Position numbers and translations under genes: made by a program. From Candidatus Thorarchaeota archaeon (GTDB lineage: Archaea; Asgardarchaeota; Thorarchaeia; Thorarchaeales; Thorarchaeaceae), in NCBI GenBank assembly GCA_019057475.1, contig DXJO01000006.1:160001-224000 (forward strand): a DNA stretch of 64,000 nt, given 5' to 3'. Of the stretch, positions 1 to 64,000 are shown one piece after another. Every line of letters starts with the position of its first letter. Position 1 is the stretch's first letter. The notes beneath the pieces were generated by a model. That model saw only the letters and a list, made by a program, of their open reading frames with translations. It made no database searches and had not been told where the DNA came from.

Positions 1-249
1 GAAATACTGCCTTATTTTGAAAAGATATTGGCCGTTTACCCGGATTGGACTTGGGAACCACTTGAGATTATTCCAACTGAAAAGGGCTGCATCCTCAAGT
101 GGGAATGCACCATTCCCGTAGGTGGAAGAATCATCAATGAGAAGGGCCTTGATATTGTGGAGCTGAGGGGACGTAGGATTTGCAGGAACGAGGTGTACTT
201 CGACCAAACGCGTCTTGTTGCAGCGATTAAGAAACAGAAACGCGTGTAG
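1..249 (+). CDS. SnoaL/NTF2-like protein, 5'-truncated by the window edge
   Basis: Frame is open from base 1 (EILPYFEKILAVYPDWTW...); C-terminal 'GLDIVELRGRRICRNEVYFD' pattern is typical of SnoaL-like folds. Confidence 0.7.
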   Translation, partial: EILPYFEKILAVYPDWTWEPLEIIPTEKGCILKWECTIPVGGRIINEKGLDIVELRGRRICRNEVYFDQTRLVAAIKKQKRV

Positions 250-269
250 AGGTTAAGACACTTGGTGAA

Positions 270-1025
270 CTAGAGATTCCTGGCCCACGAGAGTATTTCT
301 TGATTGACCTTCGACGATTGCTCCAGCATGACACTGTGTCCTGCATTCTCGATGACAAGTAGCTGTGATTTCTCGATTTGGACATGCAGGTATTTGGAGT
401 ACTTCACAGGAGTCATCATATCCTGCGCTCCCACGATAATGAGTGTAGGAATTTGTATTTCCTTCAGCCTGTCCATGACATTGAACGCATTGCACAGCTC
501 ATAATCACGACGGATTACTGGCACGGGACACTTGCGGACTTCAGCAACTGATGCTTCTACGAGTTCTTTAGATGTGTTCTTGTGAAACATGAATTCTTCA
601 ACGGCACCCAAATATCCCTCGAAATCAGTGTTAAGAAGATCAAACACCATATCAGCTACTCTAAGCTTTGCTCCGGTCGCTATGAGAATGAGGCCGCTTA
701 GTCTGTCTGAATGTTGAAGAGCGTAGAGCTGTGCGAGTGCACCTCCCATCGAGTGCCCTGCAAGAATCGGCATTTCGTATTGCGATACAATCGAGTCAAT
801 ATCCTCAAGGTAGGATTCCACAAGGTTCTCATCCAACCGATCTTGGGTTCTGCCATGACCATTAAGGTCAAGCGCGACTACATACAAGCTATCCGAAAGA
901 CCTCTGTGTTGCATGAACCATGTTGCCGTGGAGCCTCCTGCTCCGTGAATCATGATGATGGTCCTTTGAGTGTCGTCACCCAATTCCTCGGTGTGCACGC
1001 TCATGAACAGCAAAGGAATTACCAT
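270..1025 (-). CDS. Alpha/beta hydrolase
   Basis: HGAGG oxyanion motif, GHSMGG nucleophile elbow, catalytic Asp (GAQD) and His (AGH). Confidence 0.92.
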   Translation of the reverse strand: MVIPLLFMSVHTEELGDDTQRTIIMIHGAGGSTATWFMQHRGLSDSLYVVALDLNGHGRTQDRLDENLVESYLEDIDSIVSQYEMPILAGHSMGGALAQLYALQHSDRLSGLILIATGAKLRVADMVFDLLNTDFEGYLGAVEEFMFHKNTSKELVEASVAEVRKCPVPVIRRDYELCNAFNVMDRLKEIQIPTLIIVGAQDMMTPVKYSKYLHVQIEKSQLLVIENAGHSVMLEQSSKVNQEILSWARNL

Positions 1026-1229
1026 GTCCTTTGAGTATTGTGGCGTGACCTCAAATAGCAGCCTAGATGAATGTCCCTACGGGAATTGACGACCCCATCT
1101 ACACTTGTTGTCAGGGGTCAATGAGTTTTTTAAGGCCTTTTGTGGCTTAGGGTCAAGTTGAGACGCTAGATATGCCCAGTGCAACTGGCGTTTACAGTTT
1201 CTCGGCCTAATGCATTAGGAGCATAGAGA

Positions 1230-2327
1230 ATGAGCTTTTCAAATAAAGGCATGATTGCCGCTGTTGTGATTGTAATAATCGCAGTTGCTGCAGTTGGTGC
1301 CTACATAGTAATTTACGATCCATTCGCTCCCCCGCCAGACGAATTTGTGGAGAATCCATACGACGTTGCCATTGTATTCGCCACGGGTGGTCTCGGTGAC
1401 AAGTCGTTTAATGACGGCTGTAAGCAGGGAGCGGATGACGCCGTAACAGAGCTTAGCATCAACTTTACGTATGTTGAGCCAACATCAATAACGGAATACG
1501 AAGGATTCCTTCGTTCATATGCGGAGCATACCGATTATGACGAACCCTATGACCTCATCATTAGCATTGGCTTCGATCAAGCGGATGCGGTGATGGCAGT
1601 TGCTGAAGACTACCCAAACCAATACATGGCTATTGTTGACATGTTCATTGACCCAGCGACTTATCCAAACGTTACGTCATTGCTCTTTAATGAGCATGAG
1701 GGCTCAGCCCTAGTCGGAGCAATGGCTGGACTGATGACTGAAACAGACATGGTCGGTTTCGTTGGTGGAATGGACATCCCGTTGATCAACAAGTTTGCAG
1801 CTGGATACGTATTTGGTGCAAACTACACAAACAAAGGTATCAACCACACAATCGCTTACGTGGGCGATTGGGCTAACCCAAGCGTGGGTCAGACTCTGGC
1901 GAACGGAATGTATGCTGCAGGAACGGATGTGATATTCGCAGCTGCAGGGCGGTCTGGTCTCGGAGTCATTGCCAGTGCAAAGGCGAACAATATTTCTCAC
2001 GCTTACCATACTTGGGCGATTGGTGTCGACAGTCCACAGATGTACCTTGGTTGCGTGGATCCGGAGTATCCTGAGCCTCCAACACTGGTCATGACATCGA
2101 TGCTGAAGAGAGTTGATGTTGCGGTCTACAACGTAATTGAACAGGTCGTTGATGGCTCATACACTGGAGGTCTAATGTTCTTCAGTCTATCGAATGGTGG
2201 TATTGACTACGAGATCAATGAGGATCTCCTAGTGATTGCCCCTGCCATCATAACTGAGATCAACACTCTCAAGGCTGCCATCATAGCCGGCACCGTCGTT
2301 GTCCCAGATGAGATTTACTGGACATAA
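1230..2327 (+). CDS. BMP-family (nucleoside/purine) ABC substrate-binding protein
   Basis: N-terminal TM anchor; GGLGDKSFN, FNEHEGSALVG, IGVD and SMLKRVD motifs. Confidence 0.93.
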   Translation: MSFSNKGMIAAVVIVIIAVAAVGAYIVIYDPFAPPPDEFVENPYDVAIVFATGGLGDKSFNDGCKQGADDAVTELSINFTYVEPTSITEYEGFLRSYAEHTDYDEPYDLIISIGFDQADAVMAVAEDYPNQYMAIVDMFIDPATYPNVTSLLFNEHEGSALVGAMAGLMTETDMVGFVGGMDIPLINKFAAGYVFGANYTNKGINHTIAYVGDWANPSVGQTLANGMYAAGTDVIFAAAGRSGLGVIASAKANNISHAYHTWAIGVDSPQMYLGCVDPEYPEPPTLVMTSMLKRVDVAVYNVIEQVVDGSYTGGLMFFSLSNGGIDYEINEDLLVIAPAIITEINTLKAAIIAGTVVVPDEIYWT

Positions 2328-2338
2328 TCTGAATATCT

Positions 2339-2373
2339 AGAGGGGCATAACGCCTCTCTTCTCCCCTTTTTTT
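2339..2373 (+). terminator. Stem-loop plus C/U tract after the BMP gene
   Basis: AGAGGGGC-ataac-GCCTCTCT stem followed by TCTCCCCTTTTTTT. Confidence 0.6.
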
Positions 2374-2478
2374 GCATTACCGTTCGACAGCTCCAGCTCT
2401 ATCCCTATATATTAAATACCGCGACGTTTCAGCCTTGATGCAACCGTATCTCGTGTCAGGAAGACAGAGGTCAGTGGA

Positions 2479-4245
2479 ATGGAACAAGAAGGCAGGTATG
2501 CTGTTGAGCTTATCGGGATAAACAAGACGTTTCCCGGAGGAATCCAAGCAAACAAGGACATCACTCTCAGAATCCGCGAGGGCGAAGTCCATGGTCTGCT
2601 AGGGGAAAATGGAGCAGGCAAAAGCACCATCATGAATATTCTGTACGGGTTCCTTTCAAAAGACTCTGGACGCATAATTATTAGGGGTGAAGAAATCGAA
2701 CCAAAGTCGCCGCAGGACGCTATCGACCGTGGTGTGGGTATGGTTCACCAACACTTCAAGCTTATTCCTCCTCTGACGGTAACTGAGAATGTGATTCTAG
2801 GGCTTGAGCCAGCTTCAAAGAAACCAGACCGAGATAACTCTCTGGCTATGATTTCGGCGTCCCTATTGGTTCTCTTTCTCATGTACTTCTTTCTCCCTCC
2901 TGTTGAATTTCTATTCAGCGCTGCAGTACTTTTAGTTTTTCTTACGGTGTTAATTAGGCCACTTCAAGGAATCGGAAACTCTGCGACTCTAGCACGATTC
3001 GGAAGACTGCTTGGAAGATTAGGAAGCGATGTTCTACCTCTTGGCTTTGATGACGCGGCCAAGAGAATTCAGCGGATTGCAGATGAGAATGGACTGCTAG
3101 TTGATCCGTACGCTATAGTTCAAGACCTCTCAGTGGGACTTCAGCAGCGTGTTGAGGTGATTAAGACTCTATACCGTGAGGCAGATATCTTAATTCTTGA
3201 TGAACCAACAAGCGTACTCACACCACAAGAGGTTGATGAGTTATTCGTGACTCTGGAAACCTTCAAGGAGAGCGGCAAGACCATCATATTAATCACTCAC
3301 AAGCTGCGCGAACCTATGGCTCTGTGTGACAGGATTAGCGTTCTTCGAGATGGAGCCCTCGTAGGAACAGTCAACAAAGATGAAACTTCAGCCGAGGAGC
3401 TTGCGCAGATGATGGTGGGCCGCCCTGTTGTCTTTACTGTTGAGAAACCTCCTGCAACTCCGGGAGAGATTGTTCTCAATGTGAATGACTTGAAAGTGGA
3501 AGACCATCGAGGACTACCGAAAGTCATAGGTGTTTCCTTTCAAGTCCGTGCTGGTGAAATACTTGGAATAGCTGGCGTAGAAGGCAATGGCCAGACTGAG
3601 CTTGTTGAAGCATTGGTTGGCCTTCGAAAGCCCTCGGGCGGAGCGATATTCGTAGGTGATATCCATACAACAGGCAAGAATCCCCGGTTTGTGCGAGAAG
3701 CTGGAGTTAGTCATATTCCTGAAGACCGTCACCGTAGAGGTCTGATTCTACCATTTACCGTGGAGGAGAACCTTATACTGGGACAGCACTATAAACCACC
3801 CTTCATTTCTATGCCAGGTATTTTGGCATTGGATACGTTCGGAAGTATTTCCGGTGAACTCGTGGAGAAATACTCAATAAAGACAACGGGAGTTGATAGT
3901 TTTGCCAACACTCTTTCCGGCGGCAATCAGCAGAAGCTTATTGTAGCTAGGGAACTGGAATCGAGTCCGAAACTGTTGATTGCTGCTCAGCCCACAAGAG
4001 GGCTGGACGTCGGTGCCACAGAGTTTATCCATAAGACATTGATTTCGATGCGTGATCAGGGAGTTGCCATTCTACTTGTTTCTGCCGAACTGGACGAGAT
4101 AAGGTCTGTTACTGATCGCATTCTAGTCATGTTTGACGGACGAATAGTGGGAGAGAAGATGTCAGATGAAACGGATGCTCAAGAGCTTGGGCTGCTCATG
4201 GCAGGACATTTGGATGGAGAAGAGCAAACGGAGGCAATCAATTGA
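2479..4245 (+). CDS. Nucleoside/sugar ABC transporter ATP-binding protein (CUT2 double NBD) with hydrophobic insertion
   Basis: GENGAGKST, LSVGLQQ, ILDEPT, second-domain LSGGNQQK and AAQPTRGLDVG. Confidence 0.93.
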   Translation: MEQEGRYAVELIGINKTFPGGIQANKDITLRIREGEVHGLLGENGAGKSTIMNILYGFLSKDSGRIIIRGEEIEPKSPQDAIDRGVGMVHQHFKLIPPLTVTENVILGLEPASKKPDRDNSLAMISASLLVLFLMYFFLPPVEFLFSAAVLLVFLTVLIRPLQGIGNSATLARFGRLLGRLGSDVLPLGFDDAAKRIQRIADENGLLVDPYAIVQDLSVGLQQRVEVIKTLYREADILILDEPTSVLTPQEVDELFVTLETFKESGKTIILITHKLREPMALCDRISVLRDGALVGTVNKDETSAEELAQMMVGRPVVFTVEKPPATPGEIVLNVNDLKVEDHRGLPKVIGVSFQVRAGEILGIAGVEGNGQTELVEALVGLRKPSGGAIFVGDIHTTGKNPRFVREAGVSHIPEDRHRRGLILPFTVEENLILGQHYKPPFISMPGILALDTFGSISGELVEKYSIKTTGVDSFANTLSGGNQQKLIVARELESSPKLLIAAQPTRGLDVGATEFIHKTLISMRDQGVAILLVSAELDEIRSVTDRILVMFDGRIVGEKMSDETDAQELGLLMAGHLDGEEQTEAIN

Positions 4246-5804
4246 GCGAAAATCGTCTGCAAGATACCCGAGAGCCGTCTAATGAAACTCAGACAAGCCT
4301 GCTATCACGAATTCAGGCTGACGTCGAGCAGATACGCATCAAACTAGTTAATATTGCTGAGGAAGCACCTCGTCCAATCAAGCCAATCATAGTCGCAGTT
4401 GCGAAGCTGCTGACTTGGACCTTCTGGAAGCCAGTGATCTGGGCGATCTTCTCGGTTATTCTGGCGGTCATCACAAGTGCTGTCATTATGGAGCTTTCTG
4501 GATACAATTCGAGTGAAGCTTTCATTGCCCTCATCACTGGAGCGTTAAGGCAATTCGACAGGGTTCTCTTCTTTTCAACACCACTGATCTTCACAGGATT
4601 GTCTGTGGCTTTCGTCTTCAAGAGTGGTTTGTTCAATATTGGCGCCGAAGGTCAGCTCTACATGGGCTCTATGGCTGCCGCAATATTGGGGTACATAATC
4701 CCACTTCCGTACGGGGTTCACCCTCTAGTGTGTCTCGCAACAGGGGTTCTTGCAGGAGCACTATGGGGGTTCCTTCCAGGTCTGCTCAAGGCTTACAGAG
4801 GCGCGCACGAGGTGGTCACCACAATGATGTTGACCTACACTGCGATTCTGTTCACGCAGTGGTTGGCTGCTGGACCGCTGAAAGAACCCGGCGAGTTCCA
4901 GTGGAATGCCCAAACAGCACGAATCCTTGAAACAGCCGAACTGCCAACTATATGGGGAAACTACCTTCACGCAGGCTTCCTCGTGGCAATCGTCTGTGTC
5001 ATCGTTGTGGCATTCATACTGAATCGCACCGTCATGGGATACGAGATGAGAGCTGTCGGACTAAATGAAGCGGCAGCTGAAACTGCAGGGATTAATCCGA
5101 AGAAAAACATGGCGTTGTCGCTGGCTATCGGCGGCGGTCTCGCTGGGCTTGCGGGGGCATCTGAGGTTCAGGGCAATCTTCATCGCTTCTACAACCTCTG
5201 GTCACCGGGTTTGGGATTCGACGGAATCACAGTCGCTGTGTTAGGCAGTAACAACCCGTTTGGCTGTTTGTTGGCTGCGATTTTCTTTGGATTCCTAAGA
5301 GCTGGAGGAAATGCTATGCATCAGCAGGCTCATGTGCCGATTGAGATGGTGGGCGTGATGCAAGGCCTCGTTGTGCTCTTTGTAGCGGCTCCACGGCTCG
5401 TACAGTGGATGGCAGATCAATCATTAGATTACGGAAAATGGTTTAGCGTCGAGAAAGCGCGACCAATCCTATTCATATTCAATATGGCTATTGTCCTTTA
5501 CGGAGCTTGCTTCAGTTTCAGCTTGCTAGGTGAAACTCAGCTTGGGCTGGCGTTCATTGGCATCTCTGCCGCGGTGAGCATTCTAAGCATTGCTGCATTC
5601 TTCCTCCTTTTCGCAAGAAACTGGCGAGGCATCATCGTTTCTCTCATTGTGTCAATGTGTTGGTTTGCATTAGCAGTGATCGGAATGGGAGCTGGCGCCG
5701 ATACTGGTTTCATATTTCTGGTTGGTTTGGTGCAAGCTGTCTTGTCAGGGTTATCACTATTGCTGGTGAAAGGCGTTGGCCAATCCAAGGGAGGTGGTGC
5801 CTGA
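4242..5804 (+). CDS. Nucleoside ABC permease 1 with extra C-terminal TM segments
   Basis: GLFNIGAEGQ, HEVVTTMML, GYEMRAVG and GFDGITVA motifs. Confidence 0.9.
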   Translation: MSENRLQDTREPSNETQTSLLSRIQADVEQIRIKLVNIAEEAPRPIKPIIVAVAKLLTWTFWKPVIWAIFSVILAVITSAVIMELSGYNSSEAFIALITGALRQFDRVLFFSTPLIFTGLSVAFVFKSGLFNIGAEGQLYMGSMAAAILGYIIPLPYGVHPLVCLATGVLAGALWGFLPGLLKAYRGAHEVVTTMMLTYTAILFTQWLAAGPLKEPGEFQWNAQTARILETAELPTIWGNYLHAGFLVAIVCVIVVAFILNRTVMGYEMRAVGLNEAAAETAGINPKKNMALSLAIGGGLAGLAGASEVQGNLHRFYNLWSPGLGFDGITVAVLGSNNPFGCLLAAIFFGFLRAGGNAMHQQAHVPIEMVGVMQGLVVLFVAAPRLVQWMADQSLDYGKWFSVEKARPILFIFNMAIVLYGACFSFSLLGETQLGLAFIGISAAVSILSIAAFFLLFARNWRGIIVSLIVSMCWFALAVIGMGAGADTGFIFLVGLVQAVLSGLSLLLVKGVGQSKGGGA

Positions 5805-6862
5805 TGGAATTCTCTATGAAACGTTTCCTCCGAAGAGACGTGATAATACCTGTGGTCCTTCTAGCGTCAATCACAATACTCCTGAAACTGACCTATGATA
5901 CAGTCGATGATACTGAAACATTCTATGCACTCACAGGCTGGCTTCTGGAGGCCACTCTGCAGTCCGCAACTCCGCTCATTCTAGCTGCACTGGGAGGAAT
6001 GTTTTCTGAAAAGTCAGGTGTTGTCAACATAGGCCTAGAAGGAATGATGCTTATTGGAGCGTTCGCTGCTGTTGCGGCCACCTACTTCTTCTACGACCCC
6101 TGGATCGGACTTATCGTTGCAGTTCTGGCTGGTGGCGCACTTGCTGTAGTCCACGCGATCATCAGTGTAAAGATGAAAGGGAATCATATCGTTAGCGGAA
6201 CCGGGATAATACTTTTCGCGGCGGGGTTCACGACCTTGATGCTGGAGGTCATCTGGAATCGGAAGGGTATGTCAGAGCAGGTCGCTGCACTCCCAAAAGT
6301 AAGTATGCCTTTCTTGCGGGATATCCCCATTATTGGCGTTGCTTTCGATAATCTATCACCTATTGTGTATTTCACCTTCGTTTTGGTTATAGTCAGCTGG
6401 TACGTGATGTATCGCACCCCGTTCGGTCTTAGATTGCGAGCAGCTGGAGAGGATCCAAGCACACTTGACGCAGCAGGAGTTAGTGTTGAGAAGTATCGAT
6501 TCGTTGGTGTTGTGATCAGCGGGCTCCTCGCTGGTCTTGGTGGTGCCTACTTAAGCATCGGCCGAGAACTCCCAGCCTTTGGAAAACAGATGACTGCAGG
6601 CAGAGGGTTCATTGCTCTTGCTGCATTGATATTTGGTAACTGGTCTCCTCTGGGCGTACTCATAGCTGGCTTATTCTTTGGATTCCTAGATACACTGCGA
6701 TTCTTTGTAGGCTTTGTGCCTGCTTGGGAATGGGTTCAGGGTTATAGTCAGTTCCTTCAAATGATGCCATTTGTTTTGGTGGTGCTCGCTCTTGCTGGAA
6801 TCCGCAAGTCAGTACCTCCGAAAGCCATCGCGGTTCCATATGAGAAGGAGGTAAAAGCCTAG
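5804..6862 (+). CDS. Nucleoside ABC permease 2
   Basis: SEKSGVVNIGLEG, GLRLRAAGE and GRGFIALAA motifs; ATG at 5804 overlaps the upstream TGA, with GGAGGTGG upstream. Confidence 0.9.
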   Translation: MEFSMKRFLRRDVIIPVVLLASITILLKLTYDTVDDTETFYALTGWLLEATLQSATPLILAALGGMFSEKSGVVNIGLEGMMLIGAFAAVAATYFFYDPWIGLIVAVLAGGALAVVHAIISVKMKGNHIVSGTGIILFAAGFTTLMLEVIWNRKGMSEQVAALPKVSMPFLRDIPIIGVAFDNLSPIVYFTFVLVIVSWYVMYRTPFGLRLRAAGEDPSTLDAAGVSVEKYRFVGVVISGLLAGLGGAYLSIGRELPAFGKQMTAGRGFIALAALIFGNWSPLGVLIAGLFFGFLDTLRFFVGFVPAWEWVQGYSQFLQMMPFVLVVLALAGIRKSVPPKAIAVPYEKEVKA

Positions 6863-6927
6863 TATCTTTGGGAGATCATTACGCCTGCACTATGCTTAAA
6901 TCACGAACTCGTCGAGGGTCGTTTGCC

Positions 6928-7371
6928 TTGAAGAAAAACGTACACAACAGCAATGCCTTCCTTCTCTGTTTGGTAGGTGGTATTCTGATGATGCTTGCAG
7001 GAATTAGTGGGACACTCCAGCTTATGGGGGAACTCCTTCTGAGCAACGAAGATGTCATGGACCCAACAGCTATGATGACTGTTGAAATCGTAACAGGTAT
7101 GTTGGTACTGCTGACTGCACTGGGTGGATTGGGAGTCATTGCCAGCGGCATCATTCTAACAACAAGAAGAGTACAATTGGGCCGGATACTTGTGGCTCTA
7201 TTTACAGGAATGGGGGTCCTAGGATTAGTGACTAATCTAGCCCAGCTTGTAATGGTGGGCACTTTGGCAATGGATCTAATGCATCAGGTGGGCCAATCAC
7301 TTGGTTGGATAGGAGCGATTTTCGCAATCATCGCTCGAACAGTAGCTGTGCAGAAGCCCATAGTGGAATAG
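6928..7371 (+). CDS. Hypothetical 4-TM membrane protein
   Basis: Four hydrophobic segments; start uncertain (6868, 6892 or 6928). Confidence 0.65.
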   Translation: MKKNVHNSNAFLLCLVGGILMMLAGISGTLQLMGELLLSNEDVMDPTAMMTVEIVTGMLVLLTALGGLGVIASGIILTTRRVQLGRILVALFTGMGVLGLVTNLAQLVMVGTLAMDLMHQVGQSLGWIGAIFAIIARTVAVQKPIVE

Positions 7372-7394
7372 GTATCGTCACTGACAGGGAGCAA

Positions 7395-7790
7395 TCAACC
7401 GAACCCCATGGCCGAAACAGAGCTCTCGATACTCTTCGCAGCCTGCACACACTCCCGAAGGATTCCGCTCTTGTCTGTATCCATGCGCGTAAAGATGGAA
7501 ACGAACCAAACCCCTTTGCCTGTACCGCAGATAAAACTGAGTGCTCCTTCTGGGTTTATTCCAACAAAGCCATTCTCTGTTGTCAATGCCGAGAGAAATG
7601 CCATCCCGCCTACTGTGAAGCTCTGAGCTTGGTGTTGCCATGACGCTAGAATCGCTGGAACATCCTGAGCAATCTGCATATTCTCCGTAGCATATGCCAC
7701 CCTTCCTTCATAGGTGAAAACACACGACCCGAGAATCTCGCTGTAATTACTCATTGCTACGTCAATTGTTCGTTTGATGCGCATCACCAT
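7395..7790 (-). CDS. Asgard-type profilin
   Basis: About 131 aa; 'GRVAYATENMQIAQDV', 'SFTVGGMAF' and 'FVGINPEG' match the recalled Asgard profilin pattern (GxxxxxTENWxI, SxxxxGxKY, xxGTNxxG). Confidence 0.75.
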   Translation of the reverse strand: MVMRIKRTIDVAMSNYSEILGSCVFTYEGRVAYATENMQIAQDVPAILASWQHQAQSFTVGGMAFLSALTTENGFVGINPEGALSFICGTGKGVWFVSIFTRMDTDKSGILRECVQAAKSIESSVSAMGFG

Positions 7791-7858
7791 TGCTGATTCC
7801 TTTGCGGTTTGTCTGCTGATATTGAAATAGCTATGTTGCGCATCCTTGACCAAGAAAT

Positions 7859-8461
7859 CTACGAAGCTGGGTTTATGCTTGCTATGGCCTTGGCCATCAA
7901 CAGAGCACGATGGTGTAGCTCATCATGTCCAATCCATGTGGTGAAGCGTCCATTTTTGGAAGACATGCCGTGTCGCAAAGCGATGCTATAGAGATTATTT
8001 CCAGTTAAGGGGCAGGATGTGAATCGGTAGACAAACCAGTCTCCGGAGCTTGCTTCTTTGATTCTGCATCGTACGTCAATGTGACTACCGCTCTCAAGAA
8101 AGACTCTGAAGCGCTTACCGATGTTTTGCTTAATTCTCACATTCTGTCCGAAGAGACCTCGAAAAGCCGCTTCGGTGTAGGAAACGGCTGGACTCGGAAA
8201 GAAAGCCCACGACCAGAAACCATATGCAAAGACAATCAAAGAGAAAGCTAGGAAGAACGCTACCGTGTTAAGGGAAGCCACTACCTCGAAAATCTCTATC
8301 CAACCCGCTGGAAACCATTCAGGAGGCGTTGCCCCGAATCCATGAATTCCTGTACTGTAGAAGCTGTAAAACACAACTGTGAAGATAATCGTAAGCGTAG
8401 CTATGGTTGCCCTCTGCCTGCTGTTGTACAGGCCTTGTGCTTGCTTCAGAAGGCAATCCAT
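7859..8461 (-). CDS. Hypothetical membrane protein (2 TM plus soluble C-domain)
   Basis: Two hydrophobic stretches; GGAGG precedes the ATG at 8461. Confidence 0.7.
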   Translation of the reverse strand: MDCLLKQAQGLYNSRQRATIATLTIIFTVVFYSFYSTGIHGFGATPPEWFPAGWIEIFEVVASLNTVAFFLAFSLIVFAYGFWSWAFFPSPAVSYTEAAFRGLFGQNVRIKQNIGKRFRVFLESGSHIDVRCRIKEASSGDWFVYRFTSCPLTGNNLYSIALRHGMSSKNGRFTTWIGHDELHHRALLMAKAIASINPAS

Positions 8462-8463
8462 TC

Positions 8464-8814
8464 CTACTCCTCCAACGCTTTGGCATAGATCTTCGAAGTA
8501 TCTTCCCCGTATTTCCTGCACAACTCAACAAGCACTAGCAACAGAGGGTGCTCACTATTGATTCTGATTGCGTGAAGTCTTGGAGTGAGCTCGTCTATCA
8601 AGATCATGTTATCTTCCTTCATGTGAGTTAAGACTCCTCGGTAAAGGCTTCTTGACTTTCCGCTGTAGCCAATAAGGCGGCTTAGTTGAACACCACTCAC
8701 ACTTCGGGGGTACACGTGGCTTAGCGCAAGGAGAATCGCTCTCCGAGTTTCATTAAGAGAAGACATGAGCTGAACCAGTTCGTACACCGTGTGCAGAGTA
8801 TCGTCATCAGCCAT
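8464..8814 (-). CDS. Winged-helix DNA-binding protein
   Basis: 'RRAILLALS...SGVQLSRLIG' HTH followed by a beta-wing. Confidence 0.7.
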   Translation of the reverse strand: MADDDTLHTVYELVQLMSSLNETRRAILLALSHVYPRSVSGVQLSRLIGYSGKSRSLYRGVLTHMKEDNMILIDELTPRLHAIRINSEHPLLLVLVELCRKYGEDTSKIYAKALEE

Positions 8815-9072
8815 CCTTCTCGCCGGTCTATTTAGTTACTTGTGCTTATTTGAACACAAAGCCATGTAAATACTCAGAACGAAGCAATGGTTACTTGCCT
8901 TTGGGGATGCAAATGTTCGTTCGGAGTCGAACAATTGGTCGGCATTTTCTATTTTTCGGACAGAAAAGCAGCCATTTCTCAACATCGACACCTTTCGACT
9001 TTTCGTTCCCAATATGAGCAGCAAAGTGTTAATAGCGTTCATTCGGGCAATTCAATTGAGTTCAGTAGTTTA

Positions 9073-9678
9073 GTGGAGGTTTTCATTATTAGCACGTTTG
9101 GAAGTAAATATTTCGGGTGGCTTGCGTCTCTAGTCATTGTTCTTGCCGCTGGCTGGTTTCTGCTGCCTACGGGATATGTCACCTTAATTCAATGGCTCTC
9201 GCCTATCCTAGGCAACTATGTACGGCCGACCTTTGTGATGGTCAACATCCTGGTTGTGAACCCCCTGGGGAACCTTGTCATGGCTGCAATCTGGGTTATC
9301 GCAGGGTTGGTGGGAGGATTAATGTCAGGAACTAAGAAAGGAGGCATCTTGATCGCGTTCATGACTTGGTTCAGCTGCATTGGTATAGGCGTTTTCTGTC
9401 TAATTCAATTCTTGTTGCCAGTCATGGAGGGAACAATCACCATGTCCATGCCGCCGATTCCGCCGGGAACATCCCTTGCTGATGTTCTGTCAATTCCATT
9501 AGTCCAGTCGTTCATCAGCGATTTGCCTGGGCTAATCGCCAGTATGACCGGTGGTGGCAGTGGGCCCGATTTTGTCGGTCTCGTTATGTCAGTCGCGGTC
9601 TACGTTCTCTCACCATTGATAATCGCCATAATCGGGGGCATTGTTGGCGCAATCCTTAGACCAAAGGAGGAATTTTAG
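9073..9678 (+). CDS. Hypothetical multi-pass membrane protein
   Basis: About 4-5 TM segments; start uncertain (GTG at 9073 chosen; ORF open from 8887). Confidence 0.7.
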   Translation: MEVFIISTFGSKYFGWLASLVIVLAAGWFLLPTGYVTLIQWLSPILGNYVRPTFVMVNILVVNPLGNLVMAAIWVIAGLVGGLMSGTKKGGILIAFMTWFSCIGIGVFCLIQFLLPVMEGTITMSMPPIPPGTSLADVLSIPLVQSFISDLPGLIASMTGGGSGPDFVGLVMSVAVYVLSPLIIAIIGGIVGAILRPKEEF

Positions 9679-11301
9679 ATGCACGTCGATAAGAAATACG
9701 CAATAGCATTCCTGTTGTTTGCATTCTTGATACTGCCCATGGCCGCCTCAGCATATCCGGTCGTGTCTCAAGATGGTCCCGAGGGAATCATTGAGCTCCT
9801 CCTGACCGAAGGCGCGGAGATTCTCGTCACGAGCATAGATGAGAACGGAGCTCCTGCTGTAATCTACGCGCAGCTAGGGTCTCCGGTAGAGGCGCTTGAC
9901 CTCGAAGCGGAAATGTACGACAATTGTCTCGCGCTTGCTGTTATAGCGACACGTGGTGAACTCTTGGACTACATTTTCAGCCTGATCGGGGAAGACTTCA
10001 TGGGTGGTGGAGAGCCGGGTTTCACGCTTTCTCAACTTGATGCAGGTTTCACTCCAGAAGCCATCTTGGATCTCCTTGGTTCTGATTTCAGCCTGCTGAT
10101 ATCTGCTTACTACAACCTCGATGAGGCTGTGGCAATAAGCAAGATGGGCCAAGTCCTTGCTAACCTTGCGAATCCTGCCGTGTTTGGTTTCAGCTTTGCA
10201 GATATCATTCACCTTCGTATTGATGAGGCCTTCTTCGGAGAAGGGTTTGACGTAACACTCCCCTTCGAGGCACTTGATGTTTTCATGTATCAGGTCACAA
10301 ACCCATTTGCTGATGCGCTCAATGCTGTGCTTGGCGGGCTTGACAATTCAGGCATTCTAACTAACATTGACTCGGAAATTTTCCTTGCAGAGCGTGGCGC
10401 GGCTGCGGGCCTTCTGGCCATCCCTGATATGGGTGACTTGGTCGAGCTCTTTAACAGTACCATGGGTGGCGGCGGCTTTTCATTAGCTGCTGAGTCATTC
10501 TTCCCATCTCAGTTAGAGATGATTGATGGCTCAATCGCTGTTGCCTTTGTCGGATATATCGGCGAGCAAATCGTGTCATATGGCGATACTAACCTGAGCA
10601 TAGGAAGTCTGGTCGGCGCTACTGGTTCATTCCGTCCAATGGATGACGGTATCTCTATTGTTATGGCTATGCTGCCTGGAAGCTCTAACATCACGAGCTA
10701 CAGTCCTGATGATGAAGGCTTAGTAACGCATGATAACGAATCCAATATGATCCTTTGGAATGCTAGCGGGCTGGGTGTAGTATCAGACTACATCATTGAG
10801 TTTGAATCCGACAACTTCCCGCCAGATATCGTGATTGCGAGAACCTTTAGTCCTGGGAGCACAGTGCCCGGTGGTTCTGTGGACGTCACCGTTACTGTGA
10901 CGAACGACGGGACTGTTCCAATAGAAAACATCGTAATTGTTGACAATGGTGTTGGAGCGATATACAGCACAGTTACTGTTACAGGAACTACGACCGATAC
11001 CATAGCTTCTCTTGCCGGAGGAGCTTCTGCGTCAATCACTTATACTGTGACTTTCACGAACGAAGGCAAGTACACATTCCCCAACGCTGAGCTTACCTAT
11101 GAGTTCAATGCTCGGGAGTACGCCAAGGACACAGCAACTGATGGCTATAATGTCGATGCAGACCCTGTTCAATTGTTATCTCAGATGATATTGGATGGGA
11201 TGCCATATTCAGCTGCAATCCTAGGCATCGTCGCTTTGGGTGCTATTTTCAACATCAACAAGATGCGGAAAGGTGGCAGCTCCGGCGGGTACCAAGTCTA
11301 G
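9679..11301 (+). CDS. Secreted, C-terminally anchored protein with BatD/DUF11/TRAP-beta-like Ig domain
   Basis: Signal peptide; 'VDVTVTVTNDG...IENIVIVD...ITYTV...GKYTFPNAELTY'; C-terminal TM. Confidence 0.8.
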   Translation: MHVDKKYAIAFLLFAFLILPMAASAYPVVSQDGPEGIIELLLTEGAEILVTSIDENGAPAVIYAQLGSPVEALDLEAEMYDNCLALAVIATRGELLDYIFSLIGEDFMGGGEPGFTLSQLDAGFTPEAILDLLGSDFSLLISAYYNLDEAVAISKMGQVLANLANPAVFGFSFADIIHLRIDEAFFGEGFDVTLPFEALDVFMYQVTNPFADALNAVLGGLDNSGILTNIDSEIFLAERGAAAGLLAIPDMGDLVELFNSTMGGGGFSLAAESFFPSQLEMIDGSIAVAFVGYIGEQIVSYGDTNLSIGSLVGATGSFRPMDDGISIVMAMLPGSSNITSYSPDDEGLVTHDNESNMILWNASGLGVVSDYIIEFESDNFPPDIVIARTFSPGSTVPGGSVDVTVTVTNDGTVPIENIVIVDNGVGAIYSTVTVTGTTTDTIASLAGGASASITYTVTFTNEGKYTFPNAELTYEFNAREYAKDTATDGYNVDADPVQLLSQMILDGMPYSAAILGIVALGAIFNINKMRKGGSSGGYQV

Positions 11302-11310
11302 AATAGATTG

Positions 11311-11360
11311 ACGACTCTCGACGCGATTTTAGTCGGGAGTCGTTACCCCCTTTATTTTTT
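11311..11360 (+). terminator. Stem-loop plus C/U tract
   Basis: ACGACTCTCGAC / GTCGGGAGTCGT 12-bp stem, then CCCCCTTTATTTTTT. Confidence 0.65.
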
Positions 11361-11444
11361 CTCAACAACAAGCTTTGTTTCTTGGACTTCATTCTTCAGC
11401 AGCTTTATCTTTGAACAACTGTCACAAACCTAGTGTGATGTCGG

Positions 11445-12386
11445 ATGCCGCTTAAAGATTCACTCAATGGATACCTACGTTTGCCCCGTGATTTCTTTGG
11501 AATTTCACAGCCAGCAACCGGTGACCCCGACGTTGGTGTGCTTGGAATACCCTACGATCTGACATCAAGCTATATGCCGGGGGCTCGCTTTGGCCCCGAT
11601 GCCATTCGAAAGGCTACAGATAGTGAACGGTCGCATAGCTATCCACTGAGTATTGGTCAACCATCTGCCAATAATGACATAGCGCTTTCAGAGCGGATTA
11701 CTTTGGAGGACATTGGAGACCTCGAGGTTTCGCTTAGGCTTCCTGAACAAGCAATGCTCGACATCACTGAAGCTGCAGCTAAGCTAGCTGAGCAAGATAG
11801 TCACCTGCTATTCATAGGCGGTGACCACTTCATCACCTACCCTATATTGAGGGGTCTCAGTCGCAGCAAACCTGGGACCTATGGACTAGTCTATCTCGAC
11901 GCCCATGCTGATTTCTATCCTGCCTACTCTGGTCATCAGTACTCACATGCGACTACACTTAGAAGAATCCTCACAGATGGCTTGATTGACAGGGTTAACT
12001 TGTTAACCCATGATCTTAGGGCCGCTCTCCCTGAGCAGAAGGCAGAACTAGCTAAATTTGGAGCAGTCATACCTAAATCTCCAAAGTCCTTCTCCAAGGC
12101 AATCAACAAAATCGCAACGCAAGTAGACACCATCTATATCTCAGTTGATCTAGATGTTCTGGACCCCAGTGTTGCACCTGGAGTTAGTCATCCGGAATCA
12201 GGAGGCCTCAACATGGTTGAGCTCGCTGAACTGTTGAGAGCTTGCTTTGCTACTTGCAAGGTAAAGTACGCAGACATTGCAGAGCTAAACCCATTGATTG
12301 ATACTACGGGTCGAACATCCGTTGCAGCCCGAGACGTGGTCAAAGAGACACTCACGGGCTTTGCTAGTCAGAAGGATTATAAGTAG
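11445..12386 (+). CDS. speB: Agmatinase/arginase-family ureohydrolase
   Basis: GARFGPDAIR, GGDH, DAHAD and SVDLDVLDP..APG motifs. Confidence 0.85.
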   Translation: MPLKDSLNGYLRLPRDFFGISQPATGDPDVGVLGIPYDLTSSYMPGARFGPDAIRKATDSERSHSYPLSIGQPSANNDIALSERITLEDIGDLEVSLRLPEQAMLDITEAAAKLAEQDSHLLFIGGDHFITYPILRGLSRSKPGTYGLVYLDAHADFYPAYSGHQYSHATTLRRILTDGLIDRVNLLTHDLRAALPEQKAELAKFGAVIPKSPKSFSKAINKIATQVDTIYISVDLDVLDPSVAPGVSHPESGGLNMVELAELLRACFATCKVKYADIAELNPLIDTTGRTSVAARDVVKETLTGFASQKDYK

Positions 12387-12437
12387 TAATTGCACATAAC
12401 GCAATTGGCTGAGATGAGCCATTAGAGTGGGCATACC

Positions 12438-13148
12438 ATGGAGAATCCCGTTTCACGTGTCAGTGAGGTCCTTAGAGACCTAGGTTTCGGTGCACATGAA
12501 GCGGAGGTTATTGTTGCGCTGAACAGATTGGAATCTGCAACCGTGTCGGAACTGTCTTCAGTCACAGGGATCCATCACGCCAATCTCTACACCATACTTG
12601 ATGGGCTTGTCGGCAAGGGAATAGTTGTGAGCAGTGGGGGCCGACCAAGAGTCTATGGGTTTGCTCCGCTTTCTCACCTGAAGGACCTTCTCTCAACAAG
12701 AGTCAATCAATTGATTGCGGATCTTAAACATTTGCAGAGAAATCGGGAACCCAGTCAGGTCGTGCCGGCTCTTGTCTATACGATACGTGGCATGAGCGAA
12801 GTCCATGCCAAGATGTTAAGGATGCTGGGAAACTCAAAAAATCGGATAATGATTGCTGCTCCGAGCCTAGCGGAGCTTGGAGATTCTGTTGTCGAGGCGC
12901 TTCAGTTGGCATCTGAACGAAGAGTTATCATCAGAGCTATCCTCGGTACCAAATTCACTACTCATGAGTTCGATATCCAGCAACATATTAAGGACGACAC
13001 GATGGCAATCAACTTGGTTGTCGATGGCGAGGAAGCCCTGATTTCGATGCCAGATCTGTCTGTTTGTGGATGGGTCGATAACTCGCTCATCTCATTGCAA
13101 CTCGAGAGCTTTCTCGAGCAGACTTGGAAAACTATCAAAGAGGTTTGA
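12438..13148 (+). CDS. TrmB-family transcriptional regulator
   Basis: N-terminal wHTH (LYTILDGLVGKG...GRPRVY) plus PLD-like effector domain. Confidence 0.88.
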   Translation: MENPVSRVSEVLRDLGFGAHEAEVIVALNRLESATVSELSSVTGIHHANLYTILDGLVGKGIVVSSGGRPRVYGFAPLSHLKDLLSTRVNQLIADLKHLQRNREPSQVVPALVYTIRGMSEVHAKMLRMLGNSKNRIMIAAPSLAELGDSVVEALQLASERRVIIRAILGTKFTTHEFDIQQHIKDDTMAINLVVDGEEALISMPDLSVCGWVDNSLISLQLESFLEQTWKTIKEV

Positions 13149-13151
13149 TCT

Positions 13152-14525
13152 ATGATGGATTATGATGTGATCATCGCTGGCGCAGGTACCGGCGGAGCAA
13201 CAATGGCATACACACTGGGAAAGAAAGGCCACTCTATTCTTCTCATTGATAGAAAGCAGAAGGACATGATTGGTTACAAGACATGCGGAGACGCTCTCGG
13301 CTCTCACCATCTCAAGGAGTTGGATAACCTTGTGGACCTCCCAAAGATGCCAAAAGGAATCGTCGAGTACGATGTGGCTGGAATAGACATTATAGCTCCA
13401 GATAGAAAACACAAACTCAGAATGGCTGGACCAACAACCAGTGGTTTCTCATTTAACCGATTGAAGTTGGGACAGTGGATGCTCTCAATTGCAGAAGACG
13501 CTGGCGCAACCGTCATGGCTTCCACACGAGTAAAGCGATTGATGTTTGATGGGGGTAAGGTCGCGGGTGTTAGGATCACGGAAGAGGGTTCTGACTCTGA
13601 TAAGGAATTGACCGCTAGGATTGTTGTGGATGCTACCGGCGCTGTTGGAATGCTTCGTCGTCAACTTCCTGAGTCTTCGCCTGTAGAAAGGATAATAGCA
13701 AAGGAGGACTTCATGGTTGCCGTTCGCGATATCTATGAAACCCCCGATTACACCTTTGAAACCCCGGACATCCTAGAGATATTTTGGGACCAAGAACAGA
13801 CGCTGGGGGGGTACATCTGGGTTTTCCCGCAAGGCCCCAATAGGGTCAATGTTGGCTGCGGACTAATGACGATTCCAGGTCACAAAAAGCCTCAGGATAT
13901 ATTCAACAACTTTGTCCGGAAGAATTGGGATTTTATGAAGACCAAGCTAGTTGCAATTCATTCAGGCGGTGGAATCGCTCCTGTGCGTCGTCCAATAGAC
14001 ACACTTGTTGATGACAACTTCATGCTCGTCGGTGATTCAGGAGCGCAGGTCAACCCAATTCACGGAGGAGGAATAGGATCGTCAATGCTTGGCGGTGCAC
14101 AAGCCGGGATTACTGCTTCCGAGGCGCTTGAACAGAACGACACCTCAATCAACGCCCTATGGCCGTACAACCCGAGGTACATGGAGAGCTATGGAATCAA
14201 GCAAGCGTCTCTTGACGTCTTCAGGTGGTTCCTTCTGAACATTACAAACGAGGACATCAATTTCGCCTTCAAGAAACAGATAGTGAAGGCGAGCGACTTA
14301 CTCAACACAAGCATGACCGGAAAGATGTCAATGGGGTCCGGAGAGAAGTTCAAACGGCTGGTGTCAGGTGTCGGAAAGGTTCCTTTGCTCATGAGAATCA
14401 ACAAGATTGGGAAGATTATGGAGGAGGTCAAAGTTGTCTATGCAGCATATCCTGACTCTCCTAAGGGTCTCCAAGACTGGAAAGCACGGCTTGTTCCAAT
14501 CTACGATGCTGCCAAGAAGGCATAG
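13152..14525 (+). CDS. Geranylgeranyl reductase-family FAD oxidoreductase
   Basis: GAGTGG, KTCGD, YIWVFP and GD...VNPIHGGGI motifs. Confidence 0.9.
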   Translation: MMDYDVIIAGAGTGGATMAYTLGKKGHSILLIDRKQKDMIGYKTCGDALGSHHLKELDNLVDLPKMPKGIVEYDVAGIDIIAPDRKHKLRMAGPTTSGFSFNRLKLGQWMLSIAEDAGATVMASTRVKRLMFDGGKVAGVRITEEGSDSDKELTARIVVDATGAVGMLRRQLPESSPVERIIAKEDFMVAVRDIYETPDYTFETPDILEIFWDQEQTLGGYIWVFPQGPNRVNVGCGLMTIPGHKKPQDIFNNFVRKNWDFMKTKLVAIHSGGGIAPVRRPIDTLVDDNFMLVGDSGAQVNPIHGGGIGSSMLGGAQAGITASEALEQNDTSINALWPYNPRYMESYGIKQASLDVFRWFLLNITNEDINFAFKKQIVKASDLLNTSMTGKMSMGSGEKFKRLVSGVGKVPLLMRINKIGKIMEEVKVVYAAYPDSPKGLQDWKARLVPIYDAAKKA

Positions 14526-14528
14526 AGC

Positions 14529-15497
14529 ATGCGAAGGGTGGGCTCAGCTGCGGGGATTGATCTCTTCGCTCCAGCTGACGCCTACTTCTCATATTTCAAT
14601 AGCCCATACGTGGGTCATAAACAAGGTGCATCGATCGACATCTACCCGAGCCACGAAGAATGGGGCGGTCCCGCTTACTCTCCAATCGCAGGTCAAGTCA
14701 TTCGCGTCAAGAAAATGAGAATGGGCAATGAGAGGGTTTTTCCTTCCGATGAAACGGACTTTGGCATAGCCATTGCTCCAGAAGGGTCCACTAATATTGT
14801 ACGCATCTTGCATTGCGTCCCAGAAGTCGATGAGGGAACGACAGTTGAAGCTGGACAACGATTGGGATTTCTTATTCGATCACGCTACTTCAACTACTGG
14901 ACCGGACCTCACTATCACATAGAGATAATGAATGCTAGCGATTTCAGCAGGGCTACTAGGTCATATCCTCTTAGCGTCGAACTTGCCTCCGTGCAACAGA
15001 TACAACAGAAGAGCGCTTCTGAACTCGAATGCTTGATCACAAGAGTTACTGATGACGTCATAATAGCAATCACAGATGACTCACCCATAGCTATTTCCGG
15101 AGACCTCGTTGGGCATGCAGCTTACTATGGGAGCGACAGAAGACAAGGTATTCTGGATGCCGGAGTCCCCCATTACAGCCACGGCGGCATTCTAGGTCTT
15201 GCCAAACCCGTTGAGGAAAGCACGGTCACCGCGTGGAACACTGACATCGGATACGCAGTATCGAACATGGATAGCCGACTTCCCTTCAAGAGAGGAGAGC
15301 CGTTCCAGCCGATTTTCGAAGGCGAAATCATCAGAGGAGTTTCATGTTTTGCATTCACGAAAAAACAAATAGTGAAGGGGGTTCCGCCCGTCATAGTGAT
15401 TCCTCAACAGTATGGTGGGTTCTCTGGAAAGTTCGCGGAGGGAGATGTGGGTGTCCTTTCCTTCAAACGCTCAAACGACATCGTTAAAGAGCAATAG
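14529..15497 (+). CDS. Hypothetical protein with M23-peptidase-like N-terminal domain
   Basis: H..(x5)..ID (HKQGASIDIY), SPIAGQV, V.EG..V.AGQ.LG and GPHYHIE motifs. Confidence 0.65.
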   Translation: MRRVGSAAGIDLFAPADAYFSYFNSPYVGHKQGASIDIYPSHEEWGGPAYSPIAGQVIRVKKMRMGNERVFPSDETDFGIAIAPEGSTNIVRILHCVPEVDEGTTVEAGQRLGFLIRSRYFNYWTGPHYHIEIMNASDFSRATRSYPLSVELASVQQIQQKSASELECLITRVTDDVIIAITDDSPIAISGDLVGHAAYYGSDRRQGILDAGVPHYSHGGILGLAKPVEESTVTAWNTDIGYAVSNMDSRLPFKRGEPFQPIFEGEIIRGVSCFAFTKKQIVKGVPPVIVIPQQYGGFSGKFAEGDVGVLSFKRSNDIVKEQ

Positions 15498-15519
15498 ATA
15501 GCCTTGACATACGATTGCT

Positions 15520-16515
15520 TTGGTCGACCTGGTACGCCTTTCATTGGGCACTGCAATAGAAGTGGAGCTTGAGGAAGGAACAAACGATCCGAATTTTTCG
15601 ACTGCTTTCATTATGACTTACAGCGAAAACAAATGTTCCGCAAATTGTGCATTCTGTCCTCAAGCACAGGACAGTAATTCATCGCCTCACATGCTATCGA
15701 GGATTGGGTGGCCCGTGTACAAGCTTGATGATTTCATTCATCACTTGCGGCCGGGATTAAACTTCAGAAGAGCATGTATACAATGCTTGAACTATCCAAC
15801 AGTTGTGGATGATGTCGAAAAGATACTCGCTGCTGTCAAGACCAAAGTTAAACTGCCTGTATCCATTTGCATTCATCCAGTAAGTCTGGAAGAGATGAAA
15901 CGTCTGAAAAAGGCTGGAGCGCAGAAGATTGGGATTGCTGTGGATGCATGCACTCCCGAGTTATTCGAAAAAATCAAAGGTGCAGGTCGTAGAGGACCAT
16001 ACCAATGGGGCCGCCATCTTGAAGCCATGCAGCAGGCGTTGGAAGTGTTCGCCCCCGGAAACGTCACTACTCATCTTATCGTTGGGCTAGGTGAAACAGA
16101 AGAAGAGGCGGCTGATTTCATCATCAAGATGTATGCAATGGGGATAACAGTAGGACTATTTGCGTTTACACCAATTCGAGGCACGGCACTAGAAGAAATG
16201 AGTCAGCCTGCTCTAGAGTCCTACAGACGTTTGCAGGTCCTGAGGTATCTTGTCGCCAACAAATTGATTGACAGTGAAGGGGTTTCCGCAGATGAGCGGG
16301 GCAAACTTGAATTGAAAAGCGATGCCGCATGGCTCAGGGAAACCTTATCATCAGGCGAGGCGTTTAGAGTGACGGGTTGCAGTGGTTGCAATCGACCCTA
16401 CTATAACGAAAGGCCTCGCGGGCCTATGTACAATTACCCTCGACCCCTATCAGAGGATGAAGTACACAAAGCTCTCGCAGAGGCAGGATTCGTGAGCCGC
16501 GATGGAAGAGTTTAG
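15520..16515 (+). CDS. lipS2: Radical SAM lipoyl synthase component, LipS2 type
   Basis: CSANCAFC radical-SAM motif; THLIVGLGE; C-terminal TGCSGCNRP resembles the LipS2 TxGCPxCNRP motif; adjacent to lipoate ligase. Confidence 0.8.
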   Translation: MVDLVRLSLGTAIEVELEEGTNDPNFSTAFIMTYSENKCSANCAFCPQAQDSNSSPHMLSRIGWPVYKLDDFIHHLRPGLNFRRACIQCLNYPTVVDDVEKILAAVKTKVKLPVSICIHPVSLEEMKRLKKAGAQKIGIAVDACTPELFEKIKGAGRRGPYQWGRHLEAMQQALEVFAPGNVTTHLIVGLGETEEEAADFIIKMYAMGITVGLFAFTPIRGTALEEMSQPALESYRRLQVLRYLVANKLIDSEGVSADERGKLELKSDAAWLRETLSSGEAFRVTGCSGCNRPYYNERPRGPMYNYPRPLSEDEVHKALAEAGFVSRDGRV

Positions 16516-17269
16516 GTTCCTGGAACTATGTGTACACAATGCCTACGAGAATATGGCTGTTGATGAAGCAATTACGTTGGCCATGAAAGAGGGAGAAGCG
16601 CCTCCCACCCTGCGTCTCTACAGATGGAGACCCTCTGCAGTATCCATTGGAACGTTTCAGGGCATGACAGATGAAGTCGACCTCAAGTATTGCAGACTGA
16701 ACAAGATCGATTACATTCGAAGGATCACAGGTGGTGGAGCGGTATACCACGATTTCGATGGGGAAGTGACCTACAGTCTCATCGTTCCTAAGGGCCATCG
16801 CTTGGCTCCGCCTGATATTCTGAAGTCTTACAGAATAATTTGCGGAGGAATCATTGAGGCCCTTGAACATCTGAAAATAAAGTCCAAGTTTCGACCGATA
16901 AACGATGTAGTAACTGACGGAAAGAAAATCTCTGGCAATGCTCAGACGCGACGCAATTTGTGTGTACTGCAACACGGAACGACTTTACTCGACTTGGATG
17001 TTGAAGTGATGTTCTCCATACTGAAGGTTCCCAAGGAGAAGATATCTGATAAGATGATCCAAGACGTGAAGAAGAGCGTGACTTCCATCAGGGAAATCTT
17101 GGACAGGCATGTAGAAGTGGACGAACTCGGGAACGCGCTTGAGGCCGGGTTCTCAAAAGCGCTGAAAATCGACTTGGTTCCTGGTGCCCTCATGGCACGA
17201 GAATGGGCTGATGCTCAGAGATTGATGAAAGAGAAATATTCAACCACCAAATGGAACCTCTCGAGGTAG
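16502..17269 (+). CDS. lplA: Lipoate-protein ligase A, catalytic subunit
   Basis: NMAVDEA, RRITGGGAVYHD, KKISGNAQ and QHGT motifs. Confidence 0.93.
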   Translation: MEEFRFLELCVHNAYENMAVDEAITLAMKEGEAPPTLRLYRWRPSAVSIGTFQGMTDEVDLKYCRLNKIDYIRRITGGGAVYHDFDGEVTYSLIVPKGHRLAPPDILKSYRIICGGIIEALEHLKIKSKFRPINDVVTDGKKISGNAQTRRNLCVLQHGTTLLDLDVEVMFSILKVPKEKISDKMIQDVKKSVTSIREILDRHVEVDELGNALEAGFSKALKIDLVPGALMAREWADAQRLMKEKYSTTKWNLSR

Positions 17270-17275
17270 AATATC

Positions 17276-17548
17276 ATGGGCGATAGTATATTCAAAGTTC
17301 CGGGTGGAAAGCTTCTGAAGATCAAGCTCACACCCTCAGAAGATCGGATTCGTGCTATAGTCATTAAAGGAGATTTTTTCCTTCATCCTGAAGAAACACT
17401 GGTGGCTCTTGAAGAGTTCCTTGCCGGGAAAGAGCTTGATGAGATCTACCTCGCTGCTGACATTCAAGATTTCCTGGATGAAGCTGGTGCCAAGCTAGTG
17501 GGAGCCGGTGCCGCGGACATAGCTAAGGCTATCTTGATGGCAAAGTGA
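17276..17548 (+). CDS. lplB: Lipoate-protein ligase accessory (C-terminal) subunit
   Basis: KVPGGKL...I.GDFFLHPEE motif. Confidence 0.88.
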   Translation: MGDSIFKVPGGKLLKIKLTPSEDRIRAIVIKGDFFLHPEETLVALEEFLAGKELDEIYLAADIQDFLDEAGAKLVGAGAADIAKAILMAK

Positions 17549-17555
17549 ATGAGAA

Positions 17556-18425
17556 ATGAAACTCGTGCGTTTCACGGAAGGAATGAAGCCAGTTGCAGGA
17601 CTTATCGAGGGCACCGATGTACTTGTCTACGAAGGATTCGGGTGCGACCCGTTCAAGAGCTTTGTTGAGCTTCGGAAACCGGACGACATTGGTTTCAATG
17701 AGTTCTTACGCTCCTTGATAGAAGGTGAAACTCCTAGAAGGTACAAGCTCGACTGGGTGAAGAATCAATTCATAATGCCCATGATCCCCGCTGAGGTCTG
17801 GGCGGCGGGTGTGACCTACCGGCGAAGCGTGACTGCGCGAGAAGATGAAACCGAAGTGAAGGGAATCTACGATCGCGTATATGAATCCAAGAGACCCGAA
17901 GTTCTATTCAAGGGGCTTGGATACCGAACGGTTGGCCCCAATGACATCATCTGCATCAGAAGTGATGCGACTTGGAATGTACCAGAACCCGAGTTCACTC
18001 TGGTCTATGGGGAACGCAAAATTATCGGTTACATGATTGGAAACGATGTCAGTTCGAGGGACATTGAAGGAGAGAATCCTCTCTATCTGCCACAGGCGAA
18101 GGTATTCAGGAGCTCCTGCTCGATTGGGCCCAACCTAGCTACCGTTGATGAGTTCAAGGACCCAAAGAAAGTCGGAATCAAGCTGATGGTATACAGGGAA
18201 AGCGAAATGGTCTTCTCTGGCGAAACGAATACATCCCAAATGAAGAGGTCATTCGAGGAGTTGACGGAATATCTATTCCGCGACAACCCAGTACCACGCG
18301 GTTCGATTATGCTCACTGGCGTTGGAGTCGTTCCTCCAGATGATTTCAGTCTCATGCATGGAGACCTAGTTGAGATCTCAATGGACGGGCTTGGCACCAT
18401 GAGAAATAGAGTGCGCCAACTGTGA
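17556..18425 (+). CDS. FAH-family protein, 2-keto-3-deoxy-pentonate dehydratase (KdaD/XylX)-like
   Basis: EVWAAGVTY, YDRVY...RPEVLFK, NVPEPE and NDVSSRDIEGENPLYLPQAK motifs. Confidence 0.85.
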   Translation: MKLVRFTEGMKPVAGLIEGTDVLVYEGFGCDPFKSFVELRKPDDIGFNEFLRSLIEGETPRRYKLDWVKNQFIMPMIPAEVWAAGVTYRRSVTAREDETEVKGIYDRVYESKRPEVLFKGLGYRTVGPNDIICIRSDATWNVPEPEFTLVYGERKIIGYMIGNDVSSRDIEGENPLYLPQAKVFRSSCSIGPNLATVDEFKDPKKVGIKLMVYRESEMVFSGETNTSQMKRSFEELTEYLFRDNPVPRGSIMLTGVGVVPPDDFSLMHGDLVEISMDGLGTMRNRVRQL

Positions 18426-18436
18426 TTGTCAGCGGT

Positions 18437-19393
18437 CTATCGATTACCTTCAGTCTGATTGTTCGAAACTCTCTTGGCCTGACTCACTTGAACGAGCAGA
18501 ACACTGACTGCAATCAGTGATAGTGCAATCCAGTCGACAATGGAGGGGATTTCTCCCAAAAAGATGACTGAGAGAATGACAATTTGAGGCATCATTGTGC
18601 TTTGAATCAAGGACATGTCAACCGCTCTGAGATACTGCATTGCCTTGTTCCAAAGAGTGAATGCAAGAGCCGTGTTCACTACGCTCAGCCAGATGATGTA
18701 AGTCCAAGAGGTCAGCGACAATGCTGGGACTCCTTCGGTCACGAAACCCCAGATTAGGAGAATTGCGGCACCGAATGTCATACTTATTCCAGTTATGGTG
18801 AGTGCTGGAGCCGTTCTGCTGCGATTAATCGCTCTGCCGACAACTGCGGAAAGCGAGTTGGCTAACAATCCAACTACAGTTACTAAGACCCCAAAGAGCA
18901 CCACTTCTCCCACGTCTTTGGGATGGAAGTAAACCACAATTCCAATAATCCCGATTAAGATGAATCCAACTTGATCAAGTGAAGGCCGTTCCCTAAGTAG
19001 ACCCACCGAAAGGAGTAGTACAACAATGGGAGTAAGGTTCAGAATCAACGACACCGTAATTGCTGGGAGAAGCCTAAGGCCCATGAACTGTGTTCCCTGC
19101 GTAACAGTAACGAAAATGATTCCATAACCAGCTATAGCAAGCCACCATCTTCTGTTCTGCCTCCCTACAGCGTTACGGGCTTCCTTATTCGCAAGAATTA
19201 TTCCAAGCAGGATTGCGGCCGCTAAGCCGTATCTAAGACCAGCAAACGTAACGGGGGGTATATCCTCTAAGCCAAATTTGATGATAACCCAAGAAGACGC
19301 CCAGAGTGCCGTGACTACTAGAGCAAGAAGAACCGCCATTAGATATGTGCGAAATGAAGAGCGAGTTTCAGTTTCATGCTCTTGTTGCTGCAA
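18437..19393 (-). CDS. EamA/DMT-family transporter
   Basis: LWASSWVIIK...PPVTFAGLR; about 10 TM in two repeats; start uncertain. Confidence 0.9.
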   Translation of the reverse strand: MQQQEHETETRSSFRTYLMAVLLALVVTALWASSWVIIKFGLEDIPPVTFAGLRYGLAAAILLGIILANKEARNAVGRQNRRWWLAIAGYGIIFVTVTQGTQFMGLRLLPAITVSLILNLTPIVVLLLSVGLLRERPSLDQVGFILIGIIGIVVYFHPKDVGEVVLFGVLVTVVGLLANSLSAVVGRAINRSRTAPALTITGISMTFGAAILLIWGFVTEGVPALSLTSWTYIIWLSVVNTALAFTLWNKAMQYLRAVDMSLIQSTMMPQIVILSVIFLGEIPSIVDWIALSLIAVSVLLVQVSQAKRVSNNQTEGNR

Positions 19394-19485
19394 GCATTCA
19401 CCACACCCCGGACTTCTTGAATCGTATGAAAGCAAGCCTTATCACGGACATCAATGTATTGCCGTCTTACGACGGGTGTTTAAAA

Positions 19486-20133
19486 GTGATTCAAGCAAAG
19501 GTTCTGATTAGTACAGAGGACTACTACACGTGCGACATCACACGGACTATTCCAGTGAGAGTAAGCATTACCACAATTAACGGTCCAGTTGGGTTTGGCA
19601 TAATTGAAGCATTGGACGGAGAAGAAGAGTCACTCAAGCAGTATGTGTCTGCCATGAAAGCATCTTCTAGCGTAATTGAGATTGAAATCACATATCAGTC
19701 ACCCACAGTCTATTGGACTCGTGTCGTTATCCAACCGGATACTCCATCGATTTACGAGACAGTTCTTGAGAGCTCGTGCATGACACGACTCCCTGTCATC
19801 ATCCAGAAAGGAGTTCAAGAGCACACAGTTCTCGCACCATCTAGGGAAGCTTTTCGGGATATGCTGAACTCATTGAAGGCTAGCTATTCCCAAGTGCGAC
19901 TGAGGCATGTACGCTCATTTGCTTCAACTCTCCCCAAACACAACCTCACAGTGAAACAGATGGAAGCGATGATTATGGCATTCAGCTCTGGATACTACGA
20001 TATTCCGAGAGGGATAACTGTGGTCGAGATGTCTGAACGCCTGGGGATCAAGCGAGTCGCAATGCAAGAGCGACTTAGGAGAGCAGAGCGGACAATAATA
20101 ACTGATTTCGTCGAGGACTCACTTGTGTACTAG
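19486..20133 (+). CDS. Bat/HTH_10-family archaeal transcriptional regulator
   Basis: C-terminal LTVKQ...A...GYYDIPR...ERLRRAE; divergent from the EamA gene; start uncertain (19345-19486). Confidence 0.85.
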   Translation: MIQAKVLISTEDYYTCDITRTIPVRVSITTINGPVGFGIIEALDGEEESLKQYVSAMKASSSVIEIEITYQSPTVYWTRVVIQPDTPSIYETVLESSCMTRLPVIIQKGVQEHTVLAPSREAFRDMLNSLKASYSQVRLRHVRSFASTLPKHNLTVKQMEAMIMAFSSGYYDIPRGITVVEMSERLGIKRVAMQERLRRAERTIITDFVEDSLVY

Positions 20134-20212
20134 GGCGAAGACCTTGCTCAGATAGAAGTGTTATTGCTTTGGACATTCATACCTGTGTGTTTTTTCCGAA
20201 GCGACATCACCT

Positions 20213-20893
20213 TTAGTTGTCTAAATGATCTGTGAATACCTGATTCATTATAAGAATCAGGTTGTCTAGTGCACTGCCAGGTTCGAGGACGGCGCCATTC
20301 AAGAGATTGATATCTCTACCAAGATCGTAACCAAAGGGACTAGTGGTATCGGGAATGTTCTGATAAGTTCCTTCAAGAAGTATCATGTATCCAACGCCAC
20401 TCTGAATCGTAAGCAGCTGAATCCATGTGCCATCATTGTATAGGATGTCCAAACCAAATCCCATTATGCCAAGGTCTGTAACATCGTAGATTGAAACTTG
20501 AGATTCAGTTGTATACTCCAGATCTCCATAGAGTGCTTGATTGATTGCCTCCACTTCTGAAACTGAAGCGTAAAACTCCTCTTCATATATGGATAGATTA
20601 TACGGGCCCTCTGAATCGTCCAAGAGTGTTGTCCTTACCAACCATGTTCCACCCTCCTGAGGAATGAATACAGCATCCATAAGCTCCGGGTAGACTATGT
20701 CAGAGCTATTCCCGAGTATGGCCATGGCAAGGATGTCACTTGATTTGTCCACCATGTAATCTGCTAATGAAACCCCAAACCGTCCGTCAGTTTCGTTATT
20801 GGCTGAAGGATCATTGACTAGCATGTACGTAATGATAACGGCAGAAAGAATCCCGCAAGCGATCATTGCTGCTGCAATGTGTTTAGTGTTCAT
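20213..20893 (-). CDS. Hypothetical membrane-anchored acidic protein
   Basis: N-terminal TM followed by an acidic extracytoplasmic domain. Confidence 0.7.
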   Translation of the reverse strand: MNTKHIAAAMIACGILSAVIITYMLVNDPSANNETDGRFGVSLADYMVDKSSDILAMAILGNSSDIVYPELMDAVFIPQEGGTWLVRTTLLDDSEGPYNLSIYEEEFYASVSEVEAINQALYGDLEYTTESQVSIYDVTDLGIMGFGLDILYNDGTWIQLLTIQSGVGYMILLEGTYQNIPDTTSPFGYDLGRDINLLNGAVLEPGSALDNLILIMNQVFTDHLDN

Positions 20894-21109
20894 CAGGCCA
20901 TCATCCCATCTCTACTGACACATTGGGGCGAGAACCCTATTCTCTTTTTGCTATCAAGCATAGTGCAATGCTCAAATGAACCCAACTTAGGCTCGAGTTG
21001 CCAAGCAAGGTTGAGGCGTGGACAACAGTGAAATACCGGCAGTGTCAGCATCTCATAATCTCTATGAAGAACATAGAGGTGTCATAGCAACGCCCTAGTT
21101 GCAGAGGGA

Positions 21110-22099
21110 TTGGTAATGAACGCTTACTTCATGATTGTCTTGCTTGCCGTTGTGCTGTTCTTCGTGGTATGGGGACTGGGATGGTTCTTGGAACGCATGT
21201 CACATCTCACACTCCAAACGACGCGGAATCCTGGCTCACGAGCATGGTACCTTCTTGTTGGACCGGGTGTAGCCCTACACGAGTCCTCACATGCACTTGG
21301 ATGTGTCTTCACACGAACGCCTATTGTCGAGTTCAAACCAATTAACGTGTCAGTTCAAGGAGATCAAGTTGTGCTCGGTTACGTGCGATATCAGAATCCA
21401 CCGAGCCATTTCAAGCGCGCAATCATCAATCTTGCACCTGTGGGAGTATCACTGGTTCTCCTAACTACATTCGCATTGGTTGCAACCTACTTAGCTCCAG
21501 AATACACTGGCATTGGTGGTGAAGCTCTCAACCTGCTTTTTGGCCTAATATCCCTCAAGACTGACCCAAACCTTCTTGCGAACCCTGCCTTGCCGGTCAT
21601 TCAGATTGCGGACTTTGTCTACAGCTTCTTCACAGCAATTGCGGGTTTCACAGTCATCAATCCGATATTCTGGATCATTGCTTTCTTTGCTATGACAATA
21701 ATGTTTAGCAACGCTCCATCAGATGTTGATATCAAGAATGCATCTGTTGGATTGAAGGCTATCATCATCTTCGACGTAATCTGGCTCGCTTTAGCAGCTG
21801 TATTTCCCGAAGTGGGCTGGCTCCTCCCCGGATTGTTCGAGCTGCTCGCAATGCTATTTGCCCTTGCGCTGGGTTTCGCAGTTGTTGCGTATGGCTTCTT
21901 CATAATGATAACAGGGATGTCACACCTCAAGACCCCATTCAACATCATTCCATTCTTAGCGTGCATCGCAACAGGAGCAGTAATGTCATACTACAATGTT
22001 GGCACCCCGGCTTTCCAGACTGTTGTGTCACTCGTGGTCTTTGTAGTTGTGATACTACCTTTGCTGTATACGAAAGCATTCAGAGTGGGACGAAGCTAA
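21110..22099 (+). CDS. M50-like intramembrane metalloprotease
   Basis: PGVALHESSH (HExxH), LGYV, INLAP and APSDVD motifs; multi-TM. Confidence 0.8.
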   Translation: MVMNAYFMIVLLAVVLFFVVWGLGWFLERMSHLTLQTTRNPGSRAWYLLVGPGVALHESSHALGCVFTRTPIVEFKPINVSVQGDQVVLGYVRYQNPPSHFKRAIINLAPVGVSLVLLTTFALVATYLAPEYTGIGGEALNLLFGLISLKTDPNLLANPALPVIQIADFVYSFFTAIAGFTVINPIFWIIAFFAMTIMFSNAPSDVDIKNASVGLKAIIIFDVIWLALAAVFPEVGWLLPGLFELLAMLFALALGFAVVAYGFFIMITGMSHLKTPFNIIPFLACIATGAVMSYYNVGTPAFQTVVSLVVFVVVILPLLYTKAFRVGRS

Positions 22100-22191
22100 A
22101 GCACACACGCAAGAATGCATGGTTCAATATCATGTCACCGTAATACGTGATGTCATATTGCATCCCTCGCACTCATACACGGTTATCAGAT

Positions 22192-22539
22192 ATGACCAAA
22201 ATTGAGATTGTCCGACGGCCCTCACTGATTAGCCCGCGTCATTTGCTCAGGTATATCTTCTTCACGGAGATGCAGGTTGAGCAAGCTGCCAAGATACTCA
22301 ATGAAATCGTCAAGGCCGATGGTGTTATCCCGGATTCTGACTGGCAGCAGTTTGTATACACTAGCAGGGGCCTCTACGTCAAGGTCATGAGAAAGCTTCG
22401 TGATGTGGGTCTAGTAGAGAAACGGATGGGCGAGTACAGACTCGCCAAGGATTTCTCAAGCGCGCTTGAAAAGATAGCAAAATACTGGGCGGATATTGTC
22501 AGCTCCTTCAATGAAGGCGATAGGTCAATATCATTCTAA
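22192..22539 (+). CDS. Small winged-helix protein
   Basis: 'YVKVMRKLRDVGLVEKRMGEYRL' wHTH wing. Confidence 0.75.
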   Translation: MTKIEIVRRPSLISPRHLLRYIFFTEMQVEQAAKILNEIVKADGVIPDSDWQQFVYTSRGLYVKVMRKLRDVGLVEKRMGEYRLAKDFSSALEKIAKYWADIVSSFNEGDRSISF

Positions 22540-22573
22540 AGAGGTTCAAGCCCAAGTCCAAAGAGCCTTCTCC

Positions 22574-24136
22574 TTATTCGAATTTGATTTCTTTCAGTGT
22601 CGAGATTGCTTTCTCGCCCTTTATCTTTAGCACACCAAGCTTCTCAAGTTCTCTCGCGTGCTTGGTAGCCAATCCCACCGGAACTCCCAATGACTTGCCG
22701 AGTTCAGTAAATGTAACTGAGCCAACTTCGTCCACTAGCAGTAGAACTTTTGTGTTTGCTTCCATGCCAAGCACCATGATATAGCGCTTGGTTCGTTCAT
22801 CGGAAAGGTCTCTCATCTCAAGTGCAATATCTCTCTCTTTCTCCATCAAGCGAGTGGCTTTTTCAAAAGCCTCTCTTTGCATCTCAACGATGCGCACTTG
22901 CTCTTGCGATTCTTTCAGCTCATTCTCGAAGTCGTAAACACTCTGCTCCAAGTCCTTTACTCGTTTGATCTTATCAGAAATGAATTTCAGCTCATCACTG
23001 TGGCTCTTGGCAGTCGCTTCCGCTGCCCTCTTGTCTTTCAGCGCGGTTTCCAAATCCCGCTCAAGGTCCTTGACCCTTGTAGTTCCAGCATCTGCCTCTT
23101 CACGTTTTTCCTTGAGCGTCTTCTCAATTAGCTCGATTTTCGATTCTAGTGCCTCAATTTCTGCAACTGACTTTATTGGGGCTTTCTTTGCTGCTTCGGC
23201 TTCAGACTTGTAGACTTCCACTTCACTCTGAGATTCGCCTAATTGGAGTTTAACCTCTCTGGCTTCTGCTCTTGCAGCCTGCGTTTCTTTCATCCTTTCA
23301 TCAATGACAGCCTCTTTCTTCAGCAGCTCATCTTTTAGAGCTGTCACCTGCGCACCTAGATCAGAAATCTTGCGGTTGAACTCTTCGGTTGCAGCGTCAA
23401 CAGTAGCTGTATCATCAATACTGCCCTGAAGCTTTCTAATGCTCGCTTCCAGTTTTGTTATCTCGACCTGCTTCTCTACAAGCTCTGCTCGTTGAGATGC
23501 AGTTTCTTCTTCGAGGCTTTCCATGAAAGAGCGGACTACATTTTGCTGCTCCACTATTGTTGATCTGAGGTCCATCTCAGATTCCCGAACTCTGGATCCA
23601 AAGTCTTTGAATCGATCCTGTGTTTGCTCCACAATCTTATCAACGAGGTCCTTCTCAAGCGCCGCGAATTCACTATCCACAATATCAACGAAGGTTGATT
23701 CAATGAAGCTTTTGAAGAACTTCATCCGAAGCCTTTCGACCATCTCTTCAGAAATAGCTGATTTGAGATCAACAACCTTCCCTCTAAATGTAAGAAGCTG
23801 AGCTGCGAAAACACCAACCACTCCTCGCTGTAGAGATGTAATATCTGCCCTTAGGTGCTCCAACTTCAATAGAAGGGCATCAAAGCCAGCCACGGCCTCA
23901 CCATCTTTCATGAAACCGGGTCTGGGAGGCGGGGATTCAAGTGCCTCAACGAACTCCAAAGCAGTGGCGGCAGCACTGAGCAAGTCCTCACTCGTGTCCG
24001 TAGGAAGAATTGGCTTTCCTGATTCATCCACGCCCTCTGCAAGCCCATATACTTCTGAGTCGGAAACAGATGCGCCGCGTAATGCATCTTCCAGGGCGGA
24101 CTTCTCTTTTTCACTCAGCTTGTCTTTTCGTGGCAT
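22574..24136 (-). CDS. Long coiled-coil protein with C-terminal winged helix
   Basis: Over 300 aa of E/K/L heptads; C-terminal 'VTFTELGKSLGVPVGLATKHARELEKLGVLKI'. Confidence 0.85.
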   Translation of the reverse strand: MPRKDKLSEKEKSALEDALRGASVSDSEVYGLAEGVDESGKPILPTDTSEDLLSAAATALEFVEALESPPPRPGFMKDGEAVAGFDALLLKLEHLRADITSLQRGVVGVFAAQLLTFRGKVVDLKSAISEEMVERLRMKFFKSFIESTFVDIVDSEFAALEKDLVDKIVEQTQDRFKDFGSRVRESEMDLRSTIVEQQNVVRSFMESLEEETASQRAELVEKQVEITKLEASIRKLQGSIDDTATVDAATEEFNRKISDLGAQVTALKDELLKKEAVIDERMKETQAARAEAREVKLQLGESQSEVEVYKSEAEAAKKAPIKSVAEIEALESKIELIEKTLKEKREEADAGTTRVKDLERDLETALKDKRAAEATAKSHSDELKFISDKIKRVKDLEQSVYDFENELKESQEQVRIVEMQREAFEKATRLMEKERDIALEMRDLSDERTKRYIMVLGMEANTKVLLLVDEVGSVTFTELGKSLGVPVGLATKHARELEKLGVLKIKGEKAISTLKEIKFE

Positions 24137-24491
24137 TTCATTCCCTCGAGGAGCAGACAATTGCACACAGACTCCGTTAGGTATAAGCTTTGTGCGAACC
24201 GCCTCCCACCTTGATAAAAAACAAATCTGAATATCACTTTGTGTGCTTAATTTCGAACACTCTTATGTCACGGTCCCCCGTGATGACGCTATGCTCTTCA
24301 TGGGGTTCGAACAATGCAGTATCACTCGGCGCTATTACTAGCGTTTCCACACCATTGTGTTGTGTGCGAATTGATTTCGGAGTGTTCAGTGTAAAATACT
24401 CTGAATCCATAGAAGAGTGTCTTAACAAGAAAACATTATCAGGTATCACGCATATGGAAACTTGGCCCAGTTGAGGCCATCGGTGATTCTC

Positions 24492-25427
24492 ATGAGGGAA
24501 TGTCCCAAATGCGGCAAGGCTAATCAGCCAACACGCAAGTTCTGTATTCGGTGTGCGGCTTCTTTGATTGCACCAAGAAAGCCAGCGACCATATCTCAGC
24601 CGACACCCCTGGCGCCTGCCCCTCCGCCAACACCACAACCGACTGCCCCACCCCAAGCACCTCAAGCGGCTTCAAATCAAGCTTCAGTGACAACAGGAGA
24701 TCAATGGGTGCGCCCAAGCGAGATCTCAAGGGACAGGGTAAGAACTGCGACCGGAGCGAAGAGGAAGACTGAACTGGAGAAAGCACGTGAAGCATTTGAA
24801 CGAGCAGAAAACGTGGGGATTGATGAAGCTGCGGGCTCAGGTATCGTCGAGTCAAGAATGTTGAGAGCCAGTGAAGTCAGAGAGCTTTTAGAGCAGACTG
24901 CAGAATATTCAGCCTCTGAAGTGCCAGCTCCTACCTTGATGCCGGGCTCGGAACACCTACCTCCAGATGCTGCGTACCTAGCAGCCCCAGCAATGCCTAC
25001 TCCAACTGACGTGGAGCATTCGATACTCGGAGCCAAATCTACTCTTGTTGAGCAGCCAGCACCTGCTCCAGCTGAGGTAGCGCCGCCAATCACTCCGGAG
25101 CCTACCCCTGAGGCACCGGTCGCTCCAGCGGCTCCAACAACACCAGCAACTCCTGCACCTTCACTCGCTGGAGGGCCAGAAAATGTTACAACTTGCACCA
25201 CGTGCGGCTCAGTCATCAATGTGGATATGTTCGAGTATCCGAAAGAAGTCTACGGTGCAATGGGTAATGCGAGATTGAAGCAAGCACGTTTCCTTGTCGT
25301 TCAAGGCAAGTATGAAGACGCGCAGCATGTCGTTCGGATCTCAAGGTTTCTCTTCATGAAAGCCGAAGATAAGGATGGTCTTACCGAGGTTGGCAAGCTC
25401 GTTGATTCCCTGGCGAAAAGACCTTGA
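24492..25427 (+). CDS. Zinc-ribbon / Pro-rich / TPR-like protein
   Basis: CPKC...CIRC, Pro/Ala/Thr-rich linkers, CTTC and a helical C-terminus; GGTGA precedes the ATG. Confidence 0.82.
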   Translation: MRECPKCGKANQPTRKFCIRCAASLIAPRKPATISQPTPLAPAPPPTPQPTAPPQAPQAASNQASVTTGDQWVRPSEISRDRVRTATGAKRKTELEKAREAFERAENVGIDEAAGSGIVESRMLRASEVRELLEQTAEYSASEVPAPTLMPGSEHLPPDAAYLAAPAMPTPTDVEHSILGAKSTLVEQPAPAPAEVAPPITPEPTPEAPVAPAAPTTPATPAPSLAGGPENVTTCTTCGSVINVDMFEYPKEVYGAMGNARLKQARFLVVQGKYEDAQHVVRISRFLFMKAEDKDGLTEVGKLVDSLAKRP

Positions 25428-25469
25428 TTTCGAACCATGTGCCACTGCTATGTCAGCTAGTGGTATTTA

Positions 25470-26081
25470 GTGGCGATAGTGTTATTAGATGAGTGCCATT
25501 CAGGTGTAAATAATTGGCTCAACCTGTGGAGAGTAGACGCCCTGTCAGAGAATATCGCCTACCTGAAAAAGCTTGTTTTCTTAGGGGAAGGAGCTGTTGG
25601 AAAAACTTCACTTGTCGGGCGCTACGTCTATGATTCCTTCGAAGGTGATTATCTTGCAACTATCGGCACTGACATCCATGTCAAGATGATTCAGGTCGAA
25701 GATGATGTTCTTGTCAAGCTGGTTATTTGGGACATAGCTGGTCAGGACGACTTTGCACAGTTACGCAAGGCTTACTACGTAAACTCGAGCGGCGCGTTCT
25801 TCGTCTTCGACACAACTCGACCTGAAACGATAGAGCGTGTTGACGAATGGATTGATGCTCTCTATGACGTCACAGGGGAAATTCCGTTGGTCTTGCTTGA
25901 GAACAAGGTTGATCTTGAAACAGCGATATCCAAGGAGAACATCAAGAAACTCGTTCATAAGTACAAGGTAGATTTGATACGAACGAGTGCAAAAGAGGAT
26001 ACGAATGTTGAAAAGGCATTCAAGAAGATGACCAAAGAAATCCTCAGGCGTGCTCGTATACAAAGGCGCAAACCGATTTAG
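25470..26081 (+). CDS. Rab-like small GTPase 1
   Basis: G1 GEGAVGKTS, G2 YLATIG, G3 WDIAGQ, G4 NKVD, G5 TSAK; true start probably near 25542. Confidence 0.93.
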   Translation: MAIVLLDECHSGVNNWLNLWRVDALSENIAYLKKLVFLGEGAVGKTSLVGRYVYDSFEGDYLATIGTDIHVKMIQVEDDVLVKLVIWDIAGQDDFAQLRKAYYVNSSGAFFVFDTTRPETIERVDEWIDALYDVTGEIPLVLLENKVDLETAISKENIKKLVHKYKVDLIRTSAKEDTNVEKAFKKMTKEILRRARIQRRKPI

Positions 26082-26121
26082 CATTCGGGGGATATACAAC
26101 AGATATCGGAGGCTGAAGAAT

Positions 26122-26658
26122 ATGACCAAAGCCACTGCTGATTTCATTCATAAACTGGTTTTCCTGGGGGACTCTTCTGTGGGCAAGACATCTCTGGTCC
26201 AACGATACGTCTACAACAGCTTGGATCCGAACATAGGGCGGACAATAGGTGCCATGCTCCACGTGAAGATAGTGCAGTATGAGGATGCTTTGCACAAGCT
26301 GGTGATCTGGGATCTTGGAGGACAACAGTCATTCCACGTCTTACGAGAGCAGTACTGTGCACAGGCTTCTGGAGCCTTCTTTGTCATGGACAGGACACGC
26401 CCTGACACGTTGGAAAGCATTGACTCCTGGCTTGGTGACCTGTACAATGCCGCTGGAAAGGTTCCTGTTGTCGTGGTGGAGAACAAGGTCGACTTGGAGC
26501 CGGCAATTTCGCATGACAAAATAGTTCAGGAAGTTGAATCAAGAGGGCACAAACTGATAACAACAAGCGCGCTTGAAAATCGCAACGTCAACCAAGCATT
26601 CACAGAGCTTCTTGTTGAGGTTGCTAAGAAAACCAGAGAGAAAGAAACAATCATTTGA
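26122..26658 (+). CDS. Rab-like small GTPase 2
   Basis: GDSSVGKTS, RTIG, WDLGGQ, NKVD and TSAL; GGAGG before the ATG at 26122. Confidence 0.93.
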   Translation: MTKATADFIHKLVFLGDSSVGKTSLVQRYVYNSLDPNIGRTIGAMLHVKIVQYEDALHKLVIWDLGGQQSFHVLREQYCAQASGAFFVMDRTRPDTLESIDSWLGDLYNAAGKVPVVVVENKVDLEPAISHDKIVQEVESRGHKLITTSALENRNVNQAFTELLVEVAKKTREKETII

Positions 26659-26810
26659 AGCTCAAGCAGTTCACTCTCTTCTGTAGATACATGGCAGAGT
26701 CACGCATCTGGATACTTGCGGTTTCAGAAGCCTTACAGTAATTGCAAATGTTCTACAATGAAGCATATGTATCATATGACGAAGCATTATAGCAATAGAT
26801 TGTAATAGTA

Positions 26811-26880
26811 CAGCCTGAGGGGGGAGTTCCCTAGTAGGGGACACGGAGCGGCGGTAGCGCCACCATCGTCGCTCCGGCGA
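26811..26880 (+). ncRNA. Candidate structured RNA or 5' leader upstream of phoU
   Basis: GC-rich island in an AT-rich spacer; 12-bp stem 26844-26855/26865-26876 with two G-U pairs, plus a small hairpin at 26827-26841. Confidence 0.4.
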
Positions 26881-26964
26881 TTAATTTATCTCTTAGCAAG
26901 ACCTAACCAATACAAGTGCAAACCATTTGTTTCATATGACGCATCGTTTGCACACCTGCGGTCC

Positions 26965-28017
26965 ATGCAATTAGGTGGCTTTGTGTTGATAACGACTCGA
27001 AAACTCAATAGAGTACGTAATTCGCTCTATGTTTATCTGCCGAAACAGTGGTGTTCCGACTACAACCTGACAAGCGATTCGGAGGTTCGCATTCAAGAGG
27101 GCGCGGACGGTACGCTTATGATATCGCCCACTTCCACGAAACCCAAGGAGAGGGATTATCTTCGATTTCAGATAGATGATGTGATCAAGGACCAAATCGA
27201 GAACTTGTTGGTCGGAGCGTATATAGTGGGGGTGCAAGGACTCAATATCGGCACGTCCAAGCCTCTGGATATGAAGACCCGCGAAAGAATAAGTAGTTGG
27301 ATCAGGAAGCTGCCAGGTTTCGAGATTCTGGACGAGCATGAGAAGAGCGTTACAATTAATGACACAAGCGAGAAGCAGTTCGTACTACCTGTGTTGAGAC
27401 GACAATTCTCCACAACAAAATACATGCTCGGGGGTCTCCTGCGGGCTCTGGAAACTGGCGAAACAGAGGAGACCTCTAGAATCGTAAGCCGGGATGATGA
27501 TGTTGACCGTCATCGATACTTCGTTGAGCGGCTCTGCCACATTGCCCTGCACGACCCTGCCTACGCGCGCCGGATTTCAATAACAACCTCTGATTGTCTT
27601 CACTTTAGTCTTGCGGCGAAGTACATCGAAAGAATAGCTGACCATGTGTGTGGTGCTATTGCCGAAATAGCTAACGTTGAGGAAGTCGATCCGTTTCTTG
27701 CTAAGTCAGGCAAAGCCCTCGCGAAAGCTTATGATGAAGCAACTCATACATTCTTCAGTTCCGAGGCAAATCGGGGGGATAAACGTCGAACAGCCCTCAC
27801 AAAAGCATCTAGAGAAGCATTCGAAGCGTTGATCAGTGCCAAACGGATGTCAGTAAGGCTCTCTAAGCGAGAAACCTCAAAGAGAAGCTACGGACCACAT
27901 GAGGCTCTAATTCTATTCCACATGGAGAGAATAGCATCCTATTGCAGCGACATTGGAGAGGTTGCAATCAATCGAATCATCGAGAAACGAATCCATGGGC
28001 CGTCGATAGTGGAGTGA
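26965..28017 (+). CDS. phoU: Archaeal PhoU-family regulator with N-terminal AbrB domain
   Basis: RKL....SLYVYLPKQW AbrB motif; DDDVDR, ERIADH and ERIASY PhoU motifs. Confidence 0.88.
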   Translation: MQLGGFVLITTRKLNRVRNSLYVYLPKQWCSDYNLTSDSEVRIQEGADGTLMISPTSTKPKERDYLRFQIDDVIKDQIENLLVGAYIVGVQGLNIGTSKPLDMKTRERISSWIRKLPGFEILDEHEKSVTINDTSEKQFVLPVLRRQFSTTKYMLGGLLRALETGETEETSRIVSRDDDVDRHRYFVERLCHIALHDPAYARRISITTSDCLHFSLAAKYIERIADHVCGAIAEIANVEEVDPFLAKSGKALAKAYDEATHTFFSSEANRGDKRRTALTKASREAFEALISAKRMSVRLSKRETSKRSYGPHEALILFHMERIASYCSDIGEVAINRIIEKRIHGPSIVE

Positions 28018-28022
28018 TTGTA

Positions 28023-28868
28023 ATGGTTACCGACAGCTCAAAATCAAAGCACCTCAACGAACTAAATGGCAAGGACTGGGTCAAATCTACCAAGTCTTGG
28101 TTTGTTGTAAATCCTAGGCCGCGCAGGAAGGCACAGAAGAACCATCCTGCGAAATTTCCTGAAGAGCTTGTCAGTCGCTTTGTGCAGTTTTTTACCCAAC
28201 CTGACGCATGGGTGATTGACCCTTTCGCCGGCGTAGGAAGTACATCCGTGGCTTGTGGTCAGCTCGAAAGGAACTCCGTAGGAATTGAGCTAATGCCTGA
28301 ATTCGTTGAGATAGGTCTCGAGGCTCTCAAAGCGACATCCATTGGCACTGAACACCATTTAATTGTGGGAGATTCTACTAAGATAGATAGTGTACTTGCT
28401 GAGCACTTCGGCGACGATTTACCGGTATTTGATTTCCTGATAACGTCACCCCCGTATTGGAATATGCTGCGCAAGTCGCGTGGAGGGAATGAAACAGTTC
28501 ACAAAGAGAGAGAGGCCAAAGGACTCAAGCAGTACTACAGCGATTCGAATCTGGATATTGGTAACATAAACTCGTACGAGAGCTACATCGAATCTGTTGG
28601 CCGAGTATTGGATGGTGTCCGTCCGTTCCTTTCTGACGGAGCGTATCTCGCGGTTGTTGCTCAAAACATGCGTGACGTTGATGGGATTATGCGACCCATT
28701 GCGTGGGACCTTGCACGCAGACTGTCTCACACCTACGAACTGAAACAGGAACAGATCTGGTGTCAGGATAACAAGCGCCTAGGTTGTTGGGGATTTCCCA
28801 CTACCTATGTTTCGAACGTACACCACCATTACTGCCTTGTGCTCCAAAAAGCAAAAGCGAAAACCTAA
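28023..28868 (+). CDS. Orphan DNA methyltransferase (SPPY, likely m4C)
   Basis: HPAKFP, DPFAGVGST and TSPPYW motifs. Confidence 0.88.
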   Translation: MVTDSSKSKHLNELNGKDWVKSTKSWFVVNPRPRRKAQKNHPAKFPEELVSRFVQFFTQPDAWVIDPFAGVGSTSVACGQLERNSVGIELMPEFVEIGLEALKATSIGTEHHLIVGDSTKIDSVLAEHFGDDLPVFDFLITSPPYWNMLRKSRGGNETVHKEREAKGLKQYYSDSNLDIGNINSYESYIESVGRVLDGVRPFLSDGAYLAVVAQNMRDVDGIMRPIAWDLARRLSHTYELKQEQIWCQDNKRLGCWGFPTTYVSNVHHHYCLVLQKAKAKT

Positions 28869-28935
28869 GAGGAAATCTCTCAAAGCGGAGTCAGCCATCT
28901 CACATTTGTAATGGCGTAGGGAGAGGAGAATCACA

Positions 28936-31629
28936 ATGTTCAAACACGGTCGCCACCTCATCTGTTCGCTTCTAATTCTGTCTATTGTTGTGTCTGCAAG
29001 TCCATTATGGAACGAGGCACATGTTGCTTCAAATCATATTCAAACATCGTTCACGCCTGCAGATTTCGCTTGGGAAACGTTCTCTAGGGACATGAACGTC
29101 ACAACATTTGTTTCACCGGATGGCAGTCGCGATGAGATTTGGCACCTATTGCAGAGTGCTCAGGACAGCATCTACGTTGAGATTTATGGTATTAACAATC
29201 CCTACATTCTTGACCTCATCCACGAGCTGCATGATTCAAAACCAATGCTGGAGATGAAATTCCTCCTAGGGTGGAACAGCTTGGGATATTACAGTCCAAA
29301 TGATTACGTGGCAAATAACCTTACAGAGCTCGGCTATCCCGTCAGATGGACCAATGATACAGAGTTCACCTATGCTCATCAGAAATTCTTCATCATCGAC
29401 AACATAACTACTGTGGTACATTCTGGCAACTGGGCAAAGACTAGCTTTCCAGAGGATGGTAAGAAAGCCAATCGTGAGTGGAGCATTGCTATGACTGACT
29501 TGGTCATTACAGAGTACTACCGTTCAGTATTTGATTATGATTGGGGGAACGGGATAGACTATGATCCAGTGATTCACGGCACAGGCGAGCCTCTTGTGTA
29601 CACTGAAGCCTCCAGCACCTATCATCGACCATTCAATGAATCTGGGCACTTTAGCGGCACAATGAATGTAACACCCATAGTCAGTCCGGAAACCAGTCTG
29701 CAGGGAATTCTTTACTGCATAGACAGCGCAAAGGTCACATTAGACATCCAAATCCCCTACTTCACAAGCTATGGTGATGCAGGAGCAGTCGATGATGTCG
29801 TGGATGCCATCATCGCAGCAAAAGAACGAGGCGTGACTGTACGAGTGATTACTGAAGAGGGGCAAAAGGATAATGATGCAGTTGCTGCTGACCTAATGGC
29901 CTACGACATTCCTGTTATCTGGCAAGATGAGCGATGGTTTACTGCACAGCACAACAAGGGCATCATCGTTGATGGCCGCATGGTACTCATCAGCAGAATA
30001 AACTACAGCGACGGCAGCATTACTGCCAACCGTGAAGCAGGAGTAATTATCCTACACGAGGGCATTGCTCAATGGTACCAAGAGATTTACGACTTCGACT
30101 GGGGTTTGGGTGATTGTGATGTCATGGAGGAAGTCAATCTCTATTGGGAGCCAAACATACCCAAAGATGACGCAATAATCAATGTAACAGTATACACACA
30201 GAAGCTGTATTCAGATGTTACCGAGGTCAAACTCGGTGTTAGAATCGCTGAGGGGGGCTGGATCAACCACACTATCACAGCCAATGTCTTTCCGTCAGCA
30301 GAAGGTCAATATGAGAACTACTACCATGAAATTGCCGCTCAGCCAAACTTCACGAATATATCTGTGCAAGCCTTCGTTGAAGCTCTTGGGGTTTGGCACA
30401 CTGGTGTAGAAATGCAGATACGCGTCCTCAACGAAATCGATTACACCTTCACGATTGATAGTCCTGAGGACATGGAATACGAAGCAGGTAGCATTGGACA
30501 TTCAATAACGTGGTCACCGATTTCGTACAAAGCCCATAGTTACGAAGTTTACAGAAATGGCACAGAGGTAGCCTCCGGCAATTGGAATGGCTCGCCAATC
30601 ACTGTTTCAATTGATGGATTATTTGCGAATCTGTATAACTTCACACTCAATGTGACTGATACTGAGGGACTATCCCGATACGATACGGTGTATGTGCGTA
30701 CACATCCATCGATTGACCCAACAATAACTGCGCCTGCAGATATGGGGTACGAGTACGGTTCTTCAGGACATTTCTTGGAGTGGGAGTCATACGATTTATA
30801 CCCGAACTCGTATCAGGTATACCGCAACGGGACGCTTCACCTCTCTGGTAACTGGAGCGGAGCGAGTATTGTGGTTCAGGTTGATGGTCTAGACCTTGCG
30901 ATGTTCAACTACACTCTCATCGTTTTCGATGATTCAAGCAATTCAGCAAAAAGCACAGTCTGGGTTACTGTTGTTGATACAACCAGTCCCACAATCAATC
31001 ATCCCTCAGACTCTGAGGTCGAGGTTGGTACTTCAGGGAATCTGATTACATGGTCACCTGGAGACCTTCTTCCTTCTTCATATGAGATACTGCGAAACGG
31101 AGCCGTCCTGTATTCAGGAATTTGGACAGGATCAAGCATTGTGATAAACGTAGACGGATTGGCCCTTGGATTATTCAACTATACAGTGCAAGTTTCTGAT
31201 ACCAGTGGAAACACTGCTACGGATACTGTCTTCGTAACTGTGATTGACACCACTAGTCCAAGCATCAATGGTCCCGCAGCCACTGACTATCTCTACGACA
31301 GTACGGGTAACTCCATTGTCTGGGTCGGGTCAGACATCCTCCCGATGTCATATCAAATCCTCAGAAACGGAGCTGTTATTGATAGTGGAATCTGGGATGG
31401 GTCTGACATCACTATTTCGATTGACGGTCTAGAACCGGGAGAGTACAATTTCACAATTGCTGTTATAGACACGAGTGGGAACACAGCAACACACACCACA
31501 ATTGTAACTGTAACCCAACCGCTTGATGTCGTTGGAATGCTACTTGAGAATTGGGCGATTCTCGTAACAGCGGTTTCAGTGCTCGCCTTTGTGATTCTTG
31601 GGTCTCGCGTATGTCGATCTAAACGATGA
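28936..31629 (+). CDS. Surface-anchored phospholipase D-superfamily enzyme with Ig-like repeats
   Basis: Signal peptide; HQKFFIID and HNKGIIVD HKD motifs; four ~90-aa Ig-like repeats; C-terminal TM. Confidence 0.88.
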   Translation: MFKHGRHLICSLLILSIVVSASPLWNEAHVASNHIQTSFTPADFAWETFSRDMNVTTFVSPDGSRDEIWHLLQSAQDSIYVEIYGINNPYILDLIHELHDSKPMLEMKFLLGWNSLGYYSPNDYVANNLTELGYPVRWTNDTEFTYAHQKFFIIDNITTVVHSGNWAKTSFPEDGKKANREWSIAMTDLVITEYYRSVFDYDWGNGIDYDPVIHGTGEPLVYTEASSTYHRPFNESGHFSGTMNVTPIVSPETSLQGILYCIDSAKVTLDIQIPYFTSYGDAGAVDDVVDAIIAAKERGVTVRVITEEGQKDNDAVAADLMAYDIPVIWQDERWFTAQHNKGIIVDGRMVLISRINYSDGSITANREAGVIILHEGIAQWYQEIYDFDWGLGDCDVMEEVNLYWEPNIPKDDAIINVTVYTQKLYSDVTEVKLGVRIAEGGWINHTITANVFPSAEGQYENYYHEIAAQPNFTNISVQAFVEALGVWHTGVEMQIRVLNEIDYTFTIDSPEDMEYEAGSIGHSITWSPISYKAHSYEVYRNGTEVASGNWNGSPITVSIDGLFANLYNFTLNVTDTEGLSRYDTVYVRTHPSIDPTITAPADMGYEYGSSGHFLEWESYDLYPNSYQVYRNGTLHLSGNWSGASIVVQVDGLDLAMFNYTLIVFDDSSNSAKSTVWVTVVDTTSPTINHPSDSEVEVGTSGNLITWSPGDLLPSSYEILRNGAVLYSGIWTGSSIVINVDGLALGLFNYTVQVSDTSGNTATDTVFVTVIDTTSPSINGPAATDYLYDSTGNSIVWVGSDILPMSYQILRNGAVIDSGIWDGSDITISIDGLEPGEYNFTIAVIDTSGNTATHTTIVTVTQPLDVVGMLLENWAILVTAVSVLAFVILGSRVCRSKR

Positions 31630-31687
31630 GCATTGCACTCATGTCCACTTCAGACCATTCATATACTAAGAATCGAAGCCAAACGTT

Positions 31688-32569
31688 ATGCCTGAACAGT
31701 TTCGAAACCTCCAACTTTCGGATGAGAGATCAGTTAGAGAGCTCTGTAAGGACATCTGGGAAGGTAACGACTATGTACCTGATCGCTTCTCCAGCTGGAT
31801 TAGGGAGGATAATTCTAATCCGATTGGTCTCTTTATTGATGGGGAACTTGTTGCCTTAGGGAATCTTGCAGCCGCTCCTGACTCTCCTGTTGCTTGGATT
31901 AAGGGACTTAGGGTGAACACGAGCCGCCAACACGAAGGTCATGGGACAAAACTGGTTGAACATATGATCAACCTGGCGAAGAAAAGGGGCATCAAGAAGC
32001 TCAGATACGCCACAGGCTCAAGAAACGAGCATTCAGTTCATCTGGCCAAGAACTTAGGTTTCTCGGTAGCCAACAGTATTGGCTACTTTCGATTATCCAA
32101 CCCCTATCCTCAGCACCCAACGCCCAGCCCTGTAACAGTCCCGCTTGCGGTCGATTCCGAACGTCTTCACGAAGTGCTGTCTTCTACTCCCGAGCTTGTG
32201 GAGTCAGGAACATTGCCGCTTCTCTGGGAGTTCGAAGACAAGGAACTTGAAGGTCTCGCAAGGCTTGGAAATAGGACTGAGTTCAAGTTGATTGTGGGCG
32301 ACGAGGGAAATGCAAAAGGGCTATTCTACGGAGCATCGGTCGAGAGGAATGGATCAAAGACTGTGACATACTCCGTATTCGCGACAGACAGGGGTGTCTT
32401 CATAGACATCATGGCTCGGATACTTGAAGAGCTTGACAACTCGGGTGCGGATCGGGCGGCCTTCTTCCTTGGACCTCGTGCCACAGAGTGGGCACCGAGC
32501 CTGCTAATCGTTCCGGATGACTATTTGGACCGACGCTACCTACTTCTGGAGCGCGGCCTTGAAGGTTAG
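31688..32569 (+). CDS. GNAT N-acetyltransferase
   Basis: DYVP...W, WIKGLRV...QHEGHGTKL and N..S..LA..LGF motifs. Confidence 0.88.
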   Translation: MPEQFRNLQLSDERSVRELCKDIWEGNDYVPDRFSSWIREDNSNPIGLFIDGELVALGNLAAAPDSPVAWIKGLRVNTSRQHEGHGTKLVEHMINLAKKRGIKKLRYATGSRNEHSVHLAKNLGFSVANSIGYFRLSNPYPQHPTPSPVTVPLAVDSERLHEVLSSTPELVESGTLPLLWEFEDKELEGLARLGNRTEFKLIVGDEGNAKGLFYGASVERNGSKTVTYSVFATDRGVFIDIMARILEELDNSGADRAAFFLGPRATEWAPSLLIVPDDYLDRRYLLLERGLEG

Positions 32570-32926
32570 CTAATCGGCAGATAACGCGCCAGCTATGAAT
32601 GTGTCTATCATCCTGCATGCGGGGCATCCGTGGTTCCTATACTCTAAGCCTGCCAAGGCACCCACCATGATTTTCTCCAATGCCAATGTCAAGCGTGACT
32701 TCCTTTGGAGGTTCAGCTTAAACCCGGACTTCTCGGAAGATGCTTCGAGTGCTGCCACCTGCTGTTTGAACTGTTCTATTGTCATGAGGAAGTTGAAGTG
32801 ACACACGCTGATTGGCGCTACATGCTCATTGAGATATACTACTGCATATCCATTGATCCCGTCATCCTGCTCTCTGAATTTGATGTCCATCTGACGGATA
32901 TCATTGGCCTCCATAAATACACTCAT
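32570..32926 (-). CDS. Hypothetical protein with C-terminal CPAC
   Basis: 118-aa ORF filling the gap; GCPAC motif. Confidence 0.6.
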   Translation of the reverse strand: MSVFMEANDIRQMDIKFREQDDGINGYAVVYLNEHVAPISVCHFNFLMTIEQFKQQVAALEASSEKSGFKLNLQRKSRLTLALEKIMVGALAGLEYRNHGCPACRMIDTFIAGALSAD

Positions 32927-33065
32927 TTTGGGTTCTCACCAAGGGATCTACTTAACACACCTCAGTTCGCCGCTTTTTAGAACTTGCATTGCTGCAAATC
33001 AGTATGGTTTTGTGCCTACGGCGAGCGTCAAGACATTGAAGACCCAGGGAATTGGTCCCTATTCG

Positions 33066-33257
33066 TCACGGTCCGGAAAATGACTGAGAGAGGAGCCAGA
33101 TCAGCAACGCGATAAGCGCTAGCAGAAACGCGCCTGTCAAGACCCAGCGCCAATCATCTCCCTCACCGAAGTCTGGCCAGCAAAACTGCTGGAAAGCCGT
33201 CCCCCTTCCGAAGAGTCTGCACGTCTTGGGAACCGGGGCTTTTGCAAATGCAAGCAT
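33066..33257 (-). CDS. Putative tail-anchored microprotein
   Basis: 63 aa; single TM WVLTGAFLLALIALLIWLL followed by a 7-aa tail; AGGA before the ATG. Confidence 0.5.
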   Translation of the reverse strand: MLAFAKAPVPKTCRLFGRGTAFQQFCWPDFGEGDDWRWVLTGAFLLALIALLIWLLSQSFSGP

Positions 33258-33321
33258 AGTCCTTCGCCTCGCGATCGTCTACTGCTCCGTTGGATATACG
33301 AGCCATGCTAAATTCTCTTAC

Positions 33322-34332
33322 CTAGTCTGGCTTGAACTTCTGCATGTCCTCACAGACTTTTGCGATTCCATCAACGCCTAACACTTCCGTGGAATACAGA
33401 GGGATGTACGCGCTGACCAAGTCTCCGAGTTGATTGTGAATCATGTCCATGTATCGATCTTGCTGTTTGAAGCTATTCTTCATATACTCGGTAGCATCCG
33501 CTTCTGCAACTGCTCGTGGAATAATGCGATTCACGAAGACACCGCCCACGGGGATATCGAATGCTCGTACCATCTTGATGAAGCGTTCTACTACTGCGAT
33601 GGGAAGTGCCAACGGGATCGTGACAAAGATGAACGCAGTCTTCTCAGCGTCGTTGAGGATTGCTTTTGCTTTCTGCATCTTCTCATGTTGACGCAGCAAG
33701 TCTGCCATCATCGGGTCTTTCTCAACTTCCTCCTTAATTTTGTCCTTTCGGAAGGACAGTTTCACACGGAGCGATAATGCTTCCTTCCTGCTCTCAATCA
33801 TGCGGCCCAGCCAAAGGTCATAGATCTTGCTCAGACCGAGCAAGCGAATTGCATTGGCTACTGCCGCACAATCGAAGATGATGATGTCGTAGTTCTCCTC
33901 CTTTTCAAGCATTATATCAGTCATGGTGTCGAACTGGGCAGACTCCTCGAAGGCGGGATTCGTGGCGGCAATCTCAATGAATGAAGCAGGATCGACTGGA
34001 ATATCCGCCCACTTGAGAAATGACGTGATGCGCTCTGTCAGCTGTTCCCTGTATACCTCAATCTTTTTTTTGATATCTACCTCTACAGCCCACAGATTCT
34101 CAAGCCCTTCGATTTTCTGAACTCCGCGTCCCCAGATATCTTGGCCATAGAGGCTGGTAAGGGAGTGAACCGGGTTCAGCGAGGCAACAAGAGTCTTCTT
34201 GCCCTGCGTGGCGAAATAATGCCCAATGGCAGCAGCACTGATTGTCTTGCCAACTCCGCCTTTACCTCCGGTAAAGAAGAACTTGATTGATGGATGCTTT
34301 TCTACGAACTCTTTGAATGTAGGTGCTGTCAT
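33322..34332 (-). CDS. Get3/ArsA-family ATPase B (degenerate switch motifs)
   Basis: GGKGGVGKT; switch I SLNPVHSL; switch II DCAAVANA. Confidence 0.9.
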   Translation of the reverse strand: MTAPTFKEFVEKHPSIKFFFTGGKGGVGKTISAAAIGHYFATQGKKTLVASLNPVHSLTSLYGQDIWGRGVQKIEGLENLWAVEVDIKKKIEVYREQLTERITSFLKWADIPVDPASFIEIAATNPAFEESAQFDTMTDIMLEKEENYDIIIFDCAAVANAIRLLGLSKIYDLWLGRMIESRKEALSLRVKLSFRKDKIKEEVEKDPMMADLLRQHEKMQKAKAILNDAEKTAFIFVTIPLALPIAVVERFIKMVRAFDIPVGGVFVNRIIPRAVAEADATEYMKNSFKQQDRYMDMIHNQLGDLVSAYIPLYSTEVLGVDGIAKVCEDMQKFKPD

Positions 34333-34336
34333 CTTT

Positions 34337-35344
34337 CTAATCCTCCGTTATTTTGCCATCCCAATTCATCATAATGTCACCCACTTCGGCAATCATTTTC
34401 AGTCCCTTGGGTTCCCGATCAAACATTGGGATTACTGCACAAACATAGTTGCCCAATTCCTTCTCGATTTGAACCAAGTATTTTTGCTGCATCTCTATGC
34501 GTTCACGTAGAAAGTCGCCCAGGTCATCACGCTTGAGAAGTTCCCGAGGATAGACCTGGTTGACAACAACCCCAGTAAGGGTGATGTCCATCTGCGCAAA
34601 CATATCCAGCGCACGCCTGGTGTCCAAGATTGCCATCTTCTCTGGGACAATGACCATGTAGAACGCTGTTCTCTTGCTATCAGTAAGGAGGTCCTGGAAA
34701 AAGCCAAGTTTCTTACGGATTTCCTGCAGCTCGTTAAGCATCTCATCTTGACCGGAAGCTGCTCCCTTCTGTTGAATTCGGTATGCAGAATCACCGTATT
34801 CTTGGGCCATTCTTCGCGTTTCTTCCATCTTGTCAATCCACATATCTAGTATCCGCGCCATTGATACCATTCTGATTCCGTGACCAAATGGAGGCATATC
34901 AAACACGTAAAAGTCGAATTCCTGAGACGCTAGAAGACCTGCCATGGCGTCGTAGGTGGCTGACTCGTGCATCGCCGGTTCAGCTGCGGCTGCAGTTATG
35001 TACTCATCAATCTCTCTTGGAATCTCATCGATTCCGTACATGTCCTTGATCTTCTGGCGAATCTCTTCCTGAAAGATGGCTATTCGCTTATCAGCGTCTA
35101 TCTCCATTACATACAGGCTCTCTTGTAGCTCCTGTCTACCCTTCCCAAAGATGTCTTTCTCGAAGATATCGGATAGCGACGCCTGCGGATCGGTACTGAA
35201 GCAGAGAGCCCGCCGACCCTTCTTTGCCAGCCAAGATGAGAGGGCAGCGCTGCATGTTGTCTTGCCCAATCCACCCTTGCCGGCGAACACTGCGATTTTC
35301 GTATCGTGATTAGATGAATAATAGTCACTCATTTTCGAAGTCAT
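34337..35344 (-). CDS. Get3/ArsA-family ATPase A
   Basis: GKGGLGKTT, STDPQASL, DMPPFGHG, VVVNQ and EPKG motifs. Confidence 0.92.
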   Translation of the reverse strand: MTSKMSDYYSSNHDTKIAVFAGKGGLGKTTCSAALSSWLAKKGRRALCFSTDPQASLSDIFEKDIFGKGRQELQESLYVMEIDADKRIAIFQEEIRQKIKDMYGIDEIPREIDEYITAAAAEPAMHESATYDAMAGLLASQEFDFYVFDMPPFGHGIRMVSMARILDMWIDKMEETRRMAQEYGDSAYRIQQKGAASGQDEMLNELQEIRKKLGFFQDLLTDSKRTAFYMVIVPEKMAILDTRRALDMFAQMDITLTGVVVNQVYPRELLKRDDLGDFLRERIEMQQKYLVQIEKELGNYVCAVIPMFDREPKGLKMIAEVGDIMMNWDGKITED

Positions 35345-35392
35345 AATGCCTCACCTCTAAGTATGAATGCTGGAACTAGTGGACCAGCTACC

Positions 35393-35683
35393 TTAGAACA
35401 ATGCGTCAGTGAAATCACGTTCCTTGAATAGAGACCGTTTCCAGGTCTTGATATTCGGAACTGCATACGGTAACAGTTTCAACGAGTAGTACGGAGGAAG
35501 GATGGGAATACCCAACATGTCTCCCAAGGTGATGAGCATAAATAAGTGTTCGAGATACATACGAGTCTTCAAGGCGTACCGCGTCATACCTTGCATTGCC
35601 ATACCATAGAAGAAGTCCTTCACAGCTTCCTTTGCACCGCCCCTTTTCTTATCAGGGGCATCCTTGTCTTTTTTTTTCCCCAT
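35393..35683 (-). CDS. Small CstA-associated hydrophobic protein (cory-CC-star-like), paralogue 2
   Basis: 'EHLFMLITLGDMLGIPILPPYYSLKLLPY...WKR...KERD'. Confidence 0.8.
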   Translation of the reverse strand: MGKKKDKDAPDKKRGGAKEAVKDFFYGMAMQGMTRYALKTRMYLEHLFMLITLGDMLGIPILPPYYSLKLLPYAVPNIKTWKRSLFKERDFTDALF

Positions 35684-35888
35684 AGGAACCACCAATTGGT
35701 CGAAAGCTGGGAAACCTATATCTGTTGTGATACTTTTGGCGCTGTGGAAATATCAACCTTGATGCATGAAACCAATAAATCTCTTCATGTTCTTGCGCTA
35801 TCATGAGCATGTAGGACGCCATTAGATGCTGGTATTCATGCTTTGAACTGGTTCATATTGGGGCGTTTTTCTGTAAGGTCTATGTTGC

Positions 35889-36164
35889 CTATTCAAACAT
35901 TCTGTCAAGCATGTCCCGCTCCTTTAATACTCGTCTTCGCCAAGAAAAAAATTGCGGAAGCAGGTGCACCAAGACTATTCGAGAGTAATATGTCGACAAA
36001 GTGGGGTACCCCAGCAGGGTGCCCAGGGTTATAAAGATTAGAGCATTGTCGTAGTGCGATTTCGTCTTTCTGAGAGGCTCTGCAAGACTCAGCTTCTGAG
36101 CCTGCCAAATGCCGGCTAAGATTGCTCTTATCGACTTAGTTATCCGCAAACGAGTGTCATCCAT
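35889..36164 (-). CDS. Small CstA-associated hydrophobic protein, paralogue 1
   Basis: 'DNALIFITLGTLLGYPTLSTYYSRIVLVHLLP...WRRRVLKERD' aligns with 35393-35683. Confidence 0.75.
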   Translation of the reverse strand: MDDTRLRITKSIRAILAGIWQAQKLSLAEPLRKTKSHYDNALIFITLGTLLGYPTLSTYYSRIVLVHLLPQFFSWRRRVLKERDMLDRMFE

Positions 36165-36234
36165 GTAACCTATAGAGCATCCGCCCAATAAACGCATGGG
36201 TCATGCGAATGAAGCTTCAAGCTTGAAGGCTGTA

Positions 36235-36299
36235 AAGGGAAAGAAAAAAGGGAATGCAGATCCGGCACCCATGATTGACACGGACACCGGATTGCACTC
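36235..36299 (-). terminator. Long stem-loop plus U tract after cstA
   Basis: Minus strand GAGTGCAATCCGG...CCGGATCTGCATTC, then CCTTTTTTCTTT. Confidence 0.6.
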
Positions 36300-36343
36300 G
36301 TTGAGAGGGACTTGAACGTCTAGGCTTTTCTGTTGAAATGCTC

Positions 36344-38125
36344 CTATGCTTCAGTCTCTCCTATTGGGCCACGTTTCAACGCCGCCCAAGCGTCCACGAA
36401 CACCAATACTCCGAGTATGATCAGGATGACTGTAATTCCAATAAATGTAACAGTCAACGCCTGAGCTGGCAAGATGTTCCCTGCTGCCGCCGCGTCTCCA
36501 ATCCAGCTCCCAGCCCTAGCGTAGTAGTACGGCGCAGTGGTGAGCGCTCTTACGAAGACCCAACACTCCCATACGAGTGCAGCCAAACAGGTTACAATCA
36601 TGAAGAGTGCAGGAATCAACGTGTAGTGCGTTGGCTTCTTGGCGCGTGCTAAGTAAACAGAACCAAGCATTAGGCAAAGACCTGCGAGCAGTTGGTTGCT
36701 TCCACCGAATAGCAGCCAAATGTGATACCAAGCACCAGTGGCCGCGAAGATGAATGCAATGAGACAACCAATGAAGGCGCCTATCCATTTATTCCTGAAC
36801 AGCGGTGCGATTGGTGAAGTACCAGCAAGGTCAGCGGCTGCCATCCTAAAGAATCGCGGCATCAATTGCAGTACGGTGATGGCATACAGCTCCAGTACCA
36901 TTGCAAAAAAGGCAATAAGAATCACGCTTGACACTGCTGACCCACCAAATAGACCTTGGGTAAGGATTGTGGCACCCACTGGGAAGTTGACGAACCATGC
37001 CGGGCTCAAGAGAGCGGGATCTATCACGACGTAGGCGGACAGGGCTGACATCGCGAGTAGCCCCTCAACGAACATCGAACCGCCAGCTACAGGCAGAGCA
37101 TCCACTTCAGACATTAGTTGCTTTCCGGTTGCGCTGCTGCCAACTAAGCTATGCCAGCCAGAAACAGCACCGCATGCAATAGCCACAAAGAGTATTGGCC
37201 ATATCGGACCGTTTGCCTCGGTAAAGAGCGTGATGATTGGCGCTGTATGAACTACGACCGGATCTGCAGGGTAGAGCATCACTGTGAATGGACTTAGCAG
37301 CGCACCCACAATGATCATGATCACAGCCACGAAGCAGGGCCAGAAAGCCACGTAGTTTACCGGTTGTGCCCATTCAGTGATGGGCAATGTAGCTCCGAAG
37401 TACACAAGGATCAAGGCAACTACAATCCAAAGCTCTACTGGTGTAGTAGCAATCCAGCCAAGAGCGGCTATACCTGCAGGTGCGGGTAGATAGAGCCACA
37501 ATCCCAGCCAAATACCTACAACCATGAAGGCCAGCCCAACTAATGTCGAGATGACGATGCTTAGCTTCATTCGGTAGAGCAGGATTCCGCTAACGAAACC
37601 GCCTATGATAACCATAATTGTTGGGACAATGCTCTGCGGAAACGCCCTGAAGAAGGCACCACAGATGTACGCAAAGACTGCCATAACCAAAATCAAGTAG
37701 AAGATGATAAAACCCATCAAACCCTTACGGGCTCGAGCGCCGACCATTCGGTAACAGATGGGACCGAACGATTCTCCTTCGCTTCGAACTGTAATCATAA
37801 CAGCTGTGTAGTCATGAATCCAACCTATGAAGAATGTGCCGAATATTATCCACAAGACTGCTGGAAGCCAACCGAAGACTAATGCTATGAACGGTCCGCT
37901 GATGGGACCGAGCGCAGCAATAGATTTGAATTGGAACCCAAAAAGAACGCTCTTGGATGTTGGGAAGAACTCCACTCCATCCATATACATATGAGCGGGT
38001 GTTTTCACTTTTTCATCGGGCCCCCACACGGTCCTATCTACAAACCTAGCGTACATCCAGTACCCTACTATGTAAATGACCAAGGCGACGCCGACAAAGA
38101 TAGCCGGAGAAGTCACATATACCAC
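36344..38125 (-). CDS. cstA: Carbon starvation CstA-family transporter (peptide/pyruvate)
   Basis: TPAH...DGVEF, LFGFQFKSIAALGPI, IACGAVSGWHSL and IWLLFGGSNQLLA motifs. Confidence 0.92.
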   Translation of the reverse strand: MVYVTSPAIFVGVALVIYIVGYWMYARFVDRTVWGPDEKVKTPAHMYMDGVEFFPTSKSVLFGFQFKSIAALGPISGPFIALVFGWLPAVLWIIFGTFFIGWIHDYTAVMITVRSEGESFGPICYRMVGARARKGLMGFIIFYLILVMAVFAYICGAFFRAFPQSIVPTIMVIIGGFVSGILLYRMKLSIVISTLVGLAFMVVGIWLGLWLYLPAPAGIAALGWIATTPVELWIVVALILVYFGATLPITEWAQPVNYVAFWPCFVAVIMIIVGALLSPFTVMLYPADPVVVHTAPIITLFTEANGPIWPILFVAIACGAVSGWHSLVGSSATGKQLMSEVDALPVAGGSMFVEGLLAMSALSAYVVIDPALLSPAWFVNFPVGATILTQGLFGGSAVSSVILIAFFAMVLELYAITVLQLMPRFFRMAAADLAGTSPIAPLFRNKWIGAFIGCLIAFIFAATGAWYHIWLLFGGSNQLLAGLCLMLGSVYLARAKKPTHYTLIPALFMIVTCLAALVWECWVFVRALTTAPYYYARAGSWIGDAAAAGNILPAQALTVTFIGITVILIILGVLVFVDAWAALKRGPIGETEA

Positions 38126-38310
38126 TTCCTCTCTGAGAATGTCCCGTTATGAAACATCCCGAATTATGTGAGCGTTTTATAATACGAAACTTGACCTTAA
38201 GTCTAGCGGTAACTGGATTTCCATAGCTATTAGTGAGCAAATAACCACATTTAGCACAAGAATATGCTTTGGAGCAATAGGAAAATCAGCTGGAGAAGCT
38301 CTTTGCTGGC

Positions 38311-38910
38311 TCAAGACTCGTGTCCGTGGCACAGAACTGAATTCAATGAAGCAACTAATTTGTTAGCATTCTCAAGAATCATTTTAGAAGATTGTGACTT
38401 CCAAGTGAACGTTAGAAGCCTCCCGGTTTCTTCACAGGGAATGTATCCTTCAAGATTAGCAATAGGTATAGGTCGTCCTATAATCCCGAAACGGCGTCGA
38501 TAACCGGTCCAAAGCGCATAGCTTCCAGCATGATTGCCTGCATGTAGTTCACCATGCTCAACGACCTCCCGATCCTTCTTTGTATGACGTGTTAAGAGGT
38601 CCTCGGGTGTAGGTGCAATTGGTCCTAGCTTCTGCAAGTCCACAACTACCCTCAATGTGAAGTCGAGGTTGGGTCTGCTCGCCCCATTTCGCTGACTAGA
38701 GATGAGACACTCAGTTTCCCCAGTTCCCACCCAAATCTTATTCTTATAGAGAAACCGATTAGTGACTAGGGGTTCGTCTAGCTGATAGCCGGTCATCCAC
38801 GACTCAGGTACGCGAATGTAGTTGAATAATGCACGGCCAAAGAATATGTTCCATGCTTCGATTGCGATCTCGCGCGTCCCATTGTCCTGCTTATTGGCAT
38901 CGTTTGGCAT
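38311..38910 (-). CDS. Hypothetical soluble protein upstream of cstA
   Basis: About 200-aa beta-rich ORF ending CEETGR...SVLCH. Confidence 0.7.
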   Translation of the reverse strand: MPNDANKQDNGTREIAIEAWNIFFGRALFNYIRVPESWMTGYQLDEPLVTNRFLYKNKIWVGTGETECLISSQRNGASRPNLDFTLRVVVDLQKLGPIAPTPEDLLTRHTKKDREVVEHGELHAGNHAGSYALWTGYRRRFGIIGRPIPIANLEGYIPCEETGRLLTFTWKSQSSKMILENANKLVASLNSVLCHGHES

Positions 38911-39055
38911 GAATGCGCCCTCAATTGGTGATGAGCCCCTTGTTATATTCGTTGTGCAGTTCTCGGCTGCCAATTTCGTCGGATATCCTTAAAGGGAGGA
39001 TGTGGGGTCACGAGAACAACACTACGCAACTAGTTATCGCCTGAGGTTAGAGCTG

Positions 39056-39733
39056 ATGCAAGACATTGAAACCGTTGGTCTCTACATCGTGATGGGACTT
39101 GGGGTTGTATTGATTTGGATTTGGATGGCAGGCCGGATGTCCACCAAGAAACTCCGCAACAAGATTGCCCAAGACATTGCTACGCGCTTTCAATCGATAA
39201 CCTCCAAGGTCAGTGTGAAGCTCCTCGGGAATACGGGAGTCAAGTTCGCACTTCACCAAAAGGCGAAGAGCTCATTCTCTAAGCTGGAAGCAACAGTCCT
39301 GCTCCTTGATCGTTCCAACGCATTCCATATGCTCTATTGCAAGGTCCGCCATCGAACTGATCAGATTCAAATCCGAGGGAGTCTTAAGGAAAAGCCTGCT
39401 ATCCGGGTTGAGATGGCATCTGCCAACGAGAAGCAGAACTTGGATGATACACTTAAGGATCAAGCCAACAACCTCAAGGAGTTCAAGGTAGAGTACCTAG
39501 CTGAGTGGCTCTATATTCTCACAAATGATACTGGGGATGGAGCTGATTTCTTCGACCAATCAGATGTAAGTGCAGCTTTCAAGGAAGCAGCACAATACTT
39601 GACCCGTATATCTATTGCTCCACGTGAACCTCACCTCTTTATCTCAGCGGTGCTTGTCCCACAATCTGTGGAGCCAATCGAGCGGCTTACTCTCTCCATC
39701 GCAAAAGGAGTCCGCAAGAAGAATAGAAAATAG
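39056..39733 (+). CDS. Membrane-anchored CCDC47/DUF1682-like protein
   Basis: N-terminal TM; '[31 protein letters not shown]' and 'LYILTND...LTRISIA' resemble recalled CCDC47 core segments. Confidence 0.6.
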   Translation: [225 protein letters not shown]

Positions 39734-39932
39734 GGGCAGAAGTTGTCCTTTGAGGACGATATCCCGGACAGCGATTCGCAGTCTGGTCTAATTCGTTGCA
39801 GAGGTTAAGGATGTGCTTCAACCCCTGAGTCTTGACTTGCTTCTTCTTCGGCTTATTCCCTTCTGGAGTGAGGGGACCGTTGTTTCTACCTGAGGTCGAG
39901 CTAGAGAAACCGATTCTTCTTTGTGAGATCAT
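39687..39932 (-). CDS. Possible small basic protein
   Basis: GGAGG before the ATG at 39932; overlaps the 3' end of the convergent gene. Confidence 0.3.
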   Translation of the reverse strand: MISQRRIGFSSSTSGRNNGPLTPEGNKPKKKQVKTQGLKHILNLCNELDQTANRCPGYRPQRTTSAPIFYSSCGLLLRWRE

Positions 39933-39965
39933 TGTCCTCCCCAAGCTCGACATTCAGGATATTCG

Positions 39966-40355
39966 CTATGTGTAGTGTTGTTTAGTTGCCGGTTGATGTA
40001 GATAGAAGATGATGAAGAGGCTTATGAGAGCGCCCCACCATTCATCGCCAACCAACCAGAGCGGTATTCCGATTATGTTCAGGATGAAAGCATATTGCCA
40101 GAACTTGCTCTCAATGTTATACAAACCCAATGCAACCCACAGGCTAATCAATCCAAGAAGCAGTCCAATGCCTGCTGCTACGAGATTGATTGTGCCCCAG
40201 ACTTCACCCTGGTACCATAGTATGGTATCTGCGTAGGCGAGGTTTATGCCTCCGACTATGATTCCCGCTAGTCCATTTACAGCCACCAAGATACTTACCC
40301 AGGTTACTTCACTAGGCTTGCCTGACGGCGTTCCAGTAGTTCCTTCTTCTGCCAT
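39966..40355 (-). CDS. Hypothetical 4-TM membrane protein
   Basis: Four hydrophobic segments; C-terminal 'IIFYLHQP.TK..Y'. Confidence 0.75.
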   Translation of the reverse strand: MAEEGTTGTPSGKPSEVTWVSILVAVNGLAGIIVGGINLAYADTILWYQGEVWGTINLVAAGIGLLLGLISLWVALGLYNIESKFWQYAFILNIIGIPLWLVGDEWWGALISLFIIFYLHQPATKQHYT

Positions 40356-40492
40356 CGGTGTCTCTCCAAATTGGTCAGATTGGCTTTGCTGGGCGTCTAA
40401 AATCCTTTACTATTCCGTGAGGAGAGGTTCCTCTAGGGTTAGGGGAATGCTCGCTAAGCGAACAAGCCCCCGGTCTTTCCCCTGAGTTCGCA

Positions 40493-43400
40493 TCAATATG
40501 CTCTTCGCCTTCTGAGCACAACTGCTACTATGATAACCACCACGACGACGCCCATAATGATGATTATGACAATGGTCATGTCAATGGGTGGGATAGGTGT
40601 GGTGGGTTCACTGACTGTGACGAGCTCTGTATCACTTGAAGAGAGTCCGTGCTCATCCGTCACAATCAAGGTATAGCTGTACGTGCCGGAATCTAGTCCA
40701 TCAACTGAGATGGAAATTACTTCTGAACTAGAGTTCCACGGACCCGATCTAACAACGGTGCCATCTATCGAGATCTCATAGCTTGCTGGAAGCGCGTCTG
40801 TTGGATGCCAAGTGATAGAGTTGCCAGTTTCGCCTAGCGTGTAGTTGATGTCTTCAGGATGGTCGATTTCTGGCGGCAGAGTGTCCTGAACACTTACAGA
40901 GAACGTGCCGCTCAATGTGTTCCCCAGAGTGTCGTTCACCCAAATATGCAGACCGTATGTTCCCTCTTCAAGGCTTACTATGCTGGTCACAAGACCATCT
41001 GCACTGACAGCGAAGCGAACCGTATCATTCAGCCACCATGTGCTGATGCCCGAAGGATCGATTGCCGTCAATCCGTAGCTGAGGGCATGACCAAGCTCTA
41101 CGTTCTGATCGGTGGGATCTTCAGCCCAGACTGGCGCAGTCGTGTCATAGGCAGGAAGGAGGTTGGTTTCGGTGATGTAGCCCTCCATGGGATTTAGTGG
41201 GTCATCCGACCTGATGTATACGAGCATTCCTGTTGGTCGAAGAGCATACGCCGTCATCATGTGTTCCTCGTTGCTGAGAGTCCACACAGCATAACCTTCG
41301 TATATTGTGGATCCATCTACGAACAGGAGATCGTTCCACGCGAAGAACGGTGCGGCATCGCCCATGTCAGCGAACGAACCGATTACTTCTAGACTTTGTA
41401 GACCTGAGAAACAGAAGAAGTGCATGTGATCCCAGCCCATATCAGCAAATGGAATGTACCCATTGAGCACATTGACAATCATCCCGAATTCGCCAAGCAT
41501 GATTGTCCCGCTTTCATTGTACAGGTGTATCGTCATCGAAACATTCACTTCAAACTCAGAGAGCCAATCGCCAAAGGTGAAGTTCATGTCCTCCGTGTAC
41601 AAGTCTGTTTCAATACGCCAGTTGACATAGTCACCTGGATTCGGAAGGGCGATTGGAACCACATCAATGGAATCGACTGTGACCGTGGCATTGAGAGTTG
41701 TCAGGTCCCACCAGAATGCCATCAACAAGATTGTGTTTGTACCATTCTGAAAGACTGGGACAATGAGATCCGAATTGCCCGTCGCGTTCCAGAGTGACGT
41801 TATGAATTCACCATTCACAAACACGTGAATTTCTTGTAGGTTCTCCGAATCTGAGGCGTCGAACTCAACGTACACCTGACCTCCGAAAACAGTCGCCCCA
41901 ATGGTTGGCGTAACGATAAAGAAGTACGTTCCGCCCACGCTCGGAAGAGCCGTGGCGACGTTGTTGCCGGTGAAGGGTTCACCAAGAACTGGTTCAGCAT
42001 ACGCAGTGATGTTGTAAGTCCTCATCTCAGTCGGTATCCAAGGATAGCTTAGCACATAGGACTCGTAGGAGTTCAACTGTGGGATGGTCACTGATGAAAC
42101 CAGGGCGTCATCGATGTAGAGGCTGAACGCAACGCCAACCTCGTCTGACGTTCCCAAGTTGGTTACTGTGGCGTCGATAATGAACAGAGTGTCCACGGGA
42201 AGTTCCGAGGGCACATTGAGAGAAACTGCGAGGTCATGCTCGTAGGCATGATATGTGAATCTAAGAGCGAAATCGGTGACTCCTTCAAGATCGTCATCGA
42301 GATAGTTATTGTAGTGAATCCCGTCCCCGTGATTGAGTCCAACAGTTGCGGAGAATACATTCACAATCTCAAGGTAGTTGAACTGGATTAGGCCATCCGC
42401 ATACAGTACAACCTCGAACGTTCCAAGAAGTGACCCTCCTAGGTGATCATAGTTGTCAAACTGTATTACCGCCCAGTCTGCGGTCACCCACGCATAGACA
42501 TTGTTGTCCGCCCACAAATCATCCCAGAACGGAGCCAAAGCATATGCGAAGTCTGGGTCGGCCGATGGAAATTGCGGGTTGCTATACTCCCGCGGATCGG
42601 GGTTGCTGAAGGAGAGCCAACCGTTACTGCTGATATAGACTGTATCAAAGGTCCCATCGTAGAATCTAAAGTTAAACGGTAGTGCAACACTGGTATACAC
42701 ATCATCACCATTGAGATACAGATTCTCGCCGTTGGCCTTCGCATCCAACCATGTCGCAGATCCTTCCTCCATTGTGTAGTCATGTAGCTCACAGATTGAA
42801 ACCAGCCGTGTGGCAGCATTGTTCCCGGTATTCTCATCATCTGGCTTAGGCGCGACGTAGGCAGTCACATTGTATGTGCCTTCAAGAGTCGGTGTCCATA
42901 AGTAGGAGAGTGTCTGGCTAGTGCCATTGGCGAGCTCAGAGATGAACAATGAGTCGACCTCAATGTCGTCAATGAAGAGCTGGAGCAGAACATTCGTTTC
43001 AATATTCAAGCCAGTGTTGAAGGCCGTAGCATTCAGCAAGACTGAGTCACCTGGGCTGAGGCGCTCTGGTGCTTGAAGACCAGCAGCCAAATCATGGTCA
43101 TAGATGATGGGAATGTGCAGTAGGATATTCTCAAGGATGCGACTGCTACCGTTTTCAAAACCATATTCTAGGGTCTGTGTGGAAATAACTATAGCTCCGG
43201 CACCAAAGCGAAATTCAATAAGCGCTGGATAGTCGGGTTCAGCCACAAGAATGATGTCTGCTCCTGCAGGAATGCTGTCAAGATAACCGTATACTGACCA
43301 CCACCAGTTATCCAACTCCGCATCAGTGATCAGATTAGGGTTCAACAGTATAGGATGTACGGGGTTGACAATACTCACCACATCACCGTAGAACGCAACA

Positions 43401-46400
43401 TAGGTAGGTCCACCAGGAATCATGCCATTGACCCAATATGAGTCTGTAGCTGCATGTACCTCCAGTATGCCTCCTTGGGATGCATAGTCCTCGAACCAGT
43501 CCAAATTGCTGTAAACAGCCTCCATGAAGGCTGAAGGCTGTTCGGATGCGATTACGACCTTCTCATATGGAGAAAGATCTACAGAACCAATGTCCGAACT
43601 CAAGAAGATGTCATAGCTTATGCCCCAAGCCGTAAGAATATCTCTGATAGCGGGAGAACCCCACGGATCCCAAACCTGGAAGACCGCAACAGGTCCGGTT
43701 ATCGCTATTTCAAAGACCACAACCATCGAGGTCACACCATTGTTGGTGATGCTCGCCTCGTCGGGCACGGGGGCTGCGTAAGCAGTCACGTTATAGACAT
43801 CCTCAACAGCGGGGGTCCATGAGTAGGAGAGTGTTTCACTCGTACCATTGTTGAGAGTCGGAATGAGAAGTGAGTCTACCTCAATACCGTCGATAAAGAG
43901 CTGGAGCAGAACATCTGTTTCGCTATTTAGCCCGTAGTTCGAGACCGTGGCATTGAGTAGCGTCGAATCGCCTGGATTGAGGTGACCTGGCGCGTCCAGC
44001 GCGACACTAAGATCATGCTCAGGAATCTCGTAATCTGACCACTGGAGCGCATTGTAAATGAACTGGATATCCGCTGTGCTCGACCAGTACTCCGGTATAT
44101 GTGAGCAATAGGCAAGTCCCCGATGAGTGAGTACAGCTCCATAATTCTGACTAGATACATCCAATGCTTGGTATGACGCGCCATTAAGCACGGAGGAGTC
44201 CCAACCAGAGCTCTGTGGATGGAACGACATTCCACCGTAGCCCACTCCATAAGGAGTGGACATTCCCTGGAAAATGGGATGAGCAAGGTTCAGGATGTCG
44301 AAGTCAGTTATGCTATCCGCGGTGTATGTGATGGAATCAGCTAGTCCATAGAAGGAAGCTAGATCCTCTGCATTCATAGGCATTGAAGAACTTGTCGACA
44401 ACAGTCCATGTCCCTGCCGGACGTAATTCATGATTGCGTCATTTTGCTCGGTAGTGTATGGGTCATAGACATGGGACAAAATCAGAACGTCCGCATTGAA
44501 ATCTTCAAGGGCCTGAAGTGTGAAATCGGGCGCGCTAAATGTCGTGTAGTCGATGAATATCGGAACACTCCCATAAGATTGCCAACGGAAATTGATCTCA
44601 TCCCAACAGCAGTAATCAGGGTAAATTGTGCCGAAGCCGTATAGAACCGCAGCTGTGATGCGAACAGGAATGTAACCGGTGAAGTTGATATGCCCAGTCA
44701 GATTGGCCTCAATTGAGATTAGTCCACCTACAGTAGGAGTCAAAACGAAATCAATCAAGCCTGATGAGTTTGTGTAACCCGAATCGGCAACACCACAGCC
44801 AATGAGATTGATGAAACAATCTTCAAGTGGGCTACCCTCATAGTAGTCACTGGCAAAAACAGTTAGCGCTTGCGTTTCTTCTTTCATCAAGTAGATCGGG
44901 TCCGTGTCAAGATCAACTATTGGTGTATCATAGACGATGATGCCCGTTGTGCAGTTCAGGAAACCTGACTTCATGATGTTGACTTCAATGATTCCCTCCG
45001 TACTGGGATTAATGAAAATCGTGCAGGTTCCGTCGACAGAGGTATGATTCGACGCAGAAATGCCGCACCCATCAAAGGTGACATGGGCATTGGGAATTGG
45101 TGTGCCGTTCGCACATTCAACCACATCAATGGTGATTGTTTCCGAGGTTCCTGTTCTCAGGGCGTCATCGGAGAGTGTGGCCATCAAGCTTGGATATAGA
45201 AGGAAAGCGGCTGAGTTCTTGATGAGTTGACTTCGGTATTCTTGGCTGCCAATGGCATCAATTGAAAACCCGATGAATACAACCCCACCAAACGTGATTG
45301 AGGTTAAGGGTGACAGAGCTGAAATCGCACTATCGCCAGTGAAGCTGCCGCTGTAGCCACCGACATGCATTGATCCATTGGTTGGACTGAATACATCCGC
45401 GTACGGTGAACCCAGTCCTCCAGCCAACGGAATGGTTGCTGGTAAACCTGAGGTAATGGGATGCGCTCCAGTCTCAAGGTTCAGACTGCCAGAATTGGTG
45501 ATATGTTGATCAAATTCGACATGGAATAGACTCGGGAAGATGGCTCCGTGCTCAGCATCCAGAGTGTTCAGAATGCTGCACCCTTCGAACAGAAGGTTGC
45601 CGCCGTTATTGTGGTAGTCAAAGAGTACATCCAGCAGGTAGCTATTCGGAGCAACCAATGGATATCCGTAGTTATCACCAACCGAGACAACAACTATGTT
45701 ATACAAATCCAGTAGAGAAAGGCTAGGAGTTGAGTTCCATCGAGGATAATAGATGGACACGTTGTACTCCTCGTGGAGCGCAACATAGAAGTCGGCGTAG
45801 TTCGTTGAGTCGCCAGCATTGTCGTCCACCCAACCACCGGGATATGATGGGCCCCACTCACCGGCGTCATCTGCGATTACTAATACATCACCTCGCTTGA
45901 CTTGAAAGAAGACTTTATCGCCTCCATGATGAGTGCCATTGTCAGCCTCGATGTATAAACTGAGCATCCCGAAACCAGTGACGTTGATGTCAGACGAGAA
46001 TGCCCCGGAGGTGATGGTGAATACCTTCGTCTGAAGTACGCTGCCCTGTGCATCGAGAAGATAGGCAGTGCCGGAACCGTCTTGATCTGATGTACCGCTG
46101 AAGTCAAGAAGAGCATTATAGATAGGTGCGGAGTCTAGACCCACAGCGACATTGAGGCTTCCAACATAGAAGTCGGTCAACGTTGTACGCACGAATGGAT
46201 TGTGTACTGTGGTTTCTACCGTGTAACGCCCGGGATACTCGTTGACATAGAAAGTGGCAGTGTATTCACCAAGGACATTGGTTGCGAGGGCATCGTCATA
46301 GACAATTGTGCCAAAGGGGTCTTTGACGGTGACATTTACAGTTCCTACTATGGGGGTGTTGTTGTAGAACAAGCTACAGGTGCCATCGAGCTGAACTTCC

Positions 46401-48451
46401 TCATCAGTTTCAACTGCTGAAGCTTCAGTTGTGACGTTATGCTTCCAATAGAATTTGAATGTAGGATCACCAAAGTAGATAGACTGATAGACTGTTTCCA
46501 AGCTAACTACATTTGTCATGTCGAATGTCGTAACAACCTCGTACAATGCCGTCTGGAAGGCTTCTTTGGGACTGGCGGTCTGCTGGTCCAGCGCATCTTG
46601 AAGAAAATTATTCCAGAAACGATGGTGGAATCCATCGAAGGCATGATAACCGGCCCACGCAATTCGTGTGGCACCGATGTAAGCAATCGCTCCACCATTC
46701 GTAGCTCGGAAGAAGGCCTCGCCTATCGTCGGTTCTATGCCTTCGACGTCGAACGCTGCGGTTTCGCAAGCCATTGCAAAGGCAAGGAAACTCATGTTGC
46801 CATTATCCAAATCAAGGGCTTCAGAGGCGTATAGGGAATCCACCCACTGGTCATAGGCTCCGTGATCGAAGAAGTCTACTAGGCTAACTCCCGCATTGAT
46901 CCGGTCAATCGTTGCCTGATGAGACAGCGAGCCGTCTGTTGGGTAGAGCCGGTCAACCTCAAAGAACGAGTCGTAGAGAAACCTCTGATTTATCTCTTCT
47001 TCAACCATGTTGGCTCCATCGCCGCTACCGAAGCAGTCGGGAGCAATTAGGAGGAAGTCATCCATCCAGTCGCCAAGAACAGGATTGCTTTCGAATCGAA
47101 TAATAGAAGCACATACTTGCTTTGCTTGTTCAGGAGTCTGAACAGGAAGTCTGCCGACCATTACTTCTGGGAACAGGTCTACGTTATCTTCAAGCTCGCC
47201 ATAGAGCCCGTTGTCATTAGCATCCCAGTCCCCATCTAGGCACTCGAAGTAGAAGTCGCTTGGTTCAGTACCGTTATCGAGCCCTGCACCGGCGTTCTCC
47301 GGATCCCATACCTCGCGAGTCGGTACGATATCGCAATCGCCAACAAGCAAGTAATACTCGGTCCCCCTATCGTGGTACGTCGCGTTGATGAAATCGCGTA
47401 CCTGCTCTGCATGGTCGTCCCCAGAATACCATGCGTAAATGTCCTGCACTGTTTCTATGGTGACATTGAAGCCAATATCTGTCTTCCAATCCACGAAATC
47501 CTCCAATGCAGTTACAAACGTTTCATCAGCAATGAGGATATAACCTTCGCCGTTGTCGAATGACGGTCCGAAGGATGTTGAAGGATTGATGAAATCTTCG
47601 GGTGAGATGGGCACATCGAATTGAATCTCAACAGTCAATTGGATAGCAAGCAGGCCCTCCTTTGTGGTTGGATTGTATCGGAGCGGACGCAGTGTCATGT
47701 AAAGCCCCTGTTCGTCACCCATATTCACGATATCGGTTTCAATGACATTATCTGGTGCAAACGTAGCCAAAGCGTAAGCATCTGGATCAAGGAAAAGCCC
47801 TTTCAGAGATCCCAGTTGATTTGAAACTTGCAGTGGTTCAGGCCCCGGAATGATTCTAAGTCCATTAATGGACTCGAACATTTGGTCACGAACCTCAATG
47901 GATTTCACATTGGCATAGTCAGGGATGGAGAGCATTATGTTTCTGTATGGCAGTGTTGGGCGTCCGTGATCCTGGCTGAGCTGAGTGTTTGGAACTACTA
48001 AGCTTTGAAAGACACCTTCTTCAAAAGAGTACGTGATTGTGCTGTAGCTACCAATTGAAACATCAACGTAGAGAGTGTCACCTGCAACCTCATAGCGAAT
48101 GTCCATGCCAGAGCCTGCGTCTTCGTACAGGCGTGTTTCCCAACGTTGAATGCCCTCTGCGGATTGCCTGTAAGGCGCTAGCATGTCGCGGGAGTCAAAC
48201 CAGTTGTTTTTTTCGTCTAGACGATACCAGTCATCGTCGGTGCTTGACGGTTCCTTTGAGCTCAATGGCTGAGCGCGGTCTTTGGTTGATGACGATACAA
48301 ATGAGTCATCAAGTGTATTGAGTTGTTTAGTTATGCCCTCCGTTGAGTTTCCAGATGGAAAATAGCTGGAAAATGGCACGGTTAGCGGCGGTACAAAAAG
48401 CAAAGAGATCACTGCCAGACACAGCAGTTTGGAAAGCAAATCGGTCCTCAT
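40493..48451 (-). CDS. Giant surface-anchored C25 (gingipain-like) cysteine peptidase
   Basis: Signal peptide, C25 propeptide (GRPTLP), YYLLVGD, SDFYF, VGRLP, catalytic DHG and MAC; CARDB/Ig repeats; C-terminal TM plus RRRR. Confidence 0.9.
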   Translation of the reverse strand: MRTDLLSKLLCLAVISLLFVPPLTVPFSSYFPSGNSTEGITKQLNTLDDSFVSSSTKDRAQPLSSKEPSSTDDDWYRLDEKNNWFDSRDMLAPYRQSAEGIQRWETRLYEDAGSGMDIRYEVAGDTLYVDVSIGSYSTITYSFEEGVFQSLVVPNTQLSQDHGRPTLPYRNIMLSIPDYANVKSIEVRDQMFESINGLRIIPGPEPLQVSNQLGSLKGLFLDPDAYALATFAPDNVIETDIVNMGDEQGLYMTLRPLRYNPTTKEGLLAIQLTVEIQFDVPISPEDFINPSTSFGPSFDNGEGYILIADETFVTALEDFVDWKTDIGFNVTIETVQDIYAWYSGDDHAEQVRDFINATYHDRGTEYYLLVGDCDIVPTREVWDPENAGAGLDNGTEPSDFYFECLDGDWDANDNGLYGELEDNVDLFPEVMVGRLPVQTPEQAKQVCASIIRFESNPVLGDWMDDFLLIAPDCFGSGDGANMVEEEINQRFLYDSFFEVDRLYPTDGSLSHQATIDRINAGVSLVDFFDHGAYDQWVDSLYASEALDLDNGNMSFLAFAMACETAAFDVEGIEPTIGEAFFRATNGGAIAYIGATRIAWAGYHAFDGFHHRFWNNFLQDALDQQTASPKEAFQTALYEVVTTFDMTNVVSLETVYQSIYFGDPTFKFYWKHNVTTEASAVETDEEVQLDGTCSLFYNNTPIVGTVNVTVKDPFGTIVYDDALATNVLGEYTATFYVNEYPGRYTVETTVHNPFVRTTLTDFYVGSLNVAVGLDSAPIYNALLDFSGTSDQDGSGTAYLLDAQGSVLQTKVFTITSGAFSSDINVTGFGMLSLYIEADNGTHHGGDKVFFQVKRGDVLVIADDAGEWGPSYPGGWVDDNAGDSTNYADFYVALHEEYNVSIYYPRWNSTPSLSLLDLYNIVVVSVGDNYGYPLVAPNSYLLDVLFDYHNNGGNLLFEGCSILNTLDAEHGAIFPSLFHVEFDQHITNSGSLNLETGAHPITSGLPATIPLAGGLGSPYADVFSPTNGSMHVGGYSGSFTGDSAISALSPLTSITFGGVVFIGFSIDAIGSQEYRSQLIKNSAAFLLYPSLMATLSDDALRTGTSETITIDVVECANGTPIPNAHVTFDGCGISASNHTSVDGTCTIFINPSTEGIIEVNIMKSGFLNCTTGIIVYDTPIVDLDTDPIYLMKEETQALTVFASDYYEGSPLEDCFINLIGCGVADSGYTNSSGLIDFVLTPTVGGLISIEANLTGHINFTGYIPVRITAAVLYGFGTIYPDYCCWDEINFRWQSYGSVPIFIDYTTFSAPDFTLQALEDFNADVLILSHVYDPYTTEQNDAIMNYVRQGHGLLSTSSSMPMNAEDLASFYGLADSITYTADSITDFDILNLAHPIFQGMSTPYGVGYGGMSFHPQSSGWDSSVLNGASYQALDVSSQNYGAVLTHRGLAYCSHIPEYWSSTADIQFIYNALQWSDYEIPEHDLSVALDAPGHLNPGDSTLLNATVSNYGLNSETDVLLQLFIDGIEVDSLLIPTLNNGTSETLSYSWTPAVEDVYNVTAYAAPVPDEASITNNGVTSMVVVFEIAITGPVAVFQVWDPWGSPAIRDILTAWGISYDIFLSSDIGSVDLSPYEKVVIASEQPSAFMEAVYSNLDWFEDYASQGGILEVHAATDSYWVNGMIPGGPTYVAFYGDVVSIVNPVHPILLNPNLITDAELDNWWWSVYGYLDSIPAGADIILVAEPDYPALIEFRFGAGAIVISTQTLEYGFENGSSRILENILLHIPIIYDHDLAAGLQAPERLSPGDSVLLNATAFNTGLNIETNVLLQLFIDDIEVDSLFISELANGTSQTLSYLWTPTLEGTYNVTAYVAPKPDDENTGNNAATRLVSICELHDYTMEEGSATWLDAKANGENLYLNGDDVYTSVALPFNFRFYDGTFDTVYISSNGWLSFSNPDPREYSNPQFPSADPDFAYALAPFWDDLWADNNVYAWVTADWAVIQFDNYDHLGGSLLGTFEVVLYADGLIQFNYLEIVNVFSATVGLNHGDGIHYNNYLDDDLEGVTDFALRFTYHAYEHDLAVSLNVPSELPVDTLFIIDATVTNLGTSDEVGVAFSLYIDDALVSSVTIPQLNSYESYVLSYPWIPTEMRTYNITAYAEPVLGEPFTGNNVATALPSVGGTYFFIVTPTIGATVFGGQVYVEFDASDSENLQEIHVFVNGEFITSLWNATGNSDLIVPVFQNGTNTILLMAFWWDLTTLNATVTVDSIDVVPIALPNPGDYVNWRIETDLYTEDMNFTFGDWLSEFEVNVSMTIHLYNESGTIMLGEFGMIVNVLNGYIPFADMGWDHMHFFCFSGLQSLEVIGSFADMGDAAPFFAWNDLLFVDGSTIYEGYAVWTLSNEEHMMTAYALRPTGMLVYIRSDDPLNPMEGYITETNLLPAYDTTAPVWAEDPTDQNVELGHALSYGLTAIDPSGISTWWLNDTVRFAVSADGLVTSIVSLEEGTYGLHIWVNDTLGNTLSGTFSVSVQDTLPPEIDHPEDINYTLGETGNSITWHPTDALPASYEISIDGTVVRSGPWNSSSEVISISVDGLDSGTYSYTLIVTDEHGLSSSDTELVTVSEPTTPIPPIDMTIVIIIIMGVVVVVIIVAVVLRRRRAY
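42785..44030 (-). repeat. Intragenic duplicated CARDB-like domains (about 42790-43100 and 43720-44020; third diverged copy about 41950-42245)
   Basis: DNA similarity, e.g. aagagctggagcagaacat and taggagagtgt in both copies; HDL..L.AP..L.PGDS.LLNAT protein repeat. Confidence 0.8.
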
Positions 48452-48597
48452 TGGGAATCCCCTTTTTTTGGCGTGCGCAAGGAATAAGCGGCCAAAACTC
48501 TGTCTATGTTACAGAATTCAGCATTGCTCTGGCTTCGTCCGTCCTTACCACAGGAGTTCTAAGAAATAAATGCTATTAATTGTTTGCAGTTTTTACA

Positions 48598-49077
48598 TTA
48601 TTCAGCTTCGTCATACTCTTCAAAGACCGACCAGTTCGGTGCGTATTCGATTGGTTCAAGGTCCCGCTCTTCTAGTTGCAGGCCCTCAGCTTCTGCCACT
48701 GCTAGTCGTAGTGTGTAAGACTTAGCACCCTCCCAGCGCAGGTAATCATTCAAGTCCGCAGAGAACTCGCCCTGATACCGCCCACACTGTCCGCTACAGA
48801 ACACCTTACTATTCTCGCGGATCTCAAGAATCCCACTACAATATTTGCAGAAAGCCTCCATTCCATGGGCATGTAATCGGCCATCAATCAAGCGTACGAG
48901 AAAGACAGTGTCGTCGAGATTGCAGACGCCCCACTCCTCGCCTTCATGGGTTGTCTTTTGCCACAGTTGTCCTTTTGGACGCTCCCGCTTCACAACCACC
49001 GGAGGCTTAGGTTGACTGACTTCTTTCTTCTCGGACTCGTCGAAGTCGGCCAGCCTTGTCTGCACAGAACGCCTCAT
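48598..49077 (-). CDS. C4 zinc-finger protein with N-terminal PIP-box-like motif
   Basis: QTRLADF; CKYC...CSGQC. Confidence 0.75.
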   Translation of the reverse strand: MRRSVQTRLADFDESEKKEVSQPKPPVVVKRERPKGQLWQKTTHEGEEWGVCNLDDTVFLVRLIDGRLHAHGMEAFCKYCSGILEIRENSKVFCSGQCGRYQGEFSADLNDYLRWEGAKSYTLRLAVAEAEGLQLEERDLEPIEYAPNWSVFEEYDEAE

Positions 49078-49129
49078 GCAGTGATGTGCCTACAGGGACT
49101 GATAAACACGTAGACATGGACCGCCTGTG

Positions 49130-50098
49130 TTAGCTTGATAGATCGGTTATCCTTTCAAGCATCCATTCTTCTATGTGCTTCTTTTTCTTCCATGTATCCT
49201 CGAAGGGGGTCTCCACAAGATCTCGACCTGATTCCCCAACCATGATACCTGTCTTGCCCTCGAGTATGCAGTCAATGGCATATGCACCAAGGCGTGTTGC
49301 CAGAATCCGATCACAATGGGTGGGATTGCCTCCTCTCTGGATGTAGCCAAGAATAGAAACCCTGCAACCCTCTTCCACCTTGTCGGTGAGCTTTGAAGCT
49401 ATTGCAGTAGCGTCCCCGGCTTCGTCGCCTTCTGCCACGATGATGATGGAACTCATCTTACCTTTTCTTCGCTCCTCAATGATAATCTGGGCGAGTTCAT
49501 CAAGATCCGTGGGAGTTTCAGGGATTATTATTGCAGAGGCACCGCTCGCGATTCCCACGTGTGCCGCGATTGCTCCCGAATGCCGCCCCATCACCTCGAT
49601 AAGGAACACCCTCGAAAACGCTTCTGCAGTGTCTCGAATCTTGTCGATTGCCACTAGAGCATTGTTCACTGCAGTGTCGAAACCTATCGAATGGTCTGTA
49701 CCAAAGACATCATTATCGATAGTTCCTGGCACGCCGATGAGCAACCCGTCTTTCCATCGTTTCCCAAGCTCGTAGAGCCCTCTCATGGTTCCGTCCCCCC
49801 CGACAGCAATCAGCGCGTTTATGTCCTTCTTCTTTAATTTCTCAGCCGCTTTCTTGAGACCCGCTTTGGTCTTGAACTCCTCCGATCGGCCAGTAGTGAG
49901 TATAGTGCCACCTCTGTGGATGATCTTTGCCACCGACCTTGCGTCAAGAAAAACGTACGCTTCATCAAGGATTCCTTGGTATCCTCCAACGATACCGTAT
50001 ACTTGGAATCTCTGCTTGCAGCCGATTCTAACAATGGCCCTGATACAGGCATTCATCCCGGGGCTGTCTCCGCCGCTGGTCAGAACTCCTATTCTCAT
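49130..50098 (-). CDS. pfkA: ATP-dependent 6-phosphofructokinase
   Basis: TSGGDSPGMN, GGDGT, PGTIDND, EVMGR and LGYIQRGG motifs. Confidence 0.95.
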   Translation of the reverse strand: MRIGVLTSGGDSPGMNACIRAIVRIGCKQRFQVYGIVGGYQGILDEAYVFLDARSVAKIIHRGGTILTTGRSEEFKTKAGLKKAAEKLKKKDINALIAVGGDGTMRGLYELGKRWKDGLLIGVPGTIDNDVFGTDHSIGFDTAVNNALVAIDKIRDTAEAFSRVFLIEVMGRHSGAIAAHVGIASGASAIIIPETPTDLDELAQIIIEERRKGKMSSIIIVAEGDEAGDATAIASKLTDKVEEGCRVSILGYIQRGGNPTHCDRILATRLGAYAIDCILEGKTGIMVGESGRDLVETPFEDTWKKKKHIEEWMLERITDLSS

Positions 50099-50168
50099 AG
50101 CTGAAGCGTATGTGGGTTTTCAGATATAGCCATTCTGGCGAATGCAAACGGGTCGACTATGGGGCGTT

Positions 50169-50657
50169 TCAACCAGGAGGATTCTCAGCAAAGAACATCA
50201 GGTAATCAGTACCGGGGATCTCCTTACCAAGCGCCCTTAAGGTCATGACAAGTTGGCCTCGATGGTGTGTGTTGTGAAATAGATATTGCAGATAAAAGTC
50301 TAGAACGTCCATCTCAAATGGTTTGTCAGTCAGGTGTGGGACCATTATCTTGCCCTGTGGAATCTCCGCGATTGTCTTGCTCAATCGAGTATCCAATCGA
50401 GCCCATCGGCTTAGAAGCTCATCCATTGAGTATCTTTCAACTGCTTCGAACACTGTCCGATCAGATGATTCGTCTGCAATGTAGAAGCACGTTTCCAGCG
50501 CAAGAACAATATGCTCGCTTAGACCTCTTGCCGTTTTTGTTCCGATCTTCTTGTTGAGCTCCTTCTTAGTCAGTTTGCTGACCAATGCTCTGATTCTTTT
50601 TCCTGCCCAGAGATTGTACTGTCCAAGATACTTGAAGGTCGTTTTGGATTCCTCCAT
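50169..50657 (-). CDS. DinB-family protein
   Basis: YN.WA, EHI and HNTHHRGQL motifs. Confidence 0.88.
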   Translation of the reverse strand: MEESKTTFKYLGQYNLWAGKRIRALVSKLTKKELNKKIGTKTARGLSEHIVLALETCFYIADESSDRTVFEAVERYSMDELLSRWARLDTRLSKTIAEIPQGKIMVPHLTDKPFEMDVLDFYLQYLFHNTHHRGQLVMTLRALGKEIPGTDYLMFFAENPPG

Positions 50658-50753
50658 GTGCTTCGTAAGGTCACAACTAGCTTAGCTGAACTTTCTCTTC
50701 TTTGTATCGGTTTGACTAAGGTGTCGATTTGACAAGCCACTCTTGGTTGCCCT

Positions 50754-51710
50754 TCAAACCAGGTTCTTGAACTTCAGATAGAACAACAGTGGTACGGTGA
50801 TGATTAAGCTGAATAGCGTGATGATGACAAACGCAAATGGGTCGCTCTCTAGCGGAAGACCGACGTTCATCCCATACAAACTTGCTATCAGTGTCGGCAC
50901 ACTCACAACTAATGAGATTACGGTCAGAGTCTTCATGACCTTGCTTAAGTTATGACCTACAATGCTGTCGTATGCATTCATAGCATTATTGATGAGATCT
51001 CGATAGATGGCGCTCAATCCCATTTGCTGCTCAAGATCAACCTCAAGTTCCTCAAGCCTATCAGCATCGAGTGGCATCTTGCCAATCATGTGAACTCTCT
51101 TCAATCTCCGCAAGACCCTCATGTTAGCCTTAAGGGCTGCCTCCATGAAGATTGTATCTCTTGAAAGCTGGAAGAAACGGTCAAGCTGCGACGGGTAGAG
51201 CTCGGCTAGCAGGCGATCCTCCATGTTGTTAATTGTAGCCTCAACAATATCAAGCGTATATTCAAAGGACTTGATGATGGTTTCCCACAGTTGGTAAATG
51301 ACCTCACTTGGTGTGGTGCTGTTTCGAAGCTTCACCCACACCCGGTCCTTCCTAAGAGGGACAAGCTGATTCTTTACAATGATGATGTCGCGTCCGTTCG
51401 TGAAGACACCAATTGGGTAGGTGGAGTACGGGCGCTCTTCTACATTGAGATTGACGGGCACTCGAAGTATAAGCATGGTATACCTGTCTTCTATCTGAAG
51501 CCGAGGTCTCTCGTCCAAGTCCTGGACATCCTGCAAGTCCTCAAGGTCGATCTCGAAACGCTGAGATATCTTCGCTAAATCCTTGGGAGTAAAATCAACT
51601 AGATCGATGAGCAACGGTACGTCTGGAGCTGCGTCAAGGTTGTCATGTTTTATCCCACTCTCCAATTCGATTATTGTGAAGGTGCGTTTCTCCTTCTCTA
51701 TACCGCTCAT
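50754..51710 (-). CDS. corA: CorA-family Mg2+ transporter
   Basis: ERPR; MKTLT...PTLIASLYGMNV; two C-terminal TM; GAGGTGG before the ATG at 51710. Confidence 0.92.
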   Translation of the reverse strand: MSGIEKEKRTFTIIELESGIKHDNLDAAPDVPLLIDLVDFTPKDLAKISQRFEIDLEDLQDVQDLDERPRLQIEDRYTMLILRVPVNLNVEERPYSTYPIGVFTNGRDIIIVKNQLVPLRKDRVWVKLRNSTTPSEVIYQLWETIIKSFEYTLDIVEATINNMEDRLLAELYPSQLDRFFQLSRDTIFMEAALKANMRVLRRLKRVHMIGKMPLDADRLEELEVDLEQQMGLSAIYRDLINNAMNAYDSIVGHNLSKVMKTLTVISLVVSVPTLIASLYGMNVGLPLESDPFAFVIITLFSLIITVPLLFYLKFKNLV

Positions 51711-51881
51711 CGTATCCACCTCGTATGCAGTTTCGTATCGCTGACATCTTTCTTTACCCAACTAGATAGGTGGTTCTATTACATGCGAACCTTAGAACAC
51801 AATTGTGCCTTTTACCCTGGGGCCTGTAGATATCCGCTGTTGCCCTTTTAGGGTTTTCCGCATACTTCAAGAACGAACAGA

Positions 51882-53198
51882 CTAGATTATCACACTCTCG
51901 ACTTCGACCTTGCGGTTCTTCAAGCCTAGCGCTGTTGAGAGTATTGTCTTTCCACCAAACAGCTCTGCCTCTGGCTCTCCGCGATAAAGTGCGTCTGCTA
52001 TCCGTGCTAAAGCGTCCGCCTTCATGATTCCACTGCCACTAGCACCTCCAACGACCAAGACACCCGATTCCTTGTAGACAAAGGGAATCCTGTCCGGGGC
52101 ATAGCTGTAACCTCCTGCCCAGCTATTGACGGGTCTCGCATCGGTGAATGCAGGGAAGTACTTGGATAGAACCGGATAGATTGAATCCTCGTAGTAGGCG
52201 CTCTCGGGAACAAGGTCTTCATCGGTCTGTATGTATTTGTACTCGCGACCGAACTTGTCGCCGCAGCCTATCCAGAATCCTTTCTCTTGATGTTGCGGTC
52301 TGAAATAGACTCCTGCAGAGGGAAGAATCGTGAACGGGATGGAGTCCATCTCACTGAATCCCTTGGTGTTGAGTACTTCAAGCAACTCCGCCTTGTCTTC
52401 TGCATGCAAGACGAAAATTTGACGCTTCTTCGCCTTCGTCAAGCTGTCAATCCCTATGGGATCTAGAAGCTCATTGGCCCAAGCTCCAGTCGCGAGAACT
52501 ACCGTTTCAGCCCTGATGTTGCCCTTGTTGGTTCTAACACCGACCACATGCTTCTTCTGCCATACAAATGGCTCACCAGGCAATTCTAGCGGAGGGTCGG
52601 CTTCGACAATGAGGGTCTGAACGTCAACCCCATAGCGAGGCTTCACTTTGCTGATCTTAATGAACTCCTCTAGGTAGTGCTCTACAAGGCGTGTTGGATC
52701 CAAAACACCGCAGTCTGCTCCAAAGAGGCCATAGCTTACCTCTTGAAGGTTCATCAGCTCAGCCTCCTCGTCTCCAGCAAAGTCAACATTGAGATTCGGA
52801 ATTAGCTCCTTTAGCTGCTTCTTGTCATAGACTTTACAGCTAATATCGGACTCCTTCATTCGCTTCATCCAAAGCTTTACACTCTCGTGGCTGAATTGCT
52901 CCTCACTCAGAAGCCAGAGGTACCCTGTTTTTTCAAACATCAGGTCGTAGCCTATCTCGTTCTGCACGTGTTCGAAATACTTGATGGAGGTGTCAGTGAG
53001 CAGTTGATTAGTAGAAGATGCGAACATATTCCGCACCGCTGCGGCACTCATGGCAGTGTTAGCTTGCCCTGCAGCCAAATATCTATCAACAAGAAGTATC
53101 TTCTTTGACGGATTGTTCTTTTGCAGGTAGTAAGCAGTGGCAACTCCAATCACACCAGCTCCCACGACTACTATGTCAACGGACTCTTCATTGCTCAA
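51882..53198 (-). CDS. FAD-dependent oxidoreductase (DAO / sarcosine oxidase beta / dye-linked dehydrogenase subunit family)
   Basis: GAGVIG, VVLATGAW, WAGGY and SGSGIMK motifs. Confidence 0.88.
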   Translation of the reverse strand: MSNEESVDIVVVGAGVIGVATAYYLQKNNPSKKILLVDRYLAAGQANTAMSAAAVRNMFASSTNQLLTDTSIKYFEHVQNEIGYDLMFEKTGYLWLLSEEQFSHESVKLWMKRMKESDISCKVYDKKQLKELIPNLNVDFAGDEEAELMNLQEVSYGLFGADCGVLDPTRLVEHYLEEFIKISKVKPRYGVDVQTLIVEADPPLELPGEPFVWQKKHVVGVRTNKGNIRAETVVLATGAWANELLDPIGIDSLTKAKKRQIFVLHAEDKAELLEVLNTKGFSEMDSIPFTILPSAGVYFRPQHQEKGFWIGCGDKFGREYKYIQTDEDLVPESAYYEDSIYPVLSKYFPAFTDARPVNSWAGGYSYAPDRIPFVYKESGVLVVGGASGSGIMKADALARIADALYRGEPEAELFGGKTILSTALGLKNRKVEVESVII

Positions 53199-53264
53199 AA
53201 TGACAAGCCTCCAACGTGTGTTGCGGCCGAGAACAATGCCCGCCTAAAACAGTTTCCGTGCACC

Positions 53265-53317
53265 AAAAGAAAAAAGGTGCCAGAGGGGCAGCAGAGCAAC
53301 CTCACTGCCTATCTGGC
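53265..53317 (-). terminator. Stem-loop plus U tract after the nuclease gene
   Basis: Minus strand GCCAGATAGGCAG...CTGCCCCTCTGGC, then ACCTTTTTTCTTTT. Confidence 0.55.
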
Positions 53318-53347
53318 CTGTAGTTTCCTGCTTTCATCGTAGCCGGG

Positions 53348-55009
53348 TTATATCTCTAGGACACACATGAGCACATCATGATCCGAGCTCCTAATCCCAG
53401 TATTCCGATCGTAGACATATGTCCAATAGGGAAAGTCAGGATTGAAATGGATCACCATGGCCTTATGAAAGGCTTTCTTCAACGATGGTGTAAGCAGAAT
53501 GTGGTCTAGACATTCCGATACCCCCCTGTAGATGTAGGTGTAGCGATCTTCTTTTTCTACCTCATAGTTCAGATGGTTCAACCCACCAACAGTCAGCGCT
53601 GCCAATGTTGCGCTATCCACGAAGTCGTTTAGATCACCAATCACAACGACCTTCGCGTCTGGATGGCCATCATCAATCTCGTCAACTAAGCTACTGACCC
53701 ACTCTGCCTGTTCGATGCGTCGGGGCTCTGGATCCGCATAGTATGGTTCATAGACACCCTTCGACTTGAAGTGATTGATAATCAACCACAGATCTGAGGT
53801 GCTTCCTTTCTTCCCCAGAATCTCAAGATTGACCACCAGGGGTGGTCGCGAGAAGAGTGGATTGGCTCCCTCTGGGCAAACGTAATTGGGGTCTGTACCA
53901 GGTCCGTAGCCATCGTTCAAGTATGTGTGATACTGCCTAGCCTCCGCATAGTTAACCGAGCCAACTCTATCAGTTCGATAGAGCAGACCAACATTGATTC
54001 CGCGGACATCTGGCCCATCAATGAGGATTGCCTCATATTCAGCCTCAATTGGCCACGTTGCTGCCAGTTGCTGAAGGAGTTCAATCTTCTCTACTTCTTG
54101 CACTGCGATTAGATCAGGCTCGCCTAGGAAATCATGAATGGCGTGAGCATGCTTCGCAAAATCCGTTGCAACGTAGTAGTCATCAAAGAAGTTGTACATG
54201 TTGTAGGTGGCAATCGTTAGAGCCTTGTAATCCTTGGCTGGCTTCAAGTTGTGCCCTTGTTCAATTACTTCGAGCTCGATGTTCCTAGCTGGCTGTATCT
54301 TGTACTCGTCGTAGGTGTAATCGAGCGGCCCGTATAGACCTTTAACCACCCAACCGGATTCGACTTCAAGTCGACACCCGCCTTCATCATCCACAAAGAT
54401 TAGCTCGCCTGTGCCAACGGGGTCGTCCTGGAACACTCGCTCGACATTTAGATCCTCGACAACACCAGCGAACTCGTTAAAGCGATCTGTACCAGCCACC
54501 ACTTTCATGTCTGAAACCGAAACAAGCATCCCCTCAAGCGATTCATAGTAAGCATCGGATGCATAGTCACGGCGTGGCGGATTGAGCTCAACTGCGTCAG
54601 GAAGTGGATTGTCACTGGACAGGATAGTGATAGTCCTTGCATAGTATACCTCGGTCAACCCGTAGTACTCCTTGACCTTTCCGACCAAGTAAATCTCATC
54701 GCCGACATTCACATCCGTCCAACGATTGTAAACGAAGATCCCGTCAGAGGTATCCGGATTACCGTCACCCTCTGAATCTTGAAGGAAGAACCCTTTCTTA
54801 TTCTCACCTTGGTAATCGGCTGTGACAATACCCGTAGTTTCCAGATACGTGTATTGATGCGGTGATTCAAAACCATCGCCTTGGATATCCCCGATTCTAT
54901 AGAATGTATAAGCATGAACCAGAGTTGGACTCATAATAACGAGAAATCCAAGTGTAGTCAGAATGTACAGCGTAAGCAGCCTACGTATTTGTTTCTGCGT
55001 CATTTTCAT
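53348..55009 (-). CDS. ExeM/NucH-like extracellular endonuclease (OB folds plus EEP domain)
   Basis: Signal peptide; IGDIQG, GFFLQD...SDGIFV, ESLEGM, ATYN, VQE, NHFKS, GDLND, LDH and SDHD motifs. Confidence 0.9.
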   Translation of the reverse strand: MKMTQKQIRRLLTLYILTTLGFLVIMSPTLVHAYTFYRIGDIQGDGFESPHQYTYLETTGIVTADYQGENKKGFFLQDSEGDGNPDTSDGIFVYNRWTDVNVGDEIYLVGKVKEYYGLTEVYYARTITILSSDNPLPDAVELNPPRRDYASDAYYESLEGMLVSVSDMKVVAGTDRFNEFAGVVEDLNVERVFQDDPVGTGELIFVDDEGGCRLEVESGWVVKGLYGPLDYTYDEYKIQPARNIELEVIEQGHNLKPAKDYKALTIATYNMYNFFDDYYVATDFAKHAHAIHDFLGEPDLIAVQEVEKIELLQQLAATWPIEAEYEAILIDGPDVRGINVGLLYRTDRVGSVNYAEARQYHTYLNDGYGPGTDPNYVCPEGANPLFSRPPLVVNLEILGKKGSTSDLWLIINHFKSKGVYEPYYADPEPRRIEQAEWVSSLVDEIDDGHPDAKVVVIGDLNDFVDSATLAALTVGGLNHLNYEVEKEDRYTYIYRGVSECLDHILLTPSLKKAFHKAMVIHFNPDFPYWTYVYDRNTGIRSSDHDVLMCVLEI

Positions 55010-55288
55010 TCTCTCTCCCTTTTTGAATGTCAAGACATGCTTCTGGAGCTGGTCGTTTGACATCTAATGGCTGCATGTGTAGGCACACTATTTGTTTGTT
55101 ATGCTTCGGATCCCCTTATGCCGCTGAAACCAAGCCCTGCCTGGAGCATCTCCAGTCGGTGGAATAACGCCAAGCGATTCAATCTCGCATTTCGCGTGGT
55201 GCTATTATTACCAATACCAGATGCTAATACATGCCGAGGGATTGTTATGCCAGACACTATCAACCCCTTCGGTTAGAGGTGTGACGAG

Positions 55289-56458
55289 TTGCAGACATTG
55301 AAAGGAATCAATGCACTTGAGCGAATTGAAGAGCGCTATCTCGCACTTCGCAAGCTCCTTACCGATTTGGTTGCTAATTCATCCTCCAGCACGCAGATTA
55401 TGTCTGCATTACACAAGATTGGAGAAATCGCAAAAGGGATGGCTTCTATCGGCGTATACATTGGGCCTGGCGAGTGGATTGCGCTGAATCCTACGGACAA
55501 AAGAGCGAACTGGCGGCCTGCCGAGAGGAGTGAAGCAGACCTCTTCACAAAAGCAATGAACGTGAGCACAGTGGAGTTCTGTGAAGGGCAATCCAGTTCC
55601 AGTCCTCTGATAGCAGTGTCCTCCGAAGGTCAAACTCCGTTGGTCTTGGTTATCACTGACATAAAGGATTCAAAATGGTCAGATTCGACTATCGAAGGCT
55701 TCAAGGAACTCATGCTTCCTCTCAGCTTAGCTGTCCAATATGCAATGTCACTTCAAGAGGCCAAGCGGTCAGCACGCCAGACAGATCTACTTCTTGACCT
55801 TCTTCTCCACGACATCAGGAATTTTATCAGCATAACTCGAACCTCCCTGGAATTCCTAGAGATCGACTCCAGCAATGTGAACACAAGAGAGGAACATATC
55901 GCAATCGCATTAGACCAGACCGACGGCATAACCAACTTGCTTGCACGTGTGAAAGGCATTCTATCCAAGAAAGAACCAGGAGAATTGTCATCGGTGAATC
56001 TTATCGAAGCCTTGAGGGCGAGCATTAGCACCGTCACGTCACAGTATGGAAACGATATACTCGAGATTGGACTGAAAGACGAACTGGAAGATGGCACGCC
56101 CTTTGTGATTGCAGACCAGCTCTTATCGGAGGTCTTTGTGAACATTCTCACCAATGCAATCAAATACACAGAAGAAGATACCAAGTGGATTGAAATTGAT
56201 TGGAACCGCTGGAGTGTCAACCCCTCATTCGTTGTGATATCGTTCTCTGACAGAGGTAGGGGGATTCCAGAACACCTCAAATCCAAAGTTATCGGGCGTT
56301 TTGCCCTCGAAAGCAGCACGGGTATGGGTCTTGGACTAAATGTCATTTTGCGACTTGTTGAGCAATAGGCTGGGTATCTCTGGTTCGAGGATAGGGTTAA
56401 AGGTGACCATAGCCAAGGCACCGTAGTAAACGTCGCTCTTCGTTTAGCTGGCGATTAG
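55289..56458 (+). CDS. Sensor histidine kinase with in-frame TAG at 56366-56368 (pseudogene or read-through)
   Basis: H-box LLHDIRN, N-box NILTNAIKY, DRGRGI and GMGLGL; HATPase homology continues for 29 codons past the TAG (AGYLWFEDRVKGDHSQGTVVNVAL). Confidence 0.8.
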
Positions 56459-56481
56459 TTACAGGCACGGTCCTGAGTGAA

Positions 56482-57300
56482 TTACGGCTCAGGTGGAGGA
56501 ACTGTCAGCTGCGCTCGTTCATTGAACATCTCGCGCAGGAACAGACGCGACGTTATTAGAGCAGCAATCATGGCGGACAAGAAGATCATGATGAATATAA
56601 TGACTTGATAGATGGCGGCCTCGAGTGGATTTACACCTCCGATAATCATTCCGCTCATTAGCCCCGGAATACTCACGATGCCAAGAGACGCGTACCGGTT
56701 CAAATTCGGCAGCAAGCCGGACCTTATTGATTCACGAATTGTTAGCTCTGTTGCTTGCTTAGGCGTGGCGCCAAGAGCCAGGGCGGTTTCAAGGAGTGGT
56801 CTTTGCTTTTGGGCGTTTGACCACATCCTGTCGATAACCAAGCTGGTTAGACCCATGCAATTCCCGATGAGCATGCCACCCATTGGAATGATGAATTCCC
56901 CAGGACCCGACCGCCAATCGATAATTTCCAGTACAACTACAACGGCCATGACAGAGAGAGCGCCGACCAAGATTCCCGGGAGAGTTGCACGCATGACCCC
57001 GGGAATGCGTTCCAGATTGCTTCTTGTCGTATGGCCGGCAAAGACGCCCATGAACGTCAGCACACCAAAAATGACAATCAAATCAGAGAGGGCAAAGATG
57101 TAGACCAGAATCAAGGCCATCAATATGATTTGAATTGTACCCCGAATCGTGCCTACGATCAGTTTGTGTCCTATGCCGATTCCTTGCCATTTTGTTACTA
57201 TGATAAGGACAGCCAGCAGTATCATCGCGGCGGCGTAGCGTTGGAGCATCACAGTGTACTGCTCTGGAATCTGAAATAGGGCGAATAGATCTAATTGCAT
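56482..57300 (-). CDS. fetB: FetB/UPF0014 ABC permease
   Basis: R.TIQ, IIPMGGMLIGN, ALALGAT, GIVSIPGLMSGMIIGG and YQVII motifs. Confidence 0.9.
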   Translation of the reverse strand: MQLDLFALFQIPEQYTVMLQRYAAAMILLAVLIIVTKWQGIGIGHKLIVGTIRGTIQIILMALILVYIFALSDLIVIFGVLTFMGVFAGHTTRSNLERIPGVMRATLPGILVGALSVMAVVVVLEIIDWRSGPGEFIIPMGGMLIGNCMGLTSLVIDRMWSNAQKQRPLLETALALGATPKQATELTIRESIRSGLLPNLNRYASLGIVSIPGLMSGMIIGGVNPLEAAIYQVIIFIMIFLSAMIAALITSRLFLREMFNERAQLTVPPPEP

Positions 57301-57301
57301 T

Positions 57302-57955
57302 CTAGGACGCCTCCGATAGGTTTTCCAACTCTAGGACTCTAGAGGTGAAACGTTCTGCCTGCTCTTTGTTGTGTGTCACAATCAAGACGCCCATCTGGTG
57401 ATCACTCAGAAGACTATTGATTGTCTTCTCCACGGCCAACGCCGAATCTGTATCGAGGGCAGAAGTAGGTTCATCGAGGAGTAGCACATTGGGTTTGAGC
57501 AGGAGTGCGCGAGCTATTGCCACGCGTTGTTTTTGACCACCTGAGAGGTTCTCAGCATTACCATCCAAGTCTATTGGCCAGAGCTGAACCTCCCGCAGTA
57601 TTGCTTTCAGTTGTTCATCCTCAGTGGTCATCCCGTGAACCTTTAACCCCCACACGAGATTCGCTCTAACCGTGCCGGGAAACATCTTGGCTTCTTGGGG
57701 GACCATCACTACTCTCCGACGTAGCTCTTGAGGATTCCATTCTCTAACATCCTTCTCTTGAAACCGCACACTTCCGGAAGTGGGTGACAGGAGATCGTTG
57801 ACGATTCGAAGCAGTGTACTCTTCCCACATCCAGAAGGTCCAGTGATTCCATAGGTTTCATTGTGGTGCAAGATAAGAGAAACATTCCTCAGTACTTGCT
57901 TCCCTTCAAATGCCATAGAAACCTTCTCTAGCTCTAGTATCGGAGCGTCAGGCAT
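57302..57955 (-). CDS. fetA: FetA-like ABC ATP-binding protein
   Basis: GPSGCGKST, LSGGQKQR and LLDEPTSALD; adjacent to fetB. Confidence 0.88.
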   Translation of the reverse strand: MPDAPILELEKVSMAFEGKQVLRNVSLILHHNETYGITGPSGCGKSTLLRIVNDLLSPTSGSVRFQEKDVREWNPQELRRRVVMVPQEAKMFPGTVRANLVWGLKVHGMTTEDEQLKAILREVQLWPIDLDGNAENLSGGQKQRVAIARALLLKPNVLLLDEPTSALDTDSALAVEKTINSLLSDHQMGVLIVTHNKEQAERFTSRVLELENLSEAS

Positions 57956-58077
57956 AGATATTTCAATCCTAGATACTAACGGATTGCATCGTTGTTAAAA
58001 CTGCTAGTATCAGTAACTTGGTACCATAATGGTCATAAGGCAAGCTCTTAGTTCGCTCTTGCTGAGTGTGAAACTGG

Positions 58078-58875
58078 ATGGATGAATCTGACGCTGAACA
58101 GGATATGGTGCTGATTGAAGGAAGATCAGAAACCATCCGAATTGTTGTTGGAGTTGTTCTTGCGGCCCTTTATGCGGTTTTGGCACTTCTTCCTATGAGT
58201 GGCTTTGTGGGGGCTGGAGGCATCACTAGTATCCTGAGCTTCGCAGTTATCATTGCACCTCTCTTCGGATTGCTGCTTGGACCAACCAGGGGTTTTGTCT
58301 TCGGTTTGATAGCTGGAATACTAGCGTATGTAGTGACTCTGCCCGTCGGTACAAGCGTCTACATATTGCTGCCACTAACAATCCTAGGTCCGGCAGTCGC
58401 CGGGCTTTTCACAGGGCTCGCGATGAGGAGAATTACCAAGATTCGAGGCGTTCGCCTGCCTGGCCCAATCTTGACAGCGCTATTTCTAGCTGCAATAATC
58501 GTGCTGTACGAGATTCCCAACCACAGCGCCTGGTGGTTCATGACGCCCTACATGCTCGCATTGATTATTGTGTTGCTCCTGCAGGTGAGAAGCATTGAAT
58601 TCAATCCTGATAGGCAAGGGCCCTTGAGGTACCTGCAGCTCCTTCCGTACACATTCATCGGCGCGATGCTTGACCACTCTATGATGGCGATGGGCTCTGT
58701 GTATCTCTTGACACTGGAGCCAGCGGTCTTTGGTTTCGTTATATTTCCGTTGATGCTGTTGGAGCGTGGGCTTGCGGCGATTGTCGGTGCCATGGTCGCA
58801 TCTGTTGTGCTGGGCGCATTCCGCAACGAGGTGTGGATCAAAATTCAGGTTTCCTCGGCTGAATCCAGTGTCTGA
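58078..58875 (+). CDS. ECF transporter S-component-like membrane protein
   Basis: AALYAVL...APLFGLLLGP..G and C-terminal ER motif; multi-TM. Confidence 0.65.
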   Translation: MDESDAEQDMVLIEGRSETIRIVVGVVLAALYAVLALLPMSGFVGAGGITSILSFAVIIAPLFGLLLGPTRGFVFGLIAGILAYVVTLPVGTSVYILLPLTILGPAVAGLFTGLAMRRITKIRGVRLPGPILTALFLAAIIVLYEIPNHSAWWFMTPYMLALIIVLLLQVRSIEFNPDRQGPLRYLQLLPYTFIGAMLDHSMMAMGSVYLLTLEPAVFGFVIFPLMLLERGLAAIVGAMVASVVLGAFRNEVWIKIQVSSAESSV

Positions 58876-59468
58876 ATAACAATCTCAATTGCTCGGACGA
58901 TGCTTTCGAGGGGCATTGTGGCAAGCTCCATCTTATCCTTCTCAAGGGCTTGAGAGGGCAGCGGTGGCAAGTGTATGAACGTGACACGCGCGCGAATCTT
59001 GCCTGTCGCAATTCTGTGGAGGATACTGAATAAAATCCAATTGCATCCATATGTTCCTGCGTGATAGCTGACGTAAGCAGGAATTCCCTCACTTTTAAGA
59101 GCCTCTACAAGTGGATGAGGGTCAATGTTTGCGTAGTAGGCCGCCGGTGCATCTGCATCAATCACATCAGTTTCCGGAGTGTTTCCCCAGTTATCAGCGC
59201 GCTTTGTGCCCAATGCGTTGATAGCAATGCGTTCAATGGATACCGTAGCTCTGCTGGCTTGGCCACAACACAAGATGACCTGTGGGTTATGAGCAGCCAA
59301 CAGCTCCTCAAGCTTATCCAAGGCTGTCGCATAGTCGAGCGGAAGGGTAGCCCCTACGATGTCGTATCCTGCAATCTTTCGCCCACTGATTGCCTTCACT
59401 AGTTCATCTGAGGGGTTTATGCTGTATCCATTAAAGGGCTCGAACCCTGTAGCAAGCAGTTTTGACAT
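58845..59468 (-). CDS. pcp: Pyroglutamyl-peptidase I
   Basis: TGFEPF..NPS, ERIAIN, AGTYGCN and FIHLP motifs. Confidence 0.93.
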   Translation of the reverse strand: MSKLLATGFEPFNGYSINPSDELVKAISGRKIAGYDIVGATLPLDYATALDKLEELLAAHNPQVILCCGQASRATVSIERIAINALGTKRADNWGNTPETDVIDADAPAAYYANIDPHPLVEALKSEGIPAYVSYHAGTYGCNWILFSILHRIATGKIRARVTFIHLPPLPSQALEKDKMELATMPLESIVRAIEIVIQTLDSAEET

Positions 59469-59634
59469 CCATCCACTTCATTTCATAGCATTGTGATCGT
59501 GTTTCGTCATATACGCAACCAGATATCGAAGCAGAGGGATATTGATATAATGCATCCTATCAGTCTTGCAGCACCTCTAGAGGAGATAGGAAAAGGGAAA
59601 TCTCGCTCATAGAGCCAGCCCCCTTCAACTTAAG

Positions 59635-62600
59635 CTAACTGCCACCTCGTTTTCTCAGGAAAATTACGATCCCAATCATTAGCACAACTAAGCCTGCTGA
59701 GATTCCCAAAATCATGCCGAAATCAAAGATTGGAGTTGTCGTTTCTGTGGGCGTCGTGGGCGTTGGTGGCGTTTCGACAGGCTCCGTATACGGATTTACT
59801 GTGACAATGACCTCGTCAGATACTAAATTTCCGCCATAGTCAATGACCACGATTGTGACATTGTAGACTCCTTGTGCCCAGTTGCTAATTCCCATCTCTA
59901 TGGGGTAGCCTGAACTCCAAACTCCCGAGCGGAAGACGACACCATCTCGGTATATCAGGAATTCATGCGGATGGTCGTCTGTTGCCGTCCACTCAATCAT
60001 GAGACCATAGTCTTCTTCGCCTTCAGTGTATTCGACGTCATCAGGATGACTGATCTCTGGCAAAATGCTGTCTGTCACCGTGATGCTAAAGATGACTGAC
60101 GCGTAATTGTCGTAAGGGTCAAATGCTCTGACCTCTAACCAAAATACGCCGGGCCACCACAATGAAGATGAGTTGGTAATCACGCCAGAGGAGTCTATGT
60201 AAAACTGCTCCGTGACATTCAGCCACCATTGATCAATGCCAGATGGGTCAGTTGCGTTCAAATCGTACCGAAATTCATCAGTGTACTCTACAGTCTGATC
60301 CGTAGGTAATGGATGCCATTCAGGGCCTGTCGTATCCTCCACAGTCACTGTGAAGACTGCTACGAGCTCAAAGCCTTGGAAATTCATTCCTGATACGCGT
60401 AGCTCGTATGCACCAACCGCTAGCGGAGTGATGTTTGTAATAACCCAGTTCCCATCAATGGTGAAATGAACTATGTCGCTAACCACCATGTTCAGGGGTT
60501 CAGGAGCAGTAGCATTCAGGTCGTACCGGAAGCTATGGTCGAACTCGACTATTTGATCTACAGGTTCTTCCACCCATGATGAGGGCAGTTCTGGAAAACC
60601 GGGTGTCATTAATGGATACTGATCCTCGTTGCTAGCGCTACCTGGAATTGGGTGAGGTGTATCCCCAATCCCATCTGCATTGCCGTCAGAGCCAGTATAG
60701 TTCAACCAGTAGTTATGGTGGATGAAGTTATCTTCTCCGTCATCAACCGCGTTGTTGGAATTATTCGCAAAGGTGTTCCAGAAAATTGAGCACTTGATTG
60801 CACGATCATCAATGTAGAGTCCATACCTGGTGTTGTTGGCACATGTGTTGTTCATCAGTGTGGCAAACTCGTAATACTCAATGGAGATGCCATCACGACT
60901 GTTGTTAAAGCAGAAGTTGTCCACAATCAGGATGTACGATGAATAGAAACCCCCTACATGGATCCCATCAAAGCTATTGTTGACGCACGTATTGTTCGAG
61001 ATTATGCCCCCCACGATATTACCCATTACAATACCAGTGGAGCCATTGCTGCATGTGTTGTTATCAACTGTCGTGTAGTCACAATTGCTACGGATACTGA
61101 TGCTGGTGCTGGGAGTTGTAACGGTATTGTTTGCAATAACGCAGTGTTCTGAATCCTCCAAGTGGATCCCAACTCCACAGTTACCGATAAGATTGCCAGC
61201 GACTGTGACCCATTCGGAGTATTCGAGTTTGATACCCTCCCAAAGGTTATCGCAACAGGTATTATTCAATGCGGAGCTGTAGTCAGCATTTCGCAAGGTC
61301 ATCCCTGTGCCATCGTTGTATTGGCATGTGTTGTTTACAATAGCGCTTCCGTGACTCGAGTGGATTCGAATTCCCTCATCGTAATTCCAACTGCAATTAT
61401 TGTTAGCAATAGTGTTGTTTTCCCCAACTAAATCGTAGATGCCGCGATAATTGCGCATGCACGTATTATTAGCCACGGTGTTGAATGTGCTTTCATCAGT
61501 GGAACCAACATTCGCAGAGATATAGATACCAGTCCGTAGATTGTCGGTACACGTATTATTGGCAACTAGATTGTGTGGACCACATCGTTCCAAGTTGATG
61601 CCATGAATGCAATTCGTGACTGTATTATTAGTGACTGTAGAATAATTCGAACGCACCAACTGAATACCAACTGAGCAGTTAGCCATAGTCTGATCTTCAA
61701 CAACTATACCGGAACACGCAACAATGATGATTTGTCCAGCTTCCGCTGGGACGATTTCCCCAACCTGATCCTGCAGGTATACTAACGGAAGACCATTGAC
61801 AGTGTTATCAGTGACTTGCTCCTGCCGGACAAAAATTTCAAAACGGGGTTCCAGAAACAAGCCGCAGCCTATCATGGTGTTGTTGGCGACAGTATTGCCA
61901 CCCGACTCGTGTAGCAGTATCGCATACTTTCCATTGTCGATGAAAGTGCTGTTGGCAATAGTATTGTCATTGCAATAATGACCAATACTTATCCCCGTGT
62001 CGCCATTCTCAGTGAACGTGTTGTTGTAGATAGTGTGAGAGCCATTATATAACATGTAGATGCCTACGTCGTCTTGCATGAATCTATTGCTGGAAACATT
62101 GACATCGCTTGAGTGATCCAAATAGAGACCATAGGCATTACCAATGAACGTATTGTTGTAGATTGAAAATCCAGGGGTGTGTTCTATAGCTATCCCGAAG
62201 TTGCAGCTCGTAAGAGTGTTGTTGATTATCGCTGCTGAACCACAATCCTGCATGCGCATTCCGTAGGTATTGTCTTCACAGAGATTGCTGACCAGTTGTG
62301 CGTTACTCACATTCAGTAGGTGGATGCCTATTCCGCCGGCTCCTCCATTATCCCGCACAGTGCAATTCAGAATGATGAAGTGAGCTCGTGTATTCCATAT
62401 AGCAATGCAGTCATCACTTCCTCCCGTGATGTTGTAGTTCTCGATGCGGTATGGGTCTTCATCTGTACCTGCTCCAGGCCACCCTTGACTAGCGAAATCT
62501 GCATCACCATTAATCGATATGACTGCATGCGGTATATGCCCAGCTGTAGCGATTTTCTTGGTGAATGTAATTCGATTAGTATCCACCTCTTCCGAGATGG

Positions 62601-62703
62601 CAATTTCAGGAGGGATAGTCAATAGAAGAAGTCCAAAGATTGCAATGATGGTCAGTGAATTCGCTATCCCTCCATGCTTAGTGGTAACTCCACAAATACG
62701 CAT
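59635..62703 (-). CDS. Surface protein with NosD/right-handed beta-helix repeats and Ig-like stalk
   Basis: GAGTDEDPYRIE; many xxNNTCxxN repeats; NYW...D.NADGIGDTP; C-terminal Thr/Pro linker plus TM. Confidence 0.9.
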   Translation of the reverse strand: MRICGVTTKHGGIANSLTIIAIFGLLLLTIPPEIAISEEVDTNRITFTKKIATAGHIPHAVISINGDADFASQGWPGAGTDEDPYRIENYNITGGSDDCIAIWNTRAHFIILNCTVRDNGGAGGIGIHLLNVSNAQLVSNLCEDNTYGMRMQDCGSAAIINNTLTSCNFGIAIEHTPGFSIYNNTFIGNAYGLYLDHSSDVNVSSNRFMQDDVGIYMLYNGSHTIYNNTFTENGDTGISIGHYCNDNTIANSTFIDNGKYAILLHESGGNTVANNTMIGCGLFLEPRFEIFVRQEQVTDNTVNGLPLVYLQDQVGEIVPAEAGQIIIVACSGIVVEDQTMANCSVGIQLVRSNYSTVTNNTVTNCIHGINLERCGPHNLVANNTCTDNLRTGIYISANVGSTDESTFNTVANNTCMRNYRGIYDLVGENNTIANNNCSWNYDEGIRIHSSHGSAIVNNTCQYNDGTGMTLRNADYSSALNNTCCDNLWEGIKLEYSEWVTVAGNLIGNCGVGIHLEDSEHCVIANNTVTTPSTSISIRSNCDYTTVDNNTCSNGSTGIVMGNIVGGIISNNTCVNNSFDGIHVGGFYSSYILIVDNFCFNNSRDGISIEYYEFATLMNNTCANNTRYGLYIDDRAIKCSIFWNTFANNSNNAVDDGEDNFIHHNYWLNYTGSDGNADGIGDTPHPIPGSASNEDQYPLMTPGFPELPSSWVEEPVDQIVEFDHSFRYDLNATAPEPLNMVVSDIVHFTIDGNWVITNITPLAVGAYELRVSGMNFQGFELVAVFTVTVEDTTGPEWHPLPTDQTVEYTDEFRYDLNATDPSGIDQWWLNVTEQFYIDSSGVITNSSSLWWPGVFWLEVRAFDPYDNYASVIFSITVTDSILPEISHPDDVEYTEGEEDYGLMIEWTATDDHPHEFLIYRDGVVFRSGVWSSGYPIEMGISNWAQGVYNVTIVVIDYGGNLVSDEVIVTVNPYTEPVETPPTPTTPTETTTPIFDFGMILGISAGLVVLMIGIVIFLRKRGGS

Positions 62704-62809
62704 GGCTTCTACCTTCCTCTCTTCGTAGTGTTGAACAACTGGCCGCGAAGCTATTAAGTTTTATCGAAATCGAAGCCCTGCCCGACAAGTCACCAATTGC
62801 TTCTTCATA

Positions 62810-62852
62810 AAGAAAAAGGGGGTGCCCCACGGGTCTAAGAAGCGACCCGGGG
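62810..62852 (-). terminator. Stem-loop plus C/U tract
   Basis: Minus strand CCCCGGGTC-gcttctta-GACCCGTGGGG, then CACCCCCTTTTTCT. Confidence 0.55.
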
Positions 62853-62899
62853 AGCTCACAGCAGCTCCTTTGCAGGGTGACCGCTCTGATTTGTACTAC

Positions 62900-64000
62900 T
62901 TAGCTCTTTCCTCGTTTTTTCATGACTATGACTATCACGATTATCGCAACAACTCCACCAGCAGCACCGATCATGATAATCAAAGTCATGAGATCCAATG
63001 GGACCCCGGTGTCAGTCGTACCTGTCGTCGTGGTTGTAGTTGTGGTTGTTGTAGTCACAGCTTCGGTCACGGTGACAATCACTGTATCACTCGTCAATCG
63101 ACCTTCGCGGTCGTATACAGTACAGGTATAATTGTAGGTTCCAACTTCAAGTCCATCAAGAGAGATTACTATATTCCCTCCGTCCCAAGTGTCTGACTCA
63201 AAGACAGACCCATTCTCTAAGACCTGATAGGTTGCTGGGTCGGTATCAAAGACAACCCATGTGAGTTCGTTACCCGTACTATCCTCTTCTATCGACATGT
63301 CCGAAGGTCCTTCAATGGTTGGCGCTATTATATTCTGAACAGTCACCTCCACACTGTCCATGGTAGATCGGCCATTCATATCGAATAAGACAATACTATG
63401 ATTGTGTATCCCGACTGTCATGTACGGAGTTAGATTATGAACAATGCGATGACCAGCCTCCCAGGAGCCACTACCCACATTTACTCCATCAACGAAGATG
63501 ATGTAGTTGGTTGGATAATTACCAGACGCCACCCACTGAATGGTGGGGCTTGTGGCATCTTCAGGCAAGTCCAAGTCAGGAGGACTAGATACAATTGGAT
63601 CACGACCAAGCAGTGGCAGCACATCTGAGGAAACCAATTCTCCGCTCCCTATGGCAGTTCCGTATTCGACAATCATCCCACTGAATTTCAAAACTGAGAT
63701 GTAATACAAGCTACCACCGAGGACAGCTTCAAGAATATGAGTTTCATACCCATTCCAGCTCCCTTCTCCAGTAACGGTGGCAATTTGGTTCCAGAGTTGG
63801 AAACAGCTCTTGTCACCTATACTAGCAGCAGGACGCGCATCTTCAGTAATCGTTTCCTGATACGGAATACGTTCGGGTGCCGCCAGGTTAGTGAACCACA
63901 TGAAGCATGAGTGCAAAAAGTATGGTGTTACTGGCCATGTCTGACCTTCTTGTGAGATCCATCCGTTGAGAACATTCACAACAATCCAACTCTCAGAGAT
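62900..64000 (-). CDS. Surface-anchored Ig-repeat protein, 5' part outside the window
   Basis: Frame open to the window edge; two Ig-like repeats, poly-Thr linker, TM plus KKRGK. Confidence 0.85.
   Translation of the reverse strand: MSESWIVVNVLNGWISQEGQTWPVTPYFLHSCFMWFTNLAAPERIPYQETITEDARPAASIGDKSCFQLWNQIATVTGEGSWNGYETHILEAVLGGSLYYISVLKFSGMIVEYGTAIGSGELVSSDVLPLLGRDPIVSSPPDLDLPEDATSPTIQWVASGNYPTNYIIFVDGVNVGSGSWEAGHRIVHNLTPYMTVGIHNHSIVLFDMNGRSTMDSVEVTVQNIIAPTIEGPSDMSIEEDSTGNELTWVVFDTDPATYQVLENGSVFESDTWDGGNIVISLDGLEVGTYNYTCTVYDREGRLTSDTVIVTVTEAVTTTTTTTTTTTGTTDTGVPLDLMTLIIMIGAAGGVVAIIVIVIVMKKRGKS

Follow-up and report, generated by a model that had tools for sequence, protein, structure and literature searches.

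A conserved, asymmetric pair of ArsA/Get3-family ATPases encoded beside a CstA-family permease in a Thorarchaeota archaeon

The ATPase gene pair

Two tandem open reading frames on the minus strand occupy positions 33322-35344 of the window, that is, of the whole stretch of 64,000 nucleotides that was analysed. The upstream frame (34337..35344) encodes a catalytic-type ATPase subunit of the ArsA/Get3 family, hereafter A, which is 335 aa long and carries the motifs GKGGLGKTT, STDPQAS and DMPPFGH along with the A-loop Asn. The downstream frame (33322..34332) encodes an Asn-type subunit of the same family, hereafter B, with 336 aa and the motifs GGKGGVGKTI, SLNPVHS and DCAAVAN; the Walker-B Asp and the A-loop Asn are kept. 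An initial annotation of this DNA had listed STDP and DMPPFGH for A, and SLNP, GKTI and DCAAVAN for B, and all of these were found again when the two frames were re-read. Its count of 22 methionines in A was likewise reproduced (22/335, against 12/336 in B). The two genes lie in different frames with a gap of 4 nt, so that the ATG of B follows just past the TAG of A, and the sequence GGAGGA is present within the last codons of A, just 5' of this ATG.

Membership of the ArsA/Get3 superfamily was taken as a match above the curated cut-off across the full length, and both proteins pass it. In profile searches, PF02374 (ArsA_ATPase) scores 223 bits for A and 197 bits for B over a cut-off of 24.3, and TIGR00345 (GET3_arsA_TRC40) scores 218 and 214 bits over a cut-off of 135. 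The two share 29% identity (E 5e-49). The deviant, intradimeric Walker A motif GKGGxGK[ST], with both of its lysines, is found in A, in B and in every orthologue covering the region. The pair is split over the switch-I Asp and the DTAPTGH feature, as A has a modified form of the consensus and B is without it: the switches of A retain the Asp and read D-M-P-P-F-G-H, whereas those of B have Asn and D-[TC]-A-A-V-A-N. The description of A as canonical holds for the Asp of STDP; it does not extend to the switch-I His, which is replaced by Ala throughout the A orthologues, nor to switch II, which is DMPPFGH and not DTAPTGH.

Conservation and phylogeny of the pair

The orthologue set comprised 70 A and 81 B sequences spread over at least 15 phyla, which include Asgard archaea as well as bacteria. 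In A, the switch-I Asp, the switch-II Gly and His, and the Ala in place of the switch-I His are each present in 70/70 orthologues, and the other motifs vary little or not at all. In B, the switch-I Asn is found in 80 of the 81 orthologues, a single sequence (L030) carrying Asp, and S-L-N-P is also present in 119/120 of its best database relatives. The switch-I His of B is retained in all 81, and its switch II keeps A-V-A-N in 78-81/81. All 81 have both the Walker-B Asp and the A-loop Asn, and the trans-acting Lys is found in 80/80, one further sequence being truncated at this site. One small subclade alters switch II in both partners, with DMMPHGH in A accompanied by DTAPVAH in B.

B is as conserved as A, at about 61% mean pairwise identity each (61.8% vs 61.4%), and the pairwise identities of the two subunits correlate with an r of 0.915. 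Wherever the contig extends far enough, A is the gene immediately upstream of B, and 61-92 nt separate the stop of A from the P-loop of B in 74 of 78 loci. No B gene without an A gene was found among the loci with sufficient upstream flank. In a tree of 65 rows, the A clade and the B clade are each monophyletic (100/100). The two are sisters (97/96) in this tree, with long branches meeting at the root, and the same node has a support of only 23 in a larger, quicker tree. Canonical Get3 forms the sister group of A+B in the 65-row tree (92/82).

The lopsided active-site motifs are thus conserved from Asgard archaea to bacteria and are not the outcome of decay. The loss of the canonical catalytic residues could by itself have suggested that B is a functionless duplicate on its way to disappearance. 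The initial annotation had proposed conservation of the Asn as the test of such simple decay, and the counts given above contradict decay, as the substituted residues are themselves invariant, the nucleotide-binding residues are kept and B is conserved to the same degree as its partner. The B frames are also intact, with 55-82% identity over archaeal and bacterial phyla. Decay of B was rejected on this conservation across 81 orthologues, and we regard its probability as negligible.

The CstA module

The pair belongs to a module with the order CstY-like protein, 220-aa protein, CstA, CstX2, CstX1, A and B. The last five are all encoded on the minus strand of the window, and this order recurs over 80 loci, in nearly all of which the pair sits within the CstA cluster. 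The CstA-family permease (36344..38125, minus strand, 593 aa) matches PF02554 with an E of 1.5e-95, and a CstA gene was found in 61/80 loci within the flanks retrieved.

CstX1 (35393..35695, minus strand) is small and helical. Its core, YGMA...TRMYLEHLFML.TLGDMLG.P..PPYYSL..LPY...W...ERD.TD, is almost invariant, and its gene immediately precedes A in 68 loci. Its AF2 model is all-helical at moderate confidence (pLDDT 66). The top 19-residue hydropathy of about 1.44 is borderline for a membrane span, and this segment lies about 34 residues from the C-terminus. All of the CstX1 family members (38/38) match NF041419, cory-CC-star, below its cut-off. As a side remark, this NCBIfam family, weakly matched by CstX, is named for Corynebacterium, an actinobacterial genus like that of the host of the BagAB proteins considered below. 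CstX2 (35889..36197, minus strand) is a paralogue of CstX1 with 40% identity over 58 residues. A second CstX paralogue accompanies CstX1 in 56 of 68 loci, so that pair-type loci mostly have two, whereas six modules with a single ATPase have exactly one CstX each. The ATPase of these single-ATPase modules keeps both the switch-I Asp and the His (SLDPAHNL). Such forms were considered as direct ancestors of A and B, which is not supported: the 65-row tree places them outside A+B+Get3, a position to be read with long-branch caveats.

The conserved 220-aa protein (38311..38973, minus strand) is about 170 aa long in other loci, and its family is present in 55/80 loci. A Pfam scan gave no match for it, and the ESM Atlas provided a lead towards a DUF1795-like protein (score 0.95). 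The CstY-like protein (39056..39733, plus strand) is a single-pass membrane protein of 225 aa, its start being set at the Met aligned with orthologues; the called frame starts at 39002. It has an N-terminal hydrophobic helix (KD 2.26). The family occurs in 50/80 loci and is encoded directly downstream of the ATPase in the 6 single-ATPase modules. The AF2 model has a pLDDT of 92.3, and its best Foldseek matches in the PDB are the ribosome-translocon chains 7tm3_4, 9i78_4 and 6w6l_7 (E 3.5e-10 to 3e-7, TMq 0.59-0.77), followed by mycobacterial TtfA (6t84). We take the matched chains of these translocon entries to be CCDC47 (E 3.5e-10, TMq 0.76). Judging by size, topology and position, this gene would correspond to the CstY of Castillo & Saier.

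Downstream of B, a 118-aa protein with a C-P-A-C motif is encoded at 32570..32926 on the minus strand, and its membership of the module is uncertain. Downstream of B it occurs in 11 loci, all of the Thor/Hermod type, and weak matches were obtained in two more Asgard loci, one of the Thor type (L044) and one of the Heimdall type (L057). It has no match in Pfam.

Comparison with related systems

The E. coli/plasmid ArsA of the ArsAB arsenite pump has the same fold and the same deviant Walker A as A and B. It consists of two homologous nucleotide-binding units of unequal function, which form one pseudo-dimer and drive a secondary-type permease. Its N half reads STDPASN, and its C half also has the canonical Asp. 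ArsA differs in being one fused chain of 583 aa, whereas A and B are single domains of 335 + 336 aa. The profiles for the arsenite-pump ATPase give A and B 95-98 bits against a cut-off of 650 (TIGR04291) and 118-124 bits against 800 (NF041417). None of the ars genes arsB, acr3, arsD and arsR was found in 32570-39733, nor among the ORFs listed for 28000-41000, which were read or Pfam-scanned. With sub-threshold scores for the ArsA equivalogs and no ars neighbours, an arsenic pump was rejected. A and B may represent a split and more extreme version of the unequal halves by which fused ArsA drives ArsB.

Canonical Get3 of M. jannaschii (3ug6) and yeast (2woj) provides the best sequence matches in the PDB (E ~1e-52), and its length and helical subdomain are the same as those of A and B. 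A and B differ from it in the missing CxxC, in the proposed heterotypic pairing as opposed to a homodimer, in the D57N equivalent at one site and in the fixed linkage to a transporter cluster. A CxxC is found anywhere in the sequence in 1/70 A and 0/81 B orthologues. Neither window protein has it, just as the initial annotation had stated, although its view of the zinc clasp as a eukaryotic feature does not stand, since 9/9 canonical Asgard Get3 proteins (that of this genome and 8 others) carry CxxC.

Two further pairs of unequal ATPases are of use for comparison. Heterodimeric ABC exporters have a consensus site that turns over and a degenerate site that holds ATP. They have a different ATPase fold and no homology with A and B, so that the analogy is one of logic only. 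The mycobacterial BagA and BagB (Rv3679/Rv3680; PDB 6bs3) are adjacent, unlike Get3-like ATPases and are reported to act together (PMC10597346, citing Hu et al. 2019 as well as Whitaker et al. 2020). They are only remotely related to the present pair (B vs 6bs3, E 1.6e-5), and the BagA/BagB profiles NF053622 and NF053621, whose cut-offs are 400 and 521, give A and B 38-54 bits. Orthology with BagAB was rejected on these scores and on the remote PDB match.

Clusters of the type cstA-cstX-(cstY)-arsA were described from genomes by Castillo & Saier (2010, Int J Microbiol 2010:187373; PMC2963123), with a CstA permease, a CstX of ~90 aa, a CstY of ~210 aa with a single span and a single-domain ArsA of ~330 aa. 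The window answers to this definition, with single-domain ArsA homologues beside cstA and cstX and a CstY-like protein present. These authors proposed that CstA is energised by the ATPase and that CstX serves as a linker. Of the Asp that follows the P-loop they noted that it "can be substituted only by N", and they reported the Cys113/172/422 metalloid site to be missing in all single-domain homologues (PMC2963123). Adjacent ArsA pairs were already recorded there in Par (31% identity) and Sth (25%). The account differs from the present one in suggesting homodimers and in not separating Asp-type from Asn-type subunits. Nor does it describe the degeneration of switch II, the switch-I His that is lost reciprocally or the pattern of 2 CstX:2 ATPase vs 1:1, and it covers neither Asgard examples nor the 220-aa family. 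Only this 2010 paper was found in the literature searched, with no experimental study of a CstA-linked ATPase cluster.

Proposed working of the pair

We consider it fairly probable that A and B form a heterodimeric ArsA-like ATPase, which would be the energy or regulatory component of the conserved CstA module. The two would be the unlike subunits of one P-loop dimer. A carries a complete set of catalytic motifs, i.e., the deviant Walker A, the switch-I Asp52 and a D-x-x-P-x-G-H switch II. B retains all that is needed for binding Mg-ATP, namely the P-loop with both lysines, the Walker-B Asp and the A-loop Asn, while the water-activating Asp is replaced by Asn53 and the P-x-G-H is lost. In Get3, D57 activates the attacking water (PMC10248533), and yeast D57N binds ATP and does not hydrolyse it (PMC12506534). 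Since the ATP-binding set is kept while the Asp and P-x-G-H are gone, the B site most likely holds ATP without hydrolysis, by analogy with this yeast mutant. In such a dimer, the A site would turn over and the B site would serve as a structural or regulatory nucleotide site. The two CstX paralogues may dock one per ATPase subunit, linking the dimer to CstA, and ATP turnover at A could then drive or gate CstA transport or assembly. An energising role is not required by the CstA family as such, because E. coli CstA and BtsT are described as secondary transporters that work with no ATPase. The fold of the CstY-like model, that of a eukaryotic membrane-protein biogenesis factor, would fit assembly as well as transport.

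The initial annotation had placed an obligate heterodimer with one active site in a Get3 setting with a transmembrane-binding groove. Motif conservation, co-occurrence, adjacency and equal divergence support the obligate-looking partnership with one catalytic-type site. The Get3 and groove framing is not supported: the pair lies in a CstA cluster, and another contig (G000:C42) encodes the genome's own canonical Get3, which has CxxC as well as a Met-rich insert. A stand-alone heterodimer serving tail-anchored proteins in general, with a Met-rich groove in A, would draw on the Get3-family fold and on the Met share of A (6.6% in the window protein; clade means of 5.3% for A vs 3.6% for B). The placement of the methionines does not support such a groove, as the client-binding helical subdomain has ~5.4 Met per orthologue in A and ~7.3 in B, and for the most part the extra Met of A is in the core, the C-terminal part and the switch II region, its conserved Met likewise being mostly outside the helical subdomain. 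Further, true B orthologues occur in 13/151 sampled genomes of the phylum, while a canonical Get3-type match occurs in most. Together with the locking of the pair to the CstA cluster, this makes a general tail-anchor role very improbable. A dedicated biogenesis machine for the module, in which A and B are not a pump motor and instead hold and release CstX helices or CstA segments in the manner of Get3 while a CCDC47-like CstY aids CstA assembly, deserves more weight, and we treat it as possible, albeit unlikely. Archaeal Get3 proteins are the closest solved relatives by sequence and canonical Get3 is sister to A+B, and the borderline-hydrophobic segment of CstX1 and the match of the CstY-like model to the presumed CCDC47 chains point the same way. 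Yet the helical subdomains of A and B do not exceed those of canonical Get3 in hydrophobicity and carry somewhat more charge, and their strong sequence conservation across domains of life points to one fixed partner and not to a client groove. The absence of the CxxC clasp and the canonical Get3 elsewhere in the genome also speak against it, the fixed CstX:ATPase ratio of 2:2 or 1:1 fits stable subunits better than clients, and TtfA, a bacterial transporter accessory factor, has the same fold as CstY. A bolder form of this idea, which we hold to be doubtful, is that the module is an ATP-driven assembly or quality-control machine for membrane proteins related to both GET and the multipass translocon (CCDC47/PAT), in which a Get3-like heterodimer with one permanently ATP-locked subunit would hold CstX helices and, with the CCDC47-like CstY, build or gate the CstA complex.

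A separate question is whether A and B meet in one dimer. Adjacency and equal divergence do not prove contact, as they are expected of any co-inherited or co-transferred genes, and no computation gives direct evidence of it. Single-domain Get3/ArsA proteins are normally homodimeric, and homodimers were proposed for the CstA-linked ATPases (PMC2963123). The genes might then encode an active ATPase, A2, and a non-hydrolysing, ATP-dependent switch or sensor, B2, within the same module. Against this stands the reciprocal switch I, with Asp and no His in A, His and no Asp in B and both in the single-gene form, as well as the subclade whose two partners change switch II together; these observations are more readily explained by a single dimer in which the sites face each other. 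The very close spacing of the genes suggests production at 1:1, and B was never seen without A where the upstream flank sufficed. Unpaired homodimers are judged improbable, and the heterodimer is the preferred reading.

Significance

CstA-family permeases are widespread nutrient transporters for pyruvate and peptides and act as secondary carriers in E. coli. A large and strongly conserved subset of them, in archaea and bacteria, has its own Get3/ArsA-type ATPase, CstX and a membrane protein predicted to have the CCDC47 fold. If real, a naturally heterodimeric ATPase that contains its own 'D57N' subunit would provide a model for SIMIBI-class dimers in which one site turns over and the other stays ATP-locked. 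Whether the ArsA principle, i.e., an ATPase bolted onto a secondary carrier, applies to more than arsenic could be probed with it as well. Given its Asgard setting and its CCDC47-like partner, the module may also be connected with how eukaryotic membrane-protein biogenesis factors originated; should the bolder assembly-machine idea be true, Asgard archaea and bacteria would carry a prokaryotic forerunner uniting both eukaryotic pathways.

The tandem ATPases A and B

Two ArsA/Get3-family ATPases lie in tandem on the minus strand, namely A (34337-35344, an ORF of 335 aa) and B (33322-34332, 336 aa). Both pass the curated score thresholds of Pfam ArsA_ATPase and NCBIfam TIGR00345, and each matches M. 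jannaschii Get3 (PDB 3ug6) over its full length at about 1e-52, while the two share 29% identity (E 5e-49). The P-loop reads GKGGLGKTT in A and GGKGGVGKTI in B, switch I STDPQAS and SLNPVHS, and switch II FDMPPFGH and FDCAAVAN, respectively. There are 22 methionines in A and 12 in B, and a motif check of both proteins found no CxxC in either. Every feature in the initial annotation's description of the pair, that is, the motifs, the methionines of A and the lack of CxxC, was found.

Conservation of the asymmetry

B was used as a query against 5.8 billion proteins. Its relatives, with 55-96% identity, belong to Thor-, Hermod-, Baldr-, Njord- and Bathyarchaeia and to Anaerolineae, and 119 of the 120 best carry S-L-N-P-[VI]-H-S together with GKT[IV]. 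The 80 genome loci retrieved come from Asgard lineages, Thermoproteota, Nitrososphaerota, Thermoplasmatota, Bacillota, Chloroflexota, Thermodesulfobacteriota and Acidobacteriota, and motifs were counted in 70 A and 81 B sequences. The switch-I Asp position is Asp in 70/70 A and Asn in 80/81 B. A also departs from the canon, as Ala replaces the His of D-P-x-H in 70/70 (B has His in 81/81) and its switch II is DMPPFGH versus the canonical DTAPTGH. The Pro, Gly and His of switch II are each kept in 70/70 A; B has A-V-A-N instead (78-81/81). The Walker-B Asp and the A-loop Asn are present in all 70 A and all 81 B.

Simple decay of B had been named as the alternative, to be judged by the Asn in its orthologues, and with Asn in 80 of 81 it fails. 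Mean pairwise identity is 61.8% for B versus 61.4% for A, and in 55% of locus pairs B is better conserved than its A. Because B is as conserved as A, these alignments rule out a decaying copy. As an unused pocket would drift, the same conservation argues that the nucleotide pocket of B is still in use.

The sole B with a switch-I Asp (SLDPVHS, P-loop GKS) is found in a Geothermarchaeales locus (L030, 5977-6990); the partner A is intact there, and no ATG, GTG or TTG start lies near the expected site. In three loci of Bathyarchaeia/Nitrososphaeria (L075, L081 and L083), B has the Asn yet keeps DTAPVAH, and the partner A reads DMMPHGH. These represent an intermediate form of the pair. In this lineage switch II was thus altered jointly in A and B, which, being a single event, is weak evidence.

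Linkage and phylogeny of A and B

Wherever the contig is long enough, the 80 loci have A immediately upstream of B. The distance from the A stop to the B P-loop is 61-92 nt in 74/78 loci; with the 22-residue N-terminus of B, the B start therefore falls within a few bases of the A stop. The two genes of the window are 4 nt apart, and GGAGGA occurs inside the last codons of A. Pairwise identities in A track those in B (correlation r 0.915), part of which is expected from shared descent alone. Each clade is monophyletic, with SH-aLRT of 99 and 100 in a 161-row tree and 100/100 in a 65-row tree. In the latter, more careful tree, A groups with B as its sister (97/96) and canonical Get3 joins them next (92/82), with long branches meeting near the root; the A+B node is unresolved in the larger quick tree (support 23).

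The CstA module

The neighbourhood common to the loci consists of CstA, one or two small proteins, A and B. When all ORFs from the 80 loci were clustered, the ATPases were found in 80/80, CstX-family small proteins in 68/80, a second CstX paralogue in 56/80 (a subset of those 68), CstA in 61/80, a 170-220-aa family in 55/80 and a single-pass membrane protein of about 215 aa in 50/80. In the window, CstX1 (35393-35695), CstX2 (35889-36197) and CstA (36344-38125) are on the minus strand, as is a 220-aa member of the 170-220-aa family (38311-38973). This last protein has no Pfam match, and DUF1795-like clusters in the ESM Atlas serve as a lead only. CstX1 is predicted to be all-helical, with a borderline-hydrophobic segment. 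It is exceptionally well conserved, since 24 positions are invariant in the 38 sequences aligned, which cover both domains of life, and all 38 match NCBIfam cory-CC-star below the cut-off. Downstream of B lies a 118-aa protein with a C-P-A-C motif (32570-32926, minus strand), for which no family match was found and whose position is seen mainly in Thor/Hermod-type loci.

The CstY-like protein (39056-39733, plus strand) is the window's member of the single-pass membrane protein family, with a fold predicted confidently at pLDDT 92. The top PDB matches of its model are the ribosome-translocon chains 7tm3_4, 9i78_4 and 6w6l_7 (E 3.5e-10 to 3e-7, TMq up to 0.77), which we take to be CCDC47 of the eukaryotic multipass translocon. 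The next is mycobacterial TtfA (6t84), a bacterial transporter accessory factor according to its entry title.

Three further ORFs of the window stand out, the first two as read off the translation. A 308-aa ORF (27942-28868, plus strand) contains S-P-P-Y, a motif typical of N6-adenine/N4-cytosine DNA methyltransferases. An ORF of 897 aa (28936-31629, plus strand), predicted to be a surface protein, has two phospholipase D-like H-x-K-x4-D motifs; four repeats, each about 90 aa long, and a membrane anchor at the C-terminus follow, and N-x-S/T sequons are numerous. The 2652-aa ORF at 40493-48451 (minus strand) has an N-terminus that resembles a signal sequence, numerous repeated domains, closely spaced N-glycosylation sequons and a membrane anchor at the C-terminus; it probably encodes a giant Asgard surface protein.

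A single-ATPase form

Eight genomes of the Pyrodictiaceae-locus class gave a weak, single CstX match only. In the six loci retrieved, the gene order is CstA / CstX - one ATPase - CstY, with exactly one CstX each. The lone ATPase has GKGGVGKTT and SLDPAHNL, with a switch II of D-x-x-P-T-[GA] in 5/6, and thus keeps both the switch-I Asp and His that A and B split between them. A single ATPase thus accompanies a single CstX, and an unlike pair of ATPases accompanies an unlike pair of CstX proteins, which is the scaling expected of a pseudo-symmetric complex. As the six loci, all from a single class, do not count as independent and their ATPases branch outside A+B+Get3 in the 65-row tree, these modules are best regarded as a parallel form and not a demonstrated ancestor of the A/B pair.

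Mechanism and the Get3 alternative

The switch-I Asp of Get3 positions the attacking water, and its first P-loop lysine works across the dimer (PMC10248533); in the D57N mutant, ATP is bound without hydrolysis and the closed dimer is trapped (PMC12506534). This lysine is kept in both A and B. The favoured reading, considered reasonably probable as a whole, is that A and B pair as a heterodimer whose sole turnover site is that of A, while the B site would hold ATP without hydrolysis. The two CstX proteins would tether this dimer to CstA, and the dimer would drive or gate CstA transport or assembly. A/B would then be a split, more extreme version of the fused ArsA on ArsB.

The main rival, a Get3-like biogenesis role of A and B with the CCDC47-like CstY, is considered rather unlikely, at about one chance in four, although the present data fit a motor and an assembly factor alike. 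A general Get3 role is very unlikely given the patchy spread, the separate canonical Get3, the methionine distribution and the conserved helical subdomains. B orthologues occur in 13/151 sampled genomes of the phylum and in 4/27 of the window's own family (its own genome counted), whereas most of the same 151 have a canonical Get3-type match; B is absent from the one other genome of the genus sampled (88% complete). The window's genome has a third ArsA-family gene on another contig (C42:49131-50039, locus L001) with STDPAHS, DTAPTGH and the zinc-clasp motif C-K-F-C, and its helical subdomain contains an insert rich in Met and Gly; this canonical Get3 is likely the true tail-anchor targeting factor. 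The clasp, called eukaryotic in the initial annotation, is present in this Get3 and in eight other Asgard Get3 proteins, and is thus not confined to eukaryotes. Mean methionine content is 5.3% in the A clade, where it is moderately conserved, versus 3.6% in B; the helical subdomain has about 5.4 per A orthologue versus about 7.3 in B, which does not support a Met-rich TM-binding groove in A. In hydrophobicity the helical subdomains of A and B do not exceed those of Get3, and their highly conserved sequence suggests that they serve one fixed partner. Overall, the observation is confirmed and its earlier interpretation is supported in part: the conserved asymmetry and the always-adjacent pair stand, but the tail-anchor framing is not supported, given the CstA cluster and the separate Get3.

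Prior work and spread

Clusters of cstA-cstX-(cstY)-arsA homologues were described by Castillo & Saier in 2010, with adjacent ArsA pairs in two organisms (31% and 25% identity) and an Asp after the P-loop replaceable by Asn alone; the ATPases were suggested to be homodimers energising CstA with CstX as linker (PMC2963123). The Asp-type and Asn-type subunits were not told apart there, and no experimental follow-up of CstA-linked ATPase clusters was found in the literature searched. The module is therefore of a kind already described by comparative genomics, to which the window contributes an Asgard example. Since copies from bacteria and copies from other archaeal phyla resemble the window's to the same degree (55-62%), it may be suggested that the whole module moves between domains.
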